Of a stretch of DNA of 64,000 bases, positions 1 to 64,000 are shown piece after piece; the first letter of the stretch is position 1, and every line of letters starts with the position of its first letter. Below the pieces are notes generated by a model, which was given only the letters and a program-made list of their open reading frames with translations, was not told the DNA's origin and made no database searches. Both the position numbers and the translations under genes were made by a program. This DNA is from Thermoanaerobaculia bacterium (GTDB lineage: Bacteria > Acidobacteriota > Thermoanaerobaculia > Multivoradales > Multivoraceae), in assembly GCA_963664405.1 (NCBI GenBank), contig OY761158.1:3136001-3200000 (forward strand), written 5' to 3'.

Positions 1-1185
1 GCCCTTGGTCGCTCCCAGCAGAGCGAGCTCGCCGCTGTCGAGCATGGCACTCATCGCCCAGCTAGGCAGATCGTCAGCGACGACCCGCCAGCTCTCCCCT
101 TCCGCGACGAGCACCTTCCCGGTCGGCCGACCTGGCACCAGGATCATCGTCTCCTTGCTTCCTACGACCGGTCTTGGAGGGCGGTCGATCGACCAGTCGT
201 CGCTGTCTTCGAGTAGAACCTGGAAGACTCCGCCACTGGCCGATGCTGCGAGCAGCCGCCGATGTCCGCTCGAGGCTTCGCCCCAGATCGTAGTATCGCC
301 GACGTTTGCGGGACCGAAGGTCGGGCAGCCGCGCAGCTCCCACATCGGCGGTCCCAGCCGAGCGGGCGCGCCGAAGGCGCCGCCGAGATCACCGACGACG
401 CGGAAAATGTCCCGGTAGCCGTCTTCGGTGTTGCGAAAGGCGATGACTACCGACTCACTCCGCACCTCGACGTCGATGCGGCAGCAGCCACAGATCGAGT
501 CGGTCTGATCCGCGGTGAGATTCTGCTCGATGGCGATGCCATCCTCGAGCCGCGCATACATCAGCTCGGCGGGCTCCTCTCTGCCTTTCGGGGCGTAACG
601 CCCGTCGATCCAGGCGGCGTGCAGAACGCCTCGGTCATCGACATCGGTGCCGACGAAGCCTCGGTAGATACCCTCGCCCTCATCGGAGTTCCGCTTCACC
701 GACGGCTCGAAGCTGCTCCCGCTATCGCGACTGATCGCTGCCCGGACCTCCCGATCTCGAGTGATCCAGGCAATCCCGACCACGTCGCCGGCCAATCCCA
801 CCTCGGCCCGTGTCTCGTCGAGGTCGACATTCAAGACAGAGTCGGTCTCGTCGTTGATCCGCACCGGCCGGCCGAATGCTCGGCTCGGACCACGGCGTGA
901 GAGGAAGAGGTTCGAGCCGCCGGCGCCCGGTTCCCACCAGACGACGTAGACAGTGTCGTCGTCGGCGAAGGCGAACTGGGGCTGATGGACATCGCGCTCG
1001 CGAAGGAAGGCGAGGCTTTCCATTGGCCCGTAGGTGGGGGCCGGGGAATCGTGTTCAGGCGCGGAGCACCCAACCTGGAGACCACCGAGTAGGCCGCAGA
1101 AAATGAGCCCAGCAAGCGGTTTGTGGGCCCTTCCTCTCACTGCCCCAGGCTCTTTGATCGTAAACATCGTGGTTGTTCTCGTCAT
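1..1185 (-). CDS. BNR/sialidase-like beta-propeller lipoprotein (runs off the left edge)
   Basis: Not in the ORF track because there is no stop in the window. Manual translation gives a lipobox-like LLGGLQVGC, an Asp-box-like SRDSGSSF, and the motifs ICGCCR and WELRGCP. Start uncertain (ATG 1185 or 1167, or a GTG downstream). Confidence 0.65.
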   Translation of the reverse strand, partial: MTRTTTMFTIKEPGAVRGRAHKPLAGLIFCGLLGGLQVGCSAPEHDSPAPTYGPMESLAFLRERDVHQPQFAFADDDTVYVVWWEPGAGGSNLFLSRRGPSRAFGRPVRINDETDSVLNVDLDETRAEVGLAGDVVGIAWITRDREVRAAISRDSGSSFEPSVKRNSDEGEGIYRGFVGTDVDDRGVLHAAWIDGRYAPKGREEPAELMYARLEDGIAIEQNLTADQTDSICGCCRIDVEVRSESVVIAFRNTEDGYRDIFRVVGDLGGAFGAPARLGPPMWELRGCPTFGPANVGDTTIWGEASSGHRRLLAASASGGVFQVLLEDSDDWSIDRPPRPVVGSKETMILVPGRPTGKVLVAEGESWRVVADDLPSWAMSAMLDSGELALLGATKG

Positions 1186-1252
1186 CGAAGGCCCTTCGAG
1201 CCCCGCCTATAGAGGTATCATATTGAGACCCTTTTTTATGTACACAAGTGTG

Positions 1253-1281
1253 TTGACACTGGGCGGAAAGACCGCTATTCT
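1253..1281 (+). promoter_or_regulatory. sigma70-type promoter of the TA operon
   Basis: TTGACA (1253-1258), 17-nt spacer, TATTCT (1276-1281), 8 nt before ATG 1290. Confidence 0.7.
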
Positions 1282-1289
1282 AACGGGCC

Positions 1290-1556
1290 ATGCGAGTCGC
1301 TGGAGTGAGAGAGTTCCGTGCTCATATGGCTGACCTCCTCGGGGGCGATGAGCCTCTCCTGGTTACCCGCCATGGCAAGGTGTCTGGCGTCTATCTGCCG
1401 CTCGAGGAGGCTGATCGGATCCCTCTAGACCTGCGCCTCGAGCTTTCCGCCGTGCTCGGGCGCCATCTGGATCGTCTACTCGTCTCAGCCGGCGTCGACG
1501 ACGCTGAGATCCAGGCGGATTTCGATGCCCATCGCCGCAGTCGTCGCGGACGCTAA
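1290..1556 (+). CDS. Phd/YefM-like antitoxin
   Basis: 88 aa; N-terminus GVREFRAHM...PLLVTRHGK is typical of Phd/YefM; overlaps the PIN gene. Confidence 0.75.
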   Translation: MRVAGVREFRAHMADLLGGDEPLLVTRHGKVSGVYLPLEEADRIPLDLRLELSAVLGRHLDRLLVSAGVDDAEIQADFDAHRRSRRGR

Positions 1557-1947
1557 CGTTCTTCTCTCGGCGGTGCTGGGCGGAGCCGCGTCGAGGGTGA
1601 TCCTCCAGCACGGCGTAGTGGCCCACGTGACCGGCTTCAACGAGGCCGAGGTCGGGGAGTACCTGCCGCGGCTCTGCCGGAAGTTCGATCTTCCTGAGCA
1701 CCTGGTGGCTCTTCAGTGGCAGCTGCTACCTCGGGTCTCTCATGCGGTCGGCGACTATGAAGCTCATCTCGGTTGGGCCGATGAGCGTGTCGGGCTGCGC
1801 GATCCCGATGATGTCCATCCGCTGGCTCTGGCACGAGCTCTGGGGCTCGCTCTGTGGTCGAACGACCGAGACCTGGAAGGACATGGCCTCGCCTGTTATC
1901 CAACCGCGGTACTTCTCGCGCTTCTGGAGAGTGACAGCCGATCATGA
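1525..1947 (+). CDS. PIN-domain (VapC-like) toxin
   Basis: VVADANVLLSA, RDPDDVHPLALA and LWSNDRD acidic PIN motifs. Confidence 0.85.
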   Translation: MPIAAVVADANVLLSAVLGGAASRVILQHGVVAHVTGFNEAEVGEYLPRLCRKFDLPEHLVALQWQLLPRVSHAVGDYEAHLGWADERVGLRDPDDVHPLALARALGLALWSNDRDLEGHGLACYPTAVLLALLESDSRS

Positions 1948-3896
1948 GGCGAGCCTCTTTTGGGGCGCGACCGCTGACCCTGTTGCGGGATGCGGGCGCC
2001 TCGTCGCCACACGGAGCGGATGGAGCCCGCGACGCAGCTCGTGGCTGGCTCTCGTTCGAGGATCCGGTGGAGTCCCTTTCGGCTTGGACTCTGGCCGAGG
2101 TCGAGCCTGTTCTCGCCGCGGTGGAGCGGGGTCTCGATCGCGGCCTCACGGCCGTCGGCATGGTCTGCTACGAGGCGGCACCCGCCTTTGACGAGGCTAT
2201 GATCGCTCGTTCCCTCGACCAGATCCCCTATATGTGGTGGGGGCTCTATCGCGGTGCGACTCCAGTGCCGCGGTCGGCCTTTCGAGCTCTTCTCGAGGGT
2301 GAGCTGGCCGAGCCGGGCGCGACCGACTCCGAGGCCTCGGCGACCGCCGATGGTGATTCCTGGCGCCCTCAGATCGAGCGCGCCAACTACGACCTTTCGG
2401 TGGAGAGGGTTCGAAGTGGTATCGCGAGAGGCGACTTCTACCAGGTGAATCTCACTTTCCCCATCGAGGGGAGGGCTGTCGGCGAGCCGGGTGATGTCAG
2501 GAACGGATCGGTGCTCAGCCTGCTGGGTCGGCTGACGGCAGCACAGGGGCCGACCCTCGGGGCGTTTCTCGATGGCCGGGTGAGCGGCGCTGAGTGGCAG
2601 GTCGTCAGTGCTTCCCCTGAGCTCTTCTTTCGCCTCGACGGCGATCGAATCGAGACTCGTCCGATGAAGGGCACAGCGGCGCGCGGCAGGTGGCTCGAAG
2701 AAGATCTATCGCGCTCTCGCGCGTTGCGCGGAAGCGAGAAGGACCGCGCCGAGAACCTGATGATCGTCGACATGATGCGCAACGATCTCGGTCGCATCGC
2801 TCGCCCCGGCTCGGTCGAGGTCGCCCGCCTGTTCGAGGTCGAGACCTATCCGACGCTCCACCAGTTGACTTCGACGGTCACCGCTCGTACCGGCGCTTCG
2901 CTCTCCGAGCTCCTTCGTGCCCTCTTTCCCGCCGCGTCGATCACCGGAGCGCCAAAACTTGCCGCCATGGAAGCGATCCGTGAGCTCGAGGGCCATCCTC
3001 GGGGCCCCTATACCGGGACCATCGGCTTCATCACTCCGGAGCGGCGAGCGCAGTTCAATGTTGCGATTCGAACCGCCTGGCGCGAGACTCGCGAGCACCC
3101 CTTTCGCTACGGGGTCGGTGGCGGCATCGTCTGGGACTCCCGCCCGGCCGACGAGTACCGAGAGTGTCAGACCAAGGCTCTGGTGCTGGCGCAAGAAGTC
3201 CGCAAGCACGATCTACTCGAGTCGCTGCTTTGGATGCGTCAGGGTGGTTATCGCTTCCTCACGGATCATCTCGAGCGATTGCGCTGCTCGGCACGCTATT
3301 TCGACTATCGCTATGACGAAGGCAGGGTTCGGCTCGCTCTGGTCGCCCAGGCCCGAGAGTTGGAAGCTGCCTGGTGGCGGAGCGAGGGCCCCGACAGCGC
3401 TAAGGTGCGCTTGCTTCTCAGCCCCGAGGGTGAAGTCGCGACCGAGAGTGAGCCCGTCCTTTCCGCCGAGAATGGATCGAATGCTGGGGGTCGGCCCTTG
3501 GTGAAGTTGGTGCTCGATTCTTCGCCGGTCGACTCGACGAGCAAGTGGCTCTTTCATAAAACCACTCATCGTCGCGTCTACGAAGAAGCGCTCGCCCGAG
3601 CTCGGACCGACTTCCCGGATTGCGACGACGTTCTATTGATGAACGAAAGGGGCGAGCTGACCGAGTCGACGCGTTCGAATGTCCTCGTACTCCTCGATTC
3701 GAAGTGGCTCACGCCGCCGATCTCGAGTGGCCTGCTGGCGGGCGTATTCCGTAAGCGTCTGCTCCTGAAAGGGTGGCTCAACGAGAGCGTCCTCACCGTC
3801 GCGGACTTCCATCGCGCCGAAAGAGTGCTGCTCGTCAACTCGGTGAGGGGCTTCATGGAAGTCGACCTGTGCGGCTGGCCAAAGCCGGGTTGCTAA
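1944..3896 (+). CDS. pabB: Aminodeoxychorismate synthase component I fused to a class IV aminotransferase/ADC lyase (PabB-PabC)
   Basis: SPELFF, RPMKGT, ENLMIVD..RNDL and SITGAPK motifs; C-terminal HKTT, GELTE..RSN and GLLAGV motifs. Confidence 0.9.
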   Translation: MRRASFGARPLTLLRDAGASSPHGADGARDAARGWLSFEDPVESLSAWTLAEVEPVLAAVERGLDRGLTAVGMVCYEAAPAFDEAMIARSLDQIPYMWWGLYRGATPVPRSAFRALLEGELAEPGATDSEASATADGDSWRPQIERANYDLSVERVRSGIARGDFYQVNLTFPIEGRAVGEPGDVRNGSVLSLLGRLTAAQGPTLGAFLDGRVSGAEWQVVSASPELFFRLDGDRIETRPMKGTAARGRWLEEDLSRSRALRGSEKDRAENLMIVDMMRNDLGRIARPGSVEVARLFEVETYPTLHQLTSTVTARTGASLSELLRALFPAASITGAPKLAAMEAIRELEGHPRGPYTGTIGFITPERRAQFNVAIRTAWRETREHPFRYGVGGGIVWDSRPADEYRECQTKALVLAQEVRKHDLLESLLWMRQGGYRFLTDHLERLRCSARYFDYRYDEGRVRLALVAQARELEAAWWRSEGPDSAKVRLLLSPEGEVATESEPVLSAENGSNAGGRPLVKLVLDSSPVDSTSKWLFHKTTHRRVYEEALARARTDFPDCDDVLLMNERGELTESTRSNVLVLLDSKWLTPPISSGLLAGVFRKRLLLKGWLNESVLTVADFHRAERVLLVNSVRGFMEVDLCGWPKPGC

Positions 3897-3947
3897 GATG
3901 CATCCGACCCGAAGAGCAAGCTGATCGCCGGACCCGGAGGACCCCCG

Positions 3948-6782
3948 ATGGAAAGAAAGACCCGCGTTGCAACCCTGGTCGTGACGGCGGCGGCACTGCT
4001 ACTGCAACCGTCCGAAGCTCACCCACAGCCGTCCGTCTCACTCGGCGCCGAAGGAGTCAATTCGGTTCTGATCCGCTTGGGCGTGACGGATACCGAGCCG
4101 CGAGACTGGGATGGCTCGATCGCCGTGTCTGGCGGCGAACTACTGGGCGTGCGCGACTGGCACCCTCGTCCGGGCCACGAAGTCACCAGCAGCGCCTGGA
4201 AGCTCGCCTCCTATCAGGGGCCGAATTGGCGTTGGCGTGCCTGGGAAGAGACGCCACCGGTCGGCCCCATCGAATACCTCCGCTCACCCGGGGTCATCGT
4301 CGACGTGAGAGGCAGTGCGAGCTCCCGGCTCCGAGTCGAGACGCAGAACGGCGACTTCGACTTTCGCCTCGGAGACGTCGCTGTGGGTCGCAGCCTGCTT
4401 CTGCTCGGGGGTAGTGTGACGGTCGACCTCGTCGCCGCGGCGGAGCGGCTCTCCTCGAACGACTACGAGAACGACTACGCCACCGTACTCGGCAGCGACT
4501 CGGGTGAAGTCTGGACCGCCTGGATCGGTTATCGAAACAGTGGCAACGAGATCCTGGCTCGCCGCTTCGATGGACAGCACTGGGGCGATACCCAGCCGAT
4601 CTCCGAGAAGCCGGGTGACTACTATCTGGTCAAGATGGGCCGCGACGGCAAGGGCCGGCCGTGGGCAGTCTGGTCCGCGCAGGTTGACGGTAACTGGGAT
4701 CTCTACGCCCGCCACTTGGAGGGTAGTTCGTGGTCGGCGACCGAGCGTCTGACCACCAACCCTCAGCAGGACATCTTTCACAACCTGGTTTCCGACGCCA
4801 AGGGCAACCTCTGGCTCACCTGGCAGGGCTTCCGTAACGGCACCTCGGATGTTTTGGCCCGTCGTTTCGATGGATCGCGGTGGTCGCGGGAAGAGAAGGT
4901 CTCCTCCTCGCCCGCCAACGATTGGGAGCCCGTGATCGTCGCCGATTCCAAGGGCGCGGTCTACGTCGGCTGGGACAGTTACGGCGCCGGCAATTACGAC
5001 GTCCTGATGCGGAAGTGGGCCGACGGCAAGTGGGGCGACGAAGTGAGTGTCGCCACCACCCCCAAGTACGAGGCTCACATCAGCCTGGCCGTCGACAATC
5101 AGGACCGGATCTGGGCGGCCTGGAACGAAAGCGGCGTCAACTGGGGGAAAGACACCGGCTGGGTGCTCAATCGCGAAGGGACCCGCCTCTACCAGTGGCG
5201 CGCGATCGGGCTCGGTATCTACGATGACTCGGGCTGGAGGGCGCCGGCGAGCGACGTCAATGCAGCCTTGCCCGAGGAGCTGCGGGGCTACAACGACTTT
5301 CCCAAGCTCTTTCCCGACGCCGACGGACGCGTCTGGCTTTACTTCCGCCACCGCACTACCCGGATCGGCGACATCCCCAGCGACGCGCCGGCCCATCGCG
5401 CGGCTTGGGAGATCTGGGGCACCACCCTCGAAGGCAGTCGTTGGTCACAGCCGCTGCACTTTCCTCGGACGGGCTTCCGTCAGGATGCCCGATGGGGCCT
5501 CGCTGCCGACGGGGAGGGGAATGTATGGGCGGGCTGGCCGATGGACAACCGCGACTACGAGGAGTTCCTGTTCGAGCACGCTGACGTCTATGCCGCGAAG
5601 CTGCCGAAGTTGGAAACGACTCCCACCGCGCCAACGCTGGTGGCCCGCGTCGAAGAGGAGATTCCCGCCTACGCGATCCATCTCGAAGAAGAGAAGGACC
5701 TGGCGGCGATTCGCGCATACGAGATCAAGTCCGAGGGCAAGACTTACCGCATCTATCGCGGCGACACCCATCGCCACAGCGAGATCTCGATGGACGGCAA
5801 CAACGATGGATCGTTGCTGCAGACCTACCGCTACGCCATCGATGCGGCGCAGCTCGATTTCCTGCTCGCCAGCGAGCACAACCCGCTGGGTGGCCCTGAC
5901 ATCGACTACATCAACTGGCTGCTGCAGCAGACCGCCGACGTGCTGTCAGTCTCCGACGCCTTCCAGCCCTTTTATGGCTACGAGCGCAGCCTGCGCTACC
6001 CCAACGGCCATCGCAACATCCTGTTTGCGTCGCGCGGCAACCCAACACTGCCTATTTCTGACGCGGAGAGGATCGGTGAGGAAGGCTCGGAACGCCTCTA
6101 CGAGTACCTCAGGAAATATGACGGCATCGCGATCTCCCACACGTCGGCTTCTTCCGGCATGGGAACCGATTGGCGCGACAACGACCCGGAGGTCGAGCCG
6201 CTGGTCGAGATTTACCAGGGCGACCGCGTCTCCAATGAGTACGAAGGCGCGCCGCGAGCGGCTTACGGCGAGAACCTGCGCTCCGCACCCGGTGGCTTTC
6301 AGCGCGCTGGCTTCGTCTGGAACGCCTGGGCCAAGGGCTACAAGCTCGGTGTGCAGGCGGCCTCGGATCATCTTTCCACCCACATCTCCTACGCCTGCAC
6401 CATCGCCGAGGAATTCACCCGCGAGGGCATGCTCGAGGCGATGAAGAAGCGCCACAGCTACGGCGCTACCGACAACATCATCCTCGACTACCGCCTGCAG
6501 GCCGACGGCAAAGAGTACCTACAGGGTGACATCGTGAGCGTGAACGGCGACTTTCGACTGTCGGTCAAGGTCATCGGCACCAGCCCGATCCGCCAGATCG
6601 ACGTCATCCGCGACCAGACCTTCGTTCACAATCGCCAGAACCTGGGACAGGAGACGAGCTTCAGCTTCGTGGATAACGAAGCCGAGGCGGGCGAGCACTA
6701 CTACTATGTGCGGGTTCTCCAGAACGACGGCAACCTGGCTTGGTCGTCCCCGATCTGGGTCAGCTCCGGGGATGCTCAGTAG
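3948..6782 (+). CDS. Secreted protein with beta-propeller repeats and a C-terminal PHP-like (DUF3604/CehA-like) metallohydrolase domain
   Basis: Signal peptide; repeated W-rich units (RRFDG..W); GDTHRHS, GHRN, ISHT and ASDH metal-binding motifs; ends YYYVRV.Q.DG..AWSSPIWV. Confidence 0.7.
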   Translation: MERKTRVATLVVTAAALLLQPSEAHPQPSVSLGAEGVNSVLIRLGVTDTEPRDWDGSIAVSGGELLGVRDWHPRPGHEVTSSAWKLASYQGPNWRWRAWEETPPVGPIEYLRSPGVIVDVRGSASSRLRVETQNGDFDFRLGDVAVGRSLLLLGGSVTVDLVAAAERLSSNDYENDYATVLGSDSGEVWTAWIGYRNSGNEILARRFDGQHWGDTQPISEKPGDYYLVKMGRDGKGRPWAVWSAQVDGNWDLYARHLEGSSWSATERLTTNPQQDIFHNLVSDAKGNLWLTWQGFRNGTSDVLARRFDGSRWSREEKVSSSPANDWEPVIVADSKGAVYVGWDSYGAGNYDVLMRKWADGKWGDEVSVATTPKYEAHISLAVDNQDRIWAAWNESGVNWGKDTGWVLNREGTRLYQWRAIGLGIYDDSGWRAPASDVNAALPEELRGYNDFPKLFPDADGRVWLYFRHRTTRIGDIPSDAPAHRAAWEIWGTTLEGSRWSQPLHFPRTGFRQDARWGLAADGEGNVWAGWPMDNRDYEEFLFEHADVYAAKLPKLETTPTAPTLVARVEEEIPAYAIHLEEEKDLAAIRAYEIKSEGKTYRIYRGDTHRHSEISMDGNNDGSLLQTYRYAIDAAQLDFLLASEHNPLGGPDIDYINWLLQQTADVLSVSDAFQPFYGYERSLRYPNGHRNILFASRGNPTLPISDAERIGEEGSERLYEYLRKYDGIAISHTSASSGMGTDWRDNDPEVEPLVEIYQGDRVSNEYEGAPRAAYGENLRSAPGGFQRAGFVWNAWAKGYKLGVQAASDHLSTHISYACTIAEEFTREGMLEAMKKRHSYGATDNIILDYRLQADGKEYLQGDIVSVNGDFRLSVKVIGTSPIRQIDVIRDQTFVHNRQNLGQETSFSFVDNEAEAGEHYYYVRVLQNDGNLAWSSPIWVSSGDAQ

Positions 6783-6804
6783 CATCCCCTACGCTGACTT
6801 GTCT

Positions 6805-6825
6805 TTGGCGCCGAGGACGGCGCAC
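6805..6825 (+). repeat. REP-like hairpin motif A (GCGCCG-AGGA-CGGCGC)
   Basis: Exact 21-bp reverse complement of 9269-9289; the core also occurs at 53038-53055. Confidence 0.75.
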
Positions 6826-6908
6826 TTGGGCGTTGCTTCCTATCCGCTCCGGGGAACGGTGCCGGCAGATTCTGCGGGTCTTCGGGCCGGTCGTCACCGA
6901 TCTCGGCG

Positions 6909-9230
6909 CTAGAACAAATCCAACTGGGTGTCGTCGCCGATCACCTTCTCGAAACGGCTGCCGTCGAGATCGAGAATCGGAGTGGCGATCGGTTGGATCT
7001 GACGCTTGACGTAGTGCTCGTAATCGAGGGGTGAGCTCTGCTGGTCGGCGGGCTCGGGCCCAGCGACAGTGATGACGTAATCGATGAGGGCGCCCGGCCT
7101 GGCGCCCATCTTTCGCGCCGCCACGACGTGGGGAGGGGTGGTCGTGGTGTATTCCTCTACGCCCTTGCGAAGCGCCTTGCGGTAGGTCAGAAGCTGGTCG
7201 TGCTCGCCCTGGCGAAGCTGTTCGACCGTCTCGCGGAGATAGCTCGTTACCGGCCGGCCGTGAAAGAAGCGCTCGTAGAGCTCCCGTTGCACTTGGCGAG
7301 CCAGGTCGGTCCAATCGCGCCGCACAGCCTCCATTCCGGTGAAGACCACATTTCCCTCTTCGGTGAGCCCCACATAGTGCTTCATGGCGCCACCCTCTCC
7401 GTGGCGCTTGCGCGGGAAAAGGAGACGGAGATAGAGGCGCTCGAACTCCAGCTCGAGCCGGCTGGAGACTCCCCACTTCTCATCGACATGCTCGCTGAGC
7501 TCGCGGTTGAGATCTCGCGTAAGCTCGCGAGCCACCCCATGAGCGGCATCGACATCGTCGACGCCGGCGGAGACGAAGAGGCTGTCGGTGTCGCCGTAGA
7601 GGACGCGATAGCCCTTGCCTTCCACGACCCCCTTCGACCACAGCAGAATCTCGCGGCCGAAGCTGGTGATGGCAGCCGCCAGCTTGGGGTTGTAAAAACG
7701 GCATGCCGAGGTGCCGAGAACTCCGTAAAAAGAGTTCATCAGGATTTTGATCGCCTGGCTGGCAACGGCGTTGTTTCGCTTCTTGGCCTCCTCTCTGTGC
7801 TCGAAGAGGTGATCGAGAAGATCGCTCAGAATTCCTTTGCGCCGACGAAAGGTGGCGCCATTGGGGGCGACTACCCCCGCGGCCGAGACGTCGGGCCCCG
7901 AGCCCAGATATCCCAGCGGATCGATCTCGAAGGTGCGGATGATGCTGGGGTAGAGACTCTTGTAGTCGAAGACCAGGACCTTTTCGTAGAGGCCGGCCTC
8001 AGGCGGAATGAGAGTGCCTCCGAAGTTGTCGGCTTCGGGCTGGGAAGCGCCGACACTGGGAGCCGCGCGCCCTCGCTTTGCAAGCTCCGAGAGATAGAGA
8101 AAGTCGAAGGAGGCGATCGATGCCGACACTCGATCGAGTGGCATGCCGGTGAGCAGGCTGCGCTCAACAGTGAGGTTGAGGAGGTCGAGATGATCGAGTA
8201 TGTCCAATACCAGCTGCGCGTCGCGGATGTTGTAGCGAACGAAGGCTTCTCGGTCTTCGCGAAAGGTACGCAGGATCTCTCCTACTCGGTCGCTTCCGTG
8301 GATGGTCTTGCCCTCGCCGCCGAGCACCTCGCGCGAGACGAAGTCGAGAGAGTAGCTCTCCATGCGCACGAAGGCGCCCCGCAGGAGTCGGATGCCGTCG
8401 AGCACCACCCGGCCAGGGATGCTCGCCTGATCCATCGTGTGGTCGCCGCTTCGCTCGCGATTGGCGTAGACCCTCAGCTCTCCGGGCCCTCGACCGAGCT
8501 CGAGGCGGATACCGAGGTCTCTTGCGCGGTTGAGCAGAAAGTGGAGATCGAATCCGATGACGTTCCAACCGGTGACGATGTCGGGATCGAGATCATGGAG
8601 ACGGCGCACGAAGGCGCGGAGGAGGCTCGCTTCGGAGGCAAAATGGGTCGACTCCGGGGGTGCCTGCTGCTCCGGATCTCCGAGCAGGAGAGCCTCGGAG
8701 ACTCCACAGCCGCACAGCGCCACCGACAGCAATCTGTTTTTGCGAGGGTCGGTCTCGATGTCGATGGAGAGTGTCGAGAGAGTGGGACGACAGTCGGCGG
8801 GCTCGATTTTCGGATTGTCGAAGACGAGGTCGGTGCCGTCGCCTGGCTGGGCGGGTCCCTGGATTCGACACGCGCTGCGGATGCCATGGTCGATGAGAAA
8901 GCGCATGGCGAATCGAACATCGGCCTCGAGGCAGGCGACGCCGGCGCCGACCAAGCGGTCTCGAAGAGGGGGAGCGTCGGCAGGCTTGACAACCTCTACG
9001 CGAAGGAGTGCACGATCCACCAGATCCACCCTCTGGGTAGGAAGGATTGCGTTCGCGCCCAGGGCCCGGGCTCGATCTTCGTCGCTCTTGAGAATGAAGA
9101 AGTGGGGACGCTGGTGGGTGTCGCGCACCAAGAAGGTCTTGCCATCTTGGAGCTTGCCGAAGAGATGCACGACCGGCCGATCATGCTCGATGCGGTAGGT
9201 AGGCTGTAGTATCAACCCGTGGCCGACCAT
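6909..9230 (-). CDS. polB: DNA polymerase II (family B)
   Basis: Exonuclease motifs DIET and GWNVIGFD; polymerase motifs DYKSLYPS, KILMNSFYG and YGDTDS. Confidence 0.95.
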   Translation of the reverse strand: MVGHGLILQPTYRIEHDRPVVHLFGKLQDGKTFLVRDTHQRPHFFILKSDEDRARALGANAILPTQRVDLVDRALLRVEVVKPADAPPLRDRLVGAGVACLEADVRFAMRFLIDHGIRSACRIQGPAQPGDGTDLVFDNPKIEPADCRPTLSTLSIDIETDPRKNRLLSVALCGCGVSEALLLGDPEQQAPPESTHFASEASLLRAFVRRLHDLDPDIVTGWNVIGFDLHFLLNRARDLGIRLELGRGPGELRVYANRERSGDHTMDQASIPGRVVLDGIRLLRGAFVRMESYSLDFVSREVLGGEGKTIHGSDRVGEILRTFREDREAFVRYNIRDAQLVLDILDHLDLLNLTVERSLLTGMPLDRVSASIASFDFLYLSELAKRGRAAPSVGASQPEADNFGGTLIPPEAGLYEKVLVFDYKSLYPSIIRTFEIDPLGYLGSGPDVSAAGVVAPNGATFRRRKGILSDLLDHLFEHREEAKKRNNAVASQAIKILMNSFYGVLGTSACRFYNPKLAAAITSFGREILLWSKGVVEGKGYRVLYGDTDSLFVSAGVDDVDAAHGVARELTRDLNRELSEHVDEKWGVSSRLELEFERLYLRLLFPRKRHGEGGAMKHYVGLTEEGNVVFTGMEAVRRDWTDLARQVQRELYERFFHGRPVTSYLRETVEQLRQGEHDQLLTYRKALRKGVEEYTTTTPPHVVAARKMGARPGALIDYVITVAGPEPADQQSSPLDYEHYVKRQIQPIATPILDLDGSRFEKVIGDDTQLDLF

Positions 9231-9248
9231 TGGCCCATTTACTCCCGA

Positions 9249-9335
9249 TGCGCCGTCCTCGCCTCTGGGTGCGCCGTCCTCGGCGCCAACAGCAATCTAG
9301 TTTTGGGAATGGTATTCACCATTCCCAAAACTAGA
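9249..9335 (-). repeat. Composite REP-like element (motif A, a partial second copy, and palindrome B); possible traB terminator
   Basis: TGCGCCGTCCTCG at 9249 and 9270; perfect 18-bp inverted repeat 9296-9313/9318-9335 overlapping the traB stop. Confidence 0.7.
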
Positions 9336-10521
9336 AGGTCCTGGCTGCGATCAGGGTACCAGCTAGGAAAGTTCCGATCATGCTGCCGAGGTTGGCCAGC
9401 ACTACCACCAACAAGACACGAGTCAGCGGGTTGTGCCAGAAACCGGAGAGCGAGGTGATGGCGTCGGGGAGATTCTCCAGATCCTGGACCGTCGGCTTCT
9501 TGACCCAGGCCTGCACCAGGCCGGCGACCCAGCCCGCGGCGATGAAGGGGTTGAGGCTGGTCAGCGGAGCCGCGAGAAACGAAGCTAGGATCGTCAACGG
9601 ATGACCGAGTGCCGCGGCGGAGCCGGCCGCCGAGAGACCTCCGTTGATGAGAACCCAGAGCAGAATCGATTCTCTCGATCGTGTCGCCCCGCCGCTGACG
9701 AAGCCATAGACGAGCAGACCTACGATGGCGATGGGAATGGCCCACTTGAGGACTCGCGGCAACAAACGTGGCTCGGGAACCCGCTCCAGGTCGTCGAGGG
9801 GCTCGTTCTTGGTGATCTCTCGGCGGATCCCTTCGATGTGACCAGCGCCGACGACGGCGACCACCTTCTTCCCCGGCGCATCTCGGATTCTCTGGGCAAG
9901 GTAGCGATCTCGCTCGTCGATGAGTGTTTCTTTCGCCTGCGGAAGCTCAGTCGCGAGCAGCTGGAGCGCATCCGCTAGACGCTCCTCTTGTTTCAGCTCC
10001 TCCACTTGGGCGGCATCGATCTCCTCGTCCATCAACAGGCCGCCCAGGAGTTGCGAGAACACCTTGATCTTGGTCCAGAAGCCGAGGCGGGCGCCGGTTC
10101 TCTTCAGGGTGATGTCGATGCGCCGATCGGCAAGTACGAGCTCTGCGCCCTCCTTCTCGGCGTCCTCGATCGCGGCGAGCATCTCTGCGCCGGGCTGGAT
10201 GCCGAGCTGCTTGGCAATGCGGCGCTGGAAGGAGGCCATGATGAGAGAGCTGAGAAGTAGATAGACCTTTCCTTCACGAAGGACCTTGAGGATGTCGAGG
10301 CTGTTCCAGCTGTCAGGGTTGGTGAGGCTCTCGTAACGTGGCTGACAGAGCTCGACGCAGACGGTATCCGGGCTCACGATCTCGATGGTCGTATGGACGT
10401 CGTCCACGCTGCTATGGGAGACGTGGGCGGTGCCGACCAGGTAGATCTGCCGACCCTCGATCTCGAGGGCGTGGACGGTCGAGGGTAGAGCCTCGGCGGC
10501 GCTTGTGCCTGCTTCGATCAT
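9331..10521 (-). CDS. TraB/PrgY (pheromone shutdown-like, TraB/GumN family) membrane protein
   Basis: LVGTAHVS, VCVELC, PGAEM, LIDERD and VVGAGH motifs plus C-terminal TM helices; ATG 10521 preferred over TTG 10650. Confidence 0.9.
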   Translation of the reverse strand: MIEAGTSAAEALPSTVHALEIEGRQIYLVGTAHVSHSSVDDVHTTIEIVSPDTVCVELCQPRYESLTNPDSWNSLDILKVLREGKVYLLLSSLIMASFQRRIAKQLGIQPGAEMLAAIEDAEKEGAELVLADRRIDITLKRTGARLGFWTKIKVFSQLLGGLLMDEEIDAAQVEELKQEERLADALQLLATELPQAKETLIDERDRYLAQRIRDAPGKKVVAVVGAGHIEGIRREITKNEPLDDLERVPEPRLLPRVLKWAIPIAIVGLLVYGFVSGGATRSRESILLWVLINGGLSAAGSAAALGHPLTILASFLAAPLTSLNPFIAAGWVAGLVQAWVKKPTVQDLENLPDAITSLSGFWHNPLTRVLLVVVLANLGSMIGTFLAGTLIAARTF

Positions 10522-10703
10522 CTTGCTGGGCTGGATGGTACCGAAAAACGACGCCCCTGGGAGCCGCCGCTGCAGGAACTCGTGACCCGCCGTCCGCGGA
10601 GGCGGCTCGTCACCGTGGTAAAGTCCCGACTGTCTAGGCTTTAGCGGCAACCTTCGGCGTCAGCGCCGGCAGCCCTCCACTCGGTCGCCAGATCTATTCA
10701 TCC

Positions 10704-12362
10704 ATGAACCGGCGCGTCGCCGTCTACCTCTTCCTGTTCGCGTCCTTCACTGTTTTGTGGGGCGGGGTGTCGAGCTGCATCGGATATCGACAAGACTCCG
10801 CGGATTTGGTCGAGGTGCGTAGTCAGCTGGTGGATAGCTCCTGGCTCTGGGGGCACCATGAGCTCGACAGGCTTGCCTCGACCTGGGGGGCGGGTCGTGA
10901 GGCGAAAGCGGGCCTGGCGATTCTCGATGCCTTGGTTGGCAACGACGATCTCGACCACAGGGTCCCAGCTGCCGAATCCCTGACCGCCTTTCCTGTCGGC
11001 CTCTTGCTCCAGCGGGCTCTCGAGGAGCAGCGCTATCAGGGATGCCTTCGCCTCGTTGCTCTGCTGAAGGCGGCAGGAGCACCCGGTTTCGACGAATTCG
11101 CGGCGGCGGCCCTGCTCGAGCTCGGCCGCTTCGCCGAGGCGCGGCAGATTCAACTACCGGAGGAGAATCGGACTCAGTTGGCGAGCCGGCTGGGGTCGAT
11201 CTTGGGCGGCGACCTCGAGACGACTCTGGTGCGAGACCGTAGAGGCAATCTGCTTGGCAAAGTGGCTGCCGAAGAAGGTGCATCGTTCATGCCGGAGGCC
11301 GGGATCGCGGAGAGCCTGGTGCCCAAGGTAGTGGTAGCGGGTCTGGACGAGCTAGGCCCGGCAAGGAGCGTAAGGCTCACCATCGACCTCGAGCTCAGCC
11401 AAATGGCACTGCGAGCCCTCGGCTCTTACCATGGCAGCATCGTTGTCGTCGATCCCAAAGACGGCTCGGTTCTTGCCGCGGTGAGTGATCGCAGGAGCTA
11501 CAGCCGAGAGGGGTCGCCCGCTTTGGAGCAGCTTAGGGAACCGGCCTCGATCGCCAAGATCATCACAGTGAGCGCCGCACTCCGGGCAGGAATCGATGTG
11601 GATCAGGTGCTCCAAGAGCTGATTTGTCGCGGCTCCGAGCCTTTCGACGACGGTCTGCTTTACTGCTCGGCGATCAACGGCCGCCTGCGGGGGCTGAATC
11701 GAGCGATGGCGGTGAGTTGCAACGTCGCCTTTGCTCACCTCGGCAAACTGGTTGGGCGAGAGGCTCTCCTCGATGAGTATGCGCGCTACGGTTTCGACCT
11801 CGAAGGAGCTGACGGCGCCTACCTCGGGCGAGTCCTGCAACCGGAGCCCAAAGGCCGAGAGCTAGGAGAGCTCGCAGTCGGCCTCGAGGCGACCGCGATC
11901 ACTCCGGTCCACGCCGCGCTGCAAGCCGGAATGGTTGCCAATGGTGGCTACATGATGCCACCGCACTTGTTCAGATCCACCGACTCCTTCCTCGGTTTTT
12001 CTGAGCGCCTACTGCCCGCCAGTAGCGGCTGGAGAGTGCTCGAGGACGCCTGGCTGCCGATTCTGGTCGGCGCCATGGAGGCAGTGGTCCAGCCCGGCGG
12101 CACTGCCGCGCGAGTGGCTCCCTCATCCTTCCCCGTGGCTCTCAAGACGGGTACCGCTAGTGATCCGCGGACCGGCTTTCATGTCAACTACATCGGCTTC
12201 GGCCCCCAGCCCGAGCCAAGGTACGCATTCGCGGTGCGGGTCACTCATCAGCGGACTTCGCGCAGGGTGCGCAACGCGGCCTTTGCAGTGACTCGGCGCT
12301 TTCTCCGCGGCCTCGCCGAGTTCGAGCGCAACTCCGATCCTCGAGGTCTAGGCTCTTTCTAG
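10704..12362 (+). CDS. Penicillin-binding transpeptidase-domain protein
   Basis: SxxK (SIAK), SxN (SCN) and KTG motifs; N-terminal TM/signal segment. Confidence 0.85.
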   Translation: MNRRVAVYLFLFASFTVLWGGVSSCIGYRQDSADLVEVRSQLVDSSWLWGHHELDRLASTWGAGREAKAGLAILDALVGNDDLDHRVPAAESLTAFPVGLLLQRALEEQRYQGCLRLVALLKAAGAPGFDEFAAAALLELGRFAEARQIQLPEENRTQLASRLGSILGGDLETTLVRDRRGNLLGKVAAEEGASFMPEAGIAESLVPKVVVAGLDELGPARSVRLTIDLELSQMALRALGSYHGSIVVVDPKDGSVLAAVSDRRSYSREGSPALEQLREPASIAKIITVSAALRAGIDVDQVLQELICRGSEPFDDGLLYCSAINGRLRGLNRAMAVSCNVAFAHLGKLVGREALLDEYARYGFDLEGADGAYLGRVLQPEPKGRELGELAVGLEATAITPVHAALQAGMVANGGYMMPPHLFRSTDSFLGFSERLLPASSGWRVLEDAWLPILVGAMEAVVQPGGTAARVAPSSFPVALKTGTASDPRTGFHVNYIGFGPQPEPRYAFAVRVTHQRTSRRVRNAAFAVTRRFLRGLAEFERNSDPRGLGSF

Positions 12363-13574
12363 GAGTAGGGCGGTGACGTCGTCGTTACGGGTATCGGTGG
12401 TCTGCTGCACCCGCTCCAAGAGACGGTCGAGCCACTGGCTGGGCTCACCCGATCCGTTCTCGCTGCCCAGTAGCTCGGTCAGGGCCTCGTAGCCGAGTGG
12501 CTCTCCATTCGGGGTCCGCGCTTCGGGGAGCCCGTCGGTGAGGAGGAGGAGTCGTTCTCCCCGCGCCAGTGTGAGAGTCCTGCTCTGGTAGCAGATGTCT
12601 TGGCGAATTCCGAGTGGAAGTCGCGGACCGGGGACCTCGATCGCCTCTGGCTCTTGGCCCGCTCGCAGCAGATAGGGGTCGGGGAGGCCGGAGTTGGCGA
12701 TCTGGAGCTCTCCCGATTGGGGATCGAAGAGTGCCATCGACAAAGCAACGAACTCGCGTTGAGCGAGCTCGCTGCAGAGCTTGGTGTTGATCTGAGACAG
12801 TGTCTCGGTCAGGGTGTTGTGAGCCGCGATGAGGGGTGTCATCGCCTTGACCGACGCTGAAATGAGGCTGGCTCCGACGCCCTTGCCGGCGACGTCTGCC
12901 ACGACCAGACCGATACGACTCCCGTCGAGCTCGAACACGTCGAAGAAATCGCCGGCAACGAAGCGGGCGGGGAGGTTTCTCGCCGCGATTCTAAATCCGT
13001 CTCCGCCGAGCTTGGCCGGCGGTAGCAGCCGACGCTGGATCTCCCGCGCGAGCTCGAGCTCTCGCTCTGCAAGGGCTTGTTCGCTCTGGGCCCGCACCAC
13101 TTGGATCTCCGCTTCTCTCGCCTGCACTTCGAGCTCGAGGTTCCGGCTTTCGGTCTCGCGCGAGGTCTCGAATGCGATCAGCAGGTAGTGGACGGCGACG
13201 GCCAGAACATAGAGAAGGATGCCGACGACGAAAAAGAGGATCAGCATGCCGCGGAACTGCTCCGAAGTGTCGGCGAATCCGGGGATTCGGTCGAGGAGCA
13301 TCGACCAGCCGAGGCCTGCTGCTATCCATACCGAGCTCGAGATTGCGGCGGCGAGCGCGTGGGTCGCGATCGGTTGGACCAGCCCGGAGCTGCCCACCGG
13401 CATCGCTTGACACGGGTAGAAGGCAGCCAAGCAAACGAAGGCGTAGAGCAGACCGAGCGGCACGGTGAGAGCTGTGACTTGAAGCCAGGGCATGCCGCTG
13501 GATAACCCGAACAGCGCCGCGAGCAATGCGCTGCCCGGAAGCCAGGCTCCGAGGTAGAGCCCGAGGCGGTCTAA
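12348..13574 (-). CDS. Membrane-sensor PP2C/SpoIIE phosphatase, main body (IS inserted at codon 8)
   Basis: AREIQRRLLP, GDFFD, ADVAGKG, TDGL.EA and DDVT motifs; N-terminal TM helices. The native 5' end lies beyond the IS at 15580-15603. Confidence 0.85.
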   Translation of the reverse strand, partial: LDRLGLYLGAWLPGSALLAALFGLSSGMPWLQVTALTVPLGLLYAFVCLAAFYPCQAMPVGSSGLVQPIATHALAAAISSSVWIAAGLGWSMLLDRIPGFADTSEQFRGMLILFFVVGILLYVLAVAVHYLLIAFETSRETESRNLELEVQAREAEIQVVRAQSEQALAERELELAREIQRRLLPPAKLGGDGFRIAARNLPARFVAGDFFDVFELDGSRIGLVVADVAGKGVGASLISASVKAMTPLIAAHNTLTETLSQINTKLCSELAQREFVALSMALFDPQSGELQIANSGLPDPYLLRAGQEPEAIEVPGPRLPLGIRQDICYQSRTLTLARGERLLLLTDGLPEARTPNGEPLGYEALTELLGSENGSGEPSQWLDRLLERVQQTTDTRNDDVTALLLERA

Positions 13575-13594
13575 GGGTCGGCGCGGAAATAACT

Positions 13595-14660
13595 TCACAT
13601 TATCGCCGGAGCGTGTGAGGCCGAGGCGCCACAGGGCGGTCGCTGCATTGGAGGTGGTGGTGAGCTGAGCCCAGGCTGTGGGGCAAGCTCTTCCTGCTCG
13701 GTTCGCGGTCTCGGCGAGAGGGTGTAGTTCCACTTTCCTAGGAAGTCGCTCCTGGCCACCGCGAGCTGCAGCATTTCCTTGTCCGATACCCTGACTCCTT
13801 TCTGGTATTGGCGTTGATCACGGCACGGCTCGACGCGCAGTCCGGTGGATGTCGTCGTGTTGCGGACGAGGTTGACGAGGATCTCGAAACTCTCGAGAGG
13901 AACTCCGGCCCAGTTCTTGCTGATCTCGCTGAACATCCTGTGCTCGATGGGATTCCATTTACTGGTGCCAGTTGGATAGTGGGCGACGGTGATGATGAGG
14001 CCGCACTTGTCTACGAGCTTCTCCTGGAGGTACTTCTTCCAGGCTCGAAGCCGTGCGCCGTTGCTTGCGCCGCTGTCGGCAAGAATGAGGAGACGCTGAG
14101 ACGCCGGATAGTGAGATCGACCGTATTTGAGCCACCAGGTCGCGATGCTGTTGACAGCGAACTCCGGCGTGTCCGACGACTGTCCGAGGACGAGAACGCC
14201 GAAGTTCCTCTGAAGATCGTAGATCCCATAGGGGGAGGCGATGGCGAGAGCTTCGGACCGGAAGTCGTGATCCTTGACCCGCTTGGCCTCGCGGCACCAT
14301 GTCTGTCCCTGGTTCTTGAACCGACCGATCAGCTCCTTCTTCTTCGTATCGACGCTGATGATCGGGTCGCCAGCGCTTGTGAAATCCTCGCGCAGTCGCT
14401 TGATGGCCTTGAACTGTGCATCACGATCTGGGGAGTTCCCCGAAGACAGACATTTCCTATTGCTCTTGAGGGAATAGTTCAGGTCTGCGAGCAATCGACG
14501 CACCACCGTAGCCGATACGATGATGTCAAGGCGTTCGGCAAGGCATTGGGCCACCTTTGCAGCGGTCTCGTGCGTCCATCTTTTTGATGACATGGGATCA
14601 CCAGCTATATCGGCCTCGAGTATGGAATGGATTCCATCGACTATCTCGGGCGTTTTTTTT
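13595..14660 (-). CDS. ISAzo13-family transposase, catalytic DDE part (orfB)
   Basis: PDRDAQF, ISVDTKKKELIG, DHDF, ADSGASN and SKWNPIEHRMFS motifs; joins orfA at an A8 run. Confidence 0.9.
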
Positions 14661-15423
14661 CCACTCGTTGGTTGCCACCGCCTGCTCTTCGAACTCTTCC
14701 GCGCTCCACGGAGCCGCCGAAGAGCTCGCGACGTCCTTTTGCGACTGTATGAGGGTCCAGGTCCAGAAGATCGGCGATCTTCCGGTCGCCGCCATGCCCG
14801 AGCTTGGTCGCTTCCAGGCCAGCGAAGAGCCGCCGCTGGCGTTCGTCTAGCAGGCTGAAGAATAAAACGATGGCAGCCCTGAGCTCCTCGGGGAGCACTT
14901 CTGGAACGAGGCTGGCAGCTACATCCTGGAGAGCCTGCCGTTCGTTGCGCATCAGCTTCTGCTGACGACGGCGCCCTGTTTCCGAGCACAAGTATACGAA
15001 CCTCTTCCCAACTCTGGATCGTACGATTCTCTTGCGACGAACGAGGTGCAACATCGCGTGCTTGACCTCGACCTGCAGCAGGAGCTCGAGTTCAGAAGCC
15101 GTATAGCCGGCAGCGGACCGGTCCACGGCAGCCACCGCAGTTTCGAGGAGGCTGCCATGCCGACTGAACCTCGCCGAACCGCACGACCACAAACCCAGAT
15201 CGTCGAAATCGGGAATCTCGTTCAAGGTATAGAACCGCCCTCGATCCGAGTAGCTGGCCAAATAGCCCAATCGAGACAGCGAACGGTAGACCGTCATGGT
15301 GGCTCGGGTTCCCATGGCGTCCTTGAGCTCATCCATGGTGGCCATCTGTTCGCTCATCAAGAGCTCGCGCACTGTTGCATCACGATCTTCGGCTCGTACC
15401 ATTTGGTATAGTTCCCCTTCCAA
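14641..15423 (-). CDS. ISAzo13-family transposase, N-terminal part (orfA)
   Basis: LDERQRRLFAGLEA..LGHGG...TV.KG.REL...RVRRAGGG, typical of this family; lies inside the TIRs. Confidence 0.85.
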   Translation of the reverse strand: MEGELYQMVRAEDRDATVRELLMSEQMATMDELKDAMGTRATMTVYRSLSRLGYLASYSDRGRFYTLNEIPDFDDLGLWSCGSARFSRHGSLLETAVAAVDRSAAGYTASELELLLQVEVKHAMLHLVRRKRIVRSRVGKRFVYLCSETGRRRQQKLMRNERQALQDVAASLVPEVLPEELRAAIVLFFSLLDERQRRLFAGLEATKLGHGGDRKIADLLDLDPHTVAKGRRELFGGSVERGRVRRAGGGNQRVEKKRPR

Positions 15424-15579
15424 AAGAGGTGACAGGGGAAACTATACCAAATGCGGGCAGGGCTATGCTAGCTCTAAACCTTGCAAACAAGGCGCGTACC
15501 GGAGGATTATGCCGTGGCTGAAGAAGGGGGCAGTGGTATGGTCACCCCAGATACTGGAAACTTATTTCCGCGCCGACCC

Positions 15580-15603
15580 TAAGCGTGCCAGGATGGGATG
15601 CAT
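15580..15603 (-). pseudogene. Detached native 5' end (MHPILARL) of the PP2C gene
   Basis: Removing the IS and one TAA gives continuous MHPILARLDRLGLYLGAW. Confidence 0.85.
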
Positions 15604-15642
15604 GGTGCTGTCGTCCGCTGCGTCAGACGCGGCGGGGAGAGA

Positions 15643-16317
15643 TCAGTTCTTGATCACGACTCCTCCCATGACGGCGAGTCCGCGAATAATGAGGACCTGA
15701 TCCGGATCGGCCTGACTCTGGTCGGTCTTGTCCTCGCAGCCACCGAGCATCGCTACCGCTTCCTGCTGCACCGTGAAGCTGCGAGGGACCTGCAGGTCGA
15801 TGCCGCCCCAGAAGGCGAGGACATCGACGATCGCGGGTCCGTTGGAGATCTGGGCCTGTCGGAGGTCGACCTCACAGCCCCCCATGATGGCGGTCAGGTC
15901 CCCGCCTCGGAAGTTCGAAGAGGCGGACTGCCGGCGGACGCCACTGAGCATGCTGTAGGCGGTGAGCTTGTCGGCGTCGGCTGACGCTGACTTCTTCTTC
16001 GCCGGTCTCAGTGCCCGCTGAACCAAGAACAGCCCAGCAAAGACGAGAAGGATCGGCCACAACTCGATGGGATGGATATCGACGACTTCGAGGTTGTAGA
16101 GGATCCACCAGACACCGACCAGGATCCATGACGAGGCGCTGACCCATGCACCCGTGCGGCGGGCGTCCGCGAGTTTGGCGCCGCCGACGGCGACGAAAAC
16201 CAGTGGCCAGTATTGCCAGAAGGAGCCGACTTCGAGGACCCCGAAGTTGTCGAGCGTGAAGGCGACGCCAAGGACGATGATGGCGATGCCGAAGATGAGC
16301 TTTGGTGTTAGTACCAT
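15643..16317 (-). CDS. LiaF-like membrane protein (DUF5668/DUF2154 type, cell-envelope stress)
   Basis: Repeated WP..L hydrophobic segments followed by FRGGDLTAIMGG.EVDLR and IRGLAVMGGV.IKN; alternative start 16368. Confidence 0.8.
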   Translation of the reverse strand: MVLTPKLIFGIAIIVLGVAFTLDNFGVLEVGSFWQYWPLVFVAVGGAKLADARRTGAWVSASSWILVGVWWILYNLEVVDIHPIELWPILLVFAGLFLVQRALRPAKKKSASADADKLTAYSMLSGVRRQSASSNFRGGDLTAIMGGCEVDLRQAQISNGPAIVDVLAFWGGIDLQVPRSFTVQQEAVAMLGGCEDKTDQSQADPDQVLIIRGLAVMGGVVIKN

Positions 16318-16513
16318 GATGACGACGGGGAGATACTTGGCGGAGTGGGGGCCCTTGATTTCTTTCATATCTGCTCCTGAGCAATGGCGGCTGTCGTCTC
16401 TGAGCTACGGATTTGCACGAGTGGAGTTCTCGCCAGGCCGAGCGTCGGGCGTTTGAGACTAGCTGCGGAAGTCGATGCGATAATACGCTGTCCCAGTTCG
16501 GGCAGGTTTCCAA

Positions 16514-19312
16514 ATGGCAAAACGCCGCTATGTTCCCGTCGTCGGCCCGCGGCTGAAGAAGCTGCTGATGGTCGTTTTTGCGCTGTTTTCGGTGCTGGCG
16601 GTGAACTCCGTCTACATGGGCGGCGTGACTCTGCTCGAGGCGATCACCGGCAGGACCTATCAGAATTGGTTCTATCTGGTGATGTTCCTTGCCCACCTGG
16701 CGCTGGGCGCCCTCTTCGTGCTGCCGGTGGTGATCTTCGGGCTCATCCACATGCGCAATGCGAGGAACCGGCCCAATCGCAGGGCGGTCTGGGTGGGCTA
16801 CGCGTTGTTCAGCGTGGCCATGGCCCTCCTGGTTTCCGGCGTACTCTTGACCCGAATAGAGGGTGTGCTCGAGCTCAAGAACCCCTTGGCACGCACAGCC
16901 GCGTACTGGGCACACGTGGCTACTCCCTTCATCGCCGCTTGGCTCTTCGTGCTGCACCGGCTCGCAGGGCGACGCATCAAGTGGAGAGTGGGGGGGCGCT
17001 GGGCCTTGGTCGCAGTCGCTCTTGGCGGCGTCCTTCTGCTGCTCCAGGCGCAGGACCCCAGGCAATGGAATGTCGAGGGCCCGGAGAGCGGCGAGCGTTA
17101 TTTCTTCCCCTCGCTCGCTAGAACCGCAACCGGCGGTTTCATTCCCGAGCGCGTGCTCGACAACACCGCCTACTGTAGAGAATGCCACCCCGACGCCTTC
17201 GAGAGCTGGTCTCATAGCGTCCACCGTTGGAGCTCCTTCAACAATCCGCCTTATCTCTTCAGTGTTCGTGAGACCCGCCAGGTGGCCTTCGAGCGCGACG
17301 GTGACGTTCAGGCCTCTCGATTCTGTGCCGGCTGCCATGACCCCGTCGTCTTCTTCTCCGGGCGCTTTGACGACCCCGGCTTCGATGACGTCAACGACCC
17401 TGCGGGCAAAGCCGGGATCACCTGTACGAGCTGTCATGCGATCACTCACATCAATAGTCCGCGCGGTAACGCCGATTTCACTCTCGAGGAGCCGGTGCAC
17501 TACCCCTTCGCTTTCAGTGAAGGCCCGACCCTTGCCTGGCTCAATCGCCAGCTGGTGAAGGCGAAGCCCGCGCTGCACAAGAAGACCTTCCTCAAGCCTC
17601 TGCATCGCAGCGCCGAGTTCTGTGGCTCTTGCCACAAGGTTCACCTTCCCGAGGAGCTCAACCACTACAAATTCCTTCGCGGGCAGAATCACTATGATTC
17701 CTACCTCCTGAGTGGCGTGTCGGGGCATGGCGTTGCCAGCTTCTACTACCCCGAGAGAGCGGAGGCGAACTGCAACGGCTGCCACATGCCGCCGCGGGTC
17801 TCCGACGATTTTGGGGCAAAGATCCTCGACGACTCGGCCGATCTGAAGGTGCATTCACACCTCTTTCCGTCGGCGAATACCGCCATTCCGCACATGGTCG
17901 GCCTTCCCTCCCAGGTGATCGAGGAGCATCGCGAGTTCAATCGTGGAGTGATGAGGGTCGATCTCTTCGGCGTGCGCCTGGGCGGAAGCATTCAGGGCCG
18001 GCTCACGGCTCCGCTCCGGCCCGAGGTTCCGGTGCTGGAGCCCGGCAGGTCCTACCTCGTCGAGACGGTGATACGGACAGTGAAGATGGGGCACGACTTC
18101 ACCCAAGGCACCACCGACTCGAATCAGGTCTGGGTCGACTTCGAAGTCGAGGCGGAGGGTCGGGTGATCGGGCGCAGCGGAGGCGTCGACGAGCTGGGCC
18201 GCGTCGACCCCTGGTCGCACTTCGTTAATGTCTACATGTTGGACAGCGAGGGACGGCGTATCGATAGACGGAACCCACAGGACATCTTCGTTCCCCTCTA
18301 CAATCATCAGATCCCGCCGGGCGCGAGTGACGTCATTCACTATCGGCTCGACGTGCCGTCGGGGCACCGTGGCTCGTTGACGGTGAGGGCGAGCCTTCGT
18401 TATCGCAAATTCGACACGACCTATCTTCGCTATGTGCTCGGTGATGATTTCGTTGTCAACGACCTTCCCGTCATGACCTTGGCGACCGACGAAGTGACCT
18501 TTCGAGTCGGGGGAGGCCGAGAGCCTACAGTCGCGGAAGCTCCGGTCTGGCCGGAGTGGGAGCGCTGGAACGACTACGGCATTGGCCTTCTGCGCAAGGG
18601 AGGCAAGAGCAAGGGCGAGCTTCGGCAGGCTGAGGAGGCGTTCGTTAGAGTCGAAGAGCTCGGTCGCGCCGACGGTCCTCTGAACTTGGCTCGCGTCTAC
18701 TTCGCTCAGGGGACGGTCGAAGATCGGGCCATTGCCGCCCTCCAGCGAGCCGCCGACTTCGACCCGCCGGCCCCACCCTGGTCGATTGCATGGTTCACCG
18801 GGCTCGTCAACAAGCAGAACGGACGCCTCGACGAGGCGATCCTGAGCCTCGAGAGCCTGGTCATGAGCTCGAGCCCGGAGCTACGGCGGAGAGGATTCGA
18901 CTTCAGTATCGACTATCGATTGCTCAACGAGCTTGGTCAGACTCTGTTCGAGAGAGCGAAGCGTGAGCGTGGCGAGAGCCGCCGCTCCGAGCGCGAGGCG
19001 CTATTGGCGAAAGCGCGAGCGTACTTCGAGCGAACCCTCGGGATCGACCCGGAGAACGTGACAGCCCACTTCAATCTCTATCTGGTGCTCAAGCAGCTCG
19101 GCGAGGACGAGTCGGCGGAAGCTCATTTCCAGGCCTACAAGATCTTCAAGGATGACGATAATGCGCGGGATCGGGCCGTGGCGTTAGCACGAGCCGCGAA
19201 CCCGGCCGCCGACCATGCCGCCGAGGCGATTGTGATTTACGATCTGCAACGTCCAGGGGCCTCCGCCTTCAGCGCGACCGCCGGTCCGGGCGCGGGGGCT
19301 GTGGCCCGGTGA
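16514..19312 (+). CDS. Membrane-anchored multiheme c-type cytochrome with C-terminal TPR repeats
   Basis: About five N-terminal TM helices; five CxxCH motifs (CRECH, CAGCH, CTSCH, CGSCH, CNGCH); TPR-like C-terminus. Confidence 0.85.
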   Translation: MAKRRYVPVVGPRLKKLLMVVFALFSVLAVNSVYMGGVTLLEAITGRTYQNWFYLVMFLAHLALGALFVLPVVIFGLIHMRNARNRPNRRAVWVGYALFSVAMALLVSGVLLTRIEGVLELKNPLARTAAYWAHVATPFIAAWLFVLHRLAGRRIKWRVGGRWALVAVALGGVLLLLQAQDPRQWNVEGPESGERYFFPSLARTATGGFIPERVLDNTAYCRECHPDAFESWSHSVHRWSSFNNPPYLFSVRETRQVAFERDGDVQASRFCAGCHDPVVFFSGRFDDPGFDDVNDPAGKAGITCTSCHAITHINSPRGNADFTLEEPVHYPFAFSEGPTLAWLNRQLVKAKPALHKKTFLKPLHRSAEFCGSCHKVHLPEELNHYKFLRGQNHYDSYLLSGVSGHGVASFYYPERAEANCNGCHMPPRVSDDFGAKILDDSADLKVHSHLFPSANTAIPHMVGLPSQVIEEHREFNRGVMRVDLFGVRLGGSIQGRLTAPLRPEVPVLEPGRSYLVETVIRTVKMGHDFTQGTTDSNQVWVDFEVEAEGRVIGRSGGVDELGRVDPWSHFVNVYMLDSEGRRIDRRNPQDIFVPLYNHQIPPGASDVIHYRLDVPSGHRGSLTVRASLRYRKFDTTYLRYVLGDDFVVNDLPVMTLATDEVTFRVGGGREPTVAEAPVWPEWERWNDYGIGLLRKGGKSKGELRQAEEAFVRVEELGRADGPLNLARVYFAQGTVEDRAIAALQRAADFDPPAPPWSIAWFTGLVNKQNGRLDEAILSLESLVMSSSPELRRRGFDFSIDYRLLNELGQTLFERAKRERGESRRSEREALLAKARAYFERTLGIDPENVTAHFNLYLVLKQLGEDESAEAHFQAYKIFKDDDNARDRAVALARAANPAADHAAEAIVIYDLQRPGASAFSATAGPGAGAVAR

Positions 19313-21162
19313 AGGGCGAGATGAAGCCGCCCCGAGGGGAGGACGAGGACTGGGTCCCCGAAGATGATGCGGTCATTGGTCGTGCCCTTCGCCGCTCGGG
19401 GTTGGCGCTCGTAGCGCTGGCAGCGGCGTTGGGCCTAGGCCTTTTGGCTGTTCGCGGTTGTCGCGACGCGCCGGTAGATCATGCGATCGAGAGCTCCGCC
19501 CCCGAGGCCGTGCGGCCGGTCGCCGAGGCGCCGAGCGCCGACTTTTCCGAGGTCAGTGAGGTCGTGGGGGTTGATTTCGTCCACACAAGCGGCGGGTACG
19601 GCCAGAAATTTCTGCCCGAGACCATGGGGTCCGGCGTCGCGATTCTCGACTATGACGACGATGGGGACGAGGATCTCTTCTTCGTCAACGGAACACGCTG
19701 GGAAGAGGCCCCCACCGAAGCAGCTGAGGGAGTGCCCGCCCTGTTCGAGAACGATGGCAGAGGAGGCTTCCGACGAGTTGCGGAAGAGACCGACCTGGGC
19801 AAGAGTATCTATGGCACCGGGGTCGCTGTCGGTGACTATGACAACGATGGCGATGTCGATCTCTTCATCGCGGCGGTAGGGTCCAATCGCCTGTTACGGA
19901 ACGACGACAGGGGGCGCTCCTGGGAAGACGTCACCCACGAAGCGGGTGTCGCCGGCGACGAGGAGTGGTCGTCGTCCAGTGCCTTCTTCGACTATGACCG
20001 AGACGGTGATCTCGACCTCTTTGTAGGCAACTATGTGCGCTGGTCTCCGAAGATCGACCTCGAGCTCGACTACAGACTCACCGGCATCGGGCGTGCGTAC
20101 GGGCCGCCGGTGAACTACCAAGGCACCTTTCCGGATCTCTTTCGCAATGAGGGGAACGGTCGTTTTGTGGACGTCTCAGCCGAGGCGGGTATTGAAGTAC
20201 GCAACTCTGCCACCGGGCAGCCGGTGGCGAAGACTCTGGGGGTCTCTCCGGTCGACGTGAACGGAGACGGCTTCCTCGACCTTTTCGTCGCCAACGACAC
20301 CGTGCGCAATTTTCTCTTCCTCAACACCGGCGAGGGCGGCTTCGAGGAGCAGGGCGAGATCTTCGGTGTCGCCTATGGTAGGGACGGCGATGCGACCGGT
20401 GCGATGGGAGTCGATTGGGGCCACTTTCGCAACGATGACGAGCTGGGGTTTCTGGTCGCCAACTTCGCCAACGAGATGAGCTCTCTCTACGTTTCGCAGG
20501 GGGATCCGACGCTCTACACCGACGAGGCCATCGTCGAGGGTCTGGGAGCTCCGAGTCGTCGAATGCTCAGCTTCGGAGTCTTCTTTTTCGACTACGACCT
20601 CGATGGCCGGCTGGACGTGCTGCAGACCAATGGTCACCTCGAAGAGGAGATCAACGCGGTCGATCCCAGCCAGTCCTATCGCCAGCCGCTACAGCTGTTC
20701 TGGAACGCCGGCGAGGACGGGCTCGTACCGCTGTCTGATGAGTCGCTCGGTGCGATGGCAACTCCGTTGGTGGGGCGCGCGTCGGCGTATGGAGACTTGG
20801 ACGGAGATGGTGATCTCGATGTCGTCGTGTCGCAAGCCGGAGGTGCGGCGCGAGTCTTCCGAAACGGTCAGAGCGAAGGTCACCACTGGCTGCGAGTGAA
20901 GTTGGTGGGCAATGCCACCTCGTCGAACCGCGATGCCATTGGTAGCTTGGTCGAGCTGGATCTCGGCGAAGAGGTGATGCGCCGCGGTGTGATGCCCACA
21001 CGCAGCTACCAGGCTCAGGTCGAGCTGCCGGTCACCTTCGGTCTGGGTGATCATGTGGATGTCGGGCCGTTGCGGGTGCTCTGGCCCGATGGCACCCGCA
21101 GCGAGGTAGCGGTCGAAGCGGTAGATCGACTGATGGTGATAGAACAGCAATCCGGAGGGTAG
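19309..21162 (+). CDS. CRTAC1-family FG-GAP repeat / ASPIC-UnbV protein
   Basis: Repeated D.D.DGD.DL motifs; C-terminal NRDAIG..V, SY..Q..LPV.FGLG and WPDG motifs. Confidence 0.9.
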   Translation: MKGEMKPPRGEDEDWVPEDDAVIGRALRRSGLALVALAAALGLGLLAVRGCRDAPVDHAIESSAPEAVRPVAEAPSADFSEVSEVVGVDFVHTSGGYGQKFLPETMGSGVAILDYDDDGDEDLFFVNGTRWEEAPTEAAEGVPALFENDGRGGFRRVAEETDLGKSIYGTGVAVGDYDNDGDVDLFIAAVGSNRLLRNDDRGRSWEDVTHEAGVAGDEEWSSSSAFFDYDRDGDLDLFVGNYVRWSPKIDLELDYRLTGIGRAYGPPVNYQGTFPDLFRNEGNGRFVDVSAEAGIEVRNSATGQPVAKTLGVSPVDVNGDGFLDLFVANDTVRNFLFLNTGEGGFEEQGEIFGVAYGRDGDATGAMGVDWGHFRNDDELGFLVANFANEMSSLYVSQGDPTLYTDEAIVEGLGAPSRRMLSFGVFFFDYDLDGRLDVLQTNGHLEEEINAVDPSQSYRQPLQLFWNAGEDGLVPLSDESLGAMATPLVGRASAYGDLDGDGDLDVVVSQAGGAARVFRNGQSEGHHWLRVKLVGNATSSNRDAIGSLVELDLGEEVMRRGVMPTRSYQAQVELPVTFGLGDHVDVGPLRVLWPDGTRSEVAVEAVDRLMVIEQQSGG

Positions 21163-21197
21163 ACTGCCACCCCAATGTTGCCGGCCGAGGAGGAACA

Positions 21198-21935
21198 ATG
21201 ATCGATCTACACTACTGGCCTACGCCCAACGGCAAGAAGGTGACGATTCTGCTCGAAGAGTGCGGGATGCCCTATCGCATCGTGCCCTGCAGGATCGGCA
21301 AGGGAGATCAGTTCTCCCCCGAGTTCTTGAAGATCGGCCCCAATACTCGCATGCCGGCGATGGTCGACACTGAGCCGCCCGGCGGCGGCGAGGCGATTAC
21401 GATCTTCGAGTCGGGGGCGATCATGATGTACATCGCGGAGATCGCCGGGCAGTTCTACCCTCAGGATCTGCGAGCGCGCTATGAGGTCCATCAGTGGGTG
21501 ATGTGGCAGATGGCGAACCAGGGACCCAAGTCCGGCGAGTGTGGGCACTTTCGACGGCTCAAGGACTCGCAGGGAGACCAGACCTACGCGGTGACCCGTT
21601 TCACCGACGAGGTCAACCGGCTCTATGGAGTCATGAACAACCGCCTCTACGATCGGAGGTATCTCGCCGGCGAGGAGTACACCATCGCCGACATGATCAG
21701 CTACCCGTGGTGCATGGGCTGGGAGCAGCAGGGCCAGCAGATCGACGACTTCGTGTACCTGAAGCGATGGCTCGACGATCTGGGTGCCAGGCCGGGGGTC
21801 GAGCGCGGCATGAAGGCGGGCTCGGATCTGTCCGCGGACTATTCGAAGCTCTCGGACGAAGAGCGGGTCGAGCTGCGCAAGATGCTCTACAACCAGCGCG
21901 CGCGGCCGGCGCCCGAGGGTGGGCTGCTAGCGTAA
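21198..21935 (+). CDS. Glutathione S-transferase (YfcG/YghU-like)
   Basis: WPTPNG.K, IFESGAI and YTIAD...YPW motifs; SD GAGGAG upstream. Confidence 0.9.
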   Translation: MIDLHYWPTPNGKKVTILLEECGMPYRIVPCRIGKGDQFSPEFLKIGPNTRMPAMVDTEPPGGGEAITIFESGAIMMYIAEIAGQFYPQDLRARYEVHQWVMWQMANQGPKSGECGHFRRLKDSQGDQTYAVTRFTDEVNRLYGVMNNRLYDRRYLAGEEYTIADMISYPWCMGWEQQGQQIDDFVYLKRWLDDLGARPGVERGMKAGSDLSADYSKLSDEERVELRKMLYNQRARPAPEGGLLA

Positions 21936-21999
21936 GCGGAGGGCTCCTCAACCCCCCCCTGATCGATGCCGGTAGCGGCTGACGGCAGGGAGTTGAGCC

Positions 22000-22119
22000 T
22001 GTGGTGAAAGCGTCCCACAGACCGTCCGGTAGCTCCTCGGCGGCGAGTGCGGCTGAGAGGAACAGAAAGAGCGAGGGCACTAGACAGAGTGTGGTCCATG
22101 GGCGGTTGCTTCTCGGCAT
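22000..22119 (-). pseudogene. Possible 5' remnant of a secreted-protein gene
   Basis: SD GGAAGGAGGA, ATG 22119 and a signal peptide (MPRSNRPWTTLCLVPSLFLFLSAALA-AEE), then low-complexity sequence running antisense into the GST gene. Confidence 0.4.
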
Positions 22120-22367
22120 CGAATCCTCCTTCCACGAACTGTCCCTCCGGCCCCCCGCGCGCCTAGTTGCGCGCCTGAGCACGGCCGCTATCGGCGATAT
22201 CCGCAGCAGATGTTCATGGTCCTACCCAGAACAGACGCAATCGGCGGGTGGGAACCGTCAGTGGAAACTCAAACGGCCGGACAACGATCCTCGGATAGCA
22301 GACGATCGGATGCGGCGCATGCGGCGACTGCCACCCTCTTGTCGGCGAAGTGGGGTGGTCCGCGAGC

Positions 22368-22844
22368 TTATGGGGTGTCGGGTGGCGTGCCGGTCTCTAC
22401 CCGACCCCACATATGGCCGCCGCCGAAGCCTGCATGGTGCCAGGTGCCGGCGTAGAAACCGTCGTAGAGCAAGACCCGAGCGCTGAAGGTGCCGAGCCCC
22501 GGGATGAGCTGATCTGTGAGCGTGATGACGGGGGTGTCGCCCGCCCACTCGACCGCAAAGGGCATGGGGATGGCAACGTCGTTGTCTCCAAAGCTCATGC
22601 TGGCGGTGAACAGCCAGCGGCCGTCTTCCATGCGCGAGATACGAGAAACCGTGTAGTCGTCCGCCTGCGGTTGGCTCTCACCATCGGCATTGGTGACGCT
22701 GAACTGCCCGACCAGACGGGCACCATTCAGGGTCTCCTCCAAACGGTTTTCGAGCTCCTCCTGCGATGTTTGTGCGGCGAGTGCGCACGTGGTGAGCAGA
22801 CTAATAGTGACAAAATAAAGGGCAGTGTGGTAGGGTCGCATCAC
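22368..22844 (-). CDS. Secreted hypothetical protein
   Basis: Signal peptide and a globular beta-rich body (WAGDTPVI, YAGTW.H...GGHMWG). Confidence 0.75.
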   Translation of the reverse strand: MMRPYHTALYFVTISLLTTCALAAQTSQEELENRLEETLNGARLVGQFSVTNADGESQPQADDYTVSRISRMEDGRWLFTASMSFGDNDVAIPMPFAVEWAGDTPVITLTDQLIPGLGTFSARVLLYDGFYAGTWHHAGFGGGHMWGRVETGTPPDTP

Positions 22845-22957
22845 GTTCTCCGGTTTCGGTCTGACGTTCGTGGATGATAGCCCAGCGGGTACGCTGATCC
22901 TCGGCCAGCCTGGGACGCCATGTTACCGTTTGGTCTCTCACTACGACTTTAGTTCCT

Positions 22958-23704
22958 GTGTCTGCAAAGAATCTACCAGCCATGGACCCCGCGCCCGTTC
23001 TCGAGGGCGAGAGTGACACTCAGGGGTTGCGCGAGGAGCGCGACAAGCTCGCCGTCGAGCTCGAGAAGGAACGACTCGACGCCCGCCTGGCGGACGAGCG
23101 GATCCGTATCTTGGAGCGCGAAAAGCTGGCGTCGCTACGAGATGCGGTGGAGGGCCGGGCGCTCCTCGAGGGGGATCTCAAGGAAGCCCTGACTGCGTTG
23201 CAGGGCGAGGTCGAGCGCAGAGAAGAGCTCGAGCAGGAGGTTGTCGAGCTGCGTGGCCTCCTCGAGGGCTTCATGGGCAAGAATTGGGAAACACTCACCG
23301 AGTCGGCGGCGGAGGCTCCGGCGCCGGTTGCTCGTTTTCGAAAGCTTCCGAACAGTGGCGGTAGTGCAAAGGCGAGGCCGGTACTGGTTCCTGACTTCGA
23401 CGCTCAGCCTGAGGTGCAGGCGGAAGAGAGCGACGAGGTTGTAGTAGAGAAGCCGCCCTCGCAGCTGAGCCGCGACGAGCTCACCGAAGCCCTCCGCGGC
23501 GGCGCGGAGTACACCGTGACCGCGGCCTTTAAGCGTTTCGAGCCGGTGAGCCGTGTGCATGTCATGGCGAGCGATTGGATCTACCGGTCCAGCGATCTCG
23601 AGAGTCTGCTCAAGCTCGCCGATGGTGCGCTGGCCGAGGAGGCTCTGCTCAAGATGCTCTATCTCTTTTACCAGCGCTCGTACTTGACCCTCTCGACTCC
23701 CTGA
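22958..23704 (+). CDS. Hypothetical coiled-coil protein
   Basis: E/L/R-rich heptads in the N-terminal half; start may be ATG 22982. Confidence 0.65.
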   Translation: MSAKNLPAMDPAPVLEGESDTQGLREERDKLAVELEKERLDARLADERIRILEREKLASLRDAVEGRALLEGDLKEALTALQGEVERREELEQEVVELRGLLEGFMGKNWETLTESAAEAPAPVARFRKLPNSGGSAKARPVLVPDFDAQPEVQAEESDEVVVEKPPSQLSRDELTEALRGGAEYTVTAAFKRFEPVSRVHVMASDWIYRSSDLESLLKLADGALAEEALLKMLYLFYQRSYLTLSTP

Positions 23705-23708
23705 TCCG

Positions 23709-23936
23709 ATGACGGCCCTCTCGGACGCGATCGCTTTCCTCGAGGCAGGCGACTGGGAGGCGGCTCATGTGATCGCCCAGGATGATCCGTCGCTCGGCAG
23801 TTGGGCCCATGGCATCGTGCACTTGATGGAAGGCGATCTCGCGAACGCGGGCTACTGGTACCGACGAGCCGGCCGCCAGCTTCCGGACTCAGCAGACATC
23901 GCGGAAGAGATCGCCGCGTTGAAAAAGAGCGTCTAG
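23709..23936 (+). CDS. Small helical hypothetical protein
   Basis: 75 aa, WEAAH..AQ...WAHGIVH..EGD..NA.YWYRRAG; starts 4 nt after the upstream stop. Confidence 0.75.
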   Translation: MTALSDAIAFLEAGDWEAAHVIAQDDPSLGSWAHGIVHLMEGDLANAGYWYRRAGRQLPDSADIAEEIAALKKSV

Positions 23937-24084
23937 AAGCCAGCGTCCAGGGCTCCCTACCTCGGGGGGGCGACGAGCCCCCTCTGGCCGGCGATGAGCG
24001 TTGTCTGCGCCGCAAGCGAGGAGCCCCAGGCAGGAAGAAGCGAGTAGAAGGGCACTGTAGCCGTTCATCCGGTCGATCATGTTT

Positions 24085-25725
24085 CTAGCTCGAATTCCGA
24101 AGAGAATGGTAGTACGCATCGAAGACATCCAGACGGTCCTTCCATAGCTGGTTGACGACTTCGATCTGATCTCCCAGATTGAGCGCGGCGTCGGTGCTCG
24201 TGTCGTAGACCGGCCACTTCGGGAGTCCCTCGCCGTTCGGATCCCCCGTCGTGGCGAAGTGGATCCAGTAGCTCGACATCGTGCGTGCCAGCTCGCGGTC
24301 GGTGTCTTCCCATGGATGGTTGAACGGGCCTATCTGGTCGCGCATCTCGGGCCCCTTGTCGAGGTTGTCGAAGGCGTAGAGAATCTCGGCGGCATGGTAG
24401 GTGCCGTAAGTCTCAGCCTCCTCCCAGGGGGGCACTCGTGAGAAGAAGTACATTCTCACTGGTTTCGATCCGGTCTTGGTCTGCAGGCGGGCCCAGGTTC
24501 TCATCTGCCATGCGAAGAAGCGGTCGGCCATGTTCTCGTAGCCCGCGACTTTGGCCTCGGCGCCGTTCGAAGCCGGATACACATCGCCGAACTCGTCGGC
24601 GAAATCGCCGTAGTTGTCGGCCAGCCACGTTTGGTAGCCGTCCAGATCCGCCGGCACAGCACCGGCGAAGAGTGCCGACCCCTCATCGGCATTGAATCCG
24701 ACGATGGTGTCGACGTCGTTCTGCTCTCCTGCCAAGAAGATGTCGTAGACGTCTTTCGGGAACACCCATCCGTCGGTGGTCGGCCCGAGCTCTCTCCCGG
24801 GCCCGGCGCTCACTGTTGCGGCGTAGATCTCCTCTGGAGTCTTATCGCGAAGGCCCTCAGCGTCGACCGCCCCGAGTTTCACGGCGAGAGCTTCGCCCTG
24901 GGACTCCGACGACCCTTTGCCATCAGTCAGCTTCGGCATCGTCGAGAAGATGCCACCGCTATGCCCGATGGCGCGCTGAAAGAGGCCCGCCGCCAGCGGT
25001 GTTGCGGTCAGGTAGTTCACACTCCACGAACCGGCGGACTCGCCGAAGATAGTGATGCGATTCACATCGCCGCCGAAGTGATGGATGTTCTCGTTCACCC
25101 AGCGCAAGGCCGCGACCTGGTCGAGGATCCCGTAGTTACCCGAAGACGGTGGATCGTTCTCTGCCGAGAGAGCGGGATGTGCAAGGAAGCCCATCGGGCC
25201 GAGCCGGTAGTTGACGGTTACCAGCACCACGCCTCGGAGGGCGAAGCTCTCGCCGTCGTAAGACGGCTTGCTGCCGCTTCCGGTACGCAGGGCCCCACCG
25301 TGAATCCACACCATCACCGGGCGCTTCTCGTCAGAGCTCTCTGCGGCTGTCCAGACGTTGAGATAGAGACAGTCTTCGCTCCTCTCGATCTCGCCGGCCC
25401 CGTAGAAAGAATCGGCGGGGGAGAACGGCTGCCAACAATTGGCCGAGAAGTCGTGCGCTGCCCGTGTGCCCTCCCACGCCGATGCCAGCTGCGGCGGTCG
25501 CCAGCGGAGATCGCCGACGGGCGGGGCTGCGTATGGAATGCCTCGAAAGCTCATCACTCCGGATTCGAGCCGGACGCCGTCGAGCTCTCCACCCGATACC
25601 CGCAATCTCTCGGCGCTACTCGAGGTGGGCGGAGACTCATCGGCCGGGCCCGAGCAGCCGGCTGCGACGACGGCAGCAATCGCGAAACAGAACGTCAAAG
25701 ACCGCGAAGCAGCAGCATTTCTCAT
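24085..25725 (-). CDS. Type-B carboxylesterase (PnbA-like) lipoprotein
   Basis: SEDCLYLNVW, WIHGG, GESAG and H..E motifs; lipobox VAAGC. Confidence 0.92.
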   Translation of the reverse strand: MRNAAASRSLTFCFAIAAVVAAGCSGPADESPPTSSSAERLRVSGGELDGVRLESGVMSFRGIPYAAPPVGDLRWRPPQLASAWEGTRAAHDFSANCWQPFSPADSFYGAGEIERSEDCLYLNVWTAAESSDEKRPVMVWIHGGALRTGSGSKPSYDGESFALRGVVLVTVNYRLGPMGFLAHPALSAENDPPSSGNYGILDQVAALRWVNENIHHFGGDVNRITIFGESAGSWSVNYLTATPLAAGLFQRAIGHSGGIFSTMPKLTDGKGSSESQGEALAVKLGAVDAEGLRDKTPEEIYAATVSAGPGRELGPTTDGWVFPKDVYDIFLAGEQNDVDTIVGFNADEGSALFAGAVPADLDGYQTWLADNYGDFADEFGDVYPASNGAEAKVAGYENMADRFFAWQMRTWARLQTKTGSKPVRMYFFSRVPPWEEAETYGTYHAAEILYAFDNLDKGPEMRDQIGPFNHPWEDTDRELARTMSSYWIHFATTGDPNGEGLPKWPVYDTSTDAALNLGDQIEVVNQLWKDRLDVFDAYYHSLRNSS

Positions 25726-25775
25726 GAGTCCCTCTACCCTACTCGCTCGCCTTGTCATTCGCCGCAGAAGCAAGG

Positions 25776-25810
25776 AAAGGGGGTCCGGCCTTTCGACCGA
25801 ACCCCCTTTT
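25776..25810. terminator. Intrinsic terminator downstream of tRNA-fMet
   Basis: AAAGGGGGT...ACCCCCTTTT hairpin 30 nt past the tRNA 3' end. Confidence 0.65.
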
Positions 25811-25839
25811 ATCCCAAGCGGCTTGCGCCGTTTTCTACT

Positions 25840-25916
<77 letters not shown>

Positions 25917-25962
25917 ACACTCACACTGCCCTGACGGGCAAGAGCGGATCGTTTCATAGCGC

Positions 25963-27549
25963 CTATTGGCTGTCAACGATTTGGGGGCGCGGGAAGTCAC
26001 CGAATCCTTCTTCCAACTGTGCCATGACTGCCAGCACGACATCCTCCCGCCAGGGGTTGGCAGTCACTTGCACCCCGATCGGCAGGCCTTCGGGGGAGGT
26101 GCCGCCGCGCAAGACGCCGGACGGCCAACCGGTCTGGTCGAAGACCACGGTGTAAGAAGCGTCTTCTATCGGAAACGGGCTCTCGCCCGGCTCGGGGTGG
26201 GGCTGCGCCGGATGGGCATTGACGGGCGAGAGCAGGACGTCGTAGTCGGACATGAACTCGAGGGCTCGACGACGCATACCTTCAAAGGCATTCAGATGGT
26301 CGACGATGTCGCTGGTCGCTACCTCCTGGGAGCCCTGCTCGAGTGCCTGCCGGTACCAGTTGTTCGCCCAGTCCTCGGGGCCGGTGCCAGCGGCTGCCAG
26401 TAGTCGGATCACCGCGGCGAGGCCCCCCAATCGCCAGAAGTCGGTGCCGAGCTGCGCGACTTCGGTCATCACCGGCAGCACGTCGGGCCGAACCTCTGCT
26501 CCGGCTTCCCTCATCAGGCTCGCCGCCTCCTCCACCGTGGCGATGGTCGCCGGGTCGGGCGTGACAATGCCGTTGTCGGTCATGACGGCGCAGCGCAGAC
26601 CGCGCACCTCGACCGACTCATCACCTCGAAAGTATGCCGGGGCGATGCGCGAGTCGACCCCGTCGGGGCCGGCGATCAGTGGAAAGAGGAGCGCCAGATC
26701 CTCGACGCGGCGCGCCATGGGCCCGACGTGACTGAGCCGATCGTTGAGAAGGCCCGGCGGCAGGCAGATGCCGGTTCGCGGAACGCTGCCGGAGGTTGGC
26801 TTCAGGCCGACGGTGCCGCAGCAGTGAGAGGGAACTCGAACACTGCCGCCGAGGTCGGTGCCGATGTCGAAGGCGGTGCCGCCGGCGGCAAGCAGGGCCG
26901 CCGCGCCCCCGCTCGATCCTCCAGGAGAACGAGTGATGTCCCATGGGTTGTTGGTAAAGCCGTGGACCCGGTTCCAGGTCTCGAAGGACAAGGTGAATTC
27001 GGGAGTGTTGGTCTTGCCGAGCAGAATCGCGCCGGCCTCGCGCAGCCGCGCGACCACGGTGGCGTCGGTGCTCGGCACGAAGTCCTTGCGGCCGAGGGTG
27101 CCCCAGGTGGAGACGACTCCCTCGGTGTCGAAGCAATCTTTGATCGTCATCGGCACGCCGTGGAGAGGTCCTCGGCTGTGGCCTCGCGCAAGCTCGCGAT
27201 CGGCCTGCCTGGCTTGCTCGAGAGCGTCGTCGGCAAGAGCGACCACAGCTCGAATCGTCGGATTCACTTCCTCGATGCGCTCGAGATAAAGGCGCACCAG
27301 GTCTTCGCTCGAGATCGCGCCGGCTCGTATTCTGCGAACCGAGGCTGCCGCCGAGCTGTAGACGAGCTCCATCTCATCCGGGAGCGCCTCTGCTCCGCCA
27401 TCGCTCACCGGCACTTCTCCGGCTTCCTGAGCCTCCCCGCAGCCAGTGGTGACGATAGGTAGAGCGGTCGCCACCGAAGCCACCGCGACGGCCAATACCT
27501 CGCGCCGTGAGACACCGGACCCATCGTCTCTGCTCTGTGAATCGTCCAT
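25963..27549 (-). CDS. Amidase-signature family enzyme, probable Tat lipoprotein
   Basis: PLHGVP.TIKD, GKTNTPE, SPGGSSGG and GTDLGGSVR.P motifs; SRREVL twin-arginine motif and TTGC. Confidence 0.9.
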   Translation of the reverse strand: MDDSQSRDDGSGVSRREVLAVAVASVATALPIVTTGCGEAQEAGEVPVSDGGAEALPDEMELVYSSAAASVRRIRAGAISSEDLVRLYLERIEEVNPTIRAVVALADDALEQARQADRELARGHSRGPLHGVPMTIKDCFDTEGVVSTWGTLGRKDFVPSTDATVVARLREAGAILLGKTNTPEFTLSFETWNRVHGFTNNPWDITRSPGGSSGGAAALLAAGGTAFDIGTDLGGSVRVPSHCCGTVGLKPTSGSVPRTGICLPPGLLNDRLSHVGPMARRVEDLALLFPLIAGPDGVDSRIAPAYFRGDESVEVRGLRCAVMTDNGIVTPDPATIATVEEAASLMREAGAEVRPDVLPVMTEVAQLGTDFWRLGGLAAVIRLLAAAGTGPEDWANNWYRQALEQGSQEVATSDIVDHLNAFEGMRRRALEFMSDYDVLLSPVNAHPAQPHPEPGESPFPIEDASYTVVFDQTGWPSGVLRGGTSPEGLPIGVQVTANPWREDVVLAVMAQLEEGFGDFPRPQIVDSQ

Positions 27550-27689
27550 CCTCCGACCCTCCCCATGGCGCTCCGCACTCACTACTCGCGGCCGGCTATA
27601 CGAGGCGGAGTGAGCCTATCTATTTGCTGTATTTGACTAGTGTAGCTTGAGTGGAGTTTCGTGTTAGCGATATCGTTGAGCGCGCATAG

Positions 27690-29283
<1,594 letters not shown>

Positions 29284-29293
<10 letters not shown>

Positions 29294-30699
29294 TCGTCGC
29301 TCTTCTTGGCTGCCTTGGCTCGGTCGCTGCGGGCCAGCGTCACCTTGAGGGCCGGTGGGGTTATGAGCGTGGTCACCATGACCATGATGACTACAGCCGA
29401 GAAGACCGAGATGTCGATGACCGGCTCTCCGCGGAGGATCAGCGACGCACCGATGCCGGCGAAGATGAGGCCGACTTCACCTCGCGGAACCATCCCCACT
29501 GCGATCGAGATCCGGTCGAGGCCACGCTCGAGGACGCCGAGGGCGCAGATCATCTTGCCGAGGATGGCGACCACGGAGAGCATGGCGGCAAAGCCGAGCA
29601 CTTCGAGGCGTCCGAGGCTGGAAAGGTCGACCTTCATGCCGGTGAGAACGAAGAACACGGGTACGAGAAAGAGGGTAATGGGGTGGAGCAGCTCCTCGAG
29701 CTGGTGCTCGCCTCTCTCGGTGAACTTCTCGTAGTGGACTCGCTCCAGGATGAGCCCGGCGGAAAAGGCGCCGACGATGGGCTCCAAATCGAGCACCTTG
29801 GCGAGATACGCGAGCCCAAAACAGAAGGCCAGGGAGAGTGCCAGAAGAGTTCCGGTGATACGCATTCGGAAGGCGAGGCGGAAGAGGCGAGGGGATAGCC
29901 ATCCGCCGAGGGTCAACGCGCCCGCCAGGAAGGCCACCGCTTTGAAGATGATGATGGCGACGGCGGTGAGCTTGAGAGCTTCGCCGGTGTTGGCTGCGGT
30001 GATGATCCCGGAAACGACCGCGAGAATGATGAGACCCAGTACGTCGTCGATGACGGCGGCGCCGAGAATTACCTTTGACTCACGAGCGGAGATCTTTCCC
30101 AGATCGGTGAGCACTCGGGCGGTGATGCCGACGCTGGTGGCGCAAAGGGTCGCGCCGACGAAGACGTGAACCAGAGTGTCGTAGTCAGGAAGCATCCATC
30201 GGGATACGCCCCAGCCGAGAAAGAAGGGGGCAACCACTCCCAGGGCGGCCACCAGCAAGCTGGAGGGCCCGACCGACATCATCTCTTTGACGCTCGAGTC
30301 CAGGCCTACTTCGAAGAGCAGAAGGATTACGCCGAGCTCCGCCAGGATGGCAACGCCTTGATTGGCCGTTATGAAGTCGAGTCCGCCGAACCCCAACAAT
30401 GCCAGGTTGCCGAGGAGAACGCCGGCCAGGAGCTCGCCGAGCACCGACGGTTGGTGCACTCTCTCCAGCAGTTCGCCACCGATCTTTGCCGCCGCCAGGA
30501 TGATCACCAGGGCGAGTAGAACCGGAACCACGTGGTTCTCGTGGCCGCCTCCGTGGTCTTCCTCGGCATGCTCACTCTCCGCCGCGGTCGCTTCACCAGC
30601 CGCATTCTCCTGGGCCGAAATCGGCTGGAAGGGCTCGCCGAGTGAGAGGAAGGTCAGGATGCCTAGAGCCAGGCATAGGTAGAGAGTGCGTCGGCGCAT
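29284..30699 (-). CDS. Cation:proton antiporter (CPA2 family)
   Basis: VLGELLAG, ATSVGIT, AAVIDD and PRGEVGL motifs; many TM helices. Confidence 0.9.
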
Positions 30700-30788
30700 A
30701 AAAACGGCTCCTGTCTGGGTGAGTCGAGGCCGCGATATCCTAACGCACCGGGTTCCCCACCTCCCTCTTCTCCTAGGTTCCAATAGAA

Positions 30789-33700
30789 ATGCAGACTCTG
30801 ACAGCGATCGAGAGCAGACTGCGGGCGTGCGAGCCCTACCGCCGTCTGGTCGCTGGTGAGGCTGAGCTGACCGGCCTTCCGACAGCGGCTGCCGCGTGGG
30901 TCATGGAAACGGCCGCTCGGGATCTCGATCGCCCTCAGGTGGTGGTCGTGCCCAGGGAGGCGGAGGCAAAGGAGTGGGTCGCGGCGGCGGAGAGCTTGGG
31001 GGCCAATGGGTCGGTCGTCTGGTTCCCGGCCCCTTCCTTGACTCCCTATCAAGAAGTCGAGGCGCCGCTGTCGGTGCGGGCGCAAGAAGTGGCTGCGTTG
31101 GACCGGATCTTATGCGGCGATCGGCCGACAGTAGTCTGCACGCCGCGAGCGTTGTTCAGGCGGCTGCCGCCCGCTCAGGCATTTCGAGAGGCGGTCCTGG
31201 TGGTTGCCCGCGAAGACGAGCATCCGGTGGAGAGCCTGGTCGACCATCTGGTGCGCTACGGGTACCACCGCACCGATCTGGTCACCGAGGTTGGAGAGTT
31301 CGCCGTTCGTGGAGGCGTTTTCGATCTCTTTCCGCCGGGCCGTGAAGAACCGGTTCGTCTCGACCTCTTTGGCGACACGATCGATTCCATTCGCCTCTTC
31401 GATCCGCGGTCTCAGCGCAGCAGCGGGCGAGTGGACAGTGTCTCGATCCTTCCACTGGACATCTATCCTCGAGGCCCCGAGGATGCGGCGCGTCTGGGTC
31501 GCGTACTCCGCGAGGCAGGCCTGGGTGGTGGACTCGAAGCGGGTCGGCGCCTGGCAGAGCTCGAGGACGGCAGGCTCTTCCCTGGTTGGGAAAATCTTCT
31601 GCCCATGCTTTGGCCCGACGCAGTCTCGCTGTGCGATTGCGTCGACAACCCTCTGCTCGTCGCGGTGGATCCGGAGACCTTGGGGAGAGAGGTGGAGCAC
31701 TACGCGGAGTTGTTGTCGAGTCAATACCTCTTGCGCGGAGATGAAGGCGCGCTGGCCGCGGCGCCTGAAGAGCTTGGTTTCGATGCCCCCGATGTTCTGC
31801 GCCGGCTGGCTGCCGCCGACATCGTTATCGAGTCTTTCCCGGAGCGCCCCGGAGAGGTAGCAGACTTCGGCGGCAGCGCCACCGATCGTTTCCATCAGCA
31901 ACTCCCCAGGTTCCCGCGAGAGGTCGAGACGGCCAAGGCGCGAGGTGAAACTTTGGTATTGGTGGCGCCTGAGGAGAACCATGAGCGCGTCCGCGAAGCA
32001 CTCGAGCCCTATGGGGTCTCCTTCGGCACCGGCGGCGCGGAGCTCGTCGATGGGGAGATCGGGCGGGGTTTTCGTCTCCCACCCGTCAATCTCGTTCTCT
32101 TCTCCGAAGAACAGCTCTTTCCGCGGCGACCCCCGTCGAAGCGGAAAAAGGACCGCCTGGGTCCCTTCTTCTCTGGTCTTCGCGACCTCAAGGTGGGGGA
32201 CTTCGTGGTCCACATCGATCACGGCATCGGTCAACTAGTGGGTCTGCGCTCGCTTGCCGGGCTCGCGCCCGAGGCCGAGGAGCTGGCGAGGGTGGAGGAG
32301 GGCACCGGTGCGATCGCCGGACGCCTCGAGGCTACGCCCGGTGAGGTCGAAGTGATGGAGATCGCTTATTCCGAAGGCCGGGCTCTCCTGCTACCGCTGA
32401 ACCGCCTGGAGGAGATCCAGAAGTACAGCGGCATGGAGGGTGTGGACCCACGGCTCGATCGCCTCGGCGGCTCGAGCTGGCAGCGGACCAAGAGCCGCGT
32501 GCGCAAGAGCGTCAGAGACATGGCGCGAGAGCTGTTGAAGCTCTACGCCCAGCGCGAGCTCGCCAAGGCTCCGGCAATGTTTGATGACAGCGACATGCAG
32601 GCGCTCTTCGAAGGCTCCTTCGAGTTCGAGGAGACCGAGGACCAGTTGAGTGCCACAGCGGCGATCAAGCAGGATCTGGAGAGTCAGCGACCGATGGATC
32701 GATTGCTCTGCGGCGACGTGGGCTTCGGCAAAACCGAGGTGGCGACCAGAGCAGCCTTCAAGGTCGTGGACTCGGGCTTTCAGGTCGCGCTACTGGCGCC
32801 GACGACGATCCTTGCCGACCAGCACTTCGAGACGCTGAAGCGGCGGTTCAAGGACTTTCCTGTGACGGTCGAGATGGTCTCTCGCTTCCGCACCGCAAAA
32901 GAGGTGCGGCGAATCTCTGAGGACGTGGCTGAGCAACGAGTCGACATTCTCGTCGGCACTCATCGGCTGCTCTCGAAAGACGTGCAGTTCAAGAAACTGG
33001 GTCTGGTCATCATCGATGAAGAGCAGCGCTTCGGTGTTGCTCAGAAAGAGCGACTCAAGCAGCTGCGCCAGAACGTACACGTGTTGGCAATGTCGGCGAC
33101 TCCGGTGCCTCGAACCCTGCAGCTCTCGATTGCCGGGGTTCGCGACCTTTCGCTGATCGAGACTCCGCCCAAGGACCGGATGGCAGTCGAGACTCAGATC
33201 ATGCCCTACTCGAAGGAGCTGGTGCGGGAAGCCATTGAGTTCGAGCTGGAGCGGGGCGGGCAGGTCTATTACGTCTACAACCAGGTCGCCACGATCGAGC
33301 GCATGACATCGACTCTTCGAGAGTTGATACCCGGGCTTCGCGTCACGATCGGCCACGGTCAGATGGACGTAAAAGAGCTCGCCCGGCGCATGCACGCCTT
33401 CACCAATCACGAGTACGACGTTTTGGTGGCCTCGACCATCATCGAGAACGGTATCGACATCCCCAACGTCAACACCATGCTGGTGCACCGGGCCGAAAAA
33501 TTCGGCCTCGCCCAGCTCTACCAGCTGCGCGGTCGGGTCGGGCGTAGCCACCAGCTCGCCTACTGCTACCTGCTGGTGCCGAGCGATCGCGTGCTGTCGA
33601 TGGACGCCCAGAAACGCCTGTCGGCGATCCGAGAGTTCTCCGAGCTCGGCGCCGGATTTCGCGTCGCGGCGCGGGATCTCGAGATTCGCGGCGCCGGCAA

Positions 33701-34259
33701 CTTGTTGGGGGCCGAGCAAAGTGGCCACATCGCGGACGTGGGGATCGAGACCTATCTTCGTTTGCTCGAAGAGACCATCCGTGAGCTCAAAGGCGAGGCG
33801 GCTGAGGAGGCGCCGTCGGTGACGATCGACCTTCCTCTGGACACCAGTATCCCCGAGCACTATGTGCAGGACACGAATCTGCGAATGGGTATCTACCGGC
33901 GCCTCGGCTCAGGAAGCGAGTCCGGCGCCGCGATCCTCGACGAGCTCAGCGATCGTTTTGGCCCGCCGCCTTCGAGCGTAAAGACGCTGGCGGCGCTCGC
34001 GGACCTCAAGCGTCTGGCTGAGGAGCTGCGAGTGCAGTCGATCTCCGCCAAGCGGAAGGAGCTGGTCATTCGTCTACGCCGTGATGCCCGCGTCGACGTC
34101 GACGAGCTCTTCCGTTTCGTGGCGAACAATCCGCAGTCGAGCTTTAGTCCCGATGGCGTCTGGAAGCTGCGAGCGGAGGATCGTGGGCAGTGGCTGCGGA
34201 TTGCCCAAGAAGCTCTGCGCTCGGTCGCGCCGCAGCTCGAGGCGGCAAGTGAAGAGTAG
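30789..34259 (+). CDS. mfd: Transcription-repair coupling factor
   Basis: GD.VVH..HGIG, CGDVGFGKTE, DEEQRFG, SATPVPR and QLRGRVGR motifs. Confidence 0.97.
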   Translation: MQTLTAIESRLRACEPYRRLVAGEAELTGLPTAAAAWVMETAARDLDRPQVVVVPREAEAKEWVAAAESLGANGSVVWFPAPSLTPYQEVEAPLSVRAQEVAALDRILCGDRPTVVCTPRALFRRLPPAQAFREAVLVVAREDEHPVESLVDHLVRYGYHRTDLVTEVGEFAVRGGVFDLFPPGREEPVRLDLFGDTIDSIRLFDPRSQRSSGRVDSVSILPLDIYPRGPEDAARLGRVLREAGLGGGLEAGRRLAELEDGRLFPGWENLLPMLWPDAVSLCDCVDNPLLVAVDPETLGREVEHYAELLSSQYLLRGDEGALAAAPEELGFDAPDVLRRLAAADIVIESFPERPGEVADFGGSATDRFHQQLPRFPREVETAKARGETLVLVAPEENHERVREALEPYGVSFGTGGAELVDGEIGRGFRLPPVNLVLFSEEQLFPRRPPSKRKKDRLGPFFSGLRDLKVGDFVVHIDHGIGQLVGLRSLAGLAPEAEELARVEEGTGAIAGRLEATPGEVEVMEIAYSEGRALLLPLNRLEEIQKYSGMEGVDPRLDRLGGSSWQRTKSRVRKSVRDMARELLKLYAQRELAKAPAMFDDSDMQALFEGSFEFEETEDQLSATAAIKQDLESQRPMDRLLCGDVGFGKTEVATRAAFKVVDSGFQVALLAPTTILADQHFETLKRRFKDFPVTVEMVSRFRTAKEVRRISEDVAEQRVDILVGTHRLLSKDVQFKKLGLVIIDEEQRFGVAQKERLKQLRQNVHVLAMSATPVPRTLQLSIAGVRDLSLIETPPKDRMAVETQIMPYSKELVREAIEFELERGGQVYYVYNQVATIERMTSTLRELIPGLRVTIGHGQMDVKELARRMHAFTNHEYDVLVASTIIENGIDIPNVNTMLVHRAEKFGLAQLYQLRGRVGRSHQLAYCYLLVPSDRVLSMDAQKRLSAIREFSELGAGFRVAARDLEIRGAGNLLGAEQSGHIADVGIETYLRLLEETIRELKGEAAEEAPSVTIDLPLDTSIPEHYVQDTNLRMGIYRRLGSGSESGAAILDELSDRFGPPPSSVKTLAALADLKRLAEELRVQSISAKRKELVIRLRRDARVDVDELFRFVANNPQSSFSPDGVWKLRAEDRGQWLRIAQEALRSVAPQLEAASEE

Positions 34260-35088
34260 TTGCTGCCGAGCCCTAGAGTGCGGGCTCGTCGCTGTGTTCT
34301 GTGCTTTCTTGGGCGGTTGCTTCGGCGCCTGGGAGAGTGCCGATGTGGTCGCGAGGGTGGGTGAGGATGCGGTGGAGTTTGCCGATTTCGCGGCCTTCAC
34401 GTTGGCCGGTGCTGGGGAATCCTGGGAGGTTCTCGAAGAAGAGGTTCTGGTGCGCCTCTTTCGTCAGTTTCTCGACGAACTCCTGTTCCTTCGTTTGGCG
34501 CGGGACCGGGGGCTCGTGGGGCGTACCGCGACGCGGCAGGATGCGCTTTTGGCTCTGCATTCGCAGATCGATGTCGATGGCGTTGGCGATGCGGAGGTCC
34601 GGGAGTTCCTGCGCACCCATCCCGCCGAGCTGCTGCGGCCAGAGCGTCTCGTTCTGGGGCAGTTACTGGTGCAGCAGAGGGCCGTTGCAGAGGACATCCT
34701 CGAACGCCTTCGCAGCGGTGAGGACTTCGCCGAGCTGGGCGCGCGCCTTGCCGACAGCTCTGATGTGGTGTTCGGTGGTTACACAAAGGATGTCTCGCCG
34801 CAGGATCTCGTGCCTCCCTTCCGCGATGTGCTTTTCTCTCTCAGCGCCGGCGAGGTGAGTGGCATTGTCGAGGCTGAGTACGGGTTTCACATCTTTCATG
34901 TGAGAGAACGCCGTCCCGAAGCGCCGCTGAGCTGGGAGGAGGCCGTCCCCCTTGTTTCTGAGCGATTACAGCGTGAGCTTGCGGACCGCGCCCTTGACGA
35001 TATGCTTCAGGAGGCCAGGAGCCTCTACGCGGTGGAAGTGCTGGCCGGAAATTTGCCCTTTCTCTGGGATGTTGAAGAAGACTCATGA
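34249..35088 (+). CDS. Parvulin-type peptidyl-prolyl isomerase lipoprotein
   Basis: GEDFAELG, GEVSGIVE..YGFHIF motifs; lipobox LGGC; GTG 34249 overlaps the end of mfd. Confidence 0.75.
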   Translation: MKSSCCRALECGLVAVFCAFLGGCFGAWESADVVARVGEDAVEFADFAAFTLAGAGESWEVLEEEVLVRLFRQFLDELLFLRLARDRGLVGRTATRQDALLALHSQIDVDGVGDAEVREFLRTHPAELLRPERLVLGQLLVQQRAVAEDILERLRSGEDFAELGARLADSSDVVFGGYTKDVSPQDLVPPFRDVLFSLSAGEVSGIVEAEYGFHIFHVRERRPEAPLSWEEAVPLVSERLQRELADRALDDMLQEARSLYAVEVLAGNLPFLWDVEEDS

Positions 35089-36125
35089 AACGACTCGCTA
35101 GCTTTCTGATCGCTCTCGTGCTCACGACACCCTCCTTCGCGGAGGTGGCGAACAAGGTCATCGTGCGGGTCAACGATCGCATCGCTACCCTCTACGACTT
35201 CGAGGAGCGGTACCAGGTAGAGCTGCGGCGCCTCGAGGAGCAGCCTGAGGATGAGGTCGAGGGTCGCCAAGCCGCCGAGGAAACGGCGCGAAACGTGATG
35301 CGGACGCTCTTTGAAGAGTTGCTCATTCTGTCGCGAGCGGACCAGCTGGGGATCTTCATCACCGAGGGTGAGGTCGAAGAGCAGGTCCAAAGAATGCGAG
35401 AGCAAAACGGATTAGAGAGTGACGAGGACTTTGCCGCAGCTCTCGCGCAGGCGGGGATGAGTCGGGAGCAGATCAATAAGCAGTTCGAACAGAACATCAC
35501 CTCGCAGCGAGTGATGGGTCGCGAAGTGTATTCCCAGATAGAGGTCAAGGAAGAGGATCTCCGCCGTTACTACCGGGACCACATCGATGATTTTCGTACT
35601 CCCGAGCAAGTCTCCGTGCGCGAGATCGTGGTTCTGGATGACGGAAGCGCGAGCACTCAGGCTGAGGCCCTGGCAGCGCAGATCGTGGGCGATTTGCACT
35701 CAGGGAAGACGCTGGAAGAAGTGGCTGCGGCGGGTGAGGATGGTCAGCTGAGCGGCGTTATCGACCTCGGCTGGGTAGGTCGTGGCGATCTCGATGGCAC
35801 TCTAGAGACCGCCCTTTGGTCCTTGGAAAGCGGTGAGTACAGCGAGCCTACGAGGGCGCGGGGCGGCGTCCACATCGCTCTGGTCGCAGAACGAAAAGAG
35901 TCGGTGATCAAGCCCTTCAAAGAAGTGGAGGAGGTCATCGAGCGGCAGCAGCAAGGGGCGAGAAACGCTGAGAAGATCAAGGAGTATCTAGTCGAGCTCG
36001 AAGAGAAGTCCTATCTCTTTCTCGATCCGCCGCCAGAAGCCGCCGGCTTCCGCACCTCTTCCGGAGAAACACCCCTCAACGTCGATTTCGCCATCCTCGA
36101 CCCCGCCGCGGCCGAGGATCCGTAG
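35085..36125 (+). CDS. SurA-like chaperone/PPIase
   Basis: Signal peptide, SurA N-terminal domain (IVRVND.I.T) and rotamase domain (DLGW...L..GEYSEP). Confidence 0.85.
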   Translation: MKRLASFLIALVLTTPSFAEVANKVIVRVNDRIATLYDFEERYQVELRRLEEQPEDEVEGRQAAEETARNVMRTLFEELLILSRADQLGIFITEGEVEEQVQRMREQNGLESDEDFAAALAQAGMSREQINKQFEQNITSQRVMGREVYSQIEVKEEDLRRYYRDHIDDFRTPEQVSVREIVVLDDGSASTQAEALAAQIVGDLHSGKTLEEVAAAGEDGQLSGVIDLGWVGRGDLDGTLETALWSLESGEYSEPTRARGGVHIALVAERKESVIKPFKEVEEVIERQQQGARNAEKIKEYLVELEEKSYLFLDPPPEAAGFRTSSGETPLNVDFAILDPAAAEDP

Positions 36126-36350
36126 CCGACGGCCGCCTAGGGCGGGCGACAAGGCTGACCTGGCCGGCAGCCTTCGGGTCGCTGCCGAAGCCCCTGGTTC
36201 GTGGAGCTCGGCGTATTCGCGGCCGCGTTCCTAGCGTGCTGGCCACAGCTGGCCTGTCAAGGGCTGCTGCCGTCGCCTTCGCCTTCGCCGTCCGTTGGCG
36301 CTCGAGATCGGGGTGAGGAATCCCTAGAGGGACTCTTCGCGGGAGTTTTT

Positions 36351-36410
36351 GTGTATGTGGGTGGATAAATATGGACAATAATGGACAAAAATGGAGCCAG
36401 ATGCTAAGTT
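36351..36410 (+). promoter_or_regulatory. dcw promoter with putative MraZ-binding repeats
   Basis: GTGTA/GTGGA/ATGGA/ATGGA/ATGGA at exact 10-nt period (36351-36395), then an extended -10-like TGCTAAGTT. Confidence 0.7.
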
Positions 36411-36439
36411 TCGACGCTAAGCCCTTGCCTTGTTAGGGG

Positions 36440-36922
36440 TTGGATATCTCGAGGAGACCCGTTTTGGGAGATTTCCGCGGCAGCGCGCCGGCCAAAATTG
36501 ATGACAGAGGACGGCTGAAGGTGCCCACCGACTTTCGGCGGAGCCTCGAGGAGAGTTATGGCCTGGACGTCTTCGTTACGTCCGTTCGGGGGGACTGTGC
36601 GCATCTCTATCCACTCGCAGTATGGCACGAAGTGGAGCAGATGCTGTCGGAGCTGCCGCGTACCTCGAGTGCGAAAAGGCGTTTTCTCGAGCGAGTTAGC
36701 TACTTCGGGCAAGAGGGCAAGCTCGACGCTCAGGGCAGGATCGTCATCCCGCAGATTCTGCGCGAGAGCGCTGAGATGGTCGGAGAGGTCGTCGTCTTGG
36801 GGCATCAAGACCATTTCCAGATCTGGAATCGCGGTTTGATCAAGAAGCGGCTGGTCGACGAACCCTTTACAGACAGCGATCTCGACTCTTTGAGCGGGAT
36901 AAGGGGTCTGGATTCGCCATGA
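36440..36922 (+). CDS. mraZ: Transcriptional regulator MraZ
   Basis: Two D..GR motifs (IDDRGRLKVP, LDAQGRIVIP); first gene of the dcw cluster. Confidence 0.92.
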   Translation: MDISRRPVLGDFRGSAPAKIDDRGRLKVPTDFRRSLEESYGLDVFVTSVRGDCAHLYPLAVWHEVEQMLSELPRTSSAKRRFLERVSYFGQEGKLDAQGRIVIPQILRESAEMVGEVVVLGHQDHFQIWNRGLIKKRLVDEPFTDSDLDSLSGIRGLDSP

Positions 36923-37879
36923 CCGACGAAGGGGGGATCGATTCGATTTGAGCACAAGCCGGTGCTATTGGACACAGCGACGGCCCTGCTCGACGCAGGC
37001 CGCGGTGGCGTCTTTGTCGACTGCACCCTCGGCCTCGGCGGCCATGCGCTCGAGCTCCTTTCGCGGTTCCCCGATGTCAGCCTCGTCGGTATCGATAGGG
37101 ATGTCGATGCCCTCGAGCTGGCTCGCTCTCGCCTCGCTCCCTTCAGCGATCGAATCGAGATCGTCGAGGGGCGGGCGAGCGAGCTCGACTCACTCCTCGA
37201 TTCGGCAGGTGTCGGCGCCGTCGCCGGGATCTTCGCCGATCTGGGCGTGTCATCGATGCAGATCGATCAGGACTCGAGGGGTTTCAGCCTACGGCGTGAT
37301 GGACCCCTCGACATGCGTATGGGCCGCGGTGACCTGACAGCGGAAGAGATCGTAAATACCTATCCGGAGGTGGATTTGGCAAGGATCATCAAAGACTACG
37401 GCGAGGAGAAGGCAGCTTCGAGGATCGCTCGTGAGCTGATCCGGGTGCGTTCGCAGGCGGCGATTTCGACCACTTTCCAGCTACGAGACGTGGTTCACCG
37501 TGCCAAACGGGGAGGCGTTCGGGATCGCGGCCGGAAGCGCTCGCGCCTCGATCCCGCAACCCTTGTGTTTCAGGCCCTACGCATCGAAGTCAACGCCGAG
37601 CTCGCCGAGCTCGAAGCGCTACTGAAACAGAGTTTGCGGCGGCTTCAAAGTAGCGGAAGGCTGGTCGTGATTTCGTATCACAGTCTCGAGGATCGGCTGG
37701 TCAAGAACATCCTGCGGGATGCCGAACGCGGGGACGTGGACTTGGTCACAGGCCGATCGCGCTCGGAGACACAGATCCTCGAGGTGCTTACCCGAAGACC
37801 GCTGCGGCCCGGAGCCGAAGAGGTTTCCGAGAATCCCCGCGCACGCTCTGCGCGCTTGCGCGCAGCGCGGAGACTCTGA
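36919..37879 (+). CDS. rsmH: 16S rRNA m4C1402 methyltransferase (apparent frameshift in a 5' G6 run; main frame from GTG 36962)
   Basis: HKPVLL, DCTLGLGGH, DLGVSS.Q, FQALRIEVN, SYHSLEDR and NPRARSARLR motifs. Confidence 0.93.
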
Positions 37880-37881
37880 CC

Positions 37882-38223
37882 TTGCATAGCCCCTATCTCC
37901 GCCGCCGCCCGGTCGAGAACCTGGTGCTGGTGCGTGAACGGGACCGGCGCCGCGCGCGCGAGCTTGCTCGTCTCCTCTTCGGCCTCCTGCCGCTCGCGGC
38001 TGCTCTTCTCAGCTACACCTGGGTGCACACCGAGATCCTTCAGGCTGGTTACTCGGTTCGCTCTCTCGAAGATCGGCTCGAGGTCCTCGATCGCAGCGAG
38101 CGCCGGCTGCGCCTAGAGATAGCTTTTCTCTCCAGCCCGCAGAGAGTGGAGGCCGCGGCGGCGAGCGATCTGGGCATGGTATTCCCGACTCTGGAACAAA
38201 TGGTCTTCGTGGATCAGCGGTGA
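37882..38223 (+). CDS. ftsL: Cell division protein FtsL
   Basis: TM helix plus leucine zipper; lies between rsmH and ftsI. Confidence 0.85.
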   Translation: MHSPYLRRRPVENLVLVRERDRRRARELARLLFGLLPLAAALLSYTWVHTEILQAGYSVRSLEDRLEVLDRSERRLRLEIAFLSSPQRVEAAAASDLGMVFPTLEQMVFVDQR

Positions 38224-39947
38224 AGCGGCGACTCGTCTTCTTCGTGGTTCTGGTGCTGCTGTGGTCGGGTGCGCTGGGCGCCCGCCTTTACGAACTCCAG
38301 GTCAAGCGCCACCAGGAGTTTGCCGAGAGGGCGATGGGGCAGCAGCAGCGAGTGGTCGAGCTCTCTGCCCCCCGTGGAACCATCTACGACGCTCGCGGTC
38401 GTGAGCTCGCTGTTTCGGTCGAAGTGGAGTCCGTATACGCGGTGCCTCGCGACATTGTCGACCCACAGGCGGTGGCCCGCTCTCTCGCCGACATTCTGCA
38501 ACTACCTCCTGCAGATCTGGCAACTCGACTCGATTCCGATCGCGAGTTCGCTTGGCTGGCACGCAAGGTGGAGCCCGATGTCTCCCGCCGTGTGCGGGAT
38601 CTCGATCTCGATGGGATCTACTTCTTGCACGAGAGCCGTCGCTATTACCCGAAGCGTGAGGTCGCGGCTCAGGTTCTCGGCTACGTAGGCATGGACAACG
38701 AAGGGCTTTCGGGTCTGGAAGTCCGCTACGAGGACGTCTTGCGGGGCGGTTCGGCGACGCGGGTGCTGCTGCGGGACGCGCGCCGAGCCAGCGTCGCAAT
38801 GCCGGAGCATCCATTTGCCGAGGCGGAGCCCGGCCGCGATCTCTACCTGACCCTCGACTCCGCACTTCAATACATCGCGGAGAAAGAGCTGGCTCGAGCC
38901 GTGGAGGAGGCGCAGGCAAAGGCGGGAGTCGTCGTTGTTCTCGACCCCTCCGACTCGGCTGTGTTGGTGATGGCTTCTTATCCTTCCTTCGATCCCAACG
39001 AGTTCTCTCGTTATCCACAGGAGGCTTGGCGCAACAGAGCCGTGATGGATGCCTTCGAGCCGGGCTCGACCTTCAAGATGGTGACCGCGGCGGCTGCCTT
39101 CGACAGTCTCTTGATTACCCCGGATGACGAGTTCTTCTGTGAGAACGGTGGCATCCGACTGGGGCGCACCTACATCCGCGATCACAAGCCTTTCGGACTC
39201 CTCACTTATCGGGAGGTGATCGCCAAGTCTTCGAACGTGGGGGTCATCAAGTCGGCTCTCATTCTCGGTGACGATCGACTCCACTCGGCGATCCGTGCCT
39301 TCGGATTCGGCGAGCGCACAGGTATCGATTTGCCGGGAGAGAGCGGTGGCATCGTGGTCCCGGTCGAAAGTTGGCGCGAGGCATCCAAGGCCTATATCTC
39401 CTTCGGACAGGGGATCTCGGCGACCGCGCTGCAGATGGCCAACGCCTTTGCGACGCTCGCCAACGGCGGAGTTGTCCATCGCCCCTATGTTGGTCGCGCG
39501 ACCGGCCGCGATGGAGAGCTGAGCGAGCTTCCTGTGGTGCGGGCCCTGGGAAGGGCCATCTCGCCGCAGACGGCTGTAACCCTGCGAAGGGTCCTGGAGG
39601 GCGTGGTCAACGACGGCGGTACCGCTCGGCGCGCTCGGATCCCCGGGTATCGAGTGGCCGGTAAGACCGGAACGGCTCAGAAGGTGCTACCCGGAGGAGG
39701 GTACTCACCGACCGGTCGCATCGCGAGCTTCGTCGGCATGGTGCCCGCCCGAGATCCGAAGCTCGTGTGTTTCGTCATGCTCGACGAGCCGCGGGTCTTC
39801 ACCCACGGGGGCGTGGTCGCCGCGCCTGTATTCGCTGCCACGATGAGCCAGGCACTGCTCTATCTCGGAGTGGCCCCGGACTCCGATCTGTGGCCGGTCG
39901 ATCGCACCAAGGACGATGGCCCTCGTCCCCCCCGAGGGGAGACGTAG
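38220..39947 (+). CDS. ftsI: Class B PBP FtsI
   Basis: RGTIYD, EPGSTFK, SSNVG and GKTGTAQK motifs. Confidence 0.93.
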   Translation: MKRRLVFFVVLVLLWSGALGARLYELQVKRHQEFAERAMGQQQRVVELSAPRGTIYDARGRELAVSVEVESVYAVPRDIVDPQAVARSLADILQLPPADLATRLDSDREFAWLARKVEPDVSRRVRDLDLDGIYFLHESRRYYPKREVAAQVLGYVGMDNEGLSGLEVRYEDVLRGGSATRVLLRDARRASVAMPEHPFAEAEPGRDLYLTLDSALQYIAEKELARAVEEAQAKAGVVVVLDPSDSAVLVMASYPSFDPNEFSRYPQEAWRNRAVMDAFEPGSTFKMVTAAAAFDSLLITPDDEFFCENGGIRLGRTYIRDHKPFGLLTYREVIAKSSNVGVIKSALILGDDRLHSAIRAFGFGERTGIDLPGESGGIVVPVESWREASKAYISFGQGISATALQMANAFATLANGGVVHRPYVGRATGRDGELSELPVVRALGRAISPQTAVTLRRVLEGVVNDGGTARRARIPGYRVAGKTGTAQKVLPGGGYSPTGRIASFVGMVPARDPKLVCFVMLDEPRVFTHGGVVAAPVFAATMSQALLYLGVAPDSDLWPVDRTKDDGPRPPRGET

Positions 39948-41441
39948 TTGATCATGGAGGACGACGTGATCTTGCGCGATGTCGTTGCGGATCTGCCGCT
40001 GGTCTGGCAAGCGGCGGCAAAGCGAGGAGCCGAGCTCGAAATCCAAGGTATTTGTCACGACTCTCGCCGGGTCGAGAGCGGAGATCTCTTCGTTACCTGG
40101 AAGGGCGAGAAGTGGGAAGGTGACGCCTTCATCGAGGAAGCCGAGCGTAGGGGTGCGGTAGCCGTGGTCGCCGACTCCTTTTCGGGAGAATCCGAGCTCC
40201 CCTGCCTGTTGGCCGAAGATCCGCGTTCTCTTCTCGGCGCCGTCGCAAGCCGGGTCTACGAACATCCCGATCGTGAGCTCTGCCTGGTAGGCGTTACAGG
40301 GACCAACGGTAAGAGCACGACCGTAGCCCTGGTGGCAGAGATGCTCACCGAGTCCGGGAAGCCGGCAGCCTGCCTTGGCACGCTCGGTTATCGCTTCGGC
40401 TCGCTCGAGCTCGGCGGCGAGCGCACGACTCCCGAGGCCTCCGATCTCTTTCGGATCCTGCGTCGCGTGCGGGATCACGGTGCCGAGGCGGCGGTGATGG
40501 AAGTGTCCTCCCACGCCCTGGTTCAAGGGCGGGTTTCGTGCGCCGGTTTCGACATCGGCGTGTTTCTCAATCTCAGTCGCGATCACCTCGACTTCCATAA
40601 AGATATGGAGCGCTATTACGAGGCCAAGTCACGTCTCTTCGAACTTCTCAATAGCGGAGGCAGGGCCGTTGTCGGAGTCGACGACTCATGGGGAGTCCGC
40701 CTCGCCGAGGCCGTCCCTGGAGCGTTGACCTTCGGTGAGAATGGGGCTGTCCGCTTCGCTTCTCATGATCTGACTCGGAACGGGGTGTCCGGCGTGATCC
40801 AGACCCCGAGAGGCCGTTTTCGTTTCCGCTCCCCGCTCCTCGGCGGCTACAACGCCTCGAACATTCTCGCCGCGGCGGCGGTCGCCGAAGCCCTAGCCCT
40901 ACCTCATCGAAGCGTGGCCAAGGCACTCGAGAGCGTGCGTCCGCTGCCGGGTCGAATGGAGGTCGTCGACGGCGGCCAGCCCTTCGCCGTGATCGTCGAC
41001 TTCGCCCACACCGACGGTGCTCTACGCGCAGCCCTAGGCTCGATGCGCAGCCTGGGCGAGGACCGCCTGGTGGTGGTTTTTGGTTGCGGCGGCGAACGCG
41101 ATCGAGGCAAGCGTGAGCTGATGGGCCACGCCGCCGCGGAGCTGGCGGACTTCGCGATCGCGACCTCGGACAATCCCCGCGGTGAGGAGCCCGAGGCGAT
41201 TCTCGAGGCAGTCGAGAGAGGTATGAGTCAGGTCGCCGATGCGCGATACGAAATAATCCCCGATCGCGCGCGGGCCATCGAGAGAGCGATTGCGATCGCT
41301 CGGCCTGGCTGGAGTGTCCTGATTGCCGGCAAGGGGCACGAGGAGACGCAGATCGTCGGTACTCGACGGATTCCATTTGTTGACCGTGAAGTGGCGATGA
41401 GAGCCCTCGGAGAAGGTTTTGGCTCGGCGTCGATTGAGTGA
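39948..41441 (+). CDS. murE: UDP-MurNAc-tripeptide synthetase (meso-DAP type)
   Basis: GVTGTNGKST, MEVSSH, DHLDFH, DNPR and AGKGHE motifs. Confidence 0.95.
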   Translation: MIMEDDVILRDVVADLPLVWQAAAKRGAELEIQGICHDSRRVESGDLFVTWKGEKWEGDAFIEEAERRGAVAVVADSFSGESELPCLLAEDPRSLLGAVASRVYEHPDRELCLVGVTGTNGKSTTVALVAEMLTESGKPAACLGTLGYRFGSLELGGERTTPEASDLFRILRRVRDHGAEAAVMEVSSHALVQGRVSCAGFDIGVFLNLSRDHLDFHKDMERYYEAKSRLFELLNSGGRAVVGVDDSWGVRLAEAVPGALTFGENGAVRFASHDLTRNGVSGVIQTPRGRFRFRSPLLGGYNASNILAAAAVAEALALPHRSVAKALESVRPLPGRMEVVDGGQPFAVIVDFAHTDGALRAALGSMRSLGEDRLVVVFGCGGERDRGKRELMGHAAAELADFAIATSDNPRGEEPEAILEAVERGMSQVADARYEIIPDRARAIERAIAIARPGWSVLIAGKGHEETQIVGTRRIPFVDREVAMRALGEGFGSASIE

Positions 41442-42831
41442 GGCAGCAGCTGCGATGAAAGGCCAACTCATTTCGGGCAGCCCGGATCGCGTTTTCAGCG
41501 GGGCGGCGCTCGACTCTCGGGTGGTTTCCGGAGGCGAGCTCTTCTTTGCTCTCGAGGGAGAGCAGAGTGACGGGCATCGCTTCGTCGCAGACGCGGCCTC
41601 TCGGGGTGCGGTGGGCGCCGTCGTTGAGCGCTTATCGGAGGCTGCGCTTCCCGACGACTTTGGCCTGATTCGAGTTCCCTCGACCTTGGAGGCGCTGTAC
41701 GCTCTCACCCGCCATGTGCGTCAAGCGGTTCCGCGCCAGCTCGTCGGCGTCACCGGATCCGCCGGCAAGACTACGACCAAGACTCTCCTCGCGGCGATGC
41801 TGGCCGAAGAGTTCTCCACCGCTTCGAGCCAGGGCAATTTGAACAATCTCTTCGGCTTCCCGCTGTCTCTCCTCTCCATCCCCGACGACTCGCAGTGGAT
41901 GGTGGCTGAGATGGGCATGTCAGAGCCCGGGGAGCTGGCGGGCGTGAGTCGCCTCGGGCGGCCGGACGTGGTGGTTCTCACCAATGTTGCTCCCGCCCAC
42001 CTCGCCGCTTTTGGAGAGGTTCGGGCGATTGCCGAGGCGAAGGCGGAGATTTTCGAGGGACTAGCTGAGCAGGGGACGGTGGTGGCGAACGCCGATGACC
42101 CGGAGATCGTGCGCATCACACTCCGTCATCGCTCCCGCAGTGGCTGTCGGGTGGCGTGGTGGAGCGCCAAGGGTCAGGCACCGGGTGAAGAACAGCCACA
42201 ACTCCTCGTGCGGAGCCTCGAATGCCCGGTGGCTGGGGAGCCCGGCAGCCGATTCGAGCTCTGGGCCGGAGCCGAGAGCGCCGAGCTGCGGCTTGATCTT
42301 CTCGGCCTTCACAATGTCGAGAACTGCCTTGCGGCGGCGACTGCAGCTCACCTGTGCGGAGTGAGTCTGGAGGCGATCGCAAGAGCGGTGGAGCAGGTGC
42401 AAGCAGCTCCGATGCGAGGCGTGATGGTCGATCTGGGTGTGGGTGCCAGAGTCTACGATGACTCCTACAATTCCAACCCCGAGGCGGTGGCCAGGGCTCT
42501 CACGGCGGCGGCCGACATTCCGGCCGGACGCCACTGGGCGATTCTTGGCGAGATGCTCGAGCTCGGCGAGGGTGCGGAGACCTTCCACCTCGAAGTGGGA
42601 CGTCGGGCTGCGAGCCTCGGTTTCGATCCGGTGGTGGGCGTCGGCGAGCTCGCCCGTGCGCTGGTCGTCGGCGCCGGCGAGAAGGGCGTACGGACCCACT
42701 GGTTCGCGACTGCCGCGGAGGCGGCGGACGCCGCCGAGGACGAGGTTCGCGCCGAAGACCTGCTACTGGTCAAGGGGTCCCGCGGTGTTGGGCTCGAGGT
42801 TGTCGTCGAGCGGCTCAGGAAAGACGGCTAG
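41419..42831 (+). CDS. murF: UDP-MurNAc-pentapeptide synthetase
   Basis: GVTGSAGKTTTK, EMGMS, DSYNSNP and LVKGSRG motifs. Confidence 0.95.
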   Translation: MARRRLSEAAAAMKGQLISGSPDRVFSGAALDSRVVSGGELFFALEGEQSDGHRFVADAASRGAVGAVVERLSEAALPDDFGLIRVPSTLEALYALTRHVRQAVPRQLVGVTGSAGKTTTKTLLAAMLAEEFSTASSQGNLNNLFGFPLSLLSIPDDSQWMVAEMGMSEPGELAGVSRLGRPDVVVLTNVAPAHLAAFGEVRAIAEAKAEIFEGLAEQGTVVANADDPEIVRITLRHRSRSGCRVAWWSAKGQAPGEEQPQLLVRSLECPVAGEPGSRFELWAGAESAELRLDLLGLHNVENCLAAATAAHLCGVSLEAIARAVEQVQAAPMRGVMVDLGVGARVYDDSYNSNPEAVARALTAAADIPAGRHWAILGEMLELGEGAETFHLEVGRRAASLGFDPVVGVGELARALVVGAGEKGVRTHWFATAAEAADAAEDEVRAEDLLLVKGSRGVGLEVVVERLRKDG

Positions 42832-42836
42832 GCAAG

Positions 42837-43910
42837 ATGCTGTATCACCTTCTCTTTCCGCTTCACGAGAGCTACGCGGCTTTCAACGTTTTCCGCTACA
42901 TCACTTTTCGCGCGGCGGGCGCAGCGCTCACAGCCTTGGTTCTCTCGCTGCTGCTCGGGCCGTGGGCCATCCGCACCTTGCGCCGGTTATCAGTAGGGCA
43001 GGAGATACGCGAGGAAGGCCCGAGGGCTCATCAGAGCAAGGCGGGAACGCCGACCATGGGTGGACTGCTCATCCTCTTCTCGCTAACCGTGCCAACTCTA
43101 CTCTGGGCCCAACTGAACAACAGCTACGTGTGGTTGGCAATGACCTCGACCCTGGCGTTTGGCGCCATCGGCTTCACCGACGATTTCCTCAAGGTCAAGC
43201 GGCGCAACAACAAAGGCCTCAGCGCGCGGGTGAAGCTCGCTCTCCAACTTCTCGTCGCCGTAGGCTTGGCCGCAGCCCTATTGGCGATCTCCTTCGACCA
43301 GACATTGGCTTTTCCCTTCCTCAAGAGGCTGGTCGTCGATCTCGGAGTCTTTTACATCGGTGTCGTGGTTTTGGTGTTGGTTTCCAGCACGAACGCGGTG
43401 AACCTGACCGACGGTCTCGACGGCCTGGCCATCGGTGCCACTCTCATCGTCGCCGCCACCTATGCGATCTTCACCTACATCGCCGGACATCGGGTCGTTG
43501 CTGAGTATCTGCAGGTGGTCCATGTGGCCGACGTTGGCGAGGTGGCTGTCTTCTGCAGTGCGCTCGTCGGCGCCAGCCTCGGCTTCCTGTGGTTCAACTG
43601 CCACCCGGCTGAGATGTTCATGGGCGATGTCGGCTCTCTGGCTATCGGTGGCGCGATCGGCACCGTCGCCATTCTTTCCAAGCAGGAGATCCTTCTGCTC
43701 GTTGCCGGGGGCCTGTTCGTACTCGAGGCTCTGTCGGTGATTCTCCAGGTGGGCTCTTTCAAGTCGCGTGGCCAGCGCGTTTTTCGCATGGCTCCGCTCC
43801 ATCATCACTTCGAGCTAAAAGGTTGGGAGGAGCCGAAGGTCATTGTTCGCTTCTGGATTCTGGCCATCCTCTTCGCCCTGCTCAGTCTGTCGACCCTGAA
43901 GCTGCGATGA
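42837..43910 (+). CDS. mraY: Phospho-MurNAc-pentapeptide transferase
   Basis: KAGTPTMGG, NAVNLTDGLDGL, FMGDVGS and APLHHHFE motifs. Confidence 0.97.
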   Translation: MLYHLLFPLHESYAAFNVFRYITFRAAGAALTALVLSLLLGPWAIRTLRRLSVGQEIREEGPRAHQSKAGTPTMGGLLILFSLTVPTLLWAQLNNSYVWLAMTSTLAFGAIGFTDDFLKVKRRNNKGLSARVKLALQLLVAVGLAAALLAISFDQTLAFPFLKRLVVDLGVFYIGVVVLVLVSSTNAVNLTDGLDGLAIGATLIVAATYAIFTYIAGHRVVAEYLQVVHVADVGEVAVFCSALVGASLGFLWFNCHPAEMFMGDVGSLAIGGAIGTVAILSKQEILLLVAGGLFVLEALSVILQVGSFKSRGQRVFRMAPLHHHFELKGWEEPKVIVRFWILAILFALLSLSTLKLR

Positions 43911-45280
43911 GGGTGCCATGGAGCGAGAAGGAGTGGGAGCGGGTGATGGTGTACGGATTGGGTCGCTCGGGGCTGGCCGCTGCCGCCTTCCTTCGCTCGC
44001 GAGGAGTGACTGTGGTCGGAGTTGATCGCCGCGAAGAGCTGGATCTGGGCTCCCTGGCCGGAGACCCGGGCTTGGAGCTGAGGCTGGGAGCGGCGTCGAC
44101 TCTGCCCGACGCGATCGACGCGGTGGTGCTGAGCCCCGGCGTTCCCCGTCAGCGGCCGATGGCCCGAGAGGCAGATGCCCGCGGCATTCCGGTGATCGCC
44201 GAAGTCGAGCTCGCCTTTCCCTTTCTCGACGGGCCGGTACTGGCGATCACGGGAAGTAACGGCAAGAGCACGACAGCGGCTCTGACATCCCAGATTCTTC
44301 GCTGCGCCGGTCTACCGGAAGTTCTCTGTGGCAATTTCGGCGAGCCTCTCTGCTCCAAGATTGACGGAGCGGTGGGGCGGATCTTCATCGTCGAGCTGTC
44401 CAGCTTCCAGCTGGAAAGTGTGCATCTATTCTCTGCTCAGGCCGCGGCTCTGCTGAACATCTCACCCGATCACCTCGATCGCTATCCAGACGTCGCCGCC
44501 TACGCCGCAGCCAAAGCGAGGGTCTTCGAGCGCCAGGGCACCGGTTCTACGGCTGTTCTCAACGCTGAGGATCAGCGGGTCATGGACACCCTGGGCGGAA
44601 TTGAGCATGCCCGTAAGCGCTTCTTCTCGCGCCGCCGCCGGGTGACGGACGGCTGTTATGCGGCGGATGGAGTGGTCGTCGAAGCTGCCCCTGGGAGCGA
44701 TGACGATGAGCTCTTTGCGATCGACGAGATTATTCTCGAGGGGACCCACAATCTCGAGAACGCGATGGCTGCCGCGCTTCTCGCCCGGGCCGTGGGTGCA
44801 CAGCGCCAGAGCGTACGTCGAGGAGTCGGCTCTTTTGCGGGTCTACCCCATCGGATGCAGAAGGTTTCGCAAAGTGGCGGGTTCAGCTGGTACGACGACT
44901 CGAAGGGAACCAATGTCGGTGCTACCCGCGAGTCGCTGGAGGGATTCCCCGGCCATAGCGTTCACCTCATTCTTGGCGGGCAGAGCAAAGGAGCGGACTT
45001 CCTCGAGCTGCGTGGAATCGTGGCGAGTAAGGCCCGAGCTGTGTACCTGATCGGAGAGGCGGCCGACGACATCGCCACCGCTCTCGAAGGTGCCGCACCC
45101 ATCGTTCGTGCCGGCACCTTGGACGAGGCGGTGCGCCAGGCCGCCGCCCGGGCCGAGGGGTCCGAGTCGGTCGTTCTGTCCCCGGCCTGCGCGAGCTTCG
45201 ATCAGTTTGACAGCTTCGAGCACAGAGGACGGCGCTTCCAACAGTTGGTTGCCGAGCTCGACGGAGCCTCAGATGCCTAA
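43907..45280 (+). CDS. murD: UDP-MurNAc-L-Ala:D-Glu ligase
   Basis: GLGRSG, ITGSNGKST, ELSSFQL, DSKGTN and SPACASFD motifs; ATGA overlap with mraY. Confidence 0.95.
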   Translation: MRVPWSEKEWERVMVYGLGRSGLAAAAFLRSRGVTVVGVDRREELDLGSLAGDPGLELRLGAASTLPDAIDAVVLSPGVPRQRPMAREADARGIPVIAEVELAFPFLDGPVLAITGSNGKSTTAALTSQILRCAGLPEVLCGNFGEPLCSKIDGAVGRIFIVELSSFQLESVHLFSAQAAALLNISPDHLDRYPDVAAYAAAKARVFERQGTGSTAVLNAEDQRVMDTLGGIEHARKRFFSRRRRVTDGCYAADGVVVEAAPGSDDDELFAIDEIILEGTHNLENAMAAALLARAVGAQRQSVRRGVGSFAGLPHRMQKVSQSGGFSWYDDSKGTNVGATRESLEGFPGHSVHLILGGQSKGADFLELRGIVASKARAVYLIGEAADDIATALEGAAPIVRAGTLDEAVRQAAARAEGSESVVLSPACASFDQFDSFEHRGRRFQQLVAELDGASDA

Positions 45281-46352
45281 GAAGAGGGCTTTTGACAGGC
45301 CGCTCTTTGCGGTTGTCGTCATCCTTCTGGGACTCGGCGTGGTGATGGTCTATTCGGCCAGTGCCCCGGACGAGGTGAGTGGTGGTGGTCTGGCCCCCTT
45401 CGCCAAGCAGGGATTGGCGTCTGCACTCGGTCTTCTGGCGATGGCGGTAGCGATGCACGTCGACTATCTCCAGCTCAAGCGCCCCGCTGTTCTCTACGGC
45501 ATCGTGCTCGGGGTCCTCGCCCTTCTCGTTGCCGTCCTTTTCGCCTCGCCTTTGAACAACACCAAACGGTGGTTCTTCATAGGCGGCATCTCGGTACAGC
45601 CCTCGGAGCTGGCGAAGATCGCCGTGGTCTTGTTTGTCGCCTATCACCTCGACAGGAAGGCGGAGAGCGTGAATCAGCCGGCGGTGCTGGTTCCCTGTGT
45701 CTCCTTCGGCCTCTTCTGCGTGGTGCTGATCTTGCTTCAACCCGACTTCGGCACTGCTGGGCTGATCCTGGGAATCGCGGGGCTGATGCTCTTTTATGGC
45801 GGCCTGGCCTGGCGCTATGCCCTCTTCGCCTCGCTGATCTCACTTCCCGCACTTTGGTTTCTGATCGTTCGCGTTCCCTACCGGCTAAAGCGCGTTCTCG
45901 CCCACTTGAACCCTGAAAGCGATCCCCTGGGAGCGGGCTTTCAGCCGCTCCAGTCGATGATCGCCGTCGGCTCGGGAGGAGTGCCGGGGCTCGGCCTGGG
46001 GCAGAGTGTGCAGAAGCTCTACTTTCTTCCTTTCGCTGAGTCGGACTTCATCTACTCGATTCTCGCGGAAGAGCTCGGGCTGTTCGGCTCGGTTGGTGTG
46101 CTTCTTCTCTTTTTGACGCTGTTCTGGCGTGGAATCCGTGCCGGCAACCGCGCGCCTGATGAGTTTGGCCGTTTTCTGGCCTGGGGCCTGTCGTCGTTGA
46201 TCCTGGTCCAGGCGCTCATCAATATCAGCGTTTCGGTGGCTCTATTGCCGACCACCGGCATGCCGCTGCCGTTGATCTCCTACGGCGGCTCGTCTCTCGT
46301 AACTACGCTCCTCGCCTGTGGCTTGGTGCTCAATGTTTCCCAGCACGGATGA
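45273..46352 (+). CDS. ftsW: SEDS peptidoglycan polymerase FtsW
   Basis: QPSELAK, QPDFG, SDFIY..LAEELG and LPLISYGGSS motifs. Confidence 0.95.
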   Translation: MPKKRAFDRPLFAVVVILLGLGVVMVYSASAPDEVSGGGLAPFAKQGLASALGLLAMAVAMHVDYLQLKRPAVLYGIVLGVLALLVAVLFASPLNNTKRWFFIGGISVQPSELAKIAVVLFVAYHLDRKAESVNQPAVLVPCVSFGLFCVVLILLQPDFGTAGLILGIAGLMLFYGGLAWRYALFASLISLPALWFLIVRVPYRLKRVLAHLNPESDPLGAGFQPLQSMIAVGSGGVPGLGLGQSVQKLYFLPFAESDFIYSILAEELGLFGSVGVLLLFLTLFWRGIRAGNRAPDEFGRFLAWGLSSLILVQALINISVSVALLPTTGMPLPLISYGGSSLVTTLLACGLVLNVSQHG

Positions 46353-47430
46353 TGATGTGGGCAAGAGGGCACTCTTGGCGGGCGGCGGCAGCGGGGGTCA
46401 TGTATTCCCAGCTCTGGCAGTCGCCGACGAGCTCGTGGAGCGAGGATGGCAAGTGAGCTTCGCCGGCACGGCAGAGGGTATGGAGGCGAGACTCGCGGCC
46501 TCGCGGGGCTTCGACTTTCACCCTCTCGCCGCATTGGCGGTACGTGGCCGCGGCCTGGGCCAGCGCTGGCGCGCCGCGAGAGTTGTGATGCGCTCGACCC
46601 TTCAGGCCCGCAACTTGGTACGGCGATTGGGGGCGGTTGCAGTGGTCGCTACCGGTGGCTATGCCTGTGTACCGGCGGCCCTGGGTGGCTTCCTGGCCCG
46701 GCGTCCGCTGTTGTTGGTAGAGCCGAACGCGATGCCGGGTCTGGCGAATCGATTTCTGTCGTTCTTCGCCAAACAGGCGGCAGTGGCTTGGGACGAGACC
46801 GGAAACCATCTGCACTGTCCTACCGAGCGCACCGGGGTGCCTGTGCGCCGCGAATTCTTTGCTATCGAGGCGCCGACGACTTTGAGCGGAGAGATTCGTC
46901 TCTTGGTGCTGGGAGGCAGCCAGGGCGCACAGGCGCTCAACCGAGTCATCCCCGGAGTGCTCGAGACGCTGTCGCAGACTCTGGACCTTCGCATGCGCGT
47001 CGTTCACCAAGCCGGGCGAGGGAAAGTCGAGGAAACGAGGGCGGGCTACCAAGCCGGCCGAGTCGACGCCGAGGTCGTGGCCTTTCTCGAAGACGTTCCG
47101 ACCGCAATGTCGGAATCGGATCTCGTTCTCTCTCGCGCCGGTGCGATCACACTGGCGGAGATCTGTGCTGCCGGACGACCCGCGCTGCTCTTTCCGCTCG
47201 CACTCGCGGGCGCCCATCAGCTCCAGAACGCCCGTGCCCTCGAGCGGGTCGGTGCGGCCGAAGTAGTGGAGCCGGAGGGCCTGGAGCCGGAGCGTCTAGT
47301 TCAGGTGCTCACTGGACTCCTCGAGGACTCGCGCCTTCTGGAGATGGCTCACGCCTCCCGCGCATTGGCAGCGCCGGATGCCGCGAGCCGAATCGCCGAC
47401 CAGTTGGAAGGAATGGTGGGGGGGCGATGA
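46333..47430 (+). CDS. murG: Lipid II GlcNAc transferase
   Basis: GGGSGGHVFPA, TGGY, GGSQGA and RAGAIT motifs; start uncertain (46333 or 46357). Confidence 0.95.
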   Translation: MFPSTDDDVGKRALLAGGGSGGHVFPALAVADELVERGWQVSFAGTAEGMEARLAASRGFDFHPLAALAVRGRGLGQRWRAARVVMRSTLQARNLVRRLGAVAVVATGGYACVPAALGGFLARRPLLLVEPNAMPGLANRFLSFFAKQAAVAWDETGNHLHCPTERTGVPVRREFFAIEAPTTLSGEIRLLVLGGSQGAQALNRVIPGVLETLSQTLDLRMRVVHQAGRGKVEETRAGYQAGRVDAEVVAFLEDVPTAMSESDLVLSRAGAITLAEICAAGRPALLFPLALAGAHQLQNARALERVGAAEVVEPEGLEPERLVQVLTGLLEDSRLLEMAHASRALAAPDAASRIADQLEGMVGGR

Positions 47431-48815
47431 TGTTTCGGCACTTTGCCGGTCTGTCCCATGTCCACTTCGTGGGGGTAGGTGGAGCGGGCATGTGCGGCAT
47501 CGCCGAGGTGCTCCTGGACTATGACCTCGAGGTGAGCGGCTCGGACCTCGCCTCGAATGACACCACGTCGCGCTTGGCCGACCTAGGAGTAACGGTTTTC
47601 GAGGGCCACGACGCAGCCCATGTCGATACCGCGGACCTGGTCGTGATCTCCTCGGCGGTTCCGGCGGAGAACCCCGAAGTCAGAGCCGCGGTGGAACGGG
47701 GGATCCCGGTCGTACGCCGCGCCGAGATGCTGGCCGAGCTGATGCGCTTGAAGTACGGCATCGCGGTGGCCGGCTCCCACGGCAAGACCACGACCACATC
47801 GTTGGTTGGTCTTCTGCTCACTGAGGGAGGGCTCGACCCGACGGTGATCGTCGGCGGGCGATTGCGGGTCACTGGCACCGGTGCCCGGCTTGGTAAGAGT
47901 GATTACCTGGTAGCCGAGGCAGATGAGTTCGACCGTAGCTTCCTTAGTCTGGCGCCCATCATCGCGGTGCTGACCTCGATTGACAGGGAGCATTTGGACA
48001 CCTACCGCGATATGGAAGATATTCGGAGCGCGTTCGTCACCTTCGCGCAGAAGGTGCCCTTCTTCGGTCAGGTCATCGTGTGTCTCGACGACGCAGAGAT
48101 TCAGGAGATCCTGCCCCGATTGAAGGATCGCCGCGTAGTCACTTACGGCCTCTCGCCCCAGGCGGAGCTGGCGGCGGTCGATCTCGAGCTCGATGCCGAC
48201 GGTAGCTCATTCACCGTCAGGTCCCTCAAAGAGGGAGTGCTGGGTCGCATTCGACTGCCGATGCCGGGCTTGCACAACGTCAGGAACGCCCTCGCTGCGA
48301 TCGCTGTCGGCCTCGGTCTCGGTCTCGACTTCGACTCCTTCGCCACTTCCCTCGCGGGCTTCGGCGGCGTGCATCGACGCTTCGAGCGGCTCGGAGAGTG
48401 GTTGGGCGCTACCGTTATCGACGACTACGCGCACCACCCCACCGAAGTAGCGGCCACTCTCGAGGCAGCTCGGCAAGTCTTCCCCGAATCTCGCATACAC
48501 GTGGTTTTCCAGCCCCATCTCTTCAGCCGCACGCGTGACTTCGCGGACGACTTCGGCAGGGCCCTGATGGCGGCCGACGCGGCGGTGGTTACCGAGATCT
48601 ATGCATCTCGTGAGTCGCCGCTCACGGGTGTAGACGGTGAGCTCGTGGTGGCTGCCGCGCGCAGTTGTGGGCACAGGAACGTTCGCTTCTGTGGCGAGTG
48701 GCGTAATGCGGTTGAGATTCTCCGCTCGAGTGTCAAGCCCGGTGACGCGGTACTCACGCTCGGAGCCGGTGACGTCTATTTGCTTGCGCGCGAACTGGTG
48801 GAGGAGTCGTCGTGA
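47427..48815 (+). CDS. murC: UDP-MurNAc:L-Ala ligase
   Basis: HFVGVGGAGM, GSHGKTTT, EADEFD and DDYAHHPTE motifs; true start 47427, not 46446. Confidence 0.96.
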   Translation: MMFRHFAGLSHVHFVGVGGAGMCGIAEVLLDYDLEVSGSDLASNDTTSRLADLGVTVFEGHDAAHVDTADLVVISSAVPAENPEVRAAVERGIPVVRRAEMLAELMRLKYGIAVAGSHGKTTTTSLVGLLLTEGGLDPTVIVGGRLRVTGTGARLGKSDYLVAEADEFDRSFLSLAPIIAVLTSIDREHLDTYRDMEDIRSAFVTFAQKVPFFGQVIVCLDDAEIQEILPRLKDRRVVTYGLSPQAELAAVDLELDADGSSFTVRSLKEGVLGRIRLPMPGLHNVRNALAAIAVGLGLGLDFDSFATSLAGFGGVHRRFERLGEWLGATVIDDYAHHPTEVAATLEAARQVFPESRIHVVFQPHLFSRTRDFADDFGRALMAADAAVVTEIYASRESPLTGVDGELVVAAARSCGHRNVRFCGEWRNAVEILRSSVKPGDAVLTLGAGDVYLLARELVEESS

Positions 48816-49648
48816 GGATCGCTTCGGGCGAGTTCCTTCGTTTCAGCCATCCGCGTCGACGGCGGCGCTTGCATCCGGTAGCTCGCGACTTCGGGCGGGC
48901 TCTTCGCGTTGTGGCGGTGCTGGTCCCGCTGATGATCTTTGTCTACTGGTTGATTGCCGCCGAGACCTTTGCCCTCGCGGAGATCGAGATCAAGGAGAAC
49001 CCGCGAGTTCCCGCTTCGTGGATGCGGCGGGCGATCGAAGCCGAGCTTGGCGGCAATCTGGTGATCCTGCCGCTCAGCCGCGTGCGTGAGCGCCTTTCCG
49101 GCCACCCCTGGCTGGCGAATGTCGAGGTTCACAAGGAGCTTCCGGATCGCCTTTTCGTCGAGGTCGATGAGCGGCTGGCAGTGGCCGTTCTCGAAGCTGA
49201 AGACGGTGCCTACTTCATCGATGGCTCGGGTCGGCGTATCGCGTCGGTTCGACCCGGAGAGAGTGCGGTGGGGCTGTTGCGACTTGCGAGCGGCGGAAGC
49301 GGATCAGAAGTTCCTGCGCCGCTGGCGCTTCAGGAGAGGTTGTGTCTCGAGAAGGCGATTCAGCTGAGTCGCGCACTCGCCGACGCGGATCTCGAGAATT
49401 GGAGATCGAAGCTTCTCCGTATCGAAGTGGTGGGAGACGACGACTTTCGGCTCTTTGCCGAGAATCTTCCCTTTCCGGTGCTGGTGCGCTCGGCCAGTGT
49501 GGTGGCGGGGGCACGAGTGCTTGACGCTCTCCTGCCCGAGATTCTTGCTCGAACGAGCTCGGTGTACGAGGTGGATCTTCGCTTTCAGGGGCGAGTAGTG
49601 GTCAGACCTGAGATGAATGGCGATCGGCGACAACAGAAGGAGACGTGA
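48812..49648 (+). CDS. ftsQ: Cell division protein FtsQ/DivIB
   Basis: TM helix, POTRA-like region (PWL..V.V.K.LPD.L.V.V.ER) and C-terminal VDLRF. Confidence 0.85.
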   Translation: MRIASGEFLRFSHPRRRRRLHPVARDFGRALRVVAVLVPLMIFVYWLIAAETFALAEIEIKENPRVPASWMRRAIEAELGGNLVILPLSRVRERLSGHPWLANVEVHKELPDRLFVEVDERLAVAVLEAEDGAYFIDGSGRRIASVRPGESAVGLLRLASGGSGSEVPAPLALQERLCLEKAIQLSRALADADLENWRSKLLRIEVVGDDDFRLFAENLPFPVLVRSASVVAGARVLDALLPEILARTSSVYEVDLRFQGRVVVRPEMNGDRRQQKET

Positions 49649-51768
49649 GGGATATGCCCAAGCCTGAAAAATTTATTGTCGGAATCGATATCGGTTCTTC
49701 GAAAGTAGCCGTCTTGATCGCTATGCCGGGGGAGAACGGCGAGTTGGAGGTCGTAGGCAAGGGGCTCTCTCCCAATCGGGGGACCCGTCGCGGCAATATC
49801 GTCAACGTCGAGACGACGGTCGAGGCCTTGAAGCAGGCCTGCGAGGAGGCGGAGGTGATGGCCGGAGTCGAGATCTCCGAGGCCTTCGTCGGCGCGGCAG
49901 GGCCCGACGTACGCAGCGTGAACTCGAGAGGAATGGTCTCGGTTGCCCGCAAGGACCGCGAAATTACGCGTCAGGACATCGAGAGGGTGTTGGAGGCGGC
50001 CCAATCCGCGGCGTTGCCCTCGGATCGCGACATTCTCCACGCCATTCCCCAGGAGTTCGTGGTCGACGACCAGGGCGGGATAACGGATCCGCTGGGGATG
50101 CTCGGGAGTCGGCTCGAGGTCATGGTCCACTTGGTGACAGGTCACTCGACTCAATCGAAGACCCTGCTGACCTGCGTGAACCGAGCCGGGATCGAGGTGG
50201 TGGAGATCGTTTTCGAGCCGCTGGTGACCGCCCTTGCGGTGATGAGTCCCGACGAGCGCGAGCTTGGGGCCCTGCTGGTGGACATCGGGTCAGGCACCAC
50301 GGGCTATGCCTACTACTGCAACTCCGAGGTTCTCCACAGTGCAGTTCTTCCCATCGCGGCCGGCCACTTCACCAATGACTTGGCGATGGTCCTACGCACA
50401 CCCTTCGCCGAGGCAGAGGCCATCAAGGCGAAGAACGGCTGTTGTCTGGCGAGCCTTGTCGACTACGACGAAGGGATCTCGGTGCCGAGTGTCGGTGGCG
50501 GGGGCGCCAGGGTGGTGGCCCGACGCGAGTTGACCGAGATTCTGCAGCCGAGGGCGGAGGAGATTTTTCATCTGATTCGCGAAGACATCGCGAAGAGTTT
50601 GGGCGAGCCGAGCCTACGGGGTGGGATTGTGCTCACCGGCGGAGGGGCTCAGCTGGATGGGCTGATAGAGGTGGCGGAGCAGGTTTTCGATGCTACCGCC
50701 CGAGCGGGACTGCCCGGCGGTCTTGGAGGGCTGGTGGATGTCATTCATAGCCCGATCTGGTCGGCGGCTGCAGGTCTCCTTATTCACGGACAGGGAGTGT
50801 TGGCGAGTCGGCCGCAGCAGGGGAATCGAGGTTTCGGCGTACGGGCCATGGTGGGCAGTTTGCGAGGAATGTTCTCGGACCTGCATACGTTGACCGTCAA
50901 TGACGCCAAGGGGTCTCAGCCGTTCTTCTCTCTCGATCCAGAGCACAGCGACCTCGAGACCGCCGCCGCGGTACTTCTACCGATCCCCTACGAGCGCACG
51001 GCGAGCTGGCGGAAAGGTACTGCAGCAGGACCCGAGGCCATCCGCGAGGCCTCGGCGCACGTCGAGCTATGGGATCTCGACACCAACAGCGAGCCCTATC
51101 GCCATGGCATCGCTCAGGAGCAGGCGCTTAACTTTCAGGGTCCGGCCGACGAGCTCGCCAAGAGCGTCGAAGAACGAGTCGGGGGGGTCCTCGACCGCCG
51201 CCAGATCCCGATCGTGCTCGGCGGCGATCACTCGGTCTCCATCGGAGCGATCGCGGCAACTGCTAGGCGCTTCCCCAAGCTATCGGTGCTACAGATCGAC
51301 GCCCACGCCGACACTCGAGAGACTTATCAAGGATCGACCCACAGCCACGCCTGCGTCATGGCTCGGGCGCGGGAGCTCTGTCCCATCGTGCAAGTGGGTT
51401 TGCGCAGCGCCGACAAGGAGGAGCTGCCCGCGCTCGAAGCTGGCCGCGTGTTCTGGGCGAATGACATCGCTCGCGATCGCCGGGCGACCTGGATTCACAA
51501 GGCGGTCGAGCAGCTCAGCGAGGAGGTCTACGTCACCATCGACATCGACGCCTTCGACCCTGCCATAGTGCCAGCCACTGGAACCCCCGAGCCCGGCGGC
51601 CTCGACTGGTATCAGGTGAACGACCTCCTGGCCGCGACGGCTCGCCAAAGTCGCGTCGTGGCCTTCGACGTCGTCGAGCTGATGGGGGGACATGCGCCTT
51701 CGGCGTTCACCGCCGCCAAGCTCATCTACCGTTTCTTGGCGGAGATCCTGAGGGAGAAAGGGAAGTAA
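49645..51768 (+). CDS. ftsA: FtsA (codons 1-413) fused in frame to agmatinase (707 aa total)
   Basis: GIDIGSSK, VDIGSGTT and VLTGGG motifs and amphipathic tail ...GSLRGMFSDL, with no stop before the ureohydrolase domain. Confidence 0.9.
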   Translation: MRDMPKPEKFIVGIDIGSSKVAVLIAMPGENGELEVVGKGLSPNRGTRRGNIVNVETTVEALKQACEEAEVMAGVEISEAFVGAAGPDVRSVNSRGMVSVARKDREITRQDIERVLEAAQSAALPSDRDILHAIPQEFVVDDQGGITDPLGMLGSRLEVMVHLVTGHSTQSKTLLTCVNRAGIEVVEIVFEPLVTALAVMSPDERELGALLVDIGSGTTGYAYYCNSEVLHSAVLPIAAGHFTNDLAMVLRTPFAEAEAIKAKNGCCLASLVDYDEGISVPSVGGGGARVVARRELTEILQPRAEEIFHLIREDIAKSLGEPSLRGGIVLTGGGAQLDGLIEVAEQVFDATARAGLPGGLGGLVDVIHSPIWSAAAGLLIHGQGVLASRPQQGNRGFGVRAMVGSLRGMFSDLHTLTVNDAKGSQPFFSLDPEHSDLETAAAVLLPIPYERTASWRKGTAAGPEAIREASAHVELWDLDTNSEPYRHGIAQEQALNFQGPADELAKSVEERVGGVLDRRQIPIVLGGDHSVSIGAIAATARRFPKLSVLQIDAHADTRETYQGSTHSHACVMARARELCPIVQVGLRSADKEELPALEAGRVFWANDIARDRRATWIHKAVEQLSEEVYVTIDIDAFDPAIVPATGTPEPGGLDWYQVNDLLAATARQSRVVAFDVVELMGGHAPSAFTAAKLIYRFLAEILREKGK
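50890..51768 (+). CDS. speB: Agmatinase moiety (possible internal TTG start)
   Basis: GP.AIR.AS, GGDHS, IDAHAD, DIDAFD and GTPEPGG motifs. Confidence 0.9.
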   Translation: MTVNDAKGSQPFFSLDPEHSDLETAAAVLLPIPYERTASWRKGTAAGPEAIREASAHVELWDLDTNSEPYRHGIAQEQALNFQGPADELAKSVEERVGGVLDRRQIPIVLGGDHSVSIGAIAATARRFPKLSVLQIDAHADTRETYQGSTHSHACVMARARELCPIVQVGLRSADKEELPALEAGRVFWANDIARDRRATWIHKAVEQLSEEVYVTIDIDAFDPAIVPATGTPEPGGLDWYQVNDLLAATARQSRVVAFDVVELMGGHAPSAFTAAKLIYRFLAEILREKGK

Positions 51769-51888
51769 GCAGTAAGCAGTAAGAAGTAAAGGCAGGGAGC
51801 GGAGAGAAGGCAGTATTACTTCTTACTGACTACTGTTTACTTCTTTACTCCGGCTCCCCTTCCCTGTCTTCACTGCTTACTGCTTACT
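51764..51888. repeat. Heptamer tandem repeats (AGTAAGC)n and their complement; likely bidirectional terminator
   Basis: AGTAAGC AGTAAGC AGTAAGA AGTAAA on the left; degenerate TTACT units and GCTTACT GCTTACT on the right. Confidence 0.7.
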
Positions 51889-52935
51889 CCTCCCCTCAAG
51901 CACAGCGGCGAAGATCAAGGGCGCGACGATCGTCGCATCTGACTCGATCAAAAACATCGGAGTCTCCGCATCGAGCTTTCCCCAGGTGATCTTCTCGCTC
52001 GGGTAGGCACCCGAGTACGAACCGTAGCTGGTGGTCGAATCGGAGATCTGACAGAAGTAGCCCCAGTAAGGACAATCGCGGCGTAGATCCTGCCGGATCA
52101 TCGGCACTACACAGATCGGAAAATCGCCCGCTATGCCCCCCCCGATCTGGAAGAAGCCCATAGTTCGCACTGTCTGTTCCCGGGAGACGTCGAGATCGTC
52201 ACCGAGATCGTTTGAAGGAGTGGCCGCGAGTCTCTCGAGATCGGCAAGCGGTTTCTCCATCGTACGAGCCGCGTACCACTCGGCGAGAGCCGCCATCGTC
52301 TCTACGCCGGTCCGCATCGCTTCGTGGCTTTCGAGCGAGCCATCGATCACTCTGGCCGCAAAGACATTTCCGAGCGTCGAGTCCTCCCAGCCTGGAACAA
52401 AGAGAGGCAGATCGCGCTCTTGAGCAGCCACCAGCCAGCTGTCGCGAGGGTCGATCTGATAGCTGCTCTCGAGCGCGCCACTCGCGAGCAATTGGTAGAG
52501 GTGCTCGTGGGGGAAGCACCTCCGGCCTGCACTCTCTGCTGCTTTCCACAGCTCGAGGAGCGGTCCCTCCACTGCCCTAAAAGCCTCCTCCTCAGGAATG
52601 CAGGTGTCGGTGACCCGATTCAGCCCCTTCCGCGCCAGCTCCTTCTCGTCTCCAGCCGTCAGGTTGCGCCACGCTGGTACCCGAACATAGTGATCGTGGG
52701 CAACGAGGTTGAACAGATCTTCTTCCAGGTTCGCTCCGGTGCACGAGATCGCGTGAACTTTCTCGCGGCGGATCATCTCCGCCAAGGACACTCCAAGCTC
52801 AGCCGTAGACATCGCACCGGCGACCGCCATCAACATCTCTCCGCCCGAGGCAAGATGTTCGATGTAGCCCTCGGCCGCCTCCCTCAAAGTGGCCGCGTTG
52901 AAGTGGAGATAGTTACGCCGTAGGAATTCCCTCAT
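51877..52935 (-). CDS. Deoxyhypusine synthase-like protein (probable homospermidine synthase)
   Basis: AGAMSTAELG, TGANLEED, RVTDTCIPEE, IGGGIAGD and YSGA.P.EKITWGK motifs. Confidence 0.9.
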   Translation of the reverse strand: MREFLRRNYLHFNAATLREAAEGYIEHLASGGEMLMAVAGAMSTAELGVSLAEMIRREKVHAISCTGANLEEDLFNLVAHDHYVRVPAWRNLTAGDEKELARKGLNRVTDTCIPEEEAFRAVEGPLLELWKAAESAGRRCFPHEHLYQLLASGALESSYQIDPRDSWLVAAQERDLPLFVPGWEDSTLGNVFAARVIDGSLESHEAMRTGVETMAALAEWYAARTMEKPLADLERLAATPSNDLGDDLDVSREQTVRTMGFFQIGGGIAGDFPICVVPMIRQDLRRDCPYWGYFCQISDSTTSYGSYSGAYPSEKITWGKLDAETPMFLIESDATIVAPLIFAAVLEGRSKQ

Positions 52936-53037
52936 CTAGGCCCTTTACTCTCAGCGCCCAGCCCAACGTTCCACTCGGTAAGCTCACCCAGCCGTCTCCG
53001 AAGCCAGGCGTTCGTCCGTTCCTCGGACGGACGCCAC

Positions 53038-53100
53038 GCGCCGTCCTCGGCGCCAGACAACAACAAAGGTCGGGGAATGGTACACACCATTCCCCGGCCT
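53038..53100 (-). repeat. Composite REP-like element (motif A plus palindrome B) after the ftsZ stop
   Basis: GCGCCGTCCTCGGCGCCA followed by GGGAATGGT-ACAC-ACCATTCCC; same layout as 9271-9327. Confidence 0.75.
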
Positions 53101-54422
53101 CAGTCCATCTGCTTGCGCAGCACGGTAGGGATGTCGAAATCATCGACACCTGACCAATTCGGACCGAAGCCCCCCTTGTCCTTGTCGTGGTTGTGCGCCA
53201 GTACTTTGCGGTAGAACGGAAGCTCCTCCTCAGCCTCGGCTTCGGCCTCCAGCTCTTCAGGCGGCCGCACCTCTGGAGCGCCGGCCAACTCCATCTGATC
53301 GAGCGGTTCAGCTTCCTTGACCGGAGCCTCCTCCTGTGACCGTGGCCACATCGAGGCCGGTTCGTCATCCTCCTCGGAGCGAAGAACACTGGCAGAGGGC
53401 GAGATCTCCGGCTCGAACGCCTGGTCTCCGTCCTTGAAGCCGGTGGCGATCACCGTGACTTTGATCTCGTCGGCCATTTCATCGTCGATGACCAAACCGG
53501 AGATGATGTTCGCGTCGGGATCGACCATGTCGGAAATGGTCCGCGCCGCCTCCGCCACTTCGTGCAAAGTGATGTCGCCGCCGCCGGTAATGTTGATGAG
53601 CACACCGCGGGCGCCCTGGATGCTGGTCTCTTCCAGCAGAGGAGACGAGACTGCAGCCTGCGCGGCCTCGATCGCTCGACTCTCTCCCTTGGCCAGGCCA
53701 GTGCCCATGAGCGCGATACCCATGCCGCTCATGATCGTGCGCACATCTGCGAAGTCCGCATTGACCTCACCAGGGATGGTAATCAGGTCACTGATACCCT
53801 GAACGCCCTGACGCAAGACATCGTCGGCGATGAGGAAGGCCTCGGCGAGGGGAGTCCCGCGGTCGACGAAGTTCAGAAGACGTTCGTTGGGAATAGCGAT
53901 CACCGTATCGACCGACTCGCGAAGCTCGTCGAGCCCCTTCGCCGCCAGGTGCATGCGCCTACGTCCTTCGAACGAGAAGGGTTTGGTGACCACGGCAACG
54001 GTGAGAGCACCGACTTCCGCAGCCAACGAGGCGATGACCGTGATCGCGCCGGTGCCGGTTCCGCCGCCCAGGCCGGCGGCGAGAAAGATCATGTCGGAGC
54101 CATCGAGAAGCTCGAGTATGCGCTCCGAGTCCTCCAGTGCAGCCTTGCGACCGATCTCGGGATCAGAGCCCGCGCCCAGGCCGCGAGTGATCAGCTTCCC
54201 CAATTGAAGCCGCGTCGGCGCGCGGCACTTACTGAGAGCCTGGGTGTCTGTATTAGCTGCAATGAACTCGACGCCGTTGAGCTTGGAGTCGATCATTCGA
54301 TTCACCGCGTTGCCGCCACCACCACCCACACCAATGACCTTGATGTCGGCAGGAAGAACCTCCCGGTTCTCCATGCTGATGGCCAATCCTGCGTCACTCT
54401 TCTGCTCGTCGAATAGGATCAT
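53100..54422 (-). CDS. ftsZ: Cell division protein FtsZ (inverted relative to the dcw cluster)
   Basis: [18 protein letters not shown] and NADFAD motifs; C-terminal [11 protein letters not shown]; SD AAAGGGG before ATG 54422. Confidence 0.97.
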
Positions 54423-54485
54423 CCGCCAACCCCTTTCTCGGGCTTTATTCTCATGTCTACGATTCACTGAGCTCTATTTGCCGGC

Positions 54486-56444
54486 CTAGAGTATCTCTTC
54501 CGCCTCTAAATAGGTGTAGCCCTTCAGCTCAGCTTCGTAGTGGTCGACAATGGCTTGAGCTTCTTCTTCGCTGAGCCGGCCGCTGGCGACCGCCCGCTGT
54601 GTCGTAGCCCGAAGCCGCGATCGGAGAGCGTTTACGTCGTACTGGAGATAAGAGAGGACTTCGGCCGCAGTGTCCCCGGCGACGGCCTCGTCGATCACCA
54701 CTTGTCCCTCATCGCCGAGACTCAGGTGTACGACGTGGGTGTCGCCGAAGAGGTTGTGAAGATCGCCGAGGGTCTCCTGGTAGGCGCCGGTGAGGAAAAC
54801 TCCGAGGTAGTATTCCTCGCCCGGGCGGAGCTCGTGGAGGGGTAGTGTGCGCTCGATGTCGCGTAGGGCGACGAAGCGATCGATCTTGCCGTCGGAGTCG
54901 CAGGTCATATCGGCAAGGACCCCGCGCCGCGTCGGCTTCTCGTCGAGTCGATGGATCGGAGCGATGGGGAAGAGCTGATTGATTGCCCAGGAGTCCGGAA
55001 GAGATTGGAAAACGGAAAAGTTGCAGAAGTAGATGTCGGCCAAGATGCGCTCCAGCTCTTCGAGCTCTTCCGGCATCGAGGGCATGCTCTGGGCGAGTCG
55101 ATAGATCGCGGCGCAGGTGGTCCAGAAGAGGCGCTCACAAAAGCCTCGCCACGTGAGTGACAGATAGCCGAGGTTGAAGAGATTCAGCGCTTGCTCATAA
55201 GCCTGGAGCGCTCCGTGGTAGCACTCGACGGCGCGGCGCTCCTCGAGTTGGCGGTGAGACTCGATGAGGTCCAAAACGGGTTGGGCGATCTCCGCTTGGC
55301 CGATCTCCTCGAGATCCTCAGGTACGGCGAAGTCGTCGAGCCCCGATCTACCCACGACATTGACGATGAGCAGGCTCTGGTAGGCCGCGATGGCGCGACC
55401 CGACTCGGTGACGATCGTCGGATGGGGGATCCTCTTCTCGTTGCACACTGACGTGACTCGATAGACGACCTCACTGGCGTACTCGCTCAGGCTGTAATTC
55501 CTCGATGAAGGGAAGTTGGTCTTGGACCCGTCGTAGTCCACGGCGAGGCCGCCACCGACGTCGAGATAGCGCAGTCCCTCGGCCCCCATCCGTACCAGCT
55601 CGGCGTAGATGTGCGTGAGCTCACCGATCGCATCCTTGACCCGTCGGATGTCGTGCAATTGGCTGCCGACGTGACAGTGCAGCAGCTCGAGGCAGTCCTC
55701 CAGCCCGCGCGAGCGGAGCCGCTCCGCGAGCTCGATGACCTCGCTGACAAAGAGACCGAATTTGGACTTGACCCCCGACGAACCCCGCCACCGGCCGGCG
55801 CCTTCGCTCGATAGCTTGACCCTGACGCCGAGACGAGGGCGAAGGCCCTGCTCCTCGGCGTTACGCAGGATGAGCTCGAGCTCGTCGAGCTTTTCTACCA
55901 CCGGGACGATGTCGCGCCCGAGCTTTTGCGCCAGCGTTACCGTCTTTATGTAGTCGTTGTCTTTGAACCCGTTGCAGAGAATCAGCCTGGGCCCTGGATC
56001 ATCGGCCATGGCCATGACCGCCAGCAGCTCCGGCTTCGAGCCCACTTCCAGGCCGAAGCCGTAGGCCCGGCCGTAGCGGTAGACCTCCTCGACCACGGCG
56101 CGCTGTTGGTTGACCTTGATCGGATAGACCGCCAGGTAGCCGCCCTGATACGCATTTGCTTCGATCGCGGTATCGAAGGCGTCGCGAAGCGCGCCGAGTC
56201 GATGGCTCAGCAGATTGGAGAAGCGCAACAAGATCGGTGCAGTGGTGCCTTGCTGGGCGAGACTTTCGATGATTTCGAGTACGTCGATCTCACGTTGGTC
56301 GTCTTTCTCCGGCCGAACGACGAGATGACCGTCGCTCCTGATGGCGAAATAGCCCTGACTCCACCCGTCGATCTGATAGAGCTCGGCGGCGTCCTCGGGT
56401 GTCCAGGACCGCTCTAGTGGCGAGCCTCTCGCGATAGTGCCCAC
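54486..56444 (-). CDS. speA: Biosynthetic arginine decarboxylase
   Basis: YPIKVNQ, GSKPEL, HVGSQ, DVGGGL, ESGRA, TCDSDG and HNLFG motifs. Confidence 0.96.
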   Translation of the reverse strand: MGTIARGSPLERSWTPEDAAELYQIDGWSQGYFAIRSDGHLVVRPEKDDQREIDVLEIIESLAQQGTTAPILLRFSNLLSHRLGALRDAFDTAIEANAYQGGYLAVYPIKVNQQRAVVEEVYRYGRAYGFGLEVGSKPELLAVMAMADDPGPRLILCNGFKDNDYIKTVTLAQKLGRDIVPVVEKLDELELILRNAEEQGLRPRLGVRVKLSSEGAGRWRGSSGVKSKFGLFVSEVIELAERLRSRGLEDCLELLHCHVGSQLHDIRRVKDAIGELTHIYAELVRMGAEGLRYLDVGGGLAVDYDGSKTNFPSSRNYSLSEYASEVVYRVTSVCNEKRIPHPTIVTESGRAIAAYQSLLIVNVVGRSGLDDFAVPEDLEEIGQAEIAQPVLDLIESHRQLEERRAVECYHGALQAYEQALNLFNLGYLSLTWRGFCERLFWTTCAAIYRLAQSMPSMPEELEELERILADIYFCNFSVFQSLPDSWAINQLFPIAPIHRLDEKPTRRGVLADMTCDSDGKIDRFVALRDIERTLPLHELRPGEEYYLGVFLTGAYQETLGDLHNLFGDTHVVHLSLGDEGQVVIDEAVAGDTAAEVLSYLQYDVNALRSRLRATTQRAVASGRLSEEEAQAIVDHYEAELKGYTYLEAEEIL

Positions 56445-56696
56445 CGGGCGATTCTACGCGCTCCAATCACTTCCGGAGGACGCACCGTCCCGGCGCCAGA
56501 AATTGATTCCCAAGATGAGGCGGAACTCCCGACTTGTGGACCGTAACACCCAAACGTTTAGCGCCTGAGCGGCCCTCGCGGCCGATCTCTGCGTTACGCT
56601 TCCTCGACATAGTCCCCGCTATGCCTGCGTCAGCGCGCCTTGATCTCGACCACGAATGACTCACTCAGCCACTAAACGTTCGAGTGTTACGGTCCA

Positions 56697-57850
56697 CTAG
56701 CGCTTGAGGCCCAGCAGGTCCCGCGCGACCACCCAGCGGTGGACCTCGGAGGGACCGTCATAGATGCGCATGGTGCGCACCTGCGACGACAGCAGGTGAA
56801 GGGGTAGCTCTTTCGTCATGCCCATCGCGCCAAATACCTGCATCGCCTTGTCGAGCACGTCATAGGCCATCTCGGTGGCGAAGAACTTTGCCATCGAGAG
56901 GTCGGTGCGCACGTTCATGCCTTGATCCAGCTTCCAAGCGGTCTCGTAGGCCATGAGCCTTGCCGAGCGGATCTTTACGGCTGAATCGGCCACCCACCAC
57001 TGGATCGTCTGGCGCTCCGAGAGCGGCGCTCCGAAGGTCTCGCGCTGCGGGGCGAATTCGCAGACCATCCTCAAGGCGCGCTCGGCAATTCCAACGCACC
57101 ACGAGACCATCTCCAGCCGTCGGGTCGACAATCGAATCTGCATCGGTGCGAAACCCTTACCCTCCGGTCCGAGCATGTTGGCGTCGGGGACTCGGCAGTC
57201 TTCCAGGGCGACCTCGTAGGTGAAGGAGCCGCCGATCATGGGGATGCGGCGCAGGACGTTGAACCCTGGGGTGCCCTTGTCGATGAGAAACCCCGAGATA
57301 CCACCGCGTGATCGGTCACCGCCATCAAGATGGTGAAGTCGGCCTCAGCTGCCCGGCTGATCCAGATCTTGCGACCGTTGATGACCCAGTCGTCGCCGTC
57401 GCGCACCGCTCGAGTGGTCATTCCAGCCGGGTCCGAGCCGGCGCCGGGCTCGGAGATGCCGATGGCCGAGACCGTTCCTCCCCGGACGTAGGGCTCGAGG
57501 TAGCGCTCGCGCTGGTCCTCGTTCGCCGCCGCCATGAGCATGCGTAGATTCGGTGAGTCAGGGGGCAGGGTATAGGGCGTCACGGTGCGCCCCATTTCGA
57601 TGTTGATGCCGATCATCGCGACGGTCGGGAGGTCCAGGCCTCCGACGTCCTCCGGCGCGTCGAGGCCCCAGAGCTCGAGCTCCCGGGTCTTCTCATCGAT
57701 CGGCGCCTTCTCTTCGGGCGTGAGGTAAGCGCCTTCTCCCTTGGCGTCGCGCTCGAGGACCCGGGACTCGAGCGGCATCAGCTCTTCGTTTACGAAGCGC
57801 CGCACGACGTCTTGGAGCATCTTGTGCTCGCCGGCCAGTTCGAAGTTCAT
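56697..57850 (-). pseudogene. Acyl-CoA dehydrogenase split by a frameshifting deletion near 57311
   Basis: N-half (ISEPGAGSD, NGRK.WIS) and C-half (R.TFG, RIYDGPSE) are in different frames; the C-half frame reads SRGGISGFLIDKGTPG straight from the break. Confidence 0.8.
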
Positions 57851-57864
57851 AGTGCAGTACTCCT

Positions 57865-59793
57865 CTACATGCGTTCGGGAACCGGGATCCCCAGGATCTC
57901 CATGAGGTTTCCCAGGCCCTGGCGAAAGATCTTCATGGTTGCGAGACGAGTGTGGCGGAGGGTCTCGTCACTCTCGTGGAGGATCGGATGGCGATGATAG
58001 ATGCCGTGGAACTTCCTCGCCAGATCGATGGCATGGCGCGCCACCAGAGAGAGCTCGAGCGAGGCGCCGGCCTTCTCCAGCGTCTCCGAGATCCTCGACA
58101 CCGAGAGGTTCAGATCCCAGAGGTCATCGGCCCAGATCTCGCCAGCCTGGTCTCGCAGACGGGCCGCGTCTACCTCGAAGGAGTGTCCCGCCGCTTCGAG
58201 CTTGCGACGGATGTTTGCTTCTCGCACCATCGAGTACTGGAGGTAGGGGCCGGTCTCACCTTCGAAGTTGAGTGCCTCCTCGAAGTCGAAGGCGATCACC
58301 CGAGTCGTCGTTGCCTTGACCATCAGGAAGCGCAGCGCACCGACAGCGATCTTGCGGCTCAGGGCGTCGAGCTCCTCTTCGGAGAGCTCACGGTTGCGCT
58401 CAGCGATGCCGTCGCGTGCCTTGTTTTCGAGCTGGTCGAGAAGATCGTCCGCCTTGACTCCGATCCCCTTTCGGCCGGACATCACCGTGACCGTCTCGCT
58501 CTCTTCTCCACCTCCCCCCGCGACACCGAGTTGGCGGGTCGCGGCGGGAGAGAGGGCCACCATCTCGTAGGCGAAGTGAATGCTATTCGCGGCCTCTTCG
58601 GCGTAGCCGAGCGCTTCGAGTCCCGCCTGAACGATTTTCTGGAGATAGCTCTGCCTGGCGTCGATGACGTTGACGACTCGCGCGCCGTTGCCGAAAGAGG
58701 GAGCCTCCTCCGGAGCGTCGGTCGCCGCCGTCTCCCACACCCCTTCCTCGCGCCAGCGGTGGTAAGTGAAATCGCTGCCGAGCACCCCGAACTTCCACAT
58801 CTGGTAGGCGATGTCCTTGCCGACATAGGTAACAGTGCCATCGGAGCGGACGATGACCTTGTCCGGATCCTCGAGACCGGCGAAGGCCTCACTCTCCGAG
58901 AGCGGCATGATCCAGCATCCGGCATTCTTGCCGCTCGTCTCGAGGCGCACCGCTCCCGTCGCCTTGAGCTTCTCGAAGGCTTGGTCGAAGAAGCCGAGGC
59001 GAATGATCTCGCTCTCGCGGGTGAGCAGGTCATAGCCGACCCCGAGGCGTGCCATGGTGGCAAGGTGTCGGTGAACAATGCGCTTGGCGACCAGGTTCCC
59101 CACCTGCGCTCGCTCGCCTTCCCCACTCTCCAGAGCATGAAGGGTCCGGCTTCGTAGCTCCGAGCGCGAAGGGTCTTCCTCGAGCCAGAGGCCGACCTCG
59201 GCGTAGAGATCCCAGCAGTAGAAATCGAAGGGCTCGGCGAGAGCCTGCACATCTTCGAGGCTCATGCCGCGGAGGTCGACGAAGCCCACGATCACATCGG
59301 CAAGCTGGACCCCGGTGTCGTCGATGTAGTTTTGGACCTCGACGGGAAAGCTCAGCGCTTTCAGAGTCGAGGTCAGGACGTCTCCTAGAACGGCGTTGCG
59401 CAGGTGACCGATGTGGGCTGCCTTGTTGGGGTTGATGTTGGTGTGCTCGACGACGACCTTGAGAGGTTTCTCAGTCGGCGGGGGAATCAGGGTGGTCTCG
59501 AGTAGCTCCGCGGTGAAGTGGCTGCGCTGTAGGAAGAAGCCGAGATAGCCCGGACCCTCGACAGAGACCCGCTCCACCGCCGGAGGCAGGGTCAGCCCCT
59601 CTGCGATCTCTTCGGCGATGGCTCTGGGGTTGCGCTTGAGACTGCGAGCGAGGTGGAGGGCCGAGGGCACGGCGAGGTCGCCAAGCTCGCGGCGGGGTGG
59701 AATCTCCACGACGGGCTCGTGCTCGATCTGGAATCGCTCTTGGACAACCCGGGAGAGCTCTTTCGCCAGCTCGCTCTTGATTCGCAGCAGCAT
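57865..59793 (-). CDS. argS: Arginine--tRNA ligase
   Basis: EHTNINPNKAAHIGH, MSGRKG and GETGPYLQY motifs; C-terminal ERM. Confidence 0.96.
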   Translation of the reverse strand: MLLRIKSELAKELSRVVQERFQIEHEPVVEIPPRRELGDLAVPSALHLARSLKRNPRAIAEEIAEGLTLPPAVERVSVEGPGYLGFFLQRSHFTAELLETTLIPPPTEKPLKVVVEHTNINPNKAAHIGHLRNAVLGDVLTSTLKALSFPVEVQNYIDDTGVQLADVIVGFVDLRGMSLEDVQALAEPFDFYCWDLYAEVGLWLEEDPSRSELRSRTLHALESGEGERAQVGNLVAKRIVHRHLATMARLGVGYDLLTRESEIIRLGFFDQAFEKLKATGAVRLETSGKNAGCWIMPLSESEAFAGLEDPDKVIVRSDGTVTYVGKDIAYQMWKFGVLGSDFTYHRWREEGVWETAATDAPEEAPSFGNGARVVNVIDARQSYLQKIVQAGLEALGYAEEAANSIHFAYEMVALSPAATRQLGVAGGGGEESETVTVMSGRKGIGVKADDLLDQLENKARDGIAERNRELSEEELDALSRKIAVGALRFLMVKATTTRVIAFDFEEALNFEGETGPYLQYSMVREANIRRKLEAAGHSFEVDAARLRDQAGEIWADDLWDLNLSVSRISETLEKAGASLELSLVARHAIDLARKFHGIYHRHPILHESDETLRHTRLATMKIFRQGLGNLMEILGIPVPERM

Positions 59794-59912
59794 GGTGCGG
59801 CGCAGTTTAGCCTGCCTCTTCCAGCGCCGCCAGAGCCCCCCATCGACCCTGTTGGTGGTCTTCGAGAGGCGGGGAGGCGTTTTTGGACCAGAATGCGATA
59901 AAATAAGTGCTT

Positions 59913-60476
59913 ATGGCGGAAAAGACGGCTGTCAAAGCAGTAAACCGGGTTGCGTTCAAGATGAACGACACACTTCTCGAGCTTCTCGAGGGGGACATCA
60001 CAGATCTCGACGTTGACGCGATTGTCAACGCGGCCAATAAAGATCTGATCATGGGAAGCGGGGTCGCGGGTGCGATCCTCAGTCGCGGGGGTGAGTCGAT
60101 CCAGATGGAGTGCTCACGCATCGGCGGCACCGACGTTGGAACTTCGGTCATGACCACAGCTGGAACGCTGTTGGCGAAACGAGTGATTCACTCGGTCGGA
60201 CCGATCATGGGCGAGGGCGATGAAGACCGCAAGTTGGCCTCGGCGGTGCGATCAGCTCTTGCCCTGGCCGATCGGCACCGTCTTCGTTCCATCGGCATTC
60301 CGGCCATCTCGACCGGTACCTTCGGTTTCCCCACCGATCGTTGTGCGCGCATTCTGCTCACCGAGATCCACCGCTATCTCCAGGGTGGGACCAAGATCGA
60401 ACAGGTTGTCGTCTCTCTCTACAACAGCTCGATCTTCACCGTCTTCCAGCGCGAGCTACGCCGCGGCTTCAGGTAG
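59913..60476 (+). CDS. Macro-domain protein (YmdB-like)
   Basis: GDIT...DAIVNAAN..L..G.GV.GAI, VIHSVGP and PAISTG.FGFP motifs. Confidence 0.92.
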   Translation: MAEKTAVKAVNRVAFKMNDTLLELLEGDITDLDVDAIVNAANKDLIMGSGVAGAILSRGGESIQMECSRIGGTDVGTSVMTTAGTLLAKRVIHSVGPIMGEGDEDRKLASAVRSALALADRHRLRSIGIPAISTGTFGFPTDRCARILLTEIHRYLQGGTKIEQVVVSLYNSSIFTVFQRELRRGFR

Positions 60477-61163
60477 CCCTAAGTAGACGACGCGACCCAC
60501 CTCGGGTGGAACCGCGCTTCTTCTCGAAGGAGAAGGGAGAAGAAGGCTCGTTCCGGACTCGCAGGCGTGTCTGGCGTCCGCGTATCTCCGAGCTAACGCA
60601 TGCCGGCCGTTCAGGGTGCCCCAGATCGCCGCAGCGCAGGAGCGAGGCGACGCAGCCGTTTGTTGTCTCTCTCTACAACAGCTCGATCTTCACGGTCTTC
60701 CAGCGCGAGCTACGCCGCGGCTTCAGGTAGCCCTAAGTAGACGACGCGACCCACCTCGGGTGGAACCGCGCTTCTTCTCGAAGGAGAAGGGAGAAGAAGG
60801 CTCGTTCCGGACTCGCAGGCGTGTCTGGCGTCCGCGTATCTCCGAGCTAACGCATGCCGGCCGTTCAGGGTGCCCCAGATCGCCGCAGCGCAGGAGCGAG
60901 GCGACGCAGCCGTTTGTTGTCTCTCTCTACAACAGCTCGATCTTCACGGTCTTCCAGCGCGAGCTACGCCGCGGCTTCAGGTAGCCCTAAGTAGACGACG
61001 CGACCCACCTCGGGTGGAACCGCGCTTCTTCTCGAAGGAGAAGGGAGAAGAAGGCTCGTTCCGGACTCGCAGGCGTGTCTGGCGTCCGCGTATCTCCGAG
61101 CTAACGCATGCCGGCCGTTCAGGGTGCCCCAGATCGCCGCAGCGCAGGAGCGAGGCGACGCAG
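60406..61163 (+). repeat. About three copies of a 254-bp tandem repeat
   Basis: The macro-gene stop context recurs at 60476, 60730 and 60984; copies 2 and 3 look identical, and copy 1 differs at two positions. Confidence 0.95.
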
Positions 61164-61233
61164 GCGTACTCTGCGTACGCCGAGGAGCCGAGCGACGAGC
61201 ACGCGGTGAGGTGGGGTGCCCTGGACGGCCGGC
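61110..61233. repeat. 124-bp long-hairpin (MITE/REP-like) element
   Basis: Imperfect ~31-bp terminal inverted repeats GCCGGCCGTTCAGGGTGCCCCA.../...TGGGGTGCCCTGGACGGCCGGC around a central GCGTAC...GTACGC hairpin. Confidence 0.7.
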
Positions 61234-61652
61234 TAGGACACGAAGTAGGCGCTGGCACGGATCTGGAGGCGGGAGCGGGCTTGGAAGCCGCCGCCGGCGA
61301 TGCAGAACGAGCTGACCGAGGCGAGGATCGGCAGCACGATCCAGCCGTCGAAGCGGTCGCCACCGTCGTAGGCCGGAACCACCGGCTCGACCTCTGCGAT
61401 TTTGGTCCAGTGCTCGTCTTCGGGGTCCAGAGATGCGCGGAGCTCGACGTAGGTTCGGTCGAGGTCGATGACGCTCTGGCTCGAAGGACACCAGAGCGAG
61501 AAGACGAATCGCACCTCGTCATAGGTGGCGGTGTCGAGCTGCGGGTCGGCGCTGTTGAGGAGCGGGAAGACAAAGGCGCCGTTGTTGTCGGTGGCGAAGA
61601 TCTCGGGCGCGGGATCGAAGAGGATCTGAAGGGATTTCGCGCCGGCGCTCAT
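61233..61652 (-). CDS. Hypothetical protein
   Basis: 139-aa globular-looking ORF with ATGA overlap to maf. Confidence 0.65.
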   Translation of the reverse strand: MSAGAKSLQILFDPAPEIFATDNNGAFVFPLLNSADPQLDTATYDEVRFVFSLWCPSSQSVIDLDRTYVELRASLDPEDEHWTKIAEVEPVVPAYDGGDRFDGWIVLPILASVSSFCIAGGGFQARSRLQIRASAYFVS

Positions 61653-62290
61653 GGGGCGGCCAGTGTATCAAGTGGCAGCTGGCTATTTTGGGTGCTGCAG
61701 AGCTCTCTTAGGTCACTCCCAATTCTCTCGAAGAGCCCATAGACGAGAGGCAGCGGTAAGCCGATCACGTTGGAGCTCTGGCCGGAGATCGCCTCGACGA
61801 AGAGGCCGCCGATGCCTTGGAGAGCGTAGGCCCCAGCCTTGTCGGAGGGCTCGCCGGTAGCCACGTACCACTCGATCTCTTCTGCGCTGAGCTGCCGTAG
61901 CCGTACGCCGCTCGCGGCGATGTCGCTGACGCTCGTTCCCGCGTCCGTATCTCGCAAAGTTACTCCAGTGAGCACCGTGTGCTCGCGACCGGCGAGCCGA
62001 GCAAGCATCCGCCGAGCGTCGTCGTCGCTATCGGGCTTGCCGAGAACATCGCCTTCGAGAACGACGATGGTGTCCGCCGCCAGGACCAGACTCCTCGCCG
62101 CTTCGATTGCGGCTGCCTTCGCGGCGGAGAGCCGTCGCACATAAGCTTCGGCGGCCTCCCCTGTCAGCCTTGCTTCATCGACGTCCGGGACGCGGATGGT
62201 GAAGTCCACCCCGATCGACAGCAGAAGCTGCCGTCGTCGTGGAGAGCTGGACGCCAGAACCAGACTTTGGCCTGCGGAGGTCCGTCTCAT
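61649..62290 (-). CDS. maf: Maf-family nucleotide pyrophosphatase
   Basis: LASSSPRR, AADTIV, LGKP, DKAGAY..QG and NVIGLP motifs. Confidence 0.93.
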   Translation of the reverse strand: MRRTSAGQSLVLASSSPRRRQLLLSIGVDFTIRVPDVDEARLTGEAAEAYVRRLSAAKAAAIEAARSLVLAADTIVVLEGDVLGKPDSDDDARRMLARLAGREHTVLTGVTLRDTDAGTSVSDIAASGVRLRQLSAEEIEWYVATGEPSDKAGAYALQGIGGLFVEAISGQSSNVIGLPLPLVYGLFERIGSDLRELCSTQNSQLPLDTLAAP

Positions 62291-64000
62291 GGGTAGTAGC
62301 CGCGCATGGTCTTGGCCTGGAGGCCAGGTGGGCGAACCTCGAGCTCGATCTTGCGGAACTTTTCGATCGCCTGACCTTGAGAGGATTGGTAGGCGATGAG
62401 GTACTGAGCGCGCAGCTCGTTCTCGATTTTTTGATAGACAGAGCCGAGCCCGCCGGCGCCGCTGATGAAGAAATGCCGGCCTCCGGTCTCCCGGGCAAGC
62501 CGGCTCAGCTTGCTGCGAGCGACGATCTCGCGTTGATCCATCTCCAGACCGATGCTGTAGACGGCCACACCGGTGTGGCGGGCGAACTCGAGAACATCGT
62601 CGAAACTGTACTTACTTCCGGTGTCTTCTCCATCCGACAGTAGGATCAGTGCCCGCTTGCCGCGTAGGCCGCTGAAGTAGTGGAGGGCGAAGATCAAGCT
62701 GTCATGCAAGGCGGTCTCACCCTCGGTCACCAGCCCGGCGAGCCCGCCCGCGAGGATCTCCAGATTGTTGGTAAAGGGCACGACCAGGTCGGGGACATCG
62801 TTGAAGGTCATCAGCGAGGCCCGATCTCTTGGGCGGAGCACCGACTCGAAGAATTTGAGCGCGGCCTTCTCCGCCTCCTCCAGCGCGTCGGTCATCGAGG
62901 TCGAGGTGTCGAGCAGGATGCCGGCATGGATAGGGCGCTCATTGACGGCCTCGAAGCGCCGGATGGTCTGCTCTTCGCCATCTTCCTTGACCACGAAGTC
63001 CTCCTTGGACAACTCCTCGACCGGGCGTCCCTTGGAGTCGAAGACCGAGGCGTAGAGCTCGACAAAATCGATCTGGACCTGGTCGACGGGGTAGGGCGAG
63101 TTGACGAGCACCAGATCTTCAGTGCTACTACCGTCAACCAGGTAGGCCACCGCGCGAACGTAGCCGAGCTCCTGGCTGCTTGGGATGAGGATGGGCTGGA
63201 TGAAGGGAGCCTGATAAAGGGAAGCGACCAGGTCTTCGTTGAGGTAGATCTCCAGGCGATCGAGCTCCTCGCCTTCCGGAATCTCGACCTCGGCATGGGC
63301 ACGCACACTCTGGGTGTAGCGCCGGCCCCTCTGGGGCTCGATGAGCCTCACGCCGAAGCGATGGGGGCCGGCGTTGATCAGTACCTGGTCGCGGGCCAGG
63401 GTTCGACCCTCGGCGTCGACCGCGCGTGCCTGGAGCGTGTGGACCCGCGGCGCCTGTCCGAGGTTTATCTCGATACTGTAGGGCGCTTTCGACTTCGACA
63501 TCACCTGCTTGCCGTTGAGGTCGAAGGCAACCTTGGAGATACCCTCTCCGCCGACTTCGGCGCTGACCCGAACGGTACCCGTGATCAAACGGTCGCTCGG
63601 TGCCCACAGTTTCAATACGTGGTCGCCATCGACGGCCTCTACCAGCGAGGCGTTGGCTTCGGTGAGAAGCTCGAGGAAGCCGTCCGGTTCCGGCGCCGGC
63701 GGCAACGATGCGGCGTCGATACGCGGGTTGGGCACCTCGATCTCGTCGTGCAGGCGGAAATATCGCTCGGAGTTGAGGTCTTGGAGGCGAACGATCCAGG
63801 TGTAGGTGGCGGGACGCAGATATCTCTCGAGCGCGAGCGCGATGGTTTGGTCCCCCTCCGCGCTTGGCGGCACATCGAACTTGTAGCGGAAGGTGTCGAA
63901 GAGCTCTCCCCGAAGAAGGATCTCGCCGTCGACGAGAAAATTGTAGGAGCGATGCTCCCCGGTCTGCGCGATCTGGGCTTGTTCGCCGGCCACCGAAAAG
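62287..64000 (-). CDS. VWA-domain protein with Ig-like domains (5' end beyond the window)
   Basis: MIDAS DTSTSM, TALHDS, LSDGED and ETGG motifs; ends QYLIAY...RGYYP. Confidence 0.88.
   Translation of the reverse strand, partial: FSVAGEQAQIAQTGEHRSYNFLVDGEILLRGELFDTFRYKFDVPPSAEGDQTIALALERYLRPATYTWIVRLQDLNSERYFRLHDEIEVPNPRIDAASLPPAPEPDGFLELLTEANASLVEAVDGDHVLKLWAPSDRLITGTVRVSAEVGGEGISKVAFDLNGKQVMSKSKAPYSIEINLGQAPRVHTLQARAVDAEGRTLARDQVLINAGPHRFGVRLIEPQRGRRYTQSVRAHAEVEIPEGEELDRLEIYLNEDLVASLYQAPFIQPILIPSSQELGYVRAVAYLVDGSSTEDLVLVNSPYPVDQVQIDFVELYASVFDSKGRPVEELSKEDFVVKEDGEEQTIRRFEAVNERPIHAGILLDTSTSMTDALEEAEKAALKFFESVLRPRDRASLMTFNDVPDLVVPFTNNLEILAGGLAGLVTEGETALHDSLIFALHYFSGLRGKRALILLSDGEDTGSKYSFDDVLEFARHTGVAVYSIGLEMDQREIVARSKLSRLARETGGRHFFISGAGGLGSVYQKIENELRAQYLIAYQSSQGQAIEKFRKIELEVRPPGLQAKTMRGYYP

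Follow-up and report, generated by a model that had tools for sequence, protein, structure and literature searches.

Few features of bacterial division loci are as conserved as the adjacency of ftsA and ftsZ and the free membrane helix at the C-terminus of FtsA. In the window (the whole stretch of 64,000 nucleotides from an uncultured Thermoanaerobaculia bacterium that was analysed here), the ORF map and Pfam give the order ftsA>speB> <dhs <ftsZ <speA (Table 1), which raises the question of how ftsZ and an agmatinase gene came to stand in each other's place. The explanation that we consider highly probable is that the dcw end and a polyamine cluster abutted in the ancestor, and that two breaks were followed by a recent, conservative inversion of 3.6 kb.

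Table 1. Features of the rearranged region and of the dcw cluster upstream of it, with positions in the window
Feature	Position	Strand	Remarks
Upstream dcw cluster	36962..49648	+	rsmH/mraW, ftsI-type PBP, murE, murF, mraY, murD, ftsW, murG, murC, ftsQ
ftsA body	49654..50884	+	Pfam; codons 1-410 and first base of the old last Leu codon
Fused open frame	49654..51768	+	704 aa: FtsA(1-410), His-Thr, full-length agmatinase
Left junction ATAC	50885..50888	+	Read as an extra, inverted copy of the four bases that preceded the old speA/speB break
speB (agmatinase, arginase fold)	50890..51768	+	292 codons from the former TTG start
speB/dhs spacer	51769..51876		Between convergent genes; inside the inverted block, unaltered by the event
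dhs (deoxyhypusine-synthase-like)	51877..52935	-	Pfam DS 3e-37; middle of the inverted block
Terminator-like hairpin, 11 pairs	53071..53096	-	Immediately 3' of the ftsZ stop
ftsZ	53100..54422	-	440 codons from ATG 54422; Pfam Tubulin and FtsZ_C (ORF 53100-54467)
Former ftsA-ftsZ spacer	54423..54490	-	63 nt, including the ribosome-binding site of ftsZ; also old ftsA Leu bases and stop
speA (biosynthetic arginine decarboxylase)	54486..56444	-	652 aa; three Pfam domains
Right junction ATAC (GTAT on + strand)	54491..54494	-	Original copy at the speA 3' end

The ORF at 49645-51768 (+) carries the SHS2_FTSA and FtsA domains at aa 87-377 (PF02491, 4.3e-31; PF14450, 2.4e-35) and an Arginase family domain at aa 441-697 (PF00491, 4e-64), which covers profile positions 2-277 of 280 and is a full-length domain. 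The SpeB translation contains GGDHS, DAHAD, and DIDAFDP stretches, which we take to be the metal ligands. SpeB proteins of relatives start at the same point as the former TTG start; most of them are named agmatinase by their sources and two are named N1-aminopropylagmatine ureohydrolase. Agmatinase is here a putative name given by sequence. Alignments with FtsZ of relatives begin at the Met of ATG 54422. A repeat scan found TAA-carrying 7-nt repeats and nested inverted repeats in the spacer between speB and dhs. The dcw genes from rsmH to ftsQ are all co-directional with ftsA (Pfam, ORFs), and the coding sequences in and around the inverted block appear intact by Pfam. A search of the 6.78-Mb genome returned one match each for ftsZ, ftsA, and speB, indicating that they are single copies. 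An earlier sequence-only reading of this DNA had given the same gene identities and order, and Pfam and the ORFs matched them. It had also listed ftsA and speB as separate ORFs, which was incorrect.

There is no stop codon between ftsA and speB. The open frame encodes 707 aa from a GTG or 704 aa from ATG 49654, and the genome search with ftsA and speB returned a frame of 718 aa. ftsA is without its last codon and its own stop and reads in frame into speB, while speA now ends in ...EEIL and terminates at the TAG that was once the stop of ftsA. Thus, the earlier statement that the inversion destroys no gene was too mild. In E. coli, FtsA has an amphipathic membrane-targeting helix at its extreme C-terminus. 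Here the conserved ...LRGMFSDL stretch precedes 294 more residues instead of L-stop, and the helix would no longer be C-terminal. The nearest GAGG to speB is 22 nt upstream, and thus speB lacks a Shine-Dalgarno sequence of its own close by. No protein spanning both the FtsA and the agmatinase halves was found among the best 150 matches of 1.84 billion representatives. A close strain without the inversion should have supplied a near-identical stand-alone SpeB to the protein database; none of 160-511 aa was found there, and the best match was 67% identical. The window's own 704/707-aa ORF was absent from the same database, so this database is incomplete for the lineage.

In relatives, ftsA is followed directly by ftsZ on one strand (20/20 loci), and FtsA ends in ...DL-L-stop, one codon past the left junction, in all 20. 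The polyamine genes were compared in metagenome loci that hold relatives of this SpeB. Of the 57 loci with sufficient flank, 32 have speA immediately upstream of speB on the same strand; a convergent dhs follows speB in 24/51, and the speA stop and speB start overlap by 4 nt in 23/45. Elsewhere, speA>speB><dhs is the common order, usually with the 4-nt overlap. These counts bore out the description of ftsA-ftsZ and speA-speB as classical pairs, and the comparison of synteny and of FtsA and SpeA C-termini proposed by the sequence-only reading came out in its favour. Judged by gene order, the present arrangement is a derived inversion. ftsZ was next to dhs in none of the 20 ftsZ loci of relatives, and fts genes were found at none of 80 SpeB loci. 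With no such relative, the ancestral adjacency of the two clusters is deduced from this genome alone.

The left breakpoint follows 50884, and the turned segment, 50889-54490, contains ftsZ, dhs, and speB. Bases 54486-54490 (-) comprise the stop codon TAG of ftsA and the last two bases of its old Leu codon. When 50889-54490 was computationally re-inverted and one ATAC was removed, both old states were restored exactly; therefore ATAC was duplicated and no base was lost. The restored FtsA has 411 aa, ends in FSDLL-stop, and is followed by a 63-nt spacer to ftsZ, which falls within the length range of relatives. The restored SpeA ends in ...EEIR, with its TGA overlapping the speB TTG by 4 nt, reproducing the old end AEEIR-stop that had been predicted. 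The junction letters quoted earlier, ATAC at 50885-50888 (+) and GTAT at 54491-54494, are correct. The earlier block, 50885..54494, held as an inversion but not in its limits, since the ATAC at 50885-50888 is an added copy outside the turned part. Two old FtsA ends had also been offered. FSDLL-stop, with ATAC duplicated at a staggered break, is supported by the end of the near-identical FtsA P0001 described below, by the FtsA ends of the 20 relatives, and by the re-inversion, whereas the end that assumed a crossover within ATAC was not upheld. The inversion cost zero bases, and its scar is a 4-nt inverted duplication of ATAC. The two old sites have no microhomology other than one C preceding each break. 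Inverted identity at the junctions extends over 4 nt at most, which by itself is within chance. Chance does not explain, however, that a single flip recovers, to the base, both the normal ends of two genes and two adjacencies that are widely conserved.

It might be argued that an assembler placed the block backwards and that the true order is ftsA>ftsZ ... <speB<speA. The in-frame FtsA-agmatinase ORF appears unphysiological. The genome, probably metagenome-derived, is a single contig of 6.78 Mb for which marker genes indicate 3.73% contamination, and a nearby acyl-CoA dehydrogenase gene has a frameshift that is possibly a sequencing error. However, both junctions lie inside single, independently built contigs from two runs, two studies, and two organism labels: in run X1 (study P1, label A), a contig of 8848 nt covers 49000-56500 unbroken with 2 differences, and in run X4 (study P2, label B), one of 8851 nt does so with 0 differences. 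X1 or X4 may be the source of the assembly, and the other one is then independent. Three further runs contain all sampled 31-mers of 50385-54994 (share 1.00), and the junctions have no repeat able to mislead an assembler. The present arrangement is not a misassembly; the chimera that the sequence-only reading had allowed for is contradicted by these contigs, and we give the backward placement hardly any probability. Nor do we give more to a programmed, reversible inversion, in which a phase-variation switch would toggle ftsZ and speB between two promoters. The breaks coincide exactly with gene boundaries and no coding sequence is lost, which has a designed look, and run X9 may hold the other orientation. 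Against a switch, the two ends share only 4 nt of inverted identity, one copy of which is newly duplicated, and an inverted-repeat scan of 50000-55500 found nothing at the junctions beyond ATAC/GTAT, which speaks against long inverted repeats, IS copies, or site-specific recombination sites there. No recombinase or invertase Pfam family was found among 19 scanned ORFs of 35-64 kb (chosen from 44 of at least 170 aa) or the four locus genes. The X1 and X4 contigs pass both junctions unbranched and in one orientation, although contigs drop rare variants and a minority orientation could be missed. Moreover, ftsA is without its stop codon in the present state, and no switch would require that loss. 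The earlier view that a programmed switch is unsupported agrees with the match of at most 4 nt and with the 19 ORFs.

The order could also be an old and stable arrangement of the lineage rather than the result of a recent inversion. There is no same-genus genome among the species representatives searched, so the tree gives no age, and the genes in and around the block all look intact. We consider great age very improbable. P0001, a 411-aa FtsA on a 2.32-Mb contig that is known as a protein only, is 99% identical (407/410) and ends normally in FSDLL. Run X9 holds a strain that is 1-2% diverged, and two X9 contigs cease to match the window at 54491, exactly the base where the un-inverted form should depart from it; past this base they have unmatched tails of 112 and 36 nt. 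The X9 depth in the bin 50757-51007 is 3.23, and the calculated value is 3.28 with the tails placed at the left junction but 1.01 with them elsewhere. Both old gene ends can be restored to the base at junctions without decay, and over time an FtsA frame that is open through a whole foreign gene should acquire a stop or a new start. X1 and X4, which carry the inverted form, show no more than 2 base differences from the window over 7.5 kb. These comparisons point to a recent inversion; in at least two natural samples it is the dominant form. The orders in relatives and the normal end of P0001 likewise favour the earlier proposal of a recent inversion that swapped ftsZ and speB between the dcw and polyamine clusters.

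The recent inversion would have started from the order murC>ftsQ>ftsA>ftsZ>dhs> <speB <speA, in which the dcw end abutted the speA-speB/dhs polyamine cluster. One double-strand break would have occurred inside the last Leu codon of ftsA and a second at the overlapping speA/speB stop and start, and the piece between them would have been rejoined in reverse with no base lost. The inverted ATAC at both junctions may mark a 4-nt 5' stagger that was filled in and ligated bluntly, possibly by the Ku/LigD end-joining system of this genome. The genes for Ku (PF02735, 162.8 bits) and the LigD polymerase (TIGR02778, 243.1 bits) are both above cut-offs and adjoin at 4.25 Mb. Since both are present, end joining after a staggered break is probably the likeliest mechanism, and the locus fits such an inversion in having two breakpoints, no repeats at the ends, a duplication scar, and the predicted enzymes. 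Whether Ku and LigD themselves performed the rejoining, as the junction pattern and the presence of the two genes suggest, has about an even chance. The same inversion might have arisen by a replication-fork template switch or by topoisomerase-II subunit exchange, which we regard as possible but unlikely. Template switching needs little homology, the old sites share only the single C, and replicative switching could produce the same scar. Type IIA topoisomerases cleave with a 4-nt 5' stagger, and the stagger proposed here matches this geometry. However, a conservative two-junction inversion that duplicates 4 nt in inverted form at one site and joins flush at the other is what fill-in and blunt ligation yield in the textbook case, and this genome encodes the enzymes for it.

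The inversion is not a new kind of genetic system. Like the canonical ftsQ-ftsA-ftsZ dcw end, the locus has a full co-directional rsmH-ftsA series, and the restored ftsA, 63-nt spacer, and ftsZ are as in the 20 relatives, but at present ftsZ is 3.5 kb off on the other strand behind speA, and ftsA has no stop of its own. The same three families as in speA-speB pairs with a convergent dhs-like gene are found, with speB><dhs preserved within the block and the 4-nt overlap of the 23 loci at the restored boundary. In contrast to those pairs, ftsZ and dhs separate speA from speB here, and speB is deprived of the upstream speA sequence with its likely ribosome-binding site. Ku/LigD end-joining rearrangements also have no end homology, a short fill-in duplication, no sequence loss, and encoded Ku and LigD, while the connection to Ku/LigD is circumstantial here. 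Hin/Gin-type and fim-type switches are invertase-driven invertible DNA segments. They likewise invert a segment of a few kb between two promoter contexts, but the inverted repeats here are at most 4 nt, there is no nearby recombinase (19 ORFs), and contigs show one orientation per sample. MurE-MurF chimeras and other natural fusions of dcw genes are reported (PMC10214165) to join enzymes of the same pathway and to recur in many taxa. Those chimeras and the present protein both make one polypeptide of a dcw gene and its neighbour, but FtsA is here joined to an unrelated polyamine enzyme.

ftsZ retains its 63-nt leader and ribosome-binding site, but it is now 3' of speA on the strand opposite to the dcw cluster and is separated from all upstream dcw sequence. 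No terminator-like hairpin was found between speA and ftsZ, and thus ftsZ might be transcribed by read-through from speA. Most agmatinase would be produced as the C-terminal portion of the FtsA fusion and depend on dcw transcription, and the membrane-binding helix of FtsA would be internal. The control of ftsZ by the speA promoter and of speB by MraZ that the sequence-only reading had proposed is likewise putative. It is doubtful, though conceivable, that the FtsA-agmatinase is the working form of both proteins, with ftsZ on the arginine decarboxylase transcript, and that the variant is neutral or advantageous and has spread between two host labels. If so, cell division in a host-associated Acidobacteriota lineage would be wired to arginine and polyamine metabolism, FtsA would work with its membrane helix inside the chain and its tail carrying a bulky oligomeric enzyme, and the spread of the variant between the two host labels would be more than mere tolerance.

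At this locus, a conservative inversion without homology and its 4-nt fill-in scar can be reconstructed to the base, which makes it a clean example from nature. It shows that genes can swap stop codons and that a new two-domain protein can arise in one step. The inversion may serve as a strain marker for the symbiont lineage and as a natural experiment on the robustness of the dcw cluster and the tolerance of its disruption, for this lineage survives in nature with ftsZ off the dcw promoters, an FtsA extended by an enzyme, and speB without its own start context.

The window covers bases 3136001-3200000 of its genome, a single contig of 6.78 Mb with a completeness of 97.05% and a contamination of 3.73% by marker genes, and the closest matches of its FtsA in a protein database search were labelled Acidobacteriota or Thermoanaerobaculia. 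A complete dcw cluster leads into ftsA, and the present order from there is ftsA>speB> <dhs <ftsZ <speA, with the tetranucleotide ATAC at a left junction (50885-50888) and at a right junction (54491-54494). When we re-read the sequence, this gene order and the junction letters quoted in the sequence-only reading were correct. The genes of the locus are ordinary members of their families, and ftsZ, ftsA, and speB are each present as a single copy in the genome. On the minus strand, an acyl-CoA dehydrogenase is split over two overlapping ORFs (56697-57850), with the N and middle domains in 57236-57850 and the C domain in 56697-57239. Near 57290-57310 the frame changes by one base, and the continuation ...GGISGFLIDKGTPGFNVLRRIPMIGG is in another frame. 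The split gene is either a pseudogene or the product of a sequencing indel.

Features of the ftsA-speA locus and of the end-joining genes of the same genome (window positions, except for the last row, which is in contig coordinates of the genome)
Feature	Position	Strand	Content
dcw cluster	36962-49648	+	rsmH, ftsI-type PBP, murE, murF, mraY, murD, ftsW, murG, murC, ftsQ
FtsA + agmatinase ORF	49645-51768	+	FtsA domains within first 377 residues; full arginase-family domain at residues 441-697
Deoxyhypusine-synthase-like gene (dhs)	51877-52935	-	
ftsZ	53100-54467	-	ATG used by relatives at 54422
speA, biosynthetic arginine decarboxylase	54486-56444	-	
Ku + 857-aa LigD-type frame (loci L151, L152)	G000:C1:4252914-4255931		Complete-looking bacterial end-joining pair

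Of 30 relatives from the same family or order, 29 have FtsZ (30 of 31 genomes with the window's own counted), and 20 of the relatives' ftsZ loci were cut out with about 8 kb on each side. In all 20 loci murC, ftsA, and ftsZ are consecutive and co-directional, 18 of the loci also gave a match to ftsQ, and dhs and speA are absent from every one of these flanks. The FtsA frame of all 20 relatives ends with ...DL, one Leu codon, and a stop, which is one codon past the left junction of the window. The missing two bases of the Leu codon and the TAG are found at 54486-54490 on the minus strand, where they serve as the end of speA, so that speA now terminates at the former ftsA TAG. The ftsA-ftsZ spacers in the relatives range from about 22 to 280 nt, and many are near 50-60 nt.

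Of the 30 relatives, 17 have SpeA. Among these 17 speA loci (1.5-kb flanks), one (L056) has the order speA>speB><dhs and another (L064) has dhs divergent from speA. A metagenome scan with SpeB gave 80 loci (L069-L148), the best of them 67% identical; none is from a close strain, and they inform on general gene order only. Of the 57 loci whose upstream flank reaches 600 nt or more, 32 have speA directly before speB in the same direction, and the speA stop and the speB start overlap by 4 nt in 23 of the 45 loci in which both gene ends could be read. No fts or murC gene was present in any of the 80 loci. The top match in a SpeA protein search was only the window's own protein, and the SpeA C-termini vary too much among the relatives to decide between EEIR and EEIL. 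Downstream of speB, dhs is convergent within 400 nt in 24 of 51 loci and co-directional in two. Since speA-speB in these lineages usually has a dhs-like gene as its convergent neighbour, and since one source labels two SpeB relatives (P0306, P0307) as N1-aminopropylagmatine ureohydrolase, the speA-speB-dhs cluster may make a longer polyamine rather than putrescine only.

The older arrangement was reconstructed by a script that removed 50885-50888 and re-inverted 50889-54490. The reconstructed FtsA has 411 aa and ends with ...MFSDLL followed by TAG, and the spacer from ftsA to the ftsZ ATG is 63 nt. The reconstructed SpeA has 652 aa and ends with ...EEIR, and its TGA overlaps the speB TTG by 4 nt, the configuration most often seen elsewhere. 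Turning the block back once recovers both conserved adjacencies and both normal gene ends with no base missing. Judged from this reconstruction, ATAC must originally have been single and at the speA/speB boundary, because it is needed there for the stop; it is now present twice, in inverted orientation. Two ends of FtsA had been considered in the sequence-only reading. FSDLL* with a duplicated ATAC agrees with 20 of 20 relatives and with P0001, a near-identical FtsA protein, all of which end with ...DLL*. The other, a crossover inside an ATAC shared by both sites that altered the FtsA end, is contradicted by the same proteins. The synteny of the relatives, the FtsA C-termini, and the re-inversion all agree with the proposal that a recent inversion swapped ftsZ and speB.

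A misassembly or chimera had also been raised as an explanation of the locus. At least part of 50385-54994 is contained in 20 public sequencing runs from 12 studies, and in 8 of the runs at least half of its sampled words are present. Four runs, each of a different study, were aligned to 49000-56500 as contigs built from each run's own reads. In run X1 (study P1, organism label A) a single contig of 8848 nt spans 49000-56500 with two differences, and in run X4 (study P2, label B) a single contig of 8851 nt spans it with none. Since both contigs pass both junctions unbroken, the inverted arrangement is present in the sequenced DNA of at least two samples, and a misassembly or chimera is very unlikely. 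The assembly may itself derive from X1 or X4; the other run would then be independent of it. Contigs lose rare variants, and a minority orientation may be present in the X1 and X4 samples. Runs X8 and X9 gave short contigs only, and among the pieces listed none bridges the left junction; record 21 of X8 stops at 54486 with no tail. The uncovered parts in these two runs were left out of the evidence.

As for how the inversion was made, the two block ends share no inverted repeat longer than 4 nt, and the two old break sites had only one base in common at the break. No recombinase or transposase family was found among 19 scanned ORFs, picked from the 44 ORFs in 35-64 kb that have 170 aa or more, in keeping with the earlier remark that no invertase was seen. 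The event therefore does not look like an invertase switch, whereas it has the testable features of an illegitimate end-joining inversion: no sequence was lost, and a 4-nt inverted duplication is found at one site only. In such an event, a cut with a 4-nt 5' stagger at the speA/speB site would have been followed by fill-in of both ends, and the middle piece would have turned before all four ends were joined flush by ligation. Genes for Ku (162.8 bits) and for a LigD that has a polymerase domain (243.1 bits, 857-aa frame) lie next to each other at 4.25 Mb, and therefore fill-in and end-joining enzymes are present; we give rejoining by Ku/LigD an even chance. Type IIA topoisomerases cleave with a 4-nt 5' stagger. 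Because the stagger has this geometry, the speA/speB break could possibly have come from an aborted gyrase or topoisomerase IV cut. It is also possible that a replicative template switch made the inversion.

The inversion appears to be young. P0001 is a 411-aa FtsA encoded on a 2.32-Mb contig, in a cluster of 8 member sequences, and it has the length and the C-terminus of the reconstructed FtsA, with three residues different. Since it is identical to the window's FtsA at 407 of 410 positions and ends with ...MFSDLL, the normal ftsA end is found in a lineage about 1% away. Over 7.5 kb, the X1 and X4 contigs with the inversion show no more than 2 differences from the window. In the seawater metagenome run X9, which contains a strain 1-2% diverged from the window, two contigs (records 30 and 31) match the window up to 54491 from either side and then carry unmatched tails: 112 nt after the ftsZ leader and 36 nt after the speA end. 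Position 54491 is the base where the un-inverted sequence would cease matching on both sides, the sharing being a single C before the old ftsA break on one side and ATAC on the other. The X9 depth in the bin 50757-51007 is 3.23; the value calculated with the tails placed at the left junction is 3.28, and without them there it is 1.01. These results are a strong hint, though not proof, that X9 carries the un-inverted form. No near-identical stand-alone SpeB was found in the protein database, the best being 67% identical, which counts against this simple picture because such a SpeB would be expected from a close un-inverted strain. The protein database does contain the window's own SpeA (P0121, on the 6,780,313-base contig) but lacks its 704/707-aa FtsA-SpeB ORF. 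We tentatively read both absences as incompleteness of the database.

At the left junction, ftsA and speB form one uninterrupted reading frame of 704 aa from the ATG at 49654, with the former speB start TTG (50890) in frame with ftsA and no stop between them. The sequence-only reading had the order right and did not mention this single frame. The product, of roughly 77 kDa, would consist of FtsA (residues 1-410), His-Thr, and the whole agmatinase. In FtsA, the ...LRGMFSDL(L) stretch conserved at the C-terminus, which we take from the E. coli literature to be its membrane-targeting amphipathic helix, is now internal. The catalytic-looking agmatinase motifs and the GGGTGTG loop of FtsZ, presumably functional residues, are intact in the translations. 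In a search of 1.84 billion representatives, no protein among the best 150 matches spans both halves of the fusion; all are confined to residues 1-416, except for one that matches 422-701. Thus, the FtsA-agmatinase architecture looks unique to this lineage. A literature search of titles and abstract openings found neither a ftsZ-displacing inversion nor an FtsA-agmatinase fusion in them. Two FtsA-like representatives, P0385 (627 aa) and P0427 (725 aa), have about 300 extra residues, at the C-terminus of one and the N-terminus of the other, with no match to the agmatinase half. There may be other natural FtsA fusions.

The surroundings of the displaced genes suggest altered expression. speB has no GGAG-like motif 5-13 nt from its TTG, the nearest GAGG being 22 nt upstream; in the reconstructed old state, the speA tail supplied a GGAG-like motif. 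ftsZ kept its 63-nt leader. A strong terminator-like hairpin directly follows the ftsZ stop (53096-53071), and none was found between the speA stop and ftsZ. A promoter scan gave no sigma-70-like site relevant to ftsZ or speA, with one such site in the scanned region against 1.2 expected by chance. We infer that ftsZ is now transcribed together with speA and that agmatinase would be made chiefly as the fusion, from dcw transcripts. Transcription from dcw would now enter the convergent speB/dhs spacer. This spacer (51762-51891) is made of 7-nt units with TAA, which place stops in all three frames on both strands and form nested inverted repeats (17-31 nt). In the strain of run X9, one additional unit follows 51761.

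The inversion is a new instance of an already known kind of event. It is also a recent, well-resolved structural variant that affects two essential division genes in an unusual way, and it would matter more if the cell does use the fusion and a joint speA-ftsZ transcript.
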